Origin: Acidimicrobiia bacterium
GTDB taxonomy: Bacteria > Actinomycetota > Acidimicrobiia > Spongiisociales > UBA5794
Direction of reading: 5' to 3'
Length of the DNA stretch: 40,560 nt
Assembly: GCA_027036355.1 (NCBI GenBank)
Contig: JALVQZ010000101.1
Span: 1 to 40,560 of the forward strand
Under the pieces are notes generated by a model. That model saw nothing but the letters and a program-made list of their open reading frames with translations, had not been told where the DNA came from and searched no databases. Shown piece by piece: positions 1 to 40,560 of this stretch. How positions within the stretch are numbered: the first letter of the stretch is position 1; every line of letters begins with the position of its first letter. The position numbers and the translations under genes were made by a program.

Positions 1-267
1 GTCGGGAGGCGGCGGGATCGATGCGCCGGGCACCGTGGTCGTGGTGGACCCCGGTGTCGCGGTGGTGGTCGTCGTCGGGACGGCGGTCGTCGACGATCCC
101 GCGGTCGTGGTGGTCGTGGTGGATGTGGTCGTGGTGGATCCCGGTGCCGTGGTCGTGGTCGTCGTGGTGGTGGGCGGCAGGGTGGTGGTCGTGGTGGTCG
201 TGGTGGTCGTGGTGGTCGTGGTGGTGGTCGTGGTGGTGGTGGTCGTCGTGGTCGTGGTCGTGGTCGT
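1..267 (-). repeat. Coding low-complexity (ACC/ACG)n tract encoding a poly-Thr/Pro linker
   Basis: Read directly: GTGGTC/GTGGTG hexamer runs on the + strand correspond to ACC/ACG codons on the - strand. They give 29 uninterrupted Thr (181-267), then further Thr runs broken by P/A/G/S down to base 1. Confidence 0.85.
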
Positions 268-861
268 GCCGCCGCCACCACCCCCGCCGCTCAACGACAG
301 TTTCACGTCGTCGACGAGGATGACCGCCGAGCTCGATCCGGGGGCGACCATGCGGAAGCGGATCTTCGCCGACGACACCAGGTACGTCTGGGGGATGGTG
401 TCGTTGCGGATCTGCGGCGAGGAGTCGACCGAATCGAGGGACACGGTGCGGAGGACCTCCCACGGGTCGTCCGCGGACCGCACCTCGAGGACGAGGTCCA
501 CATCGTCATCGGGCACGGCACGCACGTACGTGAACGAGAGCCTGGCCTCCCCGAACCCGGACAGGTCCATCGAACGCTCCACGCCCACCCCGTCGGGCTC
601 GCCACCCAGCTTGCCGAGCTTCAGACACCCGTTCCCCGAGGGGCATCCGAGCGAGATGACGCTGGCGATCCCCGACCCCGGTCCGTCGGACTCGTTGCGT
701 TCGATCCATGGTCCGTCGAAGTCGATCGTGCCCGAGTTCCCTCCGTATCCGCCCGACTCGAAACCGTCGGCGATGGTGCTGCGCGCCGCCATGGCGGGGG
801 CCGCCACCGCCATGATCACCACGCCGACGAGGACCGCGATGGAGGAGCGGCGGGGTCTCAT
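1..861 (-). CDS. Secreted protein, N-terminal part only (runs off the left edge): signal peptide, ~160-aa globular domain, then a Gly7 and poly-Thr/Pro linker
   Basis: Absent from the ORF track because it has no stop in the window. Hand translation of the reverse strand from ATG 861-859 gives MRPRRSSIAVLVGVVIMAVAAPAMAARSTIADGFESGGYGGNSGTIDFDGPWIERNESDGPGSGIASVISLGCPSGNGCLKLGKLGGEPDGVGVERSMDLSGFGEARLSFTYVRAVPDDDVDLVLEVRSADDPWEVLRTVSLDSVDSSPQIRNDTIPQTYLVSSAKIRFRMVAPGSSSAVILVDDVKLSLSGGGGGGG, then 29 consecutive Thr, then LPPTTTTTTTTAPGSTTTTS... The frame stays open to base 1. The ATG overlaps the TGA of the upstream kinase (ATGA at 858-861). Confidence 0.75.
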   Translation of the reverse strand, partial: MRPRRSSIAVLVGVVIMAVAAPAMAARSTIADGFESGGYGGNSGTIDFDGPWIERNESDGPGSGIASVISLGCPSGNGCLKLGKLGGEPDGVGVERSMDLSGFGEARLSFTYVRAVPDDDVDLVLEVRSADDPWEVLRTVSLDSVDSSPQIRNDTIPQTYLVSSAKIRFRMVAPGSSSAVILVDDVKLSLSGGGGGGGTTTTTTTTTTTTTTTTTTTTTTTTTTTTTLPPTTTTTTTTAPGSTTTTSTTTTTTAGSSTTAVPTTTTTATPGSTTTTVPGASIPPPPD

Positions 862-2306
862 CCGAACCTCACCACGAGGTCGCCGGGGCCCCCATCGGCC
901 GGAACGTCCTGGACGGCAACCGGAGGCCCGCCGGCGTCGTCCTCGCCGCTGTCCGCCGCGACCGCACGGCCCGGGAGCGTGACGACGAAGTTCGTCCATC
1001 CGAGGGTGCGGACGTAGCGGACCGTCCCTCCCATCCGCCGACACAAGGCGTCGGCCACCGCCAACCCGAGACCCACCGAGCCTCCGAGCAGGGTCTGGTC
1101 GATGTCGTGGGAGAACCGCACGAAGAGGCGGTCCTCGATCTCCGCATCGACGCCGTCCCCGTCGTCTGCGACGGTGATCTGGACCATGTCGTCGTCGGCG
1201 GCGACCACGACACGCACCTGCGGTCCACCATGGAGCGAAGCGTTGGACAACAGGTTGCGCAGGACCTGGCGGAAGCGTTCCGGGTCGCCGACGACCACCG
1301 CCTCTTGACCGTCGACCGTCACCGAGCGATCCCGGTCCGCCAGCGAATCGAGGACGGCCGCGATCTCGCGGGAGACGATCAGCTCCTCCTCGACGAACGT
1401 CAACGTGTCCGCCTCGAGCCGGGCGGCGACCAGGAGGTCGTCGACCATGCGGCCCAGTTCGGACGATTCGCGGTTGATCAGCGCGATCAGCTCCATCGCC
1501 TCGGTCGGGTCCACCAGACCCGTGTCGATCAGGTACTCGCTGAACCCGTAGATCGACGTCAGCGGCGTCCGCAGCTCGTGGGAGATCCCGGCGATGAACC
1601 GATCCTTGGCGCGACCGATCTCTCGTTCGGCCGCCAGCTTGGCTTCCATCCGCAGGTTCGCCTCGCGGAGCTGGCGGCGGGCGAGCGCCCAGTAGATCCC
1701 GATCGCCGTGGCGGGGATGAGGAGCGTGACCAGGATCTGCGTGATCGTCGACACCGCACCCGAGAGGTCCTCGTTGGCTGCGATCTCCTCCGCGATCGTC
1801 TCCTGCCGGGCGGACAAGCGGGAGGACAACTCGTCGTAGACCGCCTCCAGGTCGGTCTGCCGGATCGTTTCGGCGGTCGTCACATCGCCCACCGAGACGG
1901 CTTCGAGTACCGCGGTGGCCGTATCGAGGAACGCGTCGACCGCGGCGACCGTCTCGGGTGCGACGTCCGCGGACCCGCCGAGAGCGGCCCTCCAGCCTGC
2001 CACCACCACCAGGTTGCTCGACGCCTCGTCGACCGCGGCGGAGACGGCCTCGTCCGACGCCACCCCGAGTTCCTTGTCGGCGCCGAAGACGACGGCTTGG
2101 GCGATCGCTGCACGAGCGAGAGCGGCCGACCCGGCCGTGGCGTTGACGAGGTGCAGCTCGCGGGCGTTCTCGGCCACCCGTGCGGCTCCGGCGGCCGACG
2201 AGTACACCAGCGCCAGCGCCATGAGGACGAACGCGATCAGCGCCGCCGCTACGACGGCGACGAACCGGCGACCCGTCCTTGGACTCCCGTGTTCGGCTGT
2301 GCTCAC
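858..2306 (-). CDS. Sensor histidine kinase (two TM segments, Ala-rich extracytoplasmic sensor region, HisKA + HATPase_c)
   Basis: ORF 858..2378. H-box FIAGISHELRTPLTSIYGF, N-box LRNLLSNASLHG, G1 DDGDGV, G2 GGSVGLGLAV. TM candidates are FVAVVAAALIAFVLMALALVYSS and ITQILVTLLIPATAIGIYWALA. I moved the start to GTG 2306 because GGGGAGGAGGAG (reverse complement of 2314-2325) lies 7 nt upstream. Confidence 0.85.
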   Translation of the reverse strand: MSTAEHGSPRTGRRFVAVVAAALIAFVLMALALVYSSAAGAARVAENARELHLVNATAGSAALARAAIAQAVVFGADKELGVASDEAVSAAVDEASSNLVVVAGWRAALGGSADVAPETVAAVDAFLDTATAVLEAVSVGDVTTAETIRQTDLEAVYDELSSRLSARQETIAEEIAANEDLSGAVSTITQILVTLLIPATAIGIYWALARRQLREANLRMEAKLAAEREIGRAKDRFIAGISHELRTPLTSIYGFSEYLIDTGLVDPTEAMELIALINRESSELGRMVDDLLVAARLEADTLTFVEEELIVSREIAAVLDSLADRDRSVTVDGQEAVVVGDPERFRQVLRNLLSNASLHGGPQVRVVVAADDDMVQITVADDGDGVDAEIEDRLFVRFSHDIDQTLLGGSVGLGLAVADALCRRMGGTVRYVRTLGWTNFVVTLPGRAVAADSGEDDAGGPPVAVQDVPADGGPGDLVVRFG

Positions 2307-2403
2307 GTGCGTGCTCCTCCTCCCCTTATCGGCAGCGCAGCACGGGTCACAAGAGCAGGGTCCTGCGGGATGCCGCACGGACTAGTGCCGAGGGCCGGAC
2401 CGG

Positions 2404-3390
2404 TCAGTCCAGGTCGTAGACCGCGAGATGAGGTTCGGTGAGGCTGCCGATGACGAGACGCCCATCGACCCAGCGGACACCGGTCGTCACGGCGACCTTC
2501 CCCGTCGTGTCCTGCAGGTTGTGGACGACGGTTCCGGCGGTGTCGAAGCCGAGGACGATCCCGTGCCGGACGGGCTTGGGCTTGAGTGAGTCGGGGAGGC
2601 GATACGCGACCTTGCGCAACCACGGCCGGGGCAGCATGGCGTCCACCAGCGGCTGACGGGGCGAGGCCAGCGGCACCCACAGGATCCCACCGCCGAACGA
2701 CAGGTTGTCGGGGAAACCCGGCAGGTTCTCGACGAACGGCTCGTACGTTCCCGCCTTCGGGCCGGAGAGGTGATAGCGGCAGATCCGGTACATGCCGGTC
2801 TCCGCCACGAACAGGGACGCTCCGTCAGGAGCCATCGCGACCCCGTTGGCGAACTGGAGCCCGTCGACGAGCAGCTCCACGGTCCCGTCGGATCGATACG
2901 CGTACAGGCGGCCCGTTCCCGAATGCTCGAGCAGGTCGTCGACGTAGCGATGGATCGAGTACCGGCGCGACGACACCGTGAAGTAGACGGTGCCGTCGTC
3001 GCCCACGGTCGCGTTGTTCGTGAAGATGAACGGTTCCCCTTCGTATCGGGTCGCCAGCTCCTCGATCGACCCGGAGAGGTCGACCCGGAGGAGGCCACGG
3101 TCCGCATCGCACACGAGGAGCCTCCCGTCGGGGTCGATCTCCACCCCCAGCGGTCGGCCGCCCGTCTCGGCGATGCGATCCACCGCGCCGCCCCGGCGGA
3201 TGGCGAGGATCGCCCCGTCGGCGGTTCCCGTGTAGATGGTCCCGTCGTCGCCGACCGCCGGGTCCTCCGGTCCGACGCCTCCGGTGGGGATCAGCTCGGC
3301 CGACGCCAGAAGGTCGTTGCGGGCGTACCGCCCCTCCAGCGGAGGCGCGCTCGGTGGGGTCCATGGGCGAGGATCGAATGTCGCGGACAT
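2404..3390 (-). CDS. SMP-30/gluconolactonase/strictosidine-synthase-like beta-propeller protein
   Basis: ORF 2404..3600, trimmed to ATG 3390 (MSATFDPRPW...). Repeated propeller-like motifs are present (GPEDPAVGDDGTIYTG, GRPLGVEIDPDGRLLVCD, FTNNATVGDDGTVYFT, FANGVAMAPDGASLFVAET, PGFPDNLSF), typical of the strictosidine synthase / SGL family. Confidence 0.7.
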   Translation of the reverse strand: MSATFDPRPWTPPSAPPLEGRYARNDLLASAELIPTGGVGPEDPAVGDDGTIYTGTADGAILAIRRGGAVDRIAETGGRPLGVEIDPDGRLLVCDADRGLLRVDLSGSIEELATRYEGEPFIFTNNATVGDDGTVYFTVSSRRYSIHRYVDDLLEHSGTGRLYAYRSDGTVELLVDGLQFANGVAMAPDGASLFVAETGMYRICRYHLSGPKAGTYEPFVENLPGFPDNLSFGGGILWVPLASPRQPLVDAMLPRPWLRKVAYRLPDSLKPKPVRHGIVLGFDTAGTVVHNLQDTTGKVAVTTGVRWVDGRLVIGSLTEPHLAVYDLD

Positions 3391-3445
3391 GACGCGATCG
3401 TAGGCCACGCTGGAGCCGATCGGCCACCGGAGGTAGCCTCGCCAC

Positions 3446-3889
3446 GTGGGAATGGAAGAACCGATCCCGTTCGTCGCCGTCGAGGTTCCCCTCATCGGCG
3501 ACGAACGCAGGAAGAACTGGGCCAAGATCGTCGAGTCCGTGGACGACACGCTGGGCACCGGTTGGGCGTACCAGGGGGAGTTCGTGGCCACCGGTGGCAT
3601 CCAAGACGTCCCCGTCGGCGCCGTCGTCGTGGTGTACGGAGAGAAGGGGAGCCGGGCGAATCCGCTGGTGGAGGCGAGGGTCTACACCGTCAACGGCGAC
3701 GGCACCATGACGTTCCACCTCGCGGCGAAGGGCCGGGCCTGGGCTCGAACCTTGCGTGACCGGGTCATCGAACTGCTCGACGAACGAGACGGCGCGCCGA
3801 TCGAACGGTCACCATGGGGGCCCGAGCTCGTCCGCTACTCCGACGAGGCCATCGCCACCGAAGCTCGCCGCCGTGGGCTCCTCGGATGA
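3446..3889 (+). CDS. Hypothetical protein (no recognisable family)
   Basis: 147-aa ORF with a protein-like composition. GGAGG at 3429-3433 precedes GTG 3446; an alternative ATG lies at 3452. No motif recognised. Confidence 0.5.
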   Translation: MGMEEPIPFVAVEVPLIGDERRKNWAKIVESVDDTLGTGWAYQGEFVATGGIQDVPVGAVVVVYGEKGSRANPLVEARVYTVNGDGTMTFHLAAKGRAWARTLRDRVIELLDERDGAPIERSPWGPELVRYSDEAIATEARRRGLLG

Positions 3890-3932
3890 CACGACCCTCA
3901 GGTTCTACCGGCGACGAGCCGATACCGACGCC

Positions 3933-5222
3933 ATGAGTCGTTCGAAGGGGATCGGTTCGGTCGCGGCGTTCGCCGTGGCCCTCGTCGCCGTGGTCGGGGC
4001 GCTCGCGCCGTCACCGGCGGCGGCGGAGACCGTCTACCCGATCACCTTCCCGGTCGCAGGCGACAGCTACTACTACGCCGGCTTCGGGGCATGCCGGGAC
4101 GGATGCAGCCGAACCCACGAGGGCATCGACATCATGACCTACGGCTGGAAGGGCGTCCCCGTCGTCGCCGCCCGTTCGGGCAAGGTCGTCTACACGTCGG
4201 TCGACGCCGGTCGTCCGTGCTGCTCGGTCGTCATCGAACACCGGTACGGGTACCAGACCCGGTACCTGCATCTCAACAACGACACCCCGGGCACCGACGA
4301 CGGCCGGGCCGTGGGACTGGCTCCCGGCGTCGAGGTCGGGGCCCGCGTCGAGGAGGGCCAGATCATCGGTTGGGTGGGTGACAGCGGCAACACCGAGGAC
4401 AACATCCCCCACCTCCACTTCGAGATCCGTGCGCCCGACGGACGAGCCATCGACCCGTATCCGTCGCTTCGCAACGCCGACCGGATCGACTTCGGGATCC
4501 TCGCAGCGGACCAGGAGGCGCTCATCGCACTGTCACAGATCGCCTATCCCGACGGTGCCCGCTCGGTCGCGATCGCCGCGGACCCGGCCATCGCCGTCGG
4601 GACGGGCACGACCTTCGACGGCCCGGTTCTCGTCGGTCCCTTCACCGCCGCGCTCGATGCCGAGCTCGATCGACTCGCTCCCGAACGGGTCGTCCTCTTG
4701 GGCATCGCTCAGGACGTCGGCGTCGCCCGCCATCTGCCGACCGGCGTCAGGATCGTCGACGAGGGAACGGCCGAAGGCGCCGTTCCCAGGCCGATCGATG
4801 CCCTCCCTGGTGGTCCGTCGATGCCCCCGATCGTGATCGTGGACGACGGGCGCCGGATCCCCAAGGATGCGGCGGAGTTCTCCGATCGGATCGCCGCGAC
4901 CACGTCGATCCAACGGTGGGCCGTCGCTCGTCTGCCCCGGACCCGCGACCTCCCGACCGGACCCATGCTCCCACTCGGCGAGGTCCCCGCGGGGACGCTG
5001 GTGTTCCGATCCTCGACCGGTTGGGTCGAAGCGCCCCGCGGCCCGACCGTCGAAGAGACCGCCGCCGATGCGCTCACGGTCGTTCCCGCCGACGCCGACG
5101 TCGGGAACTGGTCACCGCCTGCCATCGGGCTCGTGACCCTCACCCGACGACAGGTGACGGCGCCGACGCTCCGGTTCCTCCTCGATCTGTTCGGGTCGCC
5201 GCCGGATCCGCTCTGGCGTTGA
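3933..5222 (+). CDS. Secreted M23 (LytM-type) metallopeptidase with a ~250-aa C-terminal extension
   Basis: ORF 3756..5222, trimmed to ATG 3933 (MSRSKGIGSVAAFAVALVAVVGALAPSPAAAE = signal peptide). M23 motifs are HEGIDIM (HxxxD) and PHLHFEI (HxH). The C-terminal region could be a cell-wall-binding repeat type, but that is a weak call. Confidence 0.8.
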   Translation: MSRSKGIGSVAAFAVALVAVVGALAPSPAAAETVYPITFPVAGDSYYYAGFGACRDGCSRTHEGIDIMTYGWKGVPVVAARSGKVVYTSVDAGRPCCSVVIEHRYGYQTRYLHLNNDTPGTDDGRAVGLAPGVEVGARVEEGQIIGWVGDSGNTEDNIPHLHFEIRAPDGRAIDPYPSLRNADRIDFGILAADQEALIALSQIAYPDGARSVAIAADPAIAVGTGTTFDGPVLVGPFTAALDAELDRLAPERVVLLGIAQDVGVARHLPTGVRIVDEGTAEGAVPRPIDALPGGPSMPPIVIVDDGRRIPKDAAEFSDRIAATTSIQRWAVARLPRTRDLPTGPMLPLGEVPAGTLVFRSSTGWVEAPRGPTVEETAADALTVVPADADVGNWSPPAIGLVTLTRRQVTAPTLRFLLDLFGSPPDPLWR

Positions 5223-5228
5223 CCGACC

Positions 5229-5462
5229 TCAGTCGCCCTCGATCTTGGTCTGGGCCGCCTCCATGATCTGGTGCTGCAGCTCGCCCAGCGCCCTGGCGAT
5301 GGCGAGCTCTTCGCCGATGACCGGCGACGGGGAGTCGATCGGGTTGCGCCGGGCGCGGCCGGTGGCTTCGAAATGGTCGTTGCGGAGATCCAGCTCCACC
5401 CGAGCGGCCGTCGTGTCCTCGTCCTCGTCGAGATGGATGTCGATCGTGATGTCTCGCTCCAT
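5229..5462 (-). CDS. DUF1876-like small protein
   Basis: ORF 5229..5651, trimmed to ATG 5462 (MERDITIDIHLDEDEDTTAARVELDLRNDHFEATGRARRNPIDSPSPVIGEELAIARALGELQHQIMEAAQTKIEGD). GGAGGAG lies just upstream. The pattern matches the actinobacterial DUF1876 family as I remember it. Confidence 0.7.
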   Translation of the reverse strand: MERDITIDIHLDEDEDTTAARVELDLRNDHFEATGRARRNPIDSPSPVIGEELAIARALGELQHQIMEAAQTKIEGD

Positions 5463-5637
5463 GGCTCCTCCTCGCGTCGGTTCCATCGTGCGCGATCGCG
5501 TCGGACCCCACCAGGGCCGTTCGGCGGGTCGTCGCCGAACGGCCCCTCCCCGATCCTCGAGATCGCCGCGATCCCCGGCTCCGAGCCTACGCGGCCGATC
5601 GGCGAGGTGACCCATCGATGACGGGCCGTTCGCTATC

Positions 5638-6753
5638 GTGGATCTCGACATGACGCTCCACCGTCCTCGTCGCTGGGTCGTTCCGTTCGTCGCCGCCGCG
5701 GTGTGGTTCGCGATCGTCCCCGCCGCGCCGGCTGCCGCCTCGGGTACCTGCGTCGTCGCCCCTCAGGCGGCCGGCGCCGCCGCCATCGCACCGGGAACGA
5801 TGGTGGGTCGCGACGCGGCGTTCAACGACGCGGACCCCGACGCCGCCGTGGCGCCGCTGCGCTCCATCCGGTACCCCGACGAGGCAGCCATGTGGAGCCG
5901 TCTGCACGTCGACGAGCGGGCCGTCGTCGAAGCCGCCGAAGCGTCGGACGACTCCGGGGCGTATCCCTTCGCCGCTCGCGCCCGCAGCGACCGTGGAGTG
6001 TCGGACTCGATCGTGCGGCTCTTCTGTGGTCTGTTCGATCGGCGACCCGACCCGTTCGAGCTGGAGTACTGGGCCGACCGGTACTGGAACGGGTTGCCGC
6101 TCGTGACGATCGCCGAGGCGTTCACGACCAGCGCCGAGTTCATCGCCCGCTACGGCATGCCCGACGACCAAGCCCTCGTCACCGTGCTCTACCGGGATGT
6201 CCTGGGCCGCTCCCCGGATCCAGGAACCGTGGCGGCGTTCGCCGAGAAGCTCCGCTCCGGCGCCCTTCGTCGCGGAGACCTCATCGTCACGTTCACGGAG
6301 TCGGCCGAGTACGTCGCCGCGACGGCGACGGCGACCCCGGTCAAGCCGCCGCTCCCGTACCCCGACGACGTCGGGTCGGGTCGCAGGATCCTGTACACCG
6401 ACTCGGGTCAGCGGATCTGGCTCATCGACGACACCGGGGAGCTCGTCAAGACCCATCAGGTGTCGGGGCGAAGGGGCGTCCCCGGGGTGGGCAGGTACCG
6501 CGTGTACTCCAAGTCGCGCCACGCCTGGGCGCCGTACGACGGGATCACGATGGAGTACATGGTGCGCTTCGCTCGCGGAGAGTGGCCGTACGGGTTCCAT
6601 TCGATCCCGATCTGGCCCGACAAGCGTCCGTTGCAGACCAAGGAGCAGCTCGGCACCCACCGCAGCGGCGGGTGCGTCCGGCAGGACTTCGACGACGCGA
6701 AGTTCGTCTTCGACTGGGCCGATATCGGTACGAGGGTCATCGTCATCCCGTGA
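5638..6753 (+). CDS. Secreted DUF4214 domain + L,D-transpeptidase (YkuD) catalytic domain protein
   Basis: Signal/TM segment WVVPFVAAAVWFAIVPAAPAAASG. DUF4214-like segment: VRLFCGLFDRRPDPFELEYWADRYWNG...LYRDVLGRSPDPGTVAAFAEKL. YkuD active-site motif: HSIP...GTHRSGGCVRQ. The start is either GTG 5638 or ATG 5650. Confidence 0.75.
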   Translation: MDLDMTLHRPRRWVVPFVAAAVWFAIVPAAPAAASGTCVVAPQAAGAAAIAPGTMVGRDAAFNDADPDAAVAPLRSIRYPDEAAMWSRLHVDERAVVEAAEASDDSGAYPFAARARSDRGVSDSIVRLFCGLFDRRPDPFELEYWADRYWNGLPLVTIAEAFTTSAEFIARYGMPDDQALVTVLYRDVLGRSPDPGTVAAFAEKLRSGALRRGDLIVTFTESAEYVAATATATPVKPPLPYPDDVGSGRRILYTDSGQRIWLIDDTGELVKTHQVSGRRGVPGVGRYRVYSKSRHAWAPYDGITMEYMVRFARGEWPYGFHSIPIWPDKRPLQTKEQLGTHRSGGCVRQDFDDAKFVFDWADIGTRVIVIP

Positions 6754-6823
6754 CGACCCGGCGCCCGTGCGCTCAAGTTCCCGTCCGTATCTGCCGACAG
6801 GACGAGGAAGCAGCGGAGGTGAG

Positions 6824-7024
6824 ATGCTCGACACTCGACCAGGACGCACGGACGATCGCCAGGACGACGCCTATCCGCGTGCCTACCAACCCTGGCGTCC
6901 GGTTGACGAGATGGTCCTCAAGGCCCTCGTGCACTCGCGGATGGGGATCGACGAGATCGCTCGCCGCCTGCGGCGCACACCGGCGGAGATCGAGACCCAC
7001 CTCACCCGTCTCGAGCTGGTCTGA
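6824..7024 (+). CDS. Small hypothetical protein, possible helix-turn-helix
   Basis: C-terminal part of ORF 6197..7024. ATG 6824 is preceded by GGAGGTGA (6815-6822). The segment MGIDEIARRLRRTPAEIETHLTRL looks HTH-like. The N-terminal 20 codons have weaker GC3, so the true start is uncertain. Confidence 0.45.
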   Translation: MLDTRPGRTDDRQDDAYPRAYQPWRPVDEMVLKALVHSRMGIDEIARRLRRTPAEIETHLTRLELV

Positions 7025-7083
7025 CGGCACCGGTCGCCGCCGGCCACCCGACGGGGATCGAGAGGCTGCCGAAGGCCGCTTCG

Positions 7084-7233
7084 TCAGTGGTGCGATCCGC
7101 CCTTGGGCGTGACGATGTACGTGGACACGAAGGCGACCACCATGAAGATGCCCAGGAACACCAACGCCGCCGTGGCGTAGGCATCGCCCGGCGGTTCGGC
7201 GGCCGCTTCGGAGAACGCGAGGAACAGGGTCAT
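7084..7233 (-). CDS. 49-aa small membrane protein (below the ORF-track size cutoff)
   Basis: Hand translation: MTLFLAFSEAAAEPPGDAYATAALVFLGIFMVVAFVSTYIVTPKGGSHH. About 45 of 49 codons end in G/C. One clear TM helix is present. It lies 37 nt downstream of the hydrolase gene on the same strand. No obvious SD. Confidence 0.5.
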   Translation of the reverse strand: MTLFLAFSEAAAEPPGDAYATAALVFLGIFMVVAFVSTYIVTPKGGSHH

Positions 7234-7270
7234 TGCGGACGGGAGCGTAGCAGGCCCACGGGCCGGCCCG

Positions 7271-7936
7271 TCACCGCCCGCCCGCCGAACCGCCTCGGCC
7301 CGCCAGGTGCTCGACGAACCAGTCGCCGGCGAGTTCGGCGACCTGTTCGAGCGTTCCGGGCTCTTCGAACAGATGGCCGGCGCCGGGGACCACGACCAGT
7401 CGATGTGGCCCCACCATCCGCGAGAGCGCCCATCGGTTGAGCTCGAGCACGTCCACGTCGTTGCCTCCGACGATCAACAGGGTCGGCGCTCGCACGGAAG
7501 GGAGGGCGTCACCGGCCAGATCCGGCCGTCCACCGCGGCTGACCACGGCGGAGACCCGCTCGGGGACCGATGCCGCTGCGACGAGAGCGGCGGCGGCGCC
7601 GGTGCTCGCCCCGAACAGGCCCAGCGGGAGGGTGCCGACGTCGCTGCGTCGAGCCACCCACGACGTCGCGCCGACCAGCCGCGACGCCAGCAGCTCGATG
7701 TCGAACACGTTGGCTCGGTCATGGCTCTCGAGCGGCGTCAGGAGATCGAACAGCAGGGTCGCAAGGCCACGCTCGTTCAGCCGGGCGGCGACGGCGTTGT
7801 TCCGCGGGCTGAGCCGGCTCGACCCCGAACCGTGGGCGAACACGACCAGGCCGGACGCCTCCGAGGGAACCGACAGCAGGCCGGGGAGTTCCACGCCGTC
7901 GAAGGCCACCGTCACGTCGAGGGGTTCGTACCTCAT
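7271..7936 (-). CDS. Dienelactone hydrolase / alpha-beta hydrolase family protein
   Basis: 221-aa ORF with GxSxG nucleophile elbow (LFGASTGAAAAL), VVFAHGSGSS and C-terminal VVPGAGHLFEEPG. GGAGGTGG lies upstream of ATG 7936. Confidence 0.8.
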   Translation of the reverse strand: MRYEPLDVTVAFDGVELPGLLSVPSEASGLVVFAHGSGSSRLSPRNNAVAARLNERGLATLLFDLLTPLESHDRANVFDIELLASRLVGATSWVARRSDVGTLPLGLFGASTGAAAALVAAASVPERVSAVVSRGGRPDLAGDALPSVRAPTLLIVGGNDVDVLELNRWALSRMVGPHRLVVVPGAGHLFEEPGTLEQVAELAGDWFVEHLAGRGGSAGGR

Positions 7937-8037
7937 GATCCACCTCCTCGACCCGAAGGGTATCGGGCTCGCTCGTCCGGCGACCCTCCCACAGGGGCCC
8001 GAAGGTGACGCACGGGCCTACTCCTAGCATCCGGCCC

Positions 8038-9856
8038 ATGGCGCTCCCCGACCCCGAACGCGACGTCACGTCGTTCTGGTCCGTCGTTCGCGGCGGTGCC
8101 CGCCTCATCGGCCGTTTCGTCCGCTGGCACCCCTGGGCCTTCACGCTCGCCGTCGCCGGCGCCGGCGTGTTCGTGTCGGCCATCGTGGCGTCGGCCGTCG
8201 TCGTCGGTCGGGTGTCCGACCTCGTGATCATCCCGGTACTCGGTGGGGGAGCGCCTCCGGACCGGAGGCTGTGGTGGGCGGTCGCGGCGATCGTCGCGGT
8301 GTCGTTGTGGAAGGCCGCCGGGATCACCCTGCGGCGGACCGCGGCGTCGTGGCTGCAGTACCGAACCCGCGCCGATGCCCGCCAGAAGCTCATCGATCAC
8401 CAGCTCACCCTCGATCTGGCCTGGCACGATTCCCGTTCGACGGGCGACCTGATGTCGATCTCCGAGGTCGGACACCCAACAGGGGACCTTCGTCCTGGCG
8501 CCGCTGCCGTACGCCACCGGCGCGTCCTTCCTGCTGGTGGCCACCATCGTGCTGGTCGCCATCATCGATCCACTCCTCGGGCTCGTCGCCCTCGTCGGGC
8601 TCACCGTCGTCGTCGGTGTCGACGTGTTCGGGGCGTTCTCGATGTTCGACGACTTCGAGGCCTCCCAGTCCCTCCGGGGCGAAGTCGGTCGGGTCGCCCA
8701 CGAGAGCTTCGATGGAGCCCTCACCGTCAAGGCCCTGGGGCGAGAACGGACCGAGGAGGAACGGTTCCGCAGGGCCGCCGATCGCCTCCGCGACAAGCTC
8801 ATCGAGGTCGGCGTCCGCTTCGCCTCGTTCCGGGCCTGGGTCGAAGCCCTTCCCGCGCTCGTGACCCTGGCGATCCTCGTCCTCGGGGCGTTCCGCGTGG
8901 CCGCCGGCGCGGTCACTCCGGGCCAGCTCGTCACCGTCGCCTACCTCGTGACCCTCATGGCGTTCCCGCTGCAGCTCCTCGGCTTCGTCATCTGGGAGAT
9001 GGCCCACTCGCAGGCCGCGTGGACCCGGGTCCAGGAGGTGCTGGACGCCGGAGAGGTCGTCGAACACGGTCCGATCGTCGCCGCCGACGTCGAGGAGGGC
9101 ACGGCGTTGCGTTCCGACGCGGTGACCTTCGCCTACCCCGGTGGACCGCCGGTCCTCACCGACGTTCGCCTCCACGTCGAACCGGGAACCACCGTCGCGC
9201 TCGTCGGCCCCACCGGCTCGGGGAAGTCGACGCTGGCGATGCTCTTCGCTCGTCTGTGGGATCCGGTCGACGGCACCATCACGCTCGACGGCCGCGACGT
9301 CCGTTCGTTCGCCCGGTCCGAGCTTCCCCGCGAGGTCGCGTACGTGGCCCAGGACGCGTTCTTGTTCGACGACACCGTACGAGGCAACATCCTGCTCGGC
9401 ATCGACGCGCCCGAAGGGGAGTTCCTCGCCGCCGCGCGCCTGGCCGGGGTCGATCGGTTCATCCCCGAGCTTCCCGCCGGGTACGGGACCCGGATCGGCG
9501 AACGGGGCACCGCCCTGTCGGGAGGTCAGCGCCAGCGGGTCGCGCTGGCTCGGGCGCTCGTCCGGCGGCCACGCCTGCTCGTCCTCGACGACGCGACCTC
9601 GGCGGTGGATCCCTCGGTCGAAGCCCAGATCCTGCGTCGACTCAAGGGCTCCGAGTTGCCGTCGACGATCGTGCTCGTCGCCTACCGGCGATCGTCGATC
9701 CTGCTGGCCGACGAGGTGGTGTTCATCGACGAGGGGCGCATCGCCGGACACGGAAGCCATACCGAGCTGCTCGACATCCCCGGCTACCGGCGCCTCCTCG
9801 AAGCGTACGCCGAGGACGCCGACGCCCGCGGGGAGGTCTCCGATGCGCGCGCCTGA
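8038..9856 (+). pseudogene. ABC exporter fused permease/ATPase subunit 1, reading frame broken by an apparent 1-nt insertion near 8470
   Basis: The N-terminal TMD reads in frame 1 from ATG 8038 (MALPDPERD...HDSRSTGDLMSISEV). The rest reads in frame 2 (DTQQGTFVLAPLPYATGASFLLVATIVLV... through Walker A GPTGSGKST, signature LSGGQRQR, Walker B LLVLDDATS) to the stop at 9856. Frame 2 has a TGA at 8450-8452, so the switch must lie between 8453 and about 8476. Confidence 0.75.
8467..8473 (+). other. Probable frameshift site (GTCGGAC where GTCGAC would restore the frame)
   Basis: Deleting one G gives ...LMSISEVDTQQGTFVLAPLPYATG..., a continuous ABC TMD sequence. Confidence 0.55.
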
Positions 9857-11636
9857 CGGGACGGTCACGACGCTGCGAAGGGCGTTCGCGGTGGCTCCGG
9901 CGTTGGCGCGGGGTCTCCGTCTCACCCTGGCCCTGGCGGTCGTCGGGACCGCCCTCCAGATCGTCGTCCCGATCACCGTCCAGCAGATCGTGGACACCGA
10001 ACTGCTCGCGCCCGGCGGCGTCGACACCGGCGGCGTCCTGACACGAGGAGGGATCGCCTTCCTCGCGGTCGTCCTCGCTGCGGTCGCCCGCCGTGCCTCG
10101 CTGGCTCGGTTGGCTCGCTCGTCGGCGAGGGGACTGTCGGATCTTCGGGTGATCGTGTTCGGTCACCTGCACCGGCTCTCGGCCCTCCACGTGCAAGGGG
10201 AACGTCGCGGGGCGTTGGTGTCGCGGGTGACCTCGGACATCGAGACCATGCAGGCGTTCATGGAGTGGGGCGGCGTCGGCCTGATCCTCGGCACCGCCCA
10301 GGTGGTGCTGGCGATGCTGGTGATGGTCGCCTACCGGTGGCAGCTCGCCGCCGTCGTTTTCGTGGGCGTGACGATCTACGCCATCGCGTTGGTGTGGTTC
10401 CAGCAGATCCTGCGCTCGGCCCACGACCGTGTCCGGCGACGGGTCGCCGATTCGCTCGCCGCGATCGGCGAAGCCACCACCGGTCTGCCCACCGTTCGAG
10501 CCTTCGGCATGGAGCAGGTGACCCTCGCCAAGGTCGGAGACCGGCTCGAAGACCAGTTCCGAGCCGAGTACTCGACCGCCGCCCTCGGCGCCGCCCTGTT
10601 CTCCTCCGCCGAAGTGTTCAGCGGTCTCCTCACCGCCGGCGTGGTGGCCGTCGGGGTCCTCTTCGGCCCCCGCTGGGGGATGTCGGCGGGCGTGCTCATC
10701 GCCTTCCTGTTCCTTGTGAACCTCCTCGTCGAACCGGTCCAGATGCTCGTCGAGACGGTGAACCAGGCCCAGTCGGCCGGCGCCGGGCTTCGCAAGGTCC
10801 TCGGGGTGCTCGACACCGCCATCGACGTCCCCGACCCGGTCGGCGGCGACGAGCTGCCGGCGGGAGGTCTGGACCTGTCCGTCGTCGACGTCCGGTTCCG
10901 ATACGATGACGGTCCGGAGGTGCTGCACGGGATCACCGTGGACATCCCGGCCGGACGTCGCGTCGCCGTGGTCGGGGAGACCGGGTCCGGCAAGACGACG
11001 TTCGCCAAGCTCCTCACCCGGTTGATGGACCCCACCTCCGGGTCGATCCTCCTGGCAGGGATACCGATCGACTCGGTGCCGTTCGCCTCGCTCCGAAGCC
11101 GGGTCGCCTACGTCCCCCAGGAGGGCTTCCTCTTCGAGGGGACCGTCGCCGACAACGTCCGCTACGGACGACCCGAGGCGAGCGACGACGAGATCGACGG
11201 CGCGTTCGACCTCCTCGGCTTGAGCGGATGGATCGACAGCCTGCCCGAAGGGATCCACACCCAGGTCGGGGAACGAGGCGCGAACCTGTCCGCCGGTGAG
11301 CGCCAGCTCGTCGCGCTCGCCAGGGCCGCCATCGCCGATCCGGATCTCCTGGTACTCGACGAAGCCACGTCGGCGGTCGACCCTGCGCTCGAGGTCGGTC
11401 TCCGCAACGCGATCGAGCGCCTGAGCGAAGGGCGCACCTCGGTGACGATCGCCCATCGCCTGTCGACGGCGGAAGCTGCCGATGAGGTGCTCGTCTTCGA
11501 CGACGGCCGCCTCGCCGAGCGCGGACCACACCGTGAACTCGCCACCGCCGGCGGCGTCTACGCGGCGCTGTACCGGGACTGGGAAGGCGCGACGTCGACA
11601 CGCTCCGGCCCTTCCGGCGGTGACCTCCGGCCCTGA
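9843..11636 (+). CDS. ABC exporter fused permease/ATPase subunit 2
   Basis: ORF 9141..11636, trimmed to ATG 9843 (MRAPDGTVTTLRRAF...), with GGGGAGGT upstream. It overlaps the subunit-1 stop by 14 nt. Walker A GETGSGKTT, non-canonical signature LSAGERQL, Walker B LLVLDEATSAVD. Confidence 0.85.
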   Translation: MRAPDGTVTTLRRAFAVAPALARGLRLTLALAVVGTALQIVVPITVQQIVDTELLAPGGVDTGGVLTRGGIAFLAVVLAAVARRASLARLARSSARGLSDLRVIVFGHLHRLSALHVQGERRGALVSRVTSDIETMQAFMEWGGVGLILGTAQVVLAMLVMVAYRWQLAAVVFVGVTIYAIALVWFQQILRSAHDRVRRRVADSLAAIGEATTGLPTVRAFGMEQVTLAKVGDRLEDQFRAEYSTAALGAALFSSAEVFSGLLTAGVVAVGVLFGPRWGMSAGVLIAFLFLVNLLVEPVQMLVETVNQAQSAGAGLRKVLGVLDTAIDVPDPVGGDELPAGGLDLSVVDVRFRYDDGPEVLHGITVDIPAGRRVAVVGETGSGKTTFAKLLTRLMDPTSGSILLAGIPIDSVPFASLRSRVAYVPQEGFLFEGTVADNVRYGRPEASDDEIDGAFDLLGLSGWIDSLPEGIHTQVGERGANLSAGERQLVALARAAIADPDLLVLDEATSAVDPALEVGLRNAIERLSEGRTSVTIAHRLSTAEAADEVLVFDDGRLAERGPHRELATAGGVYAALYRDWEGATSTRSGPSGGDLRP

Positions 11637-11690
11637 GCCGCCGACGCCGCGGTCGGTACCCTGGAAGGACAGCCGACCGAGGAGGACGAC

Positions 11691-14096
11691 ATGGCTTCGA
11701 CCTACATCCGGTGGTTCGAGGAGATCGGGATCGACGACGTCCCCCTCGTCGGCGGCAAGAACGCCTCCCTGGGAGAGATGTACCGCCACCTGTCGGGCGC
11801 CGGCGTGCTCGTCCCCCACGGGTTCGCCGTCACCGCCCAGGCGTACCGGGACATGCTCGAGCGCGCCGGCGCATGGGAACGGCTCCATGCCGTGCTCGAC
11901 GGCATCGACAAGTCGGACCTGGACGACTTCGCCCGCCGGGCTCGACGGGCTCGCGAGATCGTCTACGGCGCCGGGATCCCCGACGACATGCGAGATGAGA
12001 TCCTCGGCGCCTACCACCGGCTCCAAGACGAGTACGGCCCGGACATGTCGGTGGCGGTCCGGTCGTCGGCGACCGCCGAGGACCTGCCGACGGCCAGCTT
12101 CGCCGGCCAGCAGGAGACCTACCTCAACATCCAAGGCGACGACCTGGTGATCGACGCCTGCCGCCGGTGTTTCGCGTCGCTGTTCACCGATCGATCGATC
12201 TCGTACCGGATCGACAACGGCTTCGACCACTTCTCGGTCGCGTTGTCGATCGGCATCATGAAGATGGTCCGCTCCGACCTGGCGTCGAGCGGGGTCATGT
12301 TCTCCCTCGACACCGAAACCGGCTTCCGGGATGTCGTGTTCATCACCGGCTCGTACGGTCTCGGCGAGAACGTCGTCCAAGGCGCCGTCGATCCCGACGA
12401 GTTCTACGTCCACAAGCCGACCTACGAGAAGGGCTACCGGGCCGTGCTCCGTCGCATGCTGGGGAGCAAGAAGATCAAGATGATCTTCGCCCACGGCCGG
12501 CACGGCGAGACCACCCGCAACGTTCCCACCCCCCGAGCCGACCGGGAGCGCTACTGCCTGGCCGACGACGAGGTGCTCACCCTCGCCGGCTACGCCATCG
12601 CCGTCGAACGGCACTACTCCGAACGCAACGGCCGGCCCACGCCGATGGACATGGAGTGGGCGAAGGACGGCATCGATGGGAAGCTCTACATGGTCCAAGC
12701 CAGGCCCGAGACCGTCGCTTCGCAGCGGTCGGGAACGATCCTCGAGGAGTACCGTCTCACCGGTCGGGGGGAGGTCCTCGTCACCGGCCGTGCGGTCGGA
12801 ACGAAGATCGCCGCAGGCAACGCGCACTTCATCGCCGACGTGCATCACCTCCCCGAGTTCCAGCCCGGCGAGGTGCTCGTGGCCGACACCACCACCCCGG
12901 ATTGGGAACCGATCATGAAGACCGCCGCGGCGGTCGTCACCAACCGCGGCGGCCGGACCTGCCACGCCGCCATCGTCAGCCGGGAGCTCGGGATCCCCGC
13001 CGTGGTCGGAACCGGCAACGGCACCGAGGTCCTCGCCGACGTCGGCGACGTCACCGTGTCGTGCGCCGAAGGCGACGAGGGGAAGGTGTATCGCGGGAAG
13101 GTCCCCTTCGAGGTCCACCAGGTCGACCTGGCGGGGATGGAGCGTCCCAAGACCGAGGTCATGATCAACCTCGGCAACCCGGACATCGCGTTCGCCACCG
13201 CGATGATCCCCAACGACGGCGTCGGTCTCGCCCGGATGGAGTTCATCATCAACGAGCACATCAAGGCGCATCCGATGGCGCTGCTCCACCCCGAGAAGAT
13301 CACCAGCAAGCACGTACGCGAAGAGCTCGCACGCCTGACGCGACACGACGACGATCCGGCGGCGTTCTTCGTCCGGGAGCTGTCGGAGGGCATCGGCACG
13401 ATCGCCGCGGCGTTCTACCCCAAGCCGGTGGTCGTCCGCATGTCCGACTTCAAGTCGAACGAGTACGCCGGCCTCCTCGGCGGACGCTGGTTCGAGCCCG
13501 AGGAGGACAACCCGATGCTCGGGTTCCGGGGGGCCTCCCGGTACACCCATCCCGCCTATGCGGAGGGGTTCGGTCTCGAGTGCGCGGCGATGGAGCGGGT
13601 CCGCACGGTCATGGGTCTCGACAACGTCAGGTTGATGATCCCGTTCTGCCGGCGACTCGACGAAGCCGACCGGGTCATCGAAGCCATGGCGAGCCATGGC
13701 CTCGAACGCGGCAAGGACGGCCTCGAGATCTACGTGATGTGCGAGATCCCCAACAACGTCATCCTGATCGACGAGTTCGCGAAGCGGTTCGACGGTTTCT
13801 CCATCGGATCGAACGACCTGACCCAGCTGACCCTCGGCGTCGATCGCGACTCCGAGATCGTCGCGTTCGACTTCGACGAGCGAGATCCCGGGGTGCTGCG
13901 GATGATCGAACTGGCCGTGGAAGGGGCACGCAGGAACGAGCGCCACTCGGGGATCTGCGGCCAGGCCCCTTCGGACTATCCCGAGGTCGCCGAGTACCTC
14001 GTGGAACTGGGGATCGACTCGATCAGCCTCAACCCCGATTCGGTCCTGTCCACCACCCGGCACATCCTCGAGGTCGAGCAGCGGCTCGGTCGGTGA
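11691..14096 (+). CDS. ppsA: Phosphoenolpyruvate synthase (pyruvate, water dikinase)
   Basis: 801-aa ORF. N-terminus MASTYIRWFEEIGIDDVPLVGGKNASLGEMY. Phosphohistidine swivel-domain motif TNRGGRTCHAAIVSRELGIPAVVG. C-terminal PEP-utilising domain GFSIGSNDLTQLTLGVDRDS. Confidence 0.95.
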   Translation: MASTYIRWFEEIGIDDVPLVGGKNASLGEMYRHLSGAGVLVPHGFAVTAQAYRDMLERAGAWERLHAVLDGIDKSDLDDFARRARRAREIVYGAGIPDDMRDEILGAYHRLQDEYGPDMSVAVRSSATAEDLPTASFAGQQETYLNIQGDDLVIDACRRCFASLFTDRSISYRIDNGFDHFSVALSIGIMKMVRSDLASSGVMFSLDTETGFRDVVFITGSYGLGENVVQGAVDPDEFYVHKPTYEKGYRAVLRRMLGSKKIKMIFAHGRHGETTRNVPTPRADRERYCLADDEVLTLAGYAIAVERHYSERNGRPTPMDMEWAKDGIDGKLYMVQARPETVASQRSGTILEEYRLTGRGEVLVTGRAVGTKIAAGNAHFIADVHHLPEFQPGEVLVADTTTPDWEPIMKTAAAVVTNRGGRTCHAAIVSRELGIPAVVGTGNGTEVLADVGDVTVSCAEGDEGKVYRGKVPFEVHQVDLAGMERPKTEVMINLGNPDIAFATAMIPNDGVGLARMEFIINEHIKAHPMALLHPEKITSKHVREELARLTRHDDDPAAFFVRELSEGIGTIAAAFYPKPVVVRMSDFKSNEYAGLLGGRWFEPEEDNPMLGFRGASRYTHPAYAEGFGLECAAMERVRTVMGLDNVRLMIPFCRRLDEADRVIEAMASHGLERGKDGLEIYVMCEIPNNVILIDEFAKRFDGFSIGSNDLTQLTLGVDRDSEIVAFDFDERDPGVLRMIELAVEGARRNERHSGICGQAPSDYPEVAEYLVELGIDSISLNPDSVLSTTRHILEVEQRLGR

Positions 14097-14104
14097 CGTG
14101 GAGA

Positions 14105-14126
14105 AGCCCTCGCCGAAGCGAGGGCT
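14105..14126 (+). terminator. Possible terminator hairpin after ppsA (no U-tract)
   Basis: AGCCCTCG-ccgaag-CGAGGGCT: an 8-bp stem with a 6-nt loop, 9 nt after the ppsA stop, in a 188-nt convergent intergenic region. Confidence 0.3.
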
Positions 14127-14284
14127 CCTGATGCCCCTCCGCGGAAGGTCCCGAGGCCGCCGCCGGTGGATCACCCGAACGTATGGGTCGGTGCCGGCTC
14201 GAGATCCCCTCAGGGGTCATGTCGTGCATCGGCGTGCCGGCGCCGGAACTGAAGGGTCATCCTGACGGTCCCCTCGAGGGCTGG

Positions 14285-15625
14285 TCAGTCGTCCACCACC
14301 CCGACCTCGGCGTCTCCCACGCGCCACCGTTCCCGCGACCTCCGGCCCGCCTCGACGTCCACGAAGGCGAGCAGGATCCCTCCCAGGACCAGGAACACGA
14401 CGAGCGACCCGATGGCGAGCCGGGCCGATCCGGTGATCGTGTCCACCACCGCGAACAGCAACGGTCCCCAGATGGCCGAGAACTTCGAGAACACCGAGAA
14501 GAACCCGAAGAACTCGGCCGACGCCGCCTGGGGGATCATCGACCCGTACAGGCTGCGGCTCAGCGCCTGCACGCCGCCGAGGACCAGCCCGACGGCCGCA
14601 CCCAGGCCGATGAAGAGCATGGACGCGCCCTCGGGGATCCGGTACCCGCCGATGGTGACCAGCACCCATCCTCCGATCGCGATCAGGATCGATCGTTTCG
14701 GGCCGATCACCCGGGCCAGCCACCCGAAGGCGACCGCCCCGAACACCGCCACGAACTGCACGACGAGGAACGTCACGAGGATCGTCTCGGTCGCCAACCC
14801 CAGGGTCTCGGACGCGTACACGGAGGTGAGCGCGATGACCGTCTGCACGCCGTCGTTGTAGAGGAGGAACGCCACGACGAACAGGAGGAGTTGGCGGAAG
14901 CCGACGAGGTGGCGGGTCGTCGACAGGGTCCGACCGAAACCGGCTCTCGCCATGGCGACGAACCCGAGATGCTCGGTTCCCGCGGCGGACCGACGTGGCA
15001 GCCGGGCAAGGGCGAACACCGAGAAGGCTCCCCACCACACCCCGGACATGGCGATGCCGATCCGCTCCGCGGTGAGCCGATCGATCCCGAGACGGTCGTG
15101 GAACGCGATGACGACGACGGCGAGGAGGAGCTGGAGCCCACCTCCCGCGTACCCGAACGCGAAGCCCTTGGCGGATACCGCATCGATCGTGTCGTCGGTG
15201 GTGATCTCAGGGAGGAACGCGTTGTACATGACGTTGCCGGCCACGAAGCCGACGAACGAGATCAGGAACACCGCGAGGGCGAGCGCCACCTGCCCGGTGC
15301 CGACGAACACCACCAGGACGGTGAACGTGGCGCCCCCGTAGGCGAAGACCTGCAGGAACCGGCGTTTCGCCCCCGACAGGTCGGCGACCGCCCCCAGGAC
15401 CGGCATCGCCAGGAAGAGCACGAAGGCGCCGAACCCGACGACGGCGCCCCACAGACCCTCGCCGTCCAGGGTTCGACCGAGGAGCCGTACCCCGGACTCG
15501 GGGACGATCTGGGAGGCGAAGTAGATCGGGAACAGCACCCCGGCGCCGGCGGTGATGTACGCCGAGTTGGCCCAGTCGTACATCGCCCAACCGAAGATCG
15601 TGCGCGGGTCGTTGCGTCCAGTCAC
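14285..15625 (-). CDS. MFS transporter, UMF1/Atg22-like family
   Basis: 446-aa ORF with a GTG start. N-terminus TIFGWAMYDWANSAYITAGAGVLFPIYF is characteristic of the UMF1 family. About 12 hydrophobic segments. Confidence 0.8.
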   Translation of the reverse strand: MTGRNDPRTIFGWAMYDWANSAYITAGAGVLFPIYFASQIVPESGVRLLGRTLDGEGLWGAVVGFGAFVLFLAMPVLGAVADLSGAKRRFLQVFAYGGATFTVLVVFVGTGQVALALAVFLISFVGFVAGNVMYNAFLPEITTDDTIDAVSAKGFAFGYAGGGLQLLLAVVVIAFHDRLGIDRLTAERIGIAMSGVWWGAFSVFALARLPRRSAAGTEHLGFVAMARAGFGRTLSTTRHLVGFRQLLLFVVAFLLYNDGVQTVIALTSVYASETLGLATETILVTFLVVQFVAVFGAVAFGWLARVIGPKRSILIAIGGWVLVTIGGYRIPEGASMLFIGLGAAVGLVLGGVQALSRSLYGSMIPQAASAEFFGFFSVFSKFSAIWGPLLFAVVDTITGSARLAIGSLVVFLVLGGILLAFVDVEAGRRSRERWRVGDAEVGVVDD

Positions 15626-15654
15626 GAGGTCACCCTACGGCCCGCCGGCGGCGC

Positions 15655-16113
15655 TCAGCGGCCGATGTCCTCGTTCCACAGGTCCGGCCGCTCGGCCATG
15701 AACGCCTCCATGAGGGCCACACACCGAGGGTCGTCGGCGACCACGACCTCGACCCCACGGGCGACCAGCAGCCGTTCTCCTCCGACGTACGAGCGGTGCT
15801 CACCGATCACGACCCGCGGGATGCCGTACAGCAAGATCGCGCCGGTGCACATGTCGCACGGCGACAGCGTCGTCACCATCGTCGCTCTCCGGTACACCTC
15901 GGCCGGGAGGCGCCCGGCGTCTTCGAGCGCGTCCATCTCGGCGTGGAGGACGACGCTGCCCCGCTGGACCCGGCGGTTGTGGCCCCGGCCCACGATCGCG
16001 TCGTCGACGACGAGGACGGCGCCGATCGGGATCCCACCCTCGTCCAGCCCGGCGCGCGCCTCGGCGACCGCGGCATCGAGATGAGACCGGGCGGACCGAT
16101 CAGCGCTCGACAT
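15655..16113 (-). CDS. Cytosine deaminase, FCY1 (CMP/dCMP-deaminase fold) type
   Basis: Tail of ORF 15655..17400, trimmed to ATG 16113 with GGAGG upstream. HAEMDAL zinc motif. TTLSPCDMCTGAILLYGIPRVVIGE...RGVEVVVADDPRCVALMEAFMAERPDLWNEDIGR is near-collinear with yeast Fcy1 as I remember it. Confidence 0.85.
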   Translation of the reverse strand: MSSADRSARSHLDAAVAEARAGLDEGGIPIGAVLVVDDAIVGRGHNRRVQRGSVVLHAEMDALEDAGRLPAEVYRRATMVTTLSPCDMCTGAILLYGIPRVVIGEHRSYVGGERLLVARGVEVVVADDPRCVALMEAFMAERPDLWNEDIGR

Positions 16114-16269
16114 GGTCGACCTCCGCTCGCATCGTGTCCTTCCCTCGGTGGGGACCACCCTACGCGTCGCGGGGCTCGGCGGTCGGCGGAGGACCGGTTC
16201 GCCCCCGCGTATCATGCACCCCGTGCTGCTCGTCGCCTCATCGATCGCCGGCGCCGGATCCGGCCGCTG

Positions 16270-17181
16270 ATGCGTCCTCTCGGCGTCGGCATCCAGCTCC
16301 CCGAGGTGGAGCGGGTCGTTCCCTGGCCCGAACTCGAAACGATGGTCCGCGAGATCGAGGACCTGGGATTCGACTCGATCTGGGTGGGGGACCACCTCCT
16401 GTACGACACCCCCGAGGGCCGGCGCGGGCCGTGGGAGGCGTGGACCCAACTCGCCGCGATCGCCGCGGTCACCGAGCGGGTGACCCTCGGACCGTTGGTG
16501 GCCTCGACCAGCTTCCACGCCCCGGCGATGCTCGCCAAGCAGGCGGCCACCGTCGACGAGATCGCCGGTGGGCGCCTCGTCGTCGGCCTCGGCGCCGGAT
16601 GGAACCGGATCGAGTACGACGCGTTCGGGTTCCCGTTCGACCACCGAGCGAGCCGGTTCATCGAGTCCTTTGAGGTGATCCGGCGGATGCTGGCCGGCGA
16701 GCGGGTGGACTTCGACGGTCGGTACGTCACGGTCCAGGGAGCCGAGCTGCTGCCCCCGCCGCGTCCGGGCGGTCCGCCGCTCATGGTCGGCTCCATCGGC
16801 CCTCGGGTGCTGGACGCCACGTTGGGCCACGTGGCGATGTGGAACGCCTGGTTCTCGTGGTACGGCAACACGGCGTCGGGGATCGGGGACCTGCGCCGGG
16901 AGGTCGCGGCGGCGGCGCGTCGGACAGGCCGCGACGCCGAGGACATCGAGTACACGGCGGCGGTCCTCGTCGCCCTCCCCGGCGCCGTCGGGAGGGACAG
17001 CCACGATCACGACGACCACCGAGTGACCCCGCTGGCCGCCGACCGTCCCGGCGCCGTCGCCGACGAGCTGCGCCGGTTCGCCGAGGCCGGGATCGGCCAT
17101 GTCCAGCTCGTCGTCGACCCGATCACCGTCGAATCGATCCGGCGTCTCAGCGACGTCCTGGTGATCCTCGACCGCGGGTAG
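16270..17181 (+). CDS. LLM-class (luciferase-like) flavin/F420-dependent oxidoreductase
   Basis: ORF 15796..17181, trimmed to ATG 16270 (MRPLGVGIQLPEV...). Motifs: FDSIWVGDHLL, LGPLVASTSF, GGRLVVGLGAGW. Confidence 0.8.
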   Translation: MRPLGVGIQLPEVERVVPWPELETMVREIEDLGFDSIWVGDHLLYDTPEGRRGPWEAWTQLAAIAAVTERVTLGPLVASTSFHAPAMLAKQAATVDEIAGGRLVVGLGAGWNRIEYDAFGFPFDHRASRFIESFEVIRRMLAGERVDFDGRYVTVQGAELLPPPRPGGPPLMVGSIGPRVLDATLGHVAMWNAWFSWYGNTASGIGDLRREVAAAARRTGRDAEDIEYTAAVLVALPGAVGRDSHDHDDHRVTPLAADRPGAVADELRRFAEAGIGHVQLVVDPITVESIRRLSDVLVILDRG

Positions 17182-17190
17182 CCTCACCCC

Positions 17191-17580
17191 ATGAGCTTCG
17201 ATCCCGACTCCGATCTCCGCCGGCGCCTCAGCCCCCTCCAGTACGCGGTCACCCAGCAGGGGGAGACCGAACCGCCGTTCACGGGTGTCTACTGGGACGC
17301 CAAGGACGACGGGCTCTACCGATGCGTCGTGTGTCGTGCACCGCTGTTCAAGAGCGACACGAAGTACGACTCGGGGAGCGGATGGCCGAGCTTCTGGCAA
17401 CCCGTCTCCGACGACGCGATCGCCACCCGCACCGACACGTCACACGGCATGGTCCGCACCGAGGCGGTGTGCGGACGCTGCGGAGCCCATCTCGGGCACG
17501 TGTTCGACGACGGCCCGCAGCCGACCGGGCTTCGCTACTGCATGAACTCGGCGTCCTTGGAGCTCGACCCCGGAACCTGA
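17191..17580 (+). CDS. msrB: Peptide-methionine (R)-S-oxide reductase
   Basis: 129 aa. CxxC pairs ([21 protein letters not shown]), GWPSF, and catalytic RYCMNS. Confidence 0.95.
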
Positions 17581-17613
17581 TCGACGTCTCGCACCGTCGC
17601 CGGGGGTCGTCGA

Positions 17614-17880
17614 TCAGCCCAAGAGGACGATGGCGATCACGATCGCCACGACCAACGCCACCGCGGCCACGACGTCGGCGGCGGAAAGCGTTGTCGTGCG
17701 GATCGGGACGACCGAGTAGGTCATGAACCCGCACTCGTCCGGCTCCATGTCGTCGAGGTCGGGATCGTCGGACACCCGGAATCCGTGAGCGAGCATGCCC
17801 ATGCGATACGGTCCCAACGGGTTGGACGCCTCGCCTCGGGGTTCGATCGGTGAGCCTCTCCGACCCGGATGCGTTGCCAT
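17614..17880 (-). CDS. Small tail-anchored membrane protein (hypothetical)
   Basis: 88-aa ORF. The C-terminal TM segment AADVVAAVALVVAIVIAIVLLG has nearly all codons ending in G/C. An acidic segment DDPDLDDMEPDE is present. The start is uncertain (an internal M at MGMLAHGF is possible). Confidence 0.5.
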   Translation of the reverse strand: MATHPGRRGSPIEPRGEASNPLGPYRMGMLAHGFRVSDDPDLDDMEPDECGFMTYSVVPIRTTTLSAADVVAAVALVVAIVIAIVLLG

Positions 17881-18005
17881 GTGGGCACCTCCCTGCCACC
17901 GAGCCTACCGTCGGATCCCCGGAGCGGAGCCGCGTCGCAGGTCGGCCTGGCGGCAAAGGCGACGAACAGCTTGAGCCGCGGGCATGCCCGGTCGATACCG
18001 CGTCC

Positions 18006-19115
18006 ATGGCCTCGATCGACCAGGTGCTTCGGAACCACGGCCGGGACGTCGAACACGCTCGCCGTCCCGGGCGCTTTCCTCGGCTCGCGCGGGCGTTGGG
18101 GGCGGCGATGATCGTCGTCGCCGTGGTCTGGACGGTCCCCGTCGCCGCCCAGGCCGCGCCCCGCGAGTTCGGCGAGATGGTCGACCACGAGATCACCCTC
18201 CCGGTCGCCGGAGAGCATCACCTGTGGGACACCTTCTGGGCCGCCCGGAGCAACGAGACCGGAGTCCATCACGCCCAGGACATCATGGCCGACAAGATGA
18301 CCCCGGTCGTGGCCGCCGGTTCCGGCACGATCAGGCTCGTCAACTGGTCGAGCCGTCCCGACGACCTGAACCCCGAACGATGCTGCACGATCGTGCTCCG
18401 GCACGACGACGGTTGGGAGTCGTGGTACATCCACCTCAACAACGACACGCCGGGCACCGACGACGGGAAGGCGTGGGGGATCGCCGACGGCATCGTCCCC
18501 GGGGTCCACGTCGACGCCGGCCAGCTCATCGGATGGGTGGGGGACTCGGGGAACGCCGAATCGACGGCCCCGCACGTGCACTTCGAGCTGCGGGACCCCG
18601 CCGGTGTCGTCGTCAACCCCTACGCGGCCCTCCGCGCCGCAGGAGCGAACGCCCCCGCCCCTTCCGACGCCGTCCTCGCCGGCGTGCGGGTGCTACGCCG
18701 AGGGATGCGCGGCGCCGACGTGGAACGGCTCCAGGAGCTCCTCGCCGCCGAAGGTCTCGACCCGGGGCCGGTCGACGGCATCTTCGGCCGTCGCACCGAC
18801 CGTGCCGTTCGCACCTTCCAGCGTGACCAGGGGCTGGTGGCCGACGGCATCGTCGGCGCCGCGACCAGGGGAGCGCTGCGTCGGGTCGCTCCGGCCGAAG
18901 GTCCGGTCTTCGACCGGATCCTGAGGAAGGGGAGCATCGGCAACGACGTACGCGCCGTGCAATCGATGCTGAAGACCGCCGGGTTCGATCCCGGGCCGGT
19001 CGACGCCGTGTTCGGCGGCAAGACGCTGCTCGCCGTCCTCGCCTTCCAGGAAGCCAACGGGCTGGCCGTTGACGGCCTCGTCGGTCCCAAGACCCTCGCC
19101 GCCCTCGGAGCCTGA
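18006..19115 (+). CDS. Secreted M23 metallopeptidase with two C-terminal PG_binding_1 (peptidoglycan-binding) repeats
   Basis: ORF 17850..19115, trimmed to ATG 18006. TM/signal segment ALGAAMIVVAVVWTVPVAAQAAP. M23 motifs HHAQDIM and PHVHFEL. Two repeats of the type G..G.DV..LQ..L...G.DPGPVDGIFG..T..AV..FQ...GL..DG.VG..T. Confidence 0.85.
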   Translation: MASIDQVLRNHGRDVEHARRPGRFPRLARALGAAMIVVAVVWTVPVAAQAAPREFGEMVDHEITLPVAGEHHLWDTFWAARSNETGVHHAQDIMADKMTPVVAAGSGTIRLVNWSSRPDDLNPERCCTIVLRHDDGWESWYIHLNNDTPGTDDGKAWGIADGIVPGVHVDAGQLIGWVGDSGNAESTAPHVHFELRDPAGVVVNPYAALRAAGANAPAPSDAVLAGVRVLRRGMRGADVERLQELLAAEGLDPGPVDGIFGRRTDRAVRTFQRDQGLVADGIVGAATRGALRRVAPAEGPVFDRILRKGSIGNDVRAVQSMLKTAGFDPGPVDAVFGGKTLLAVLAFQEANGLAVDGLVGPKTLAALGA

Positions 19116-19127
19116 GCGGTCCTCGCC

Positions 19128-21875
19128 TCAGCCGTCCGAGCCGGCGATGATGCCGAGGATGTCGTCTCCGTAGTCCTCCAGCTTCTTCGGTCCGATGCCG
19201 GGCACGGCGAGGAGTTCGAGCTCGTCGGTCGGACGGGACGAGGCCAGCGCCTCCATCGTTTTGTTGTCGAAGACCACGTAGGCGGGGACCCCGAGTCGCC
19301 GTGACGTCTCGAGACGCCAGCTGCGGAGCCGCTCGAGCAGCCCGGCGTCGGGGGTGGGAGGGGCCAGCACGACCACTTCGCCGATGTCGGCGACCACTTC
19401 GGCGCCCGTGGCCAGCGCGACGGTGACGGTACCCACTCCGATCCCCGAGACGATCCCCTCGTACCCGCCGGTCACTCGTACGGCGGCACCGGGACCGATC
19501 CGTGACGTCGCCGGCGCCTTCCGGTCGGCGGCGACCGGCTCGTCGACCTCGGGAGCGGCGGTTCCCGCCAGCTCGGCGAGGAACCGCGACGGACGGGCCG
19601 CGTCGGCCAGCACGACGGCCGATTCGCTCGCCCGGGTGATCGCGACGTGGAAGATCCGGCGCTCCTCCTCGACGTCGGCGGCCAGGTCGTGGGGCATCGC
19701 TCCCCGGTCGGCGCCGAAGATCACGACCTTGGGCCACTCCATCCCCTTGACGCGATGGACCGACGAGAGGGTCACCCCGTCGGGGCGGGGAGGAACATCG
19801 AGCGCGGCCGCCAACCACGGGACGAACCCGTCGAGCTCTCGATGGAGGGCGCCGGCGCGACGGATCGCGACCAGGTCGTCGACGTGGCCCGATCTCGCTG
19901 CGTTCGTCCGGCCGGCATCGAGCGCGCCCGCGGCGGAGCCGAGCCCGACGTCGTCGATGAGGAAGGCGAGGAGCCTCCCGGCATCACCGTCTCGCGCGAG
20001 CCGGTTCGCCTCCACGATGTCGGCGAGATAAGCGTTCCATCGGGACGCTTGCCGCCCATCGAGCCGGCCACCGAGTTCCATGAGGTCGGGGAGCTCGTAG
20101 CGGGATCGGGTGAGGAGCTCCCGAGCCAGCGTCGTCAGCCCCCGCCCGGGGCGACGGATCGTCTCGAGCACGGTCCGTCTGGCGATCCGTTCGGGCTTCG
20201 TCGCGATCCTGATCCAGGAGAGGAGCGCCCGCACCGTCGTGCGTTGCAGCTGACCGGCGTCGAGCAGGTCGTTGGTGGGGATGCCACGCTCGACGAGCGC
20301 AGCCTTGATCGGCACGAGCGTCGAGTTGACCCGGGACAGGACGGCGATCTCGTCGTGGGCGGCGCCGGCGGCGAGCCATCCCTCGACGAGGTCGGCCGCG
20401 ATCGAGGCCAAGTCGAGCCCTCGGTGCTCGCCGACGTTCAGGCCGGAGGTGCCCTTGACGGCGTCGATGGTCTTGTCGATCCGGCGACGGTTGTACGACA
20501 GCAACGTCGCTGCGCCGGTGACCACGTCGGCGGGGCAGCGGTAGTTGCGGGTGAGGGCATGATGGGCGGCCCCGGGGAAGTAGTGATCGAAGTCGATCAG
20601 GAACGCCGGATCGGCCCCGGCGTAGCCGTAGATCACCTGATCGTCGTCGCCGACCCCGAACACGTCGAGCTCGGGAGCGGCGAGGAGCCGGATCAGGAGC
20701 ACGTAGGCCGGAGTCAGATCCTGGAACTCGTCGACGAGGACGTGCCGGCATCGTCGCTGCCATCGGGCCCGCAGCTCCGGGTCGCGCAACAGCACCTCGA
20801 TCGCCCCGTACACCTGCTCGCCGTGGTCGACCCGGCGACGGCGGTACATGCGCCGGCGGTACCGGTCGAAGGCGTCACCGAACCCGACGACGTCGTCCCT
20901 GGAGGCCTCCACGACCGCGGGATCTCGCAGGCCCGCCCGGACCTCGTCGAGCGCTTCGAGGTACGGCCCGAGGGCGTCGGCGTTGGCTCGCCGGGGGGTC
21001 GAGACCAGCTTGTCGAACTCGGCGCGGACCTCGAGATCGTCGACGAGATCGAGATCCGGATGGGCGTCGGTCAGGATGGCCCATCCCAGCGAATGGATCG
21101 TCCGGACCATCGATCGGTCGGCATCGACCCGTTCCCTGAGCTCGCCGGCTGCCTTGGCGTTGTAGGCGACGGCGACGACCGACCCGGGCTCTACGCCGAC
21201 ATCGTCGAGAAGATGCCGGAACCGGGCCGCCAGGGTCCTCGTCTTGCCGGATCCGGCCGGAGCGATGATCCGGGCCGGGCCCGCGCCGTGCATGACCGCC
21301 TCGATCTGGTCCGCGGCCAGTGACCACGGATCTCGGCCGGGCGTCAGGTCACGCACCGGTGTGGTCCGGGCGGCGTCGATCGTCTCGCCGTGGATCACCG
21401 GTGCGTCGAGCGCCGGGAGCGGCTGGCGAGGCCCGCCGTCGATCCACGCCGGCGTGCCGTCGGCCATGATGACGTCGGCCGGGCCTCCCGGCTCGGCCCC
21501 GACGCTCCGGGCAGCCTTGGTCGCCCACCACCATCGCGGGTCGCCATGGCGCATGTCGTAGCTGTTGGTGAAGACGAGGAAGCGCAGCCGTTCCCGGGGG
21601 AAGAGGAAGTCGACGGGAACCGACCAGACGGGACGGTCGTCGACCTCGGCGACGGCCAGTGCGTCGTCGTCGATCGCCCATTCGACGACCACCGGTTCGC
21701 GTCGGACCCAGCAGCGCTGGAGCCTCTCGATCGTCTCGCCGAGCCGTTCGTCGTCGTCGATGACGGCGTCGTCGAGTCGCACTCGGCGCGAGTTCGCCCA
21801 CGGTGCGGGAGGAGCCGTGTCGGGCCGGACGACGACGCCGCGGCCCAGGAGGGATGGACCAGGGATGGTGGTCAT
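19128..21875 (-). CDS. UvrD/Rep-family DNA helicase with ~190-aa N-terminal extension, small beta-barrel (Tudor-like) segment and C-terminal HRDC domain
   Basis: ORF 19128..22838, trimmed to ATG 21875 (MTTIPGPSLL...); everything upstream is antisense to the DEAD-box gene. Walker A APAGSGKTR, VLVDEFQDLTP, YRCP, VHRVKGMEWPKVVIFG, FHVAITRA. C-terminal HRDC-like segment: LLERLRSWRLETSRRLGVPAYVVFDNKTMEALASSRPTDELELLAVPGIGPKKLEDYG. Confidence 0.85.
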   Translation of the reverse strand: MTTIPGPSLLGRGVVVRPDTAPPAPWANSRRVRLDDAVIDDDERLGETIERLQRCWVRREPVVVEWAIDDDALAVAEVDDRPVWSVPVDFLFPRERLRFLVFTNSYDMRHGDPRWWWATKAARSVGAEPGGPADVIMADGTPAWIDGGPRQPLPALDAPVIHGETIDAARTTPVRDLTPGRDPWSLAADQIEAVMHGAGPARIIAPAGSGKTRTLAARFRHLLDDVGVEPGSVVAVAYNAKAAGELRERVDADRSMVRTIHSLGWAILTDAHPDLDLVDDLEVRAEFDKLVSTPRRANADALGPYLEALDEVRAGLRDPAVVEASRDDVVGFGDAFDRYRRRMYRRRRVDHGEQVYGAIEVLLRDPELRARWQRRCRHVLVDEFQDLTPAYVLLIRLLAAPELDVFGVGDDDQVIYGYAGADPAFLIDFDHYFPGAAHHALTRNYRCPADVVTGAATLLSYNRRRIDKTIDAVKGTSGLNVGEHRGLDLASIAADLVEGWLAAGAAHDEIAVLSRVNSTLVPIKAALVERGIPTNDLLDAGQLQRTTVRALLSWIRIATKPERIARRTVLETIRRPGRGLTTLARELLTRSRYELPDLMELGGRLDGRQASRWNAYLADIVEANRLARDGDAGRLLAFLIDDVGLGSAAGALDAGRTNAARSGHVDDLVAIRRAGALHRELDGFVPWLAAALDVPPRPDGVTLSSVHRVKGMEWPKVVIFGADRGAMPHDLAADVEEERRIFHVAITRASESAVVLADAARPSRFLAELAGTAAPEVDEPVAADRKAPATSRIGPGAAVRVTGGYEGIVSGIGVGTVTVALATGAEVVADIGEVVVLAPPTPDAGLLERLRSWRLETSRRLGVPAYVVFDNKTMEALASSRPTDELELLAVPGIGPKKLEDYGDDILGIIAGSDG

Positions 21876-22139
21876 GGTGGTGCAGCGTAGAGGCGGGGTC
21901 GGACAGCGATGCCGCGACGGTACGGTGGTAGCGCCCGTCGCGGGGCTATCATGGCGTCCGAGCCGCTGCGGCGGGCGAGGCCCGCACCGAATGGATGCGC
22001 ACCCGTCGCAGGACCAACGGCTCGTTCCACTCCTCGGGTCGACCGCCTCGATCTTCCCCGCCCGTCCGTCGCCGACCGACGCCGGGTTCGAGTTCGTCAT
22101 CGACCAGTCCGCAGCCGCGGACGTCAGGAGCCAGAGACC

Positions 22140-23492
22140 ATGACCACCCCGACCTTCGCCGATCTCGGCGTGCCCAAGCACTTCACGAAAGTGCTCCGCG
22201 CCAACGGCATCGACACCCCCTTCCCCATCCAGGCCGCCACCATCCCCGACGCCCTCGCCGGTCGCGACGTCCTCGGCCGGGCCCCAACGGGCTCGGGCAA
22301 GACGCTGGCGTTCGCCATCCCCCTGCTCGCCAACGTCGAGCGGGGTCGGCCCCATCATCCCAAGGCGCTCGTTCTCGCTCCCACCCGCGAACTCGCCGAT
22401 CAGATCAAGCGAGAGTTCTCGTTGCTCGCCCAAGCCGCCGAGCGGCGCATGGTCGCCATCTACGGCGGGGTCTCCTACCGCCCCCAGCGAGACAAGCTCC
22501 GACGCGGTGTCGACGTCGTGATCGCGACGCCCGGTCGCCTCGCCGACCTCATCGAGCAGGGCGACATCTCCCTCGACGAGGTCGACCACGTGGTCGTCGA
22601 CGAGGCGGACCGGATGGCCGACATGGGCTTCCTCCCCGAGGTGCGGCGCCTCCTGGACATGACCGCCGCCGATCGCCAGACCGTGCTGTTCTCGGCCACC
22701 CTCGACGGGGACGTGGCGACGCTGACCCGCCGCTACCAGCGCGACCCGGTCCGTCACGAGGTCGGATCCGAGACCCCGGACGCCGGCACCGCCCGCCATC
22801 ACTTCTGGCGGGTCGGACACAGTGACCGGGTCGGCCACACCGCCGCCGTCGTCACCGCGTCGGAGTCCACGATCGTGTTCACTCGAACGCGACGCGGCGC
22901 CGACCGGCTCGCCGGTCAGCTGTCACGGGAAGGCGTGCGAGCGATCGCCATCCATGGGGGCCGCACCCAACGCCAACGGAACAAGGCCCTCAAGGACTTC
23001 GCCGGCGGCCGCGTGGAGGCGCTCGTCGCCACCGACGTGGCGGCTCGCGGCATCCACGTCGACGGGGTGGACGCGGTGGTGCACTTCGATCCGCCCGACG
23101 ACGAGAAGGCCTATCTGCACCGTTCCGGCCGTACGGGCCGGGCAGGCGCTTCCGGATCGGTCGTGTCGCTCGTCCTCGGCGATCAGGTCCGCGACGCCCG
23201 TGACCTCCAGTACCGTCTCGGCCTCAGCGGGACGTTCTCGGATCCTGCGGTCGACGCGCTCGACGACGAAGGCGGCGAGCAGCTCGGTGATCATCCGGTT
23301 CGCACGACGGCCAAGCCGCGTCGCGGCGGAGGCAAGGGCGGCCATCGCGGCGGTTCGCGCGGTGGGCAGCACCGCCGGGCCCGGGCTCGTACCTCAGGCG
23401 GGCGTTCGTCCCAGGGCGGATCCGGCCGAGGCCGCGCCGGCCGGGGCGGGTCCGGTCGGGGCGCCTCGAGGCGTAGGAGCGCGGGCCGCTGA
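22140..23492 (+). CDS. DEAD-box ATP-dependent RNA helicase with Arg/Gly-rich C-terminal tail
   Basis: ORF 21909..23492, trimmed to ATG 22140 (MTTPTFADLGVP...). Q-motif FPIQ, APTGSGKT, VVDEADRM, SAT, HRSGRTGRAG. The tail is RGGGKGGHRGGSRGG...GRGRAGRGGSGRG. Confidence 0.9.
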   Translation: MTTPTFADLGVPKHFTKVLRANGIDTPFPIQAATIPDALAGRDVLGRAPTGSGKTLAFAIPLLANVERGRPHHPKALVLAPTRELADQIKREFSLLAQAAERRMVAIYGGVSYRPQRDKLRRGVDVVIATPGRLADLIEQGDISLDEVDHVVVDEADRMADMGFLPEVRRLLDMTAADRQTVLFSATLDGDVATLTRRYQRDPVRHEVGSETPDAGTARHHFWRVGHSDRVGHTAAVVTASESTIVFTRTRRGADRLAGQLSREGVRAIAIHGGRTQRQRNKALKDFAGGRVEALVATDVAARGIHVDGVDAVVHFDPPDDEKAYLHRSGRTGRAGASGSVVSLVLGDQVRDARDLQYRLGLSGTFSDPAVDALDDEGGEQLGDHPVRTTAKPRRGGGKGGHRGGSRGGQHRRARARTSGGRSSQGGSGRGRAGRGGSGRGASRRRSAGR

Positions 23493-23520
23493 CGCGACCG
23501 GCCCGAACCGGATCGATCCG

Positions 23521-25314
23521 TCAGTAGGCGGTCGTCCGGAAGACCGGCTGGAACAGGTCGATCTTCCGGGCGCACACCGACGCCAGCGGGCACGTCCCGC
23601 AGCTCGGTCGGCCGATCTCGACGCAATGCGACCGGGCGACCGAGAAGACGAACCCGTCGACCGCTCCCATGGGAAGGCCCGACCGCGAGGCGAGCTCGGC
23701 GATCGCATCGTGGGTGGCACCGCGGATGGCCGCCTCCGTGGAGGCGTCGACCCAGGAGCGTGCGGCCAACAGATCTCCGACGGAGGCCTCCACCGTCACG
23801 CAACCCGACCGGAGGCACACCCGCATCAGGTGATAGTCGACGATCGGGCCCGGCTCGGTGTCGCCGCCGAGGAAACGCTCGGGCCGGTTCCGGTAGATGA
23901 GCGCCAGGAGCCTCGCCTTCTTGTGCAGCGGGTCCTCCCGGAACCCCGGCACCTCCGCGAGCGATGCCACGAAGGTGCCGACCGGATCCGGTGACCGGTT
24001 GGCGGCGGCCACGAGCGACCCGATCCCGCCTCGCCGGGCCATCGCCCAGCCATACGCCTGTTGGAGCAGCCGGTGCGAACCGACGTCGGGGACCGGACAT
24101 TCCCCGTCGTCGTCGACGCAGATCCGGTCGAACAACAGCGGGTCGGAGGCGAGTCGAGCCAGGTCGATGGCCGCCGGGTCGGACTCCACGGCCGCGGTGA
24201 AGCGCTCCCACACCACATCGGACCCCTTGCGCCGCCGGCCGCCGACGTCGGCCCACATGGGAGCGAGGTACCCGTGGTCGTCGTCGTACCAGAAGCCGTA
24301 CTGGTGGAGGGTGGCGACGGCCAAGGTCTCGAGGGCATGGGGCGACCCGACCGGGGGGAATCCGGGTCCGGCGAAGTCCAGTGCCGCCCCGACCGCTTCG
24401 GTGGCGACGACGCCGGAGACGGCGTCGACCTGGTCCGGAGCGACCTGCGCCACCGACGGGGCGGGGATCGCCGAGGCGGGCGGTGGGCCGATCCTCGGTC
24501 GGAGCCGGTCCAGCAGCGGTGCCGCTCCGAGCCCCGACAGGACCTCTCCCGCCCGCGTCATGGCCGAGCCGACCGGGTCACCGCCGCCCAGCATGGCACC
24601 GAGATAGCCACCGCAGAACGCATCGCCGGCGCCGGTGGGATCGATCACGTCGAGGCTCGGGGCGCGATGATGGCTCCAGCGGGAGCCATCCCACACGTCG
24701 GCGCCGTCCGCACCCTTGGTCACCACCACCACCGTGTCGTCGGGCGGTCGGGAGCCGAAGATCAGCGTCGCCTCGGCCTCGTTGCAGAACGCCACGTCGG
24801 CACGGTCGAACAACGCTCGCACGGCGTCGGGATCGCCGGCCGCATCGCCGATGAACGTCCCCACGCTCAGTCCCCCTCCATAGCCGCGGGCGACGAGGCC
24901 CGCCACGAACGCCGCCTGTACCTCGACCGCGGATCCGATGGGGGCCACATGGATCCACCGAGCCGTCAGCCAGCGACGGGGAACGTCCGTCGCCGTCAGG
25001 GCGGTCTCGGCGCCCATCGACGCCGGCCCGTAGTGGGCGGCCTGATCGTCGTCGTACGTGATCGTGAACCGCGGAAGCGAGCCATCGACCACCACGAGCC
25101 CGGACGGGTCGAGCATGCCTGGCCCGAAAGCGCCCGCGATCGGGTCGGGCAGACTCCGAGGTACGCGGGCGACGATACCCGAGCGGGTGCCCGAGACCGT
25201 TGCGGCCAGGGCCGTGATGAACCCCGACCCACCCACCGTCGCGTAGGTGGTTCCGCCGACCGAGATGCGGTCCTGGGAGGGGGTCCCGACGACGACGAGC
25301 TCAGGGGCTTCCAT
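23521..25314 (-). CDS. Fusion protein: N-terminal PfkB/ribokinase-family kinase + C-terminal DUF2419/QNG1-like (queuosine-salvage glycosylase-like) domain ending in a Cys4 motif
   Basis: Uninterrupted 597-aa ORF. PfkB motifs: ATVGGSGF and DPTGAGDAFCGGYL. The C-terminal half has motifs resembling human QNG1/C9orf64 as remembered: TLHQYGFW vs TLNFSFW; LHKKARLLALI vs FYKRAQILVAD; IVDYHLMRVCL vs FADYRLPQVL; terminal PVFRTTAY vs FHRIRCIYY. CVEIGRPSCGTCPLASVC lies near the end. Confidence 0.6.
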   Translation of the reverse strand: MEAPELVVVGTPSQDRISVGGTTYATVGGSGFITALAATVSGTRSGIVARVPRSLPDPIAGAFGPGMLDPSGLVVVDGSLPRFTITYDDDQAAHYGPASMGAETALTATDVPRRWLTARWIHVAPIGSAVEVQAAFVAGLVARGYGGGLSVGTFIGDAAGDPDAVRALFDRADVAFCNEAEATLIFGSRPPDDTVVVVTKGADGADVWDGSRWSHHRAPSLDVIDPTGAGDAFCGGYLGAMLGGGDPVGSAMTRAGEVLSGLGAAPLLDRLRPRIGPPPASAIPAPSVAQVAPDQVDAVSGVVATEAVGAALDFAGPGFPPVGSPHALETLAVATLHQYGFWYDDDHGYLAPMWADVGGRRRKGSDVVWERFTAAVESDPAAIDLARLASDPLLFDRICVDDDGECPVPDVGSHRLLQQAYGWAMARRGGIGSLVAAANRSPDPVGTFVASLAEVPGFREDPLHKKARLLALIYRNRPERFLGGDTEPGPIVDYHLMRVCLRSGCVTVEASVGDLLAARSWVDASTEAAIRGATHDAIAELASRSGLPMGAVDGFVFSVARSHCVEIGRPSCGTCPLASVCARKIDLFQPVFRTTAY

Positions 25315-25332
25315 GGCGTCACCGTACCGGCG

Positions 25333-27162
25333 TCAGTTCCGCTTCTTCAGCCGCTTCCGCTCCGACTCGGTGAGATGCCGCTTGCGCAGGCGGATCGATT
25401 TCGGTGTGACCTCGACCAGCTCGTCGTCGGCGATCCATTCGATGGCGGTCTCGAGGGTGTGGACCTTCGGCGGCTTCAGCTTGATCGCCTCGTCGGTCGA
25501 ATGGGTGCGGATGTTGGTGAGCTGCTTGCCCTTGGTCGGGTTGACCTGCATCTCGCCCGGACGCGTCGATTCCCCGATGATCATCCCCTCGTAGACCTCC
25601 TCGCCGGGACCGATGAACAGCTCCCCGCGCTTCTGGAGGTTGTCGAGGGCGAAGCCGGTCGACGCTCCGCGACGGTCGGCGACCATCGCCCCGCCCTGCC
25701 GGTGGGGAAGGTCCCCCGCCCACGGCATCCAGCCGGCGTGCTGCTGATGGATCAGCGCGGTTCCTCTGGTGGCGGTCATCAACAGCGAGCGGAACCCCAG
25801 CAGACCCCGCGCCGGCGCCTCGACCGTCACGATGGTCCGACCGCTGTCGCCGGGTCGGAGATCCGTCACCCGGCCCTTCCGAGGGGCGATCGCCTGGGTG
25901 ACGGTCCCCACGTGCTCGTCGGGTACGTCGACGACGGCCCGTTCCAGCGGTTCGTGCGGAGCCCCGTCGATCTCACGGAGGATCACCTCGGGGCGAGAGA
26001 CCTGGAGCTCGAAGCCCTCTCGCCGCATGGTCTCGATGAGCACGGCGAGCTGGAGCTCGCCGCGGCCGGCGACCTCGATGACCTCCGGCGACGAGGTCGC
26101 TCCGATCCGTATCGACACGTTGCCGAGCACCTCCCGGTCCAGACGTTCCCTGATCTGGCGCGACGTCAACAGCGTCCCCTCGGTGCCCGACAGCGGGGAG
26201 GTGTTCACCCCGAAGGTCATCCGCAGCACCGGCTCGTCCACCGTCAGGCGGGGCAGCGGCTCGGGGTTCGTGGCGTCGGCCAACGTGTCGCCGATCTCCA
26301 CTTCGGGGAACCCGGCCACCACGAACAGATCTCCGGCGACGCGTTCGGTCACCTCGTCGCGGCCCAGCCCCGAGAACCCGAGCAGCTGGGTCAGCTTGCG
26401 TCGAAGCGGTGGCTCGTCCTCGTCGGCGTGGCACAGCGCCACCTGCTCCCCGGCTCGGAGGGTCCCCTGGACGACCCGGCCGATGGCGAGGCGGCCGAGA
26501 TAGTCCGAGGCGTCCAGGTTCGTCACCAGCGCCTGGAGGGGGGCGTCGGGATCGCCTGCGGGGGCCGGGATGGTCTCGACGATCGCGTCGAGGAGCGCCG
26601 AGAGGTCCGCGTCGGGTGCCGGCATGCCGGTCCCCGCCATCGTCCGGCCCTCCCGGGCGATGGCCGAGATGATCGGGAACTCGATGTGGTGGTCGGCCGC
26701 GTCGAGGTCGAAGAACAGTTCGTAGATCTCGTCGGCGACCTCGTCGACCCTGGCGTCGGAGCGATCGACCTTGTTGATCACCACGACCGTCGGGAGATGA
26801 CGTGCCAGCGCCTTCGACAGGACGTAGCGGGTCTGGGGCATCGGGCCCTCGGCGGCATCGACGAGGAGGAGGACGCCATCGACCATCGTCAGGGCCCGTT
26901 CGACCTCACCACCGAAGTCGGCATGGCCGGGAGTGTCGACGAGGTTGATCTTCGTGCCGTTCCACGCCACGGAGGCGGCCTTGGCGAGGATCGTGATCCC
27001 TCGTTCGCGCTCCTGATCGTTCGAGTCCATCACCCGATCGACGCGCGTCTCGTGCGCGGCGAAGACCCCGGTTGCGGTCAACATGGCGTCGACGAGGGTC
27101 GTCTTGCCATGGTCGACGTGCGCGATGAGCGCGACGTTGCGGAGATCGGGAGCGGGCATCAC
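25333..27162 (-). CDS. typA: Translational GTPase TypA/BipA
   Basis: 609 aa. [40 protein letters not shown], and the C-terminal BipA-specific region. The start is GTG 27162 or ATG 27159. Confidence 0.95.
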
Positions 27163-27263
27163 CGAAGCGTACCGGGCCCTGGGCGTTGATCGACTTCACC
27201 TCCAGCTCGTCACGAACGCGGTCGATGACATCAGGTACACTCCGTCGCATCCGAGGAGGCCCG

Positions 27264-28175
27264 ATGGCGCAGTTCACGATCGTTCCCGACGACGAACACG
27301 CGGCCGCGGCGGCCATCCCGTTGACGATCCCTCCTGATCTGGTGCCCCCCGAACTGCTCGAGCGGATCCGCACCGCGGAGAAACGCGAGATCATCTGCGA
27401 CACCTACCCGTACCGGGAGAAGATGGGCCGCGCCGAGTACGAGAAGCAGAAGCGGCTCCTCCAGATCGAGATGCTCAAGGTGCAGCGATGGGTCCGCGAG
27501 ACCGGCCAGCGGCTCGTGCTCCTGTTCGAAGGTCGCGACGCCGCCGGCAAGGGCGGCACGATCAAGCGGTTCATGGAGCATCTCAATCCCCGCGCCGCCC
27601 GGGTCGTCGCCCTGGAGAAGCCCACCGAGGTCGAACGGGGCCAGTGGTACTTCCAGCGGTACATCGCCCAGCTCCCGACCCGAGGTGAGATCGTCTTCTT
27701 CGACCGTTCCTGGTACAACCGGGCCGTCGTCGAGCCGGTGATGGGGTTCTGCACCCCCTCGGAGCATCACGTGTTCCTCCGGGAGGCCCCCGTCGTCGAG
27801 AACATGCTCGTGGAGAACGACTTCCATCTCTTCAAGTTCTGGTTCTCGGTCAGCCGCGAGGAACAGCTCCGACGGTTCCTCTCTCGCGCCCAGGATCGGC
27901 TCAAGCAGTGGAAGCTGAGCCCCGTCGACATCGAATCCCTCGGGCTGTGGGACGAGTACACCGAGGTCAAGAAGGCGATGTTCATGGCGACCGACACGAA
28001 GATCGCGCCGTGGACCGTGGTCCGGTCCGACGACAAGAAGCGGGCGAGGCTGGCGACCATGCGGTTCGTCCTCGATCAGCTCGACTACCCGTCGAAGGAC
28101 CGTGAGGTGGTCGGGGCGCTCGACCCGCTCGTCGTCGGCCCGAAGGAACGGATCTACGAAGGTGACGACTGGTAG
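27264..28175 (+). CDS. ppk2: Polyphosphate kinase 2 (single-domain PPK2)
   Basis: ORF 27186..28175, trimmed to ATG 27264 with GAGGAGG at 27253-27259. Walker A-like FEGRDAAGKGG, plus QWYFQRY and FDRSWYNRA. Confidence 0.9.
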   Translation: MAQFTIVPDDEHAAAAAIPLTIPPDLVPPELLERIRTAEKREIICDTYPYREKMGRAEYEKQKRLLQIEMLKVQRWVRETGQRLVLLFEGRDAAGKGGTIKRFMEHLNPRAARVVALEKPTEVERGQWYFQRYIAQLPTRGEIVFFDRSWYNRAVVEPVMGFCTPSEHHVFLREAPVVENMLVENDFHLFKFWFSVSREEQLRRFLSRAQDRLKQWKLSPVDIESLGLWDEYTEVKKAMFMATDTKIAPWTVVRSDDKKRARLATMRFVLDQLDYPSKDREVVGALDPLVVGPKERIYEGDDW

Positions 28176-28193
28176 GCCGACCGGCCGCCGGCG

Positions 28194-29051
28194 CTATCGC
28201 TGGCTGAGGACCCAGTCGACGAAGGCCCGGGCCGCCGGCGCTCCTTCGGGATCGACGGTCTGGTAGCGGGTCACCAGGGCTTCGAGATCCTTCGCCGTCC
28301 ATGGACGAAGGGGACGCTCCGCCTGCAGTCGCGCCTTGGCCTCTTCGATCGTGAAGCGACCGGCCGTCACCTCCCGACCGACCACGACCCCGGCAAGGCG
28401 TTTGCCGTCCACCTCGATGGCGCGTAGCGCGTCGATGTCGTCGAGGTTCCGCACGCCGCCGGCGGCGACGACCTCCTCGTCGACGATGGACAGCGCCAGG
28501 CGCAAGGCGTCGTAGTTGGGCGGTTCGACGAGCGCGTCGCGGCCCACCTCGGTCATCATGAACCCCACGGCTCCTGCCGAGGACAGCTCGATGAGGGCCT
28601 CTTCGAGCTGGAGCCCACTGCCTTCGGTCCAGCCCCTGATCGCGAGTTCCTCGTCGGCTCGAACGTCGAGGCTGACCATGATCCTGCCCGGATGGGACCG
28701 GCACAGTTCCCAGAAGAGCACCTGATCGACGATCGCCACGGTCCCCATGCCGACCCGCCAGGCGCCGGCGTCGAGGAGCCGCTCCACCTCCGCCGTCGAC
28801 CGCACCCCGCCGGCGACGACCACCGGGACGTCGACCGCTTCGATGATCTCGCCGAGCAGCGGCCGGTTCCGGTAGTCGCCGCGGGCGGCGGCATCGAGGT
28901 CGACGACGAGGAGACGGTCGGCGCCTTTGGCGACCCATCCCCGCGCCCGGGCGACCGGATCGGCGTCGAGGAAGATCGCCTCGTTGACGTCGCCGCGGGG
29001 GAGCCGCACCGCGCGGCCTTCGAGGATGTTGACGCGGGCGTAGAGGTCCAT
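28194..29051 (-). CDS. HisA/HisF-family (beta/alpha)8 barrel protein, HisA-like, with ~40-aa C-terminal extension; not in a his operon
   Basis: 285 aa, collinear by eye with HisA: LVVDLDAA, VVVAGGVRS, VSLDVRADE...GW, AAGGVRNLDDI, VVVGRE. Residue 8 is Asn (AAC, reverse complement of 29028-29030) where HisA has the catalytic Asp (PAIDL). Confidence 0.7.
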   Translation of the reverse strand: MDLYARVNILEGRAVRLPRGDVNEAIFLDADPVARARGWVAKGADRLLVVDLDAAARGDYRNRPLLGEIIEAVDVPVVVAGGVRSTAEVERLLDAGAWRVGMGTVAIVDQVLFWELCRSHPGRIMVSLDVRADEELAIRGWTEGSGLQLEEALIELSSAGAVGFMMTEVGRDALVEPPNYDALRLALSIVDEEVVAAGGVRNLDDIDALRAIEVDGKRLAGVVVGREVTAGRFTIEEAKARLQAERPLRPWTAKDLEALVTRYQTVDPEGAPAARAFVDWVLSQR

Positions 29052-29166
29052 GCAGGGAACCTACCACCCCGTGGATGGGGCTGCGCCGCGACCGGACGGA
29101 GCCGTCGACCGGCCGAAGTTCGGAAATACCAAGGGATCGGATGGTGAGGCGGTACCGTCGGAGCCC

Positions 29167-29256
29167 ATGGAGATGATTCAGGTCGCCGTCGCCTGGCTGG
29201 TCCTGAGCCTCATGGTCCTCGCGTCCCTCGCCTTGTTCCTCGCCGCCTACCGGTGA
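29167..29256 (+). CDS. Possible 29-aa single-TM micro-protein
   Basis: MEMIQVAVAWLVLSLMVLASLALFLAAYR, with nearly all codons ending in G/C. The SD spacing is poor (GGAG only 3 nt from the ATG). It is the end of track ORF 29050..29256. Confidence 0.3.
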   Translation: MEMIQVAVAWLVLSLMVLASLALFLAAYR

Positions 29257-29340
29257 GGCCACCTCCCGGTGGACGACCGCGGACGCGCCGGAGGCCGGCG
29301 GGTCGCCCCACCGGCCTCCATGGGTTCCTGCCCGAGAGGG

Positions 29341-29709
29341 TCAACCTCCGGAGCCGAAGAACCCTCCCTCGCTCTTGATGCTCTCCACGAGGAGCTGTCC
29401 GAAGGGGCCCTCCGCCTTGAGGTCCCCGGCCCGCTCGTTCATCAGCTTCTCCATCTCCGCATCGGAGCAACCCAGCTCCTCGGCCTTGGCCTCGAGCTCG
29501 TTGGCCTTCTGCTCGAGCTCGTCGAACTGGGGCGGCTCGTTCTCGAGCGCCGCGAGGTCCTCCAGGGACATGTCGTCGAACTCGTCGATGATGCCCTGGA
29601 CCAGGCCGATCGCCTCGTCGGCGACGCTCTCGCACGACGCCGCGCCTCCACCGCTGCAGGCCGCAGCGACCAGGGCGAACGCGACGACGATCACGGACAG
29701 TCTTGTCAT
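29341..29709 (-). CDS. Lipoprotein (hypothetical, acidic helical)
   Basis: ORF 29341..29745, trimmed to ATG 29709 with GGGAGGAAG upstream. MTRLSVIVVAFALVAAAC is a lipobox-like signal with Cys. The remainder is Glu/Asp-rich. Confidence 0.6.
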   Translation of the reverse strand: MTRLSVIVVAFALVAAACSGGGAASCESVADEAIGLVQGIIDEFDDMSLEDLAALENEPPQFDELEQKANELEAKAEELGCSDAEMEKLMNERAGDLKAEGPFGQLLVESIKSEGGFFGSGG

Positions 29710-29789
29710 GGGTCTTCCTCCCTCGAGTGTGATGACAGGATCCACCTGTCGGCAGGGAACCTACCCGTTCGAGGGGTTCTTGTCGCGTA

Positions 29790-31154
29790 TCACGACCCGG
29801 TGACGATGCGCTGGGACGCGGCTCGATGTCGCTCGACGGCCTCGGGGAGGTCGAAGGTCGCAACGTGGCCGTCGACGACCAGGGGCCGGCCGTGGACCCA
29901 CGATCGGGACACTCCGCCGGGCCAGCACAGCACGAGGGCGGCGACGGGATCGGCGGCGCCGGCATGGTCGACGTCGCGGACGTCGACGGCCACGATGTCG
30001 GCCGCCTTGCCGGGAGCCAGCGTGCCGATGTCGTCGCGGCCGAGGACCGCGGCTCCGCCGCGGGTGGCGATCTCGAGGACCCTCCGGGCCGACAGGAGCG
30101 AGCCCCCTCCTTCGATGGCCGTCCTGACCCGAGCCGCGAGCAGCGCCTGGCGGGCTTCCCCCAGGAGGTTGCTGCCATCGTTCGAGGCCGAACCGTCCAC
30201 ACCCAAGCCGACCCGCACGCCGGCATCCAGGTACTCGCGGAGGGGCGCGATGCCCGAGGCGAGCCGCATGTTCGACGTCGGGCAATGGGCGATCCCGGTT
30301 CCCGATGCCGCCAGCGTCGCCACGCCGGCTGCGTCGACATGGACACCATGCGCGAACCACACGTCGTCGCCGAGCCATCCGACGCGTTCGGCGTAGCCGA
30401 TCGGGTCGACACCGAACCTCTCTTCGCAGAAACGGTCCTCGTCGGCGGTCTCGGCGAGATGGGTGTGCATGGTCACCCCGTACGCCCGCGCCAGTCTGGC
30501 CGACTCGATCATCGCCGCGGGCGTGACCGAGAACGGGGAGCACGGAGCGACGACGATCCGGATCATCGCTCCCGGATCGGGGTCGTGGAAGGTCTCGATG
30601 AGACGCTGGGTGTCGGCGATGATGTCGGCTTCGTTCTCGACCAGATGGTCGGGTGGCAGCCCTCCGGCGCTCTCTCCCAGGCTCATGGATCCGCGGGCGG
30701 CATGGAACCGCATGCCCGTGAGCGCCGCGGCGTGGATGGAATCGTCGAGAGTGGAGCCGTTGGGGAACAGGTAGAGATGGTCCGAGGTGGTGGTGCAGCC
30801 CGACCGCGCCAGCTCACCGAGTCCGACGAGGGTGGACACGGCGACGTCGTCGGGGGTCATCCGCGCCCAGATCGGGTAGAGGGTCGTCAGCCAGGCGAAG
30901 AGCGAGACGTCTTGGGTGCCGGGGACCGCCCGGGTCAGCGTCTGGTACAGATGATGATGGGTGTCGACGAGCCCGGGGAGGACGACGTGGCCGGTGGCGT
31001 CGAACACGTCATCCGCCGTCGTCGGGAGGGTGGCGGTAGGACCTACGTGCTCGATCCAACCGTCGCGGCAGAAGAGGCCGCCGCCGGCGATCTCCCTCCG
31101 CTCGTCGTCCATCGTGACGACGACCTCGGCGTTGCGGATCAACAGGGACGCCAT
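29790..31154 (-). CDS. Amidohydrolase-superfamily deaminase, 8-oxoguanine deaminase-like
   Basis: Lower part of ORF 29790..32333, trimmed to ATG 31154 (MASLLIRNAEVVVTMDDERREIAGGG...). Metal ligands LPGLVDTHHHLYQTLTRA, HTHLAE, FAHGVH, GVDGSASND. The N-terminal pattern matches proteins annotated as 8-oxoguanine deaminase. Confidence 0.75.
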   Translation of the reverse strand: MASLLIRNAEVVVTMDDERREIAGGGLFCRDGWIEHVGPTATLPTTADDVFDATGHVVLPGLVDTHHHLYQTLTRAVPGTQDVSLFAWLTTLYPIWARMTPDDVAVSTLVGLGELARSGCTTTSDHLYLFPNGSTLDDSIHAAALTGMRFHAARGSMSLGESAGGLPPDHLVENEADIIADTQRLIETFHDPDPGAMIRIVVAPCSPFSVTPAAMIESARLARAYGVTMHTHLAETADEDRFCEERFGVDPIGYAERVGWLGDDVWFAHGVHVDAAGVATLAASGTGIAHCPTSNMRLASGIAPLREYLDAGVRVGLGVDGSASNDGSNLLGEARQALLAARVRTAIEGGGSLLSARRVLEIATRGGAAVLGRDDIGTLAPGKAADIVAVDVRDVDHAGAADPVAALVLCWPGGVSRSWVHGRPLVVDGHVATFDLPEAVERHRAASQRIVTGS

Positions 31155-31159
31155 CGACG

Positions 31160-32149
31160 TCACCAGCGCTGATGGACGTGAGGGGCGATGAGGTCCCGGT
31201 AGATGGCGGCGACCCGCCTGCGTGTTCCGGCGTCGAGGGGCTCGAGCGTCGAGGCCGACGCGTTGGCCGCTGCCTGATCGGGGTTCTTCGCTCCTGGGAT
31301 CACCGTCGACACGGACGGATCGTCGAGGATCCATCGGAGGGCGAACTGCGCCATGGTCCAGCCTTCGGGAACCAGGGGGCGGAGCTGGTCGACCGCCGCC
31401 AACCCCACCTCGTAGGGCACGCCGGCGAACGTCTCGCCCACGTCGAACGCCTCGCCGCGGCGGTTGAAGCGGCGGTGGTCGTCGGGAGCGAACTCGGTGT
31501 CGGCGCCGAACTTGCCGGTCAGGAGTCCGCTGGCCAGCGGGACGCGGGCGATCACCCCGACGTCGCGTTCTGCGGCGAGGGGCAGGAACCGTTCGGCGGG
31601 CCGTTGCCGGAACATGTTGTAGATGATCTGGACGGTCTCCACCCCCGGGTACTCGAGGGCCTTGAGGGCCTCCTCGACCTTCTCGACGCTGACCCCGTAG
31701 TGGCGGATCTTGCCTTCGGCGACGAGGTCGTCGAGGGCAGCGAAGACCTCGGGCCGGTAGTAGACCTCGGTCGGGGGGCAGTGGAGTTGCAGGAGGTCCA
31801 ACGACTCCATCTGGAGGTTGGCCAGGCTGCGGTCGACGAACATCCGCAGGTTCTCGGCGGTGTAGCCGTCGGCCCGATGCGGCGACAGGCGGCGGCCGGC
31901 CTTGGTGGCGACCACGAGCCGCACGGCGGGTCGGGCGCGCCGGATGGATCCCACGAGACGCTCGGATCGTCCGTCGCCGTAGACGTCCGCGGTGTCGATG
32001 AAGTCGACGCCATGGTCGATCGCGGTCTCGAGCGCGGCGATCGCGTCGTCCTCGGTGACCGGGCCCCAGTCGGCGCCGATGGCCCATGCCCCGAACCCGA
32101 CCTCGGACACCTCGTGCCCGGTGCTTCCCAGTCGTCGATGCCGCACCAT
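31160..32149 (-). CDS. Aldo/keto reductase
   Basis: 329 aa. LGSTGHEVSEVGFGAWAIG, FIDTADVYGDGRSE, LDLLQLH, IPGAKN. GAGGAGGTG lies immediately upstream. It sits 5 nt upstream of the deaminase gene. Confidence 0.9.
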   Translation of the reverse strand: MVRHRRLGSTGHEVSEVGFGAWAIGADWGPVTEDDAIAALETAIDHGVDFIDTADVYGDGRSERLVGSIRRARPAVRLVVATKAGRRLSPHRADGYTAENLRMFVDRSLANLQMESLDLLQLHCPPTEVYYRPEVFAALDDLVAEGKIRHYGVSVEKVEEALKALEYPGVETVQIIYNMFRQRPAERFLPLAAERDVGVIARVPLASGLLTGKFGADTEFAPDDHRRFNRRGEAFDVGETFAGVPYEVGLAAVDQLRPLVPEGWTMAQFALRWILDDPSVSTVIPGAKNPDQAAANASASTLEPLDAGTRRRVAAIYRDLIAPHVHQRW

Positions 32150-32232
32150 CCACCTCCTCGGCTCGACACCCTACCCTCGGCGGCGACGCCGGCTCCGGCG
32201 TCGCGCCGACGTCGGGGCGGTACCGTAGGTCC

Positions 32233-33225
32233 ATGAGATACGGAGCGTTCATCCCCCAAGGTTGGAGACTGGACCTGGTCGGTATCGATCGGTCACGGCA
32301 CTGGAGCACGATGCTCGAAGTGGCCCGCAGCATCGAGTCGTCCGGTTACGAGTCGCTGTGGGTCTTCGACCATTTCCACACGGTCCCCGAGCCCACCCAG
32401 GAGGCCACCTACGAGGCTTGGACCTTGATGGCCGCGCTCGCCGCCACCACCGACACGGTGCGTCTGGGTCAGATGTGCACCTCGAACTCGTACCGGATGC
32501 CGTCGTATCTGGCCAAGGTCGCCGCCAACGTCGACGTCATCTCCGACGGCCGATTGGAGATGGGTATCGGCGCCGGATGGTACGAGCACGAGTACCTCGG
32601 CTACGGCTACGAGTTCCCCAAGGCGTCGGTTCGGATCGATCAACTCGCCGAAGGCGTCGAGATCATGCACCGGATGTGGGGGGACGAGGACGAGGTCGTC
32701 TACGAAGGTCGCTACTACCGGCTCGCAGGCGCCATCAACCAACCCAAGCCGGTGCAGCGGCCGCGGATCCCGACGTGGATCGCCGGGGGAGGAGAGCGGC
32801 GGACGTTGCGGGTCGCGGCTCGATTCGCCGACTACACGAACTTCGGGTCGAGCGTCGACGAGTTCGTCCACAAGTCCGAGGTCTTGGCGGGGCACTGCCG
32901 GGACGTCGGGCGCGACCTCGACCAGATCACCAGGTCGATCATGTTCGGAGCGGTGGTCGGGGCCACCGAACGCGAGGTCGTCGACAAGCTCGACCGCTAC
33001 GAGGCGCGGATGGCGGCGGTCGTCGGTTCGGCCAAGGCCGCCGAGATGCGCGCCGCCTACGAGCGATCCGCCGCCGTGGGTACCCCGGATCAGATCGCCG
33101 AACGCCTGGAACCGTGGGAGGCGGCCGGCGCCGAGTACGTGATCCTCTACTTCCCCGAGGCGGCGTACGATCGGTCGGGCCTGGAGCTGTTCGCCGCCAC
33201 GATCGTGGCCGGCTCCTCGTCCTAG
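32233..33225 (+). CDS. LLM-class F420-dependent oxidoreductase (Rv1855c-like pattern)
   Basis: ORF 32086..33225, trimmed to ATG 32233 (MRYGAFIPQGWRLDL...). YESLWVFDHF, GRLEMGIGAGWYEHEYLGYGYEFP. Confidence 0.8.
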   Translation: MRYGAFIPQGWRLDLVGIDRSRHWSTMLEVARSIESSGYESLWVFDHFHTVPEPTQEATYEAWTLMAALAATTDTVRLGQMCTSNSYRMPSYLAKVAANVDVISDGRLEMGIGAGWYEHEYLGYGYEFPKASVRIDQLAEGVEIMHRMWGDEDEVVYEGRYYRLAGAINQPKPVQRPRIPTWIAGGGERRTLRVAARFADYTNFGSSVDEFVHKSEVLAGHCRDVGRDLDQITRSIMFGAVVGATEREVVDKLDRYEARMAAVVGSAKAAEMRAAYERSAAVGTPDQIAERLEPWEAAGAEYVILYFPEAAYDRSGLELFAATIVAGSSS

Positions 33226-34160
33226 GGGCCCGTCGGCGTCGCGACCCGGCGTGTGGGGCTGCGTCCGGCGAGGAACACGCCGGCGATGGTCATCGCTCCC
33301 CCCACGACGATGGGGATGCTGAGGTGCTCGCCGAGGAGCGCGACGCCGCCGACCACGCCGATCACCGGAGCGAGGTAGCCGGTCAGCGCCACCGTTGCCG
33401 CCGTGGCGTGGCGCGACGCGTACAGCGTGGAGACGAACGGAAGCAGCGTCGATCCGATACCGAGGGCGATCAGGAGGAACCAGGTCGATGGGCCCAGCGA
33501 TGCGGTCCGCACCGACGACGTGGCGAGTCCGAAGCCCGAGACGACCGCCGCTCCCCCCACGAACATCGGCAGCGCCAGTTTGGCGGTGCCGTGGTGAGGG
33601 GCGAACCGCCGGCTCAGAACGCCGCTGGTGGAACCCGCGGCGACCCCTCCGAGCGCGAGGAGCCCACCGCGAACGACGTCTCCTCCCTCGGCGATCCCGG
33701 ACTCGCCGGCGGCGATGATGAGCGCGGTACCCGCCAGGCCGACGGCCAGGCCGACGAGCTGCCGCCGCCGGAGGCGCTCACCGATCGTCACCGCGGCGAT
33801 GCCGGCGGTGGTCGCCGGGATGAGGGTGATGATCAGGCTCTCGACGCCGGCCGAGATGTACTGGAGCGACGCCATGAACAGCATCGGCGCGATACCGATC
33901 CGAGGGATCCCGATGATCAGCCCGTCGCGCCACGTACGTCGTTCGAGCCGGTGACGGCGGGCCACGGCGAACGCCACCACCGCGGCGGTGGCGACGAGCG
34001 TGCGGATCACGACCACGGTCGAGGTGTTGGCTCCCGCTCCGTAGGCCGCTCGGGTTCCCACCCCGGCCAAGCCCCATCCGACCGACGCGGCCGCGATGGC
34101 GATCGGTACGCGGTTGCGGATCATCCCCGTGACGCTACCGGTCGTCGACCGGTCGGTCAT
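33222..34160 (-). CDS. EamA/DMT-family transporter
   Basis: 312 aa with about 10 hydrophobic segments and two EamA-like halves. The start may be the internal ATG at 34124 (MIRNRVPIAI...), which would remove the overlap with the upstream gene. The stop overlaps the convergent LLM gene stop by 4 nt. Confidence 0.75.
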   Translation of the reverse strand: MTDRSTTGSVTGMIRNRVPIAIAAASVGWGLAGVGTRAAYGAGANTSTVVVIRTLVATAAVVAFAVARRHRLERRTWRDGLIIGIPRIGIAPMLFMASLQYISAGVESLIITLIPATTAGIAAVTIGERLRRRQLVGLAVGLAGTALIIAAGESGIAEGGDVVRGGLLALGGVAAGSTSGVLSRRFAPHHGTAKLALPMFVGGAAVVSGFGLATSSVRTASLGPSTWFLLIALGIGSTLLPFVSTLYASRHATAATVALTGYLAPVIGVVGGVALLGEHLSIPIVVGGAMTIAGVFLAGRSPTRRVATPTGP

Positions 34161-34578
34161 CGACCGGCCGCAGCAGGACGATGGGGATCTCGCGGCTCGT
34201 GCGCGCCTGGTAGGTCGCGTAGCCGTCGTAGGCGTCGACCGCCCGCTCCCACAAGGCGTTCCTCCGGTCCCCGACGAGCGTCTCGGCTTCGACGGGGATC
34301 GTATCCGCGCGGATCTCGATCCGGCATCTCGGGTCGGCCTTCAGATTGGTGTACCAATCGGGATCGGTGTCGCGTCCGCCCCATGAGGCGATCACGACCC
34401 ATCCGTCGGGTTCGGTCAGGTAGAGGAGCGGGACCGTGTGCGGACGGCCCGTCGTCCGGCCCCGCACCGTCAGTAGGAGCATGTCGTTGTCGACCAGGCG
34501 CCGACCGATCCGCCCGCCGGTGAGTCGGTAGACGCGTCGATGGATCGCGGAGAGCCGGCGGGCCGTCGCGTCCTTCAC
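34135..34578 (-). CDS. Nitroreductase-family deazaflavin (F420H2)-dependent oxidoreductase (Ddn-like)
   Basis: Lower part of ORF 34135..34755, with the start placed at GTG 34578 (VKDATARRLSAIHRRVYRLTGGRIG...). LLLLTVRGRTTGRPHTVPLLY, VVIASWGGRDTDPDWYTNL, REIPIVLL. No clear SD. Confidence 0.7.
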   Translation of the reverse strand: MKDATARRLSAIHRRVYRLTGGRIGRRLVDNDMLLLTVRGRTTGRPHTVPLLYLTEPDGWVVIASWGGRDTDPDWYTNLKADPRCRIEIRADTIPVEAETLVGDRRNALWERAVDAYDGYATYQARTSREIPIVLLRPVDDRPVDDR

Positions 34579-34585
34579 GGGCCGG

Positions 34586-35020
34586 TCAGGCGCGTGAGTA
34601 CAGGCCGACGAGGAACGCTTCGTCGAGGACGCGATTGGCGATGGCTCCCAGCACGGTGGCCTTGTCGGCGCCCGGGGGAAGCCCCAGCGAGCCGTCGATG
34701 GCGAAGACGTGGAAGACATAGCGGTGGGTGCCGCTCGGCGGGCAGGGACCGCCATACCCGAGCCGGCCCCACGAGTTGAGCCCCGGTGTGCCGAGGTCCG
34801 CGACGCCTTCGGGGATCTCCTCGGTGGGAGGGATGTCGTAGGCCACCCAGTGGTCCCACGTTCCCATGGGCGCGTCGGGGTCGTCCATGATGAGAACGAG
34901 CGTCTCGGTTCCAGCGGGGATCCCGACGATCTCGAGGGGAGGGGACACGTCCTCGCCGTCGCACGTGTATCGGGCAGGGATCCGTCCTTCGTTGGCGAAT
35001 GCGGGGGAACGCAGCAGCAT
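34586..35020 (-). CDS. YbhB/YbcL-family PEBP (Raf kinase inhibitor-like) protein
   Basis: 144 aa. [21 protein letters not shown]...WDHW, [21 protein letters not shown]-type motif. GAGGAGG lies upstream. Confidence 0.85.
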   Translation of the reverse strand: [144 protein letters not shown]

Positions 35021-35044
35021 CGTGAGGCCTCCTCTCTCTCGGCG

Positions 35045-35488
35045 TCAAGGGACCAAGAGCACGGGACACGGCGCTTCGTGGACCAGGTGATGGGCGACCG
35101 AGCCGAGCACCACTCGCTTGAGGAGCCCGCCTCCGTGCTTTCCGATCACGAGGACGTCGGCGTCGTGGTTCTCGCACACCGCGATGAGTTGGCTGGCGGG
35201 ATCCCCGATCTCCTCGTCGGTGTCGTAGTCGACGCCCGACAGGTCGAGGGCGTTGACGGTCGTGTCGAGCACCTCCTTCTGGGCGTCGGCGAGGGCGTCG
35301 CCGAGTGCCGTCGCCGGGGGTGGGGAGCCGACCACGCCCCACCATCCCTCGGGGGGCCGCACGACGGTGGTGATGATGAGCTTCGCTCCGGTCGCCTTGG
35401 CCAGTCCTGCAGCCGTGTTGGCCGCCCGGATCGATTCCGGTGACCCGTCGACTCCCACGACCACAACTCTCGGGTTCCAGACACTCAT
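35045..35488 (-). CDS. Universal stress protein (UspA family)
   Basis: ORF 35045..35524, trimmed to ATG 35488 with AAGGAG upstream. VVVGVDGSPES and C-terminal VIGKHGGGLLKRVVLGSVAHHLVHEAPCPVLLV. Confidence 0.85.
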   Translation of the reverse strand: MSVWNPRVVVVGVDGSPESIRAANTAAGLAKATGAKLIITTVVRPPEGWWGVVGSPPPATALGDALADAQKEVLDTTVNALDLSGVDYDTDEEIGDPASQLIAVCENHDADVLVIGKHGGGLLKRVVLGSVAHHLVHEAPCPVLLVP

Positions 35489-35746
35489 CGTCGTGCTCCT
35501 TGGTCGCTGCGATGGGGCGAACACTACCGGTCACCTCCATACCAGCGCGTGGGCGGCGACGGGGGGAGGGACTTTGGTCCTCACCTGCGGAGCCGGCTCC
35601 CGGTGGCGGCATCCGGCTCGCCGATGGCGTCGGATGGTCGCTATCGTTCACGCCGTCGGGGTCTTCTCGGTGCGTTCGTGGGAACGGACGCGACGAGGCC
35701 TCGACCATCCGAGACGCCGGAACGGTCCGGCAGAGAAAGGCAGAGC

Positions 35747-36010
35747 GTGAACATCTACGTCGGGAACCTTCCCTACTCCTATGGCAATGGCGACCTCGAA
35801 CAGCTCTTCTCCGAGTACGGAGCCGTCACATCCGCCCAGGTCATCATGGACCGCGACACCGGCCGTTCGCGAGGGTTCGGTTTCGTGGAGATGCCCAACG
35901 ACGACGAGGCGCGCCGCGCCATCGACGAACTCGCCGGATCTTCGGTGGGAGGCAGGAACCTGACGGTCAACGAAGCTCGTCCCCGACGCGAGAGAAGCTA
36001 CGAACGCTGA
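35747..36010 (+). CDS. RRM-type (RNP-1/RNP-2) RNA-binding protein
   Basis: End of ORF 35549..36010, with a GTG start at 35747. RNP-2 is IYVGNL and RNP-1 is RGFGFVEM. 87 aa. It follows a 258-nt divergent upstream region. Confidence 0.8.
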   Translation: MNIYVGNLPYSYGNGDLEQLFSEYGAVTSAQVIMDRDTGRSRGFGFVEMPNDDEARRAIDELAGSSVGGRNLTVNEARPRRERSYER

Positions 36011-36234
36011 TGGCAGGCAAGGACGATTACGTTCGGGTACCGGCCACGGTCGTCGAGGTCCTTCGCGACGCGACGTTCCGGGTCAAGCTCGACAACGGCC
36101 TCGAGGTGATGGCGAAGGCGTCCGGAAGGATGCGCAAGGGCCGTCTCATCCGGATCCTCCCGGGTGACAAGGTCGACGTCGAGGTCTCGACGTACGACCC
36201 GACCAAGGGCCGGATCGTCTGGCGCTACCGGTAG
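36010..36234 (+). CDS. infA: Translation initiation factor IF-1 family protein (paralog located outside a ribosomal-protein cluster)
   Basis: End of ORF 35440..36234. ATG 36010 overlaps the RRM gene stop (TGATG). MAGKDDYVRVPATVVEVLRDATFRVKLDNGLEVMAKASGRMRKGRLIRILPGDKVDVEVSTYDPTKGRIVWRYR is collinear with canonical IF-1. Confidence 0.85.
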   Translation: MAGKDDYVRVPATVVEVLRDATFRVKLDNGLEVMAKASGRMRKGRLIRILPGDKVDVEVSTYDPTKGRIVWRYR

Positions 36235-36367
36235 GAGCCGGCCTGTCCGGCCCTGCCGGCGCGGTCGTCTGTAACGCCGCGAGCCGTGCCGCGACTGGTC
36301 ATGGGAACGGCGAGATCGCGCCGTCAGGTCGATCGACGCCGAAGATGCGGCGTCGAGGAGGTCGGAC

Positions 36368-36961
36368 ATGGCCAGGTTCAGTCATCGGTTCTCGGCGGCC
36401 GTCGCGGTGGCGGTGAGCGGAGCGCTCGCGGCGGGCGGGCTCGCGTTCGCAGCGGAGGATGCCGTCGGCGATCGAAGTGCGGCCGAGGCGCCGTCCTCGC
36501 CGATCGAGACGGCCTTCGATCCCGACGCGGGGGTCCTCGTGTACTGGTTCCCCGGCGACGCGGATGCCGAGGCGCCGTCCTGTGCGGAGCTGCTGGCGGA
36601 CGTCGAGGCGCCCGCTCCCGACACCGGTGAGCGCGCCGATCTCCCGGTGCTGCCGGATCCGTGTCACGTCGTGGACGTCGCCGGGCCGGCCGGTCAGGTC
36701 AACCACGGCACGGTCGTGTCGGCGTTCGTCCGTTCCCTCGGGGATGTCGCCTTCGACGGACCGAAGGGTCGGCTCGTGCGGGAGATCGCCCGCTCGGATG
36801 CCGGCAAGGCGGTCGACGGCGACGACGGCGACGATGCGTTCGACGACGCCGATGCACCGGAGGTCGACACCGATGACGTCACCGGCGGCCCTCCGGCCCA
36901 TGCCAGGGCTCGAGCCAGGTCGAGCGCCCCGGGCAAGGGCCACGCCCGCAACGATCGTTGA
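36368..36961 (+). CDS. Secreted hypothetical protein, Asp-rich C-terminal part
   Basis: 197 aa. GAGGAGG lies upstream. Signal peptide FSAAVAVAVSGALAAGGLAFAAE. No family recognised. Confidence 0.6.
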   Translation: MARFSHRFSAAVAVAVSGALAAGGLAFAAEDAVGDRSAAEAPSSPIETAFDPDAGVLVYWFPGDADAEAPSCAELLADVEAPAPDTGERADLPVLPDPCHVVDVAGPAGQVNHGTVVSAFVRSLGDVAFDGPKGRLVREIARSDAGKAVDGDDGDDAFDDADAPEVDTDDVTGGPPAHARARARSSAPGKGHARNDR

Positions 36962-36994
36962 CCTCTCCCGTCCGCACCCGGAAGGGATCTGCCC

Positions 36995-37235
36995 AACCCA
37001 GGGTTGTGGGCGCCCTGTGGGGGCTTGGCGAACCCAGGGTTGTGGGCGCCCTGTGGGGGCTTGGCGAACCCTGGGTTGGTGGCGCCCTCTGAGGGCTTGG
37101 CCAGCCCAGAGTTCGGTGGCGTGACGGTAGACCCGCTGAACCGTGGGCTGTGGGCGCCCTGTGGGGGCTTGGCGAACCCAGGGTTGTGGGGGCCTTGTGA
37201 GGGCTTGGCGAACCCTGGGTTCGGTGTTCTCGGGT
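36995..37235. repeat. Intergenic tandem array of about 7 copies of a 36-bp unit (consensus ACCCAGGGTTGTGGGCGCCCTGTGGGGGCTTGGCGA)
   Basis: Copies counted by hand. 36995-37030 and 37031-37066 are identical. 37139-37174 and 37175-37210 have 3 mismatches each. 37067-37102 has 6 mismatches. 37103-37138 is degenerate. A partial copy starts at 37211. The array fills the gap between the convergent stops at 36961 and 37240. Confidence 0.9.
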
Positions 37236-37239
37236 GGGG

Positions 37240-38016
37240 TCAGCGGCTGTTGAGCTTGGAGAGGAGGCGGAGGATCTCCAGGTACAGCCAGATGAGCGTG
37301 ACCAGGAGGCCGAAGGCGGCGTACCACTCCATGTACGCCGGCGCACGTTCGGCCACGCCTCGCTCGATGAGATCGAAGTCCAGCAGCAGGTTGAACGCGG
37401 CGATGGCGATGACGAAGACCGAGAACCCGATCCCGACGATGCCGGTGTCCCACACGAAGGGCATCTGGACGCCGAAGACCGCCAGCAGCAGCGACACGAG
37501 ATAGAACGCCGCGATCCCCAAGGTCGCGCCGATGATCAACGCACGGGTCTTGTCCGTGACCCGGATCGTGCGGGTCACGTAGAGCACGAGCATGACCAAC
37601 AGCACGATGACGGTGGCCATCACCGCCTGAACCACGATGCCGTTCCAGGCGGACTCGTACACCCGACTGATCGCGCCCAGGAGGACACCCTCGACGGCGG
37701 CGTACACCGGCGCGGTGACGCGCGCCCACTGCGGCTTGAAGATCGTCACGATCGCGACGGCGAGCCCGCCGAGAACCGCAGCGAGGATCCATCCCGGCAT
37801 CGACGTCGCCCCCGACGACACCAGCGTCCATCCCCACACGCCGCCGCCGACGAGGATGGCGAGGAGGACCGCCGTCGCGCGTCCCGTCCCGGCGATCGTC
37901 ATCGCCCCCGTCCCGTCGAGGGCGGCCACCTCGCGGGTGTACGCGCCGGCATCCACGGACGCGGTCGACGCCGCGGCTCGTTCCCCGAAGCCCTTGCTCA
38001 GTACCGGGTTGGCCAT
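37240..38016 (-). CDS. Bax inhibitor-1/YccA-family membrane protein
   Basis: 258 aa. AAGGAG lies upstream. About 7 TM segments after a soluble N-terminus MANPVLSKGF. The C-terminal LLDFDLIERG...YLEILRLL pattern is typical of the family. Confidence 0.8.
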   Translation of the reverse strand: MANPVLSKGFGERAAASTASVDAGAYTREVAALDGTGAMTIAGTGRATAVLLAILVGGGVWGWTLVSSGATSMPGWILAAVLGGLAVAIVTIFKPQWARVTAPVYAAVEGVLLGAISRVYESAWNGIVVQAVMATVIVLLVMLVLYVTRTIRVTDKTRALIIGATLGIAAFYLVSLLLAVFGVQMPFVWDTGIVGIGFSVFVIAIAAFNLLLDFDLIERGVAERAPAYMEWYAAFGLLVTLIWLYLEILRLLSKLNSR

Positions 38017-38108
38017 GTCTGCTCCTTGGTTCGGCCCGCCATGGTACCGGCGAGGTGCGCGATGGCGGCGGTAGAGTCGGCCCGAGCCGGCGGGAACGAG
38101 GAGGAACC

Positions 38109-39464
38109 ATGGGGCGTTTCCCCGCGTCGTTCACGTGGGGCACCTCGACCTCTGCCTACCAGATCGAGGGAGCCTTCGACGAGGACGGCAAAGGGCCGTC
38201 GATCTGGGACGAGTTCGTCCGTCGACCCGGGACGATCGTCGACGGCTCCACCGGCGACGTCGCCTGCGACCACTACCACCGGTGGGCGCAGGACGTCCGC
38301 CTCCTGGCCGAGCTGGGCGTCGACGCCTACCGGTTCTCCGTGTCGTGGCCGAGGGTGATCCCCGACGGCCGCGGCCAGACGAATCCCGCGGGGGTCGGTT
38401 TCTACGATCGCCTCGTCGACGCCCTGCTCGACGTCGGCGTCGAACCGGTCGTCACGCTCTACCACTGGGACCTCCCGCTGGCGCTCGCCGAGCGCGGCGG
38501 ATGGCCGTCGCGGGACACCGCCGAGGTCTTCGCCCGCTACGCCTCGGTGATGGCCGACGCGCTCGGCGATCGCGTGCGCCGCTGGATCACGATCAACGAG
38601 CCGTGGGTCGTCGCCGAGCGCGGGTACGTCTACGGTGACAAGGCCCCGGGCCGTCGCAACGACGGCCCGGCGGCGTTGGCGACCGCCCATCATCTCCTCC
38701 TCGGCCACGGGTTGGCGACCGAGGCCATCGCGGCCGAGCGGCCGGAGGCGCAGGTCGGGATCACCCTCAACCTGAGCCCGGTCGTCGCCGCCTCGAACCA
38801 TCCGCTGGACATCGAGGCGGCGCGACGTCTCGACGGCGACCTCAACCGCTGGTACCTCGACCCCCTCTACGGGCGTGGGTACCCCGATGACGTCGTCGCC
38901 GATCGCCGCGCCGACCGCTGGCTGGGCGCCGGCGGCCTGGACGCCTTCGTCAGGCCCCACGACATGGAGACCATCGCCGCGCCGACCGGCTTCCTCGGCG
39001 TCAACTACTACGAGCGGACCATCGCCAGGGACCCGGCCACGCCGGTCCCTCCCGAGGTCGTCGCCGACGACGCCGCCCGCACCGCGATGGGATGGGAGTC
39101 GTACCCCGACGGTCTGCGGGAGCTCCTTGGGCGTCTCAGGGACGACTACGGTCCGTCCTCGATCCTCGTGACCGAGAACGGAGCGAGCTACCCCGACGGT
39201 CCCGGCCCCGACGGTCGGATCCACGACGAGCGAAGGAGTCGGTTCATCGACGAGCACATCGACGCCGTCGGCGCCGCCATCGCCGAGGGCGTTCCCGTCG
39301 ACGGGTACTTCGTCTGGTCGCTGCTCGACAACTTCGAGTGGGCGTTCGGGTACACCCAGCGGTTCGGCATCGTGTGGGTCGACTTCGCGACCTTGGAACG
39401 GATCCCCAAGGACTCGTACGTCCGCTACCGGGACCGGATCGCCGCCGAGCGGAGGACCCGATGA
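38109..39464 (+). CDS. GH1 beta-glucosidase
   Basis: ORF 38055..39464, trimmed to ATG 38109 with GAGGAGGAA upstream. FTWGTSTSAYQIEGA, acid/base TINEPW, nucleophile VTENGAS, WSLLDNFEW. Confidence 0.92.
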   Translation: MGRFPASFTWGTSTSAYQIEGAFDEDGKGPSIWDEFVRRPGTIVDGSTGDVACDHYHRWAQDVRLLAELGVDAYRFSVSWPRVIPDGRGQTNPAGVGFYDRLVDALLDVGVEPVVTLYHWDLPLALAERGGWPSRDTAEVFARYASVMADALGDRVRRWITINEPWVVAERGYVYGDKAPGRRNDGPAALATAHHLLLGHGLATEAIAAERPEAQVGITLNLSPVVAASNHPLDIEAARRLDGDLNRWYLDPLYGRGYPDDVVADRRADRWLGAGGLDAFVRPHDMETIAAPTGFLGVNYYERTIARDPATPVPPEVVADDAARTAMGWESYPDGLRELLGRLRDDYGPSSILVTENGASYPDGPGPDGRIHDERRSRFIDEHIDAVGAAIAEGVPVDGYFVWSLLDNFEWAFGYTQRFGIVWVDFATLERIPKDSYVRYRDRIAAERRTR

Positions 39465-40560
39465 GCCGGAGGGACGACCGCCGTCGCCTCGTCGGGTTCC
39501 TCTACGGCGCCGAGCGGGCCGAGGAGGTGGCCGACGGGATCGAGGCCATCCTGACACGACATCCCACCCGACGACCGACCGCGCCGCGGTGGGACGAACG
39601 GGACTCCTGGTTGATCGCCTACCCCGATCAGTTCCGTCGACCCGGCGAGGCGCCGCTCGTCACCCTCGACCGCTTCCATCGCCGGCACCTCGATCCCCTC
39701 AACGGCGTACACGTCCTCCCCTTCTTCCCGTGGTCGTCGGACGACGGCTTCGCCGTTACGGACTACACCGAGGTGGACGCCCGATACGGGGACTGGGAGG
39801 ACGTCGAGCGGATCGCCCGGCATCGGCGGCTGATGGTCGACGCGGTCATCAACCACATGTCGGTCGAGGGCGAGTGGTTCCGTCGGTTCCTGGCGGGAGA
39901 CCCCGACTTCGTCCATCTCTTCCGCACGGCCGATCCCTCCGCCGACCTGTCGACATGTGTGCGGCCGAGGACGACCCCGCTCCTCACACCGTTCGAGACC
40001 GACCGGGGCACGGTGTGGGTGTGGACGACGTTCTCGGCCGACCAGGCGGACCTCGACTATCGGGACCCTCGCACCCTCCTCCGCGTCATCGAGGTCCTGC
40101 TGGCCTACGCGCGGCACGGTGCGAAGGTGATCAGGCTCGACGCCGTCGGGTTCCTGTGGAAGCAGGAGGGAACGAGCTGCATCCACCTCCCTCAGACCCA
40201 TGCCTTGATCCGGCTGTTCCGGGCATGCCTCGACGACACGTATCCCGACGTGCTGTTGGTGACCGAGACGAACGTGCCGCACGCCGAGAACGTCTCGTAC
40301 TTCGGGGACGGCTCGATGCCCGAGGCCCAGATCGTCTACCAGTTCGCCCTGGCGCCTCTCACCTTGCATGCGATCTCGTCCGGTGACGTCGATCCGCTCC
40401 GTTCCTGGGCTGCGGGCCTGCGGCTGGATGTGCCGGGGACGACGTTCCTCAACTTCCTGGGTTCCCACGACGGGGTGGGGCTTCGACCCGCGGAGGGGAT
40501 CCTGTCGCCGGACCAGATCGACGCCCTCACCCGTCTGGCCGGCGACAGGATCCCCTCCGC
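39461..40560 (+). CDS. GH13 sucrose-phosphorylase-like sugar phosphorylase, N-terminal part (runs off the right edge)
   Basis: Absent from the ORF track because it has no stop in the window. Hand translation from ATG 39461 (which overlaps the GH1 TGA as ATGA, with GGAGGA upstream): MSRRDDRRRLVGFLYG...WLIAYPDQF...GVHVLPFFPWSSDDGFAVTDYTEVDARYGDWEDV...LMVDAVINHMS...VIRLDAVGFLWKQEGTSCIHLPQTH...LLVTETNVPH...FLNFLGSHDG. The RLDAVGF nucleophile region and the ETN motif fit the sucrose/glucosylglycerate phosphorylase subfamily. Confidence 0.8.
   Translation, partial: MSRRDDRRRLVGFLYGAERAEEVADGIEAILTRHPTRRPTAPRWDERDSWLIAYPDQFRRPGEAPLVTLDRFHRRHLDPLNGVHVLPFFPWSSDDGFAVTDYTEVDARYGDWEDVERIARHRRLMVDAVINHMSVEGEWFRRFLAGDPDFVHLFRTADPSADLSTCVRPRTTPLLTPFETDRGTVWVWTTFSADQADLDYRDPRTLLRVIEVLLAYARHGAKVIRLDAVGFLWKQEGTSCIHLPQTHALIRLFRACLDDTYPDVLLVTETNVPHAENVSYFGDGSMPEAQIVYQFALAPLTLHAISSGDVDPLRSWAAGLRLDVPGTTFLNFLGSHDGVGLRPAEGILSPDQIDALTRLAGDRIPS

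Follow-up and report, generated by a model that had tools for sequence, protein, structure and literature searches.

What would a protein do that carries a kinase fold at one end and a relative of the queuosine-salvage glycosylase Qng1 at the other? The minus strand of the window, that is, of the whole 40,560-nt stretch of DNA analysed here, encodes such a fusion at 23521..25314, a PfkB kinase joined to a putative Fe-S Qng1-like glycosylase in 597 amino acids; all features given below by coordinates are on this strand unless noted otherwise. A sequence-only reading had described a single uninterrupted 597-codon ORF at this place. The ORF list, the homologues and an AF2 model agree with it: the gene runs from an ATG at 25314 to a stop codon at 23521-23523, the plus-strand translation of the same interval is interrupted by a stop, and its GC3 (0.88) is like that of neighbouring genes. 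Every motif that had been quoted from the protein is present, with verified coordinates. The proposed architecture also stands, the PfkB half being recognised by Pfam and by its ribokinase fold and the Qng1-like half by its fold match to Qng1 and by hhalign. We found no description of this fusion in the literature searched. Public annotation of the family reads “carbohydrate kinase family protein” only, a label that leaves the glycosylase half unannotated.

An indel or a misassembly that merged two separate genes could give the same appearance, and at one related locus (L028) the halves are indeed out of frame with each other, a sign of a frameshift at that place. Against this, of 79 related genome loci about 64 encode both domains in one ORF. 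These come from independent assemblies of several phyla, and fused loci occur in Acidimicrobiia, Myxococcota, Chloroflexota, Gemmatimonadota and other phyla; the carriers in the genome collection are uncultured bacterial genome assemblies only. More than 100 protein clusters also show the single-ORF fusion, and the full-length AF2 model is confident over the whole chain (pLDDT 92.5, pTM 0.90). The protein has 172 homologues at E <= 1e-3; among the 120 of these listed, most are ~600 aa long, and they are 41-83% identical. Two relatives, P0106 and P0160, each carry both PF00294 and PF10343. Because the ~600-aa architecture recurs in this way, an assembly artefact is ruled out; with the single ORF so conserved, artefactual joining is effectively refuted, and we give it practically no credence. 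The Qng1-like domain is also found in other arrangements. Standalone glycosylase-domain genes exist among the related loci, and no adjacent kinase was found for them there. P0199 joins this domain to GTP cyclohydrolase II, a second, independent fusion that again points to guanine nucleotides, and a GIY-YIG nuclease fusion is present in a related Cys-rich clade.

The N-terminal domain (aa 1-272; 24499..25314) was assigned to the PfkB/ribokinase fold by Pfam, Foldseek and phmmer. As expected from the earlier reading, this half matches Pfam PfkB (PF00294) at E = 1.7e-13, with a score of 51 bits where the cut-off is 25.8. Only profile positions 174-275 are aligned, so the N-terminal part of the kinase is divergent. 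Foldseek matches span about 300 columns and include ribokinase and KDG, nucleoside, adenosine and pseudouridine kinases (TMt 0.61-0.74, E about 1e-14); the model has the ribokinase alpha/beta fold with its beta-sheet lid. The best PDB matches in phmmer searches are 1v19 and 3kd6. Motif invariance was scored in an alignment of 31 homologues. Nearly invariant in this alignment is D15 (25270-25272), which we take to stand at the position of the ribose/diol-binding Asp of the ribokinase family. The GG dipeptide G28-G29 (25228..25233) has G29 invariant and G28 nearly so, and the role of this region is presumably that established for the ribokinase family. The NXXE motif (NEAE, 178-181; 24772..24783) has invariant N178 and E181. 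In DPTGAGD 225-231 (24622..24642), which would provide the anion hole and the catalytic base D231, residues T227, G228, A229, G230 and D231 are all invariant. Judged by these motifs and by the model, the N-terminal half is an intact PfkB/ribokinase-fold kinase with predicted catalytic activity. Sequence and fold do not discriminate between a nucleoside and a free sugar as its acceptor. The nucleoside kinases 3KD6 (Chlorobium tepidum) and BthNK (3B1Q, B. thailandensis) and the M. tuberculosis adenosine kinase match the domain with TMt of 0.64-0.74 and have the GG, NXXE and DxTGAGD motifs in common with it; 3KD6, the second-best sequence match, also shares the pattern GGS..(Y/F)I(A/T)L that follows the GG motif. 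Identity to ribokinase-family nucleoside kinases is, however, about 20%, and the named kinases carry no glycosylase fusion. A Pro/Ala-rich linker (aa 273-296; 24427..24498), variable in length and sequence among the homologues, connects the two domains and is the lowest-confidence internal stretch of the AF2 model (pLDDT about 71-73).

The C-terminal domain (aa 297-597; 23524..24426) is a Qng1-like helix-hairpin-helix (HhH) domain by AF2, Foldseek, hhalign and, through relatives, PF10343. Its earlier assignment to QNG1/DUF2419 is supported by fold and by hhalign but not by a Pfam match of the protein itself: the Q_salvage/DUF2419 model (PF10343; threshold 25 bits) leaves it unmatched even at E <= 10. 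A profile search of PDB sequences with the family did not retrieve Qng1. Since the Pfam model misses this protein, remote homology was shown through family members, hhalign and structure. PF10343 matches 5 of 25 family members (best E = 1.6e-9) and several standalone relatives, and hhalign against canonical Qng1 gives a probability of 93.4% over 244 columns. The AF2 model of the domain alone (pLDDT 94.2) has the Qng1-type two-lobe HhH fold, and its closest PDB fold is Qng1, as the comparison of predicted structures had been expected to show. All top 11 matches are Qng1 from St and human (TMq 0.71-0.77, rmsd 3.1-4.7 A, E = 3e-9 to 1.5e-7); next come MutY (TM 0.46-0.51) and AGOG. Identity to solved Qng1 is 14-20%. 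From these profile and model comparisons we regard the C-terminal half as a remote Qng1 homologue. Of the four motif pairings with QNG1 proposed earlier, hhalign reproduces three column for column, and the fourth, in the C-terminal tail, stands on inspection.

Residue roles are those described for StQng1 (F75, D231, K233, the terminal carboxylate and others; PMC9881137), and our readings of pocket geometry and of the domain interface rest on alignments. HQYGFW 337-342 (24289..24306; H337, Q338, G340, F341 and W342 invariant) aligns with LNFSFW by hhalign, which places F341 at the ribose-stacking F75. DPLHKK 461-466 (23917..23934; D461, K465 and K466 invariant) supplies the HhH-motif Lys, K465 falling on the K of KRAQIL (St K199). 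DYHLMR 493-498 (23821..23838; D493, Y494, H495 and R498 invariant) aligns with ADYRVPQ and brings D493 to the nucleophile St D231, Y494 to St Y232 and H495 to the phosphate-contacting St K233. The catalytic pair K465/D493, followed by Y494, therefore corresponds to the Lys/Asp/Tyr set of Qng1. In DGFVFSVAR (23632..23658; D553, F557 and R561 invariant), D553 is aligned by hhalign with the guanine-edge St D298 and F557 takes the position of W302; the invariant L469, shortly after DPLHKK, takes that of I203. Positions recognising 7-deazaguanine are thus kept, as D553 and L469/F557; the change of Trp to Phe at W302 loses the indole N-H contact to ribose O4'. By its spacing (D298 + 8), R561 probably stands at the phosphate-binding Q306 position, and K363 adjoins the Y93-equivalent position. 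A 5'-phosphorylated substrate is favoured because the phosphate site stays basic (H495, R561, K363). The C-terminal tail, FQPVFRTTAY (23524..23553; F588, Q589, P590, R593, T594 and Y597 invariant), ends in Y597, equivalent to the C-terminal Y323 of StQng1, and is the counterpart of the Qng1 active-site C-terminal carboxylate. All 31 homologues end in ...RTxxY, and canonical Qng1 ends in ...HRTRSxxY. Over the final four residues pLDDT is low in the AF2 models, so a bent conformation of the tail is only presumed. Behind the FW motif, the beta-hairpin region of Qng1 is also kept (strands at 342-363 in the AF2 model); this region and the Tyr-ended tail are small-molecule features of Qng1.

The specificity pocket, by contrast, is rebuilt: Qng1 encloses the cyclopentenediol side chain in an aromatic cage (Y93, W94, W299, W48), which is not retained. 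In the KGSD motif (24217..24228; G364, S365 and D366 invariant), S365 and D366 replace Y93 and W94, with hhalign setting GSD against GYW at high confidence; the register is the same in an independent HMMER alignment of the relative P0237 and human QNG1. G554, nearly invariant, replaces W299, and the W48 region is unaligned. An Asp equivalent to D366 is common to the whole Fe-S clade. The beta4-beta5 hairpin specific to Qng1 is missing directly ahead of DPLHKK, where hhalign leaves an 8-column gap and the AF2 model shows no strand from residue 452 to residue 465. With Y93, W94 and W299 exchanged for S365, D366 and G554, queuosine cannot be assumed as the substrate. Comparison with Qng1/QNG1 (PF10343; 7U07, 7U91, 7UGK), the queuosine-5'-phosphate N-glycosylase/hydrolase, thus shows both kinship and distance. 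The two have in common the two-lobe HhH-type fold, the Lys of the HhH motif, the Asp nucleophile with Tyr after it, the Phe that stacks on ribose, the Asp at the guanine edge, the aromatic base-stacking residue, the Tyr-ended tail and, given the basic phosphate positions, probably a nucleoside 5'-monophosphate as substrate. The fusion protein differs in its low identity, below the Pfam threshold, in the altered cage and absent hairpin, in a tail two residues shorter and without His, and in having a four-Cys loop and a covalently attached kinase.

This loop, overlooked in the first reading, is inserted ahead of the C-terminal tail. Its four cysteines, C564-X7-C572-X2-C575-X5-C581 (23572..23625), are invariant and form a putative [4Fe-4S] site, with spacing near-identical to the C-X6-C-X2-C-X5-C of Endonuclease III (EndoIII). 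Scores for EndIII_4Fe-2S (14.9 bits against a threshold of 20.5) and HhH-GPD (12.2 against 26.2) are both below threshold; weak EndIII_4Fe-2S matches occur in 10 of 25 family members (best E = 0.033), and the family profile aligns with the EndoIII Fe-S loop of PDB entries. We infer that the loop binds an Fe-S cluster. EndoIII and MutY also have the same superfamily fold, with the catalytic Asp at the equivalent HhH position, and their Fe-S loop contacts DNA. The fusion protein differs from both in its Qng1-specific tail and hairpin, which would occupy the DNA cleft, and in having a small-molecule kinase as its fusion partner; a mononucleotide is its most likely substrate. By sequence, the Fe-S clade is a divergent branch of Qng1-type HhH N-glycosylases with an EndoIII/MutY-like loop, and glycosylase activity is predicted for it.

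Genomic context gives no support for a pathway. The upstream gene, which provides context only, is typA/bipA (25333..27162; Pfam GTP_EFTU 3e-55, BipA_C 1e-44). As previously noted, its stop codon precedes the ATG of the fusion gene by 18 nt on the same strand, and PPK2 (27186..28175, plus strand) is divergent from it. The spacer, CGCCGGTACGGTGACGCC (25315..25332), contains a weak GGTGA Shine-Dalgarno-like element, and no terminator-like or promoter-like site was seen between the two genes. The functional hint drawn from this linkage was not sustained: the adjacency is kept only in an 83%-identical relative and is absent in four other lineages. It is lineage-specific synteny and carries no functional weight. 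Searches of the window gave neither tgt nor another queuosine gene nor a preQ1 riboswitch, and across related loci no riboswitch was found near the gene. At 1 of about 90 related loci, tgt lies within 10 kb, which by a rough estimate is close to the chance expectation. This one case is a Patescibacteria genome with a standalone domain and tgt 8.5 kb away, and its TGT has retained Val in the pocket motif, as in the preQ1 type, and so would not use queuine. Among the related loci we found no neighbour family recurring across clades, no linked nucleoside transporter and no conserved repair-gene context.

Taken together, the two domains suggest a bifunctional enzyme. We consider it probable, on sequence and model evidence, that a guanine-type modified nucleoside is converted to its 5'-monophosphate and then to free base and ribose-5-phosphate. 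The PfkB domain would phosphorylate the 5'-OH of a ribonucleoside, and the C-terminal domain would then hydrolyse this product, a nucleoside 5'-monophosphate, at its N-glycosidic bond; we infer both the order of the reactions and the substrate class. The base would be guanine-like, since the Asp reading the guanine N1/N2 edge is kept, and probably modified at or near position 7/8, since the pocket is rebuilt with an invariant Ser-Asp. Candidate substrates are preQ1-/preQ0-type 7-deazaguanosines, queuosine, m7G and 8-oxoG nucleosides, with queuosine itself a possible one. A precedent supports this logic by analogy: in animals, a PfkB pseudouridine kinase and a PsiMP glycosylase are on one polypeptide (PMC7797080). 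In the pair formed by PsuK/YeiC/PUKI and PsuG/YeiN/PUMY, the kinase likewise makes the monophosphate of a nucleoside from RNA turnover and the glycosidase frees base and ribose-5-phosphate, and PsuK structures are among the fold matches of the N-terminal domain. PsuG, however, is unrelated in fold to the HhH/Qng1-type domain described here, and the glycosidic bond that it cleaves is C-C; the pseudouridine system acts on a pyrimidine base and has no Fe-S site, whereas the base here would be guanine-like.

How far this activity resembles that of Qng1 itself has to be weighed. Queuosine-5'-monophosphate (Q-5'MP) is the preferred substrate of Qng1, as the sequence-only reading had stated, and the kinase making it is described as unidentified (PMC9881137, 2023; PMC12207525, 2025). 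One alternative is a dedicated queuosine salvage enzyme, with the kinase making Q-5'MP and the Qng1-like domain releasing queuine for TGT. In its favour, no characterised family other than Qng1 has this fold variant, Qng1 is the best structural match, and the positions for catalysis, ribose, guanine edge and phosphate are kept. We nevertheless hold this to be unlikely: three cage residues are replaced, the Asp taking one of their places marks the whole Fe-S clade, and the single tgt linkage, the one contextual point in its favour, is roughly at chance level and involves a TGT with the preQ1-type Val. Rather more doubtful is the reverse order, in which a nucleoside hydrolase frees base and ribose and a PfkB ribokinase makes ribose-5-phosphate. 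The N-terminal domain resembles ribokinases as much as nucleoside kinases, standalone glycosylase genes have no linked kinase, and StQng1 prefers Q-5'MP over Q only 1.7-fold in vitro (PMC9881137). The phosphate-pocket positions, however, are kept or more basic, and the GTP-cyclohydrolase-II fusion suggests a nucleotide rather than a nucleoside as substrate. In E. coli RbsK, the ribose-binding residues at GG+1 and GG+4 are Lys and Asn; here they are Ser and Ile, resembling the nucleoside-kinase-like subfamily of 3kd6.

The four-Cys loop raises the further prospect of a DNA or RNA base-excision glycosylase whose Fe-S loop binds the polymer, the kinase being an accessory for end processing or regulation. 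MutY and AGOG as next fold matches, the GIY-YIG fusion in the related clade and the loss of the beta4-beta5 hairpin, by which Qng1 in part closes its DNA cleft, are consistent with it. The fold, however, is far nearer to Qng1 (TM 0.72-0.77) than to DNA glycosylases (TM 0.51 or less), the cleft-occluding Tyr-ended tail and beta2-beta3 hairpin region are retained (PMC9881137), the fusion partner is from a small-molecule kinase family, and repair genes do not recur nearby. We rate this role as highly improbable, and a polymer substrate, by analogy with the DNA-contacting loop of EndoIII/MutY, as only formally conceivable.

We return to the proposed bifunctional kinase-glycosylase acting on a guanine-type nucleoside. 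The fusion would be a self-contained two-step enzyme in one polypeptide, and it offers a concrete candidate class for the queuosine kinase. A bolder extension, which we advance only tentatively and think improbable, treats the fusion as a “Rosetta stone” for 7-deazaguanosine/queuosine salvage: PfkB kinases would be the missing makers of the Qng1 substrate, and the Fe-S clade would be a widespread, so far unrecognised sister family that salvages a different 7-substituted guanine, for example preQ1, from nucleosides in the environment of uncultured bacteria. If true, ADK or RBKS would be candidates for the eukaryotic queuosine kinase. The family also represents a new branch of the Qng1 superfamily. 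Three of its features are not described for Qng1: the putative Fe-S loop like that of EndoIII/MutY, the altered specificity pocket, and the varied fusion partners (PfkB kinase and GTP cyclohydrolase II). The pseudouridine kinase/glycosidase paradigm would extend to purines, and the identity of the substrate would show recycling or detoxification of modified guanosines in uncultured Acidimicrobiia, Myxococcota, Chloroflexota and others.

The fusion gene is an uninterrupted 597-codon open reading frame at 23521..25314 on the minus strand, with a third-position GC content (0.88) similar to that of the neighbouring genes; the plus-strand translation of the same interval is interrupted by a stop. 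The motifs quoted in the sequence-only reading are all there, and their coordinates were verified. Directly upstream on the same strand lies typA/bipA (25333..27162; Pfam GTP_EFTU 3e-55, BipA_C 1e-44), whose stop is separated from the ATG of the fusion gene by an 18-nt spacer (CGCCGGTACGGTGACGCC); a search of this spacer for terminator-like or promoter-like sites found none. PPK2 (27186..28175, plus strand) is transcribed away from typA; a DEAD-box helicase gene (21909..23492, plus strand) converges on the 3' end of the fusion gene. A mechanically called 1236-aa ORF at 19128-22838 (minus strand) is over-extended: UvrD-helicase and HRDC models match only approximately its C-terminal 765 residues (19131-21425), the portion upstream of this overlaps the oppositely oriented DEAD-box helicase gene, and the counterpart in the syntenic locus L007 has 894 residues. 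The closest relatives are Acidimicrobiia MAGs. Two luciferase-like monooxygenases and one F420H2-dependent quinone reductase are also encoded (15796-17178, 32086-33222, 34138-34755); their presence and the 70% GC content would fit an Actinomycetota host that uses F420.

The N-terminal half is an intact, bona fide PfkB kinase. The Pfam PfkB model matched at E = 1.7e-13 (51 bits; cut-off 25.8), the aligned part being the C-terminal third of the model alone. When the whole protein and its C-terminal half were scanned with Pfam, NCBIfam and PADLOC, the significant matches were limited to PfkB-type kinase models, and no defence family matched. In the AlphaFold2 model of the full protein (mean pLDDT 92.5, pTM 0.90) the N-terminal domain superposes on ribokinases, KDG kinases, and nucleoside, adenosine and pseudouridine kinases (E ~1e-14, TMt 0.61-0.74), and the nearest solved proteins by sequence are the KDG kinase of T. 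thermophilus and the “nucleoside kinase” 3KD6 of Chlorobium tepidum. Among 31 diverse homologues, G29 of the GG motif is invariant and G28 nearly so; N178 and E181 of the NXXE motif and the TGAGD motif (227-231), including the catalytic base D231, are conserved. D15 near the N-terminus, at the position of the diol-binding Asp of the ribokinase family, is nearly invariant.

The profile to which the sequence-only reading had pointed for the C-terminal half, Pfam Q_salvage (PF10343, DUF2419), did not match the window protein even at E <= 10; weak Pfam matches were to EndIII_4Fe-2S (14.9 bits) and HhH-GPD (12.2 bits). A PDB sequence search with the C-terminal domain (C-domain) alone found nothing, and one with the profile of its family returned no Qng1, the queuosine-5'-phosphate (Q-5'MP) N-glycosylase, but weak matches to the endonuclease III (EndoIII) Fe-S loop (E ~0.5) and a spurious nucleoprotein. 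Qng1 is thus out of reach from this family by sequence searches of PDB alone. Nevertheless, four independent lines of evidence establish the C-domain as a remote Qng1 homologue. When 25 family members were scanned one by one, five matched Q_salvage (best E = 1.6e-9), and both PF00294 and PF10343 are present in two of the homologous proteins, P0106 and P0160. An exhaustive profile search collected 736 cluster representatives (E <= 1e-3), among them standalone forms of ~320 aa and a group of ~335 aa, richer in Cys, that scores above the Pfam Q_salvage threshold; these bridge the family to canonical Qng1. Profile-profile alignment by hhalign against canonical eukaryotic Qng1 sequences gave 93.4% probability (E = 2.5e-7, 244 columns). 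Kinase matches crowded out all others in a fold search with the full-length protein, and we therefore modelled the C-domain on its own (pLDDT 94.2). The 11 best PDB matches of this model were without exception Qng1/DUF2419 structures, of either S. thermophilus or human origin (TM 0.71-0.77, rmsd 3.1-4.7 A, identity 14-20%), followed far behind by MutY (TM 0.46-0.51) and AGOG. Together with the Pfam PfkB match, these results bear out the two-domain architecture and the Qng1 kinship proposed in the sequence-only reading.

The Cys-rich ~335-aa forms (P0232, P0237, P0248, P0231) make up a sister clade with a longer, very Cys-rich C-terminus, for example ...CCFYEHDPICDARICHKRDKCSF...FCPGKCVFDGTCLG...Y, which might accommodate several metal or cluster sites. 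One of them, P0231, carries an extra N-terminal GIY-YIG nuclease domain (E = 1.4e-17).

We mapped residues onto the S. thermophilus enzyme (StQng1) from the hhalign alignment, took StQng1 residue roles from PMC9881137 and judged invariance among 31 homologues. The HhH-motif Lys (K199) corresponds to K465, I203 of the base sandwich to L469, the nucleophile D231 to D493, Y232, which contacts ribose and phosphate, to Y494, F75 (ribose stacking) to F341, D298, which reads the N1/N2 edge of 7-deazaguanine, to D553, and W302 (base stacking) to F557; all are invariant. So is Y597, the terminal residue in every homologue, which corresponds to the C-terminal Tyr (Y323) whose carboxylate completes the active site. 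Tags at the C-terminus inactivate Qng1. Of the phosphate contacts in the Q-5'MP pocket, K233 aligns with H495, which is basic and invariant; Q306 corresponds to the likewise basic and invariant R561, placed by its spacing from D298. A further basic residue at this site, K363, adjoins the Y93 backbone position. In Qng1 the cyclopentenediol side chain of queuosine sits in an aromatic cage that is not kept here: Y93 and W94 are replaced by the invariant S365 and D366, and W299 by the nearly invariant G554. This GSD/GYW register was reproduced by an independent HMMER alignment of the relative P0237 with human QNG1, and an Asp occupies the cage position throughout the Fe-S clade (KGSD, RGSD, KGTD, RGGD and similar). 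The beta4-beta5 hairpin of Qng1 is deleted, leaving an 8-column gap in the hhalign alignment.

Between the base-binding helix and the tail there is an 18-residue insert, C564-X7-C572-X2-C575-X5-C581, which the sequence-only reading had overlooked. All four Cys are invariant, and in the comparison of the family profile with PDB sequences the loop aligns with the Fe-S cluster loop of endonuclease III. Its spacing is one residue off the classical C-X6-C-X2-C-X5-C. The four Cys would bind a [4Fe-4S] cluster, probably with a structural role, by analogy with EndoIII and MutY.

A search of 5.8 billion proteins retrieved 172 homologues of the fusion protein; the 120 listed are mostly 590-640 residues long, align over the full query and are 41-83% identical to it. 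Where names are given, they read “carbohydrate kinase family protein” or “sugar/nucleoside kinase (ribokinase family)”: public annotation covers the kinase half alone, and the glycosylase half goes unnamed. In a scan of 185,579 species, one genome each, the C-domain was encoded in 206 genomes, from which 80 loci were kept, all in uncultured genome assemblies. They come from Acidimicrobiia and other Actinomycetota, Myxococcota/“Deltaproteobacteria”, Chloroflexota, Gemmatimonadota (Ca. Palauibacter), Verrucomicrobiota/Kiritimatiellia, Patescibacteria, Acidobacteria and others. Carriers of the gene include the 2.7-Mb contig CAVWBO010000007.1, CAVOXF010000002.1 and JALSQW01. Nine loci (L029, L036, L040, L042, L045, L047, L054, L055, L077) are binchicken or SRP co-assemblies whose taxonomic labels look unreliable; their homologues are 46-59% identical to the C-domain of the window. 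Local HMMs for the two halves, applied to 79 loci, placed kinase and C-domain in a single ORF at ~64 and the C-domain alone at ~14, chiefly in Verrucomicrobiota/Kiritimatiellia and Patescibacteria. At a sole locus (L028, an Acidimicrobiia MAG; 9039-9806 and 9131-10915) the halves occupy two overlapping ORFs in different frames, and this split is probably a frameshift or sequencing error. Since the single-ORF architecture recurs so widely, and at so constant a length among the listed homologues, we regard an origin of the fusion by assembly or indel artefact as excluded, with next to no residual doubt.

Genomic neighbourhoods were examined on 9 encoding contigs and 80 genome loci, with all-against-all clustering of neighbours within 6 kb at 79 loci. 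The PPK2/typA/fusion/DEAD-helicase order is syntenic in P0002, an 83% identical relative, and absent from four other lineages examined; recurrent neighbours were found solely inside one syntenic Actinomycetota clade, and none recurred across phyla. The adjacency to typA noted in the sequence-only reading is therefore compatible with co-transcription here, and we rejected a functional link. A translation-associated GTPase lies just upstream of the fusion gene in three different lineages (window 25333-27162; L004 8832-9836; L001 5960-7051; L005 5741-6979): TypA in the window and P0002, an MMR_HSR1/TGS GTPase in the P0033 clade, where it immediately precedes the fusion gene, and YchF in the P0064/P0073 clade, at a distance of ~3 kb. 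Because the families differ, this may be coincidence. The P0064/P0073 lineage also has a second nucleoside-kinase-like gene beside the fusion, a PRK-family gene (PF00485, uridine kinase/phosphoribulokinase family) immediately upstream and divergent (L001 9243-9959, L005 9256-9972, minus strand). Standalone C-domain genes have no adjoining PfkB kinase; in a few Verrucomicrobiota their neighbours are nadD and rsfS, which are uninformative.

Among the genes of the window there is no tgt, no que gene and no obvious nucleoside transporter, and no tRNA or riboswitch was found in it. A tblastn search of 1.36 Mb of loci and the window with E. coli TGT and QueA found a single tgt, in a Patescibacteria MAG, where it lies 8.5 kb away from a standalone C-domain gene; one TGT within 10 kb in ~90 loci is, by rough estimate, about chance expectation. 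This TGT keeps the Val of the pocket motif, which looks preQ1-type. When the window and 16 loci were scanned against Rfam, no riboswitch of the preQ1 class or otherwise related to purines was detected; the matches were confined to tRNAs, RNase P and a TPP riboswitch (L022 16064-16173, plus strand, 60.5 bits). The latter lies ~5 kb downstream of a fusion gene, upstream of a thiamine pyrophosphokinase and ABC-transporter operon, and is unrelated to the fusion.

In a second, independent fusion (P0199; L091 10001-11665, also L092 and L093) the same Fe-S Qng1-like domain follows an N-terminal GTP cyclohydrolase II domain (Pfam E = 4.5e-38), which supports a guanine-nucleotide substrate. Downstream on the same strand are genes for an Acetyltransf_6 protein, a 542-aa Methyltransf_4 protein of the TrmB type (guanine-N7 methyltransferase family), a glycosyltransferase 2 and a PIG-L deacetylase; the set looks like a small-molecule or nucleoside-modification cluster.

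The main functional clue is the fusion itself: across phyla, an intact PfkB kinase is covalently joined to a Qng1-fold glycosylase half that keeps the catalytic, ribose, guanine-edge, phosphate-site and C-terminal-carboxylate residues of Qng1. We moderately favour a general mechanism in which a guanine-type nucleoside is phosphorylated and then cleaved: the kinase domain would convert the ribonucleoside to its 5'-monophosphate, which the glycosylase domain would hydrolyse to base and ribose-5-phosphate. The queuosine-specific version put forward in the sequence-only reading, with the kinase making Q-5'MP and the Qng1-like domain freeing queuine, appears unlikely, as the cyclopentenediol cage is lost. 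Replacement of three aromatic residues by an invariant Ser-Asp and a Gly argues for a base whose 7/8-side is unlike the bulky hydrophobic ring of queuosine; we speculate that a group that is cationic or donates an H-bond would match the acidic pocket residue, candidates being the preQ1 aminomethyl, m7G or the N7-H of 8-oxoG. Neither the sequence nor the fold of the kinase half discriminates between nucleoside and sugar acceptors, and the reverse order, a nucleoside hydrolase followed by a ribokinase, seems to us decidedly improbable; the phosphate-site positions of the C-domain are basic and invariant. That the C-domain is a nucleic-acid glycosylase is most improbable: the Fe-S loop is common to it and to EndoIII and MutY, but the DNA cleft features of those enzymes are not.

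The favoured phosphorylate-then-cleave logic is established for pseudouridine, where a PfkB kinase (PsuK/PUKI) is followed by a PsiMP glycosidase (PsuG/PUMY), the two being one polypeptide in animals (PMC7797080). The fusion protein is like Qng1 in its catalytic core but departs from it in three tested features: it falls short of the Pfam threshold, lacks the queuosine pocket and has no beta4-beta5 hairpin. For this reason we do not count it among the Qng1 enzymes and describe it as belonging to a sister clade of Qng1 within the same superfamily. Literature searches for a queuosine kinase, a kinase-Qng1 fusion or an Fe-S Qng1 homologue found none; a comparative-genomics study of queuosine salvage in bacteria from 2024 makes no mention of a kinase, and the kinase converting queuosine to Q-5'MP was still called “unknown” in June 2025 (PMC12207525). 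The fusion is a conserved, unannotated, predicted bifunctional enzyme with an unexpected putative cofactor site, and is relevant to the search for the kinase that supplies Qng1-type glycosylases with their substrate.
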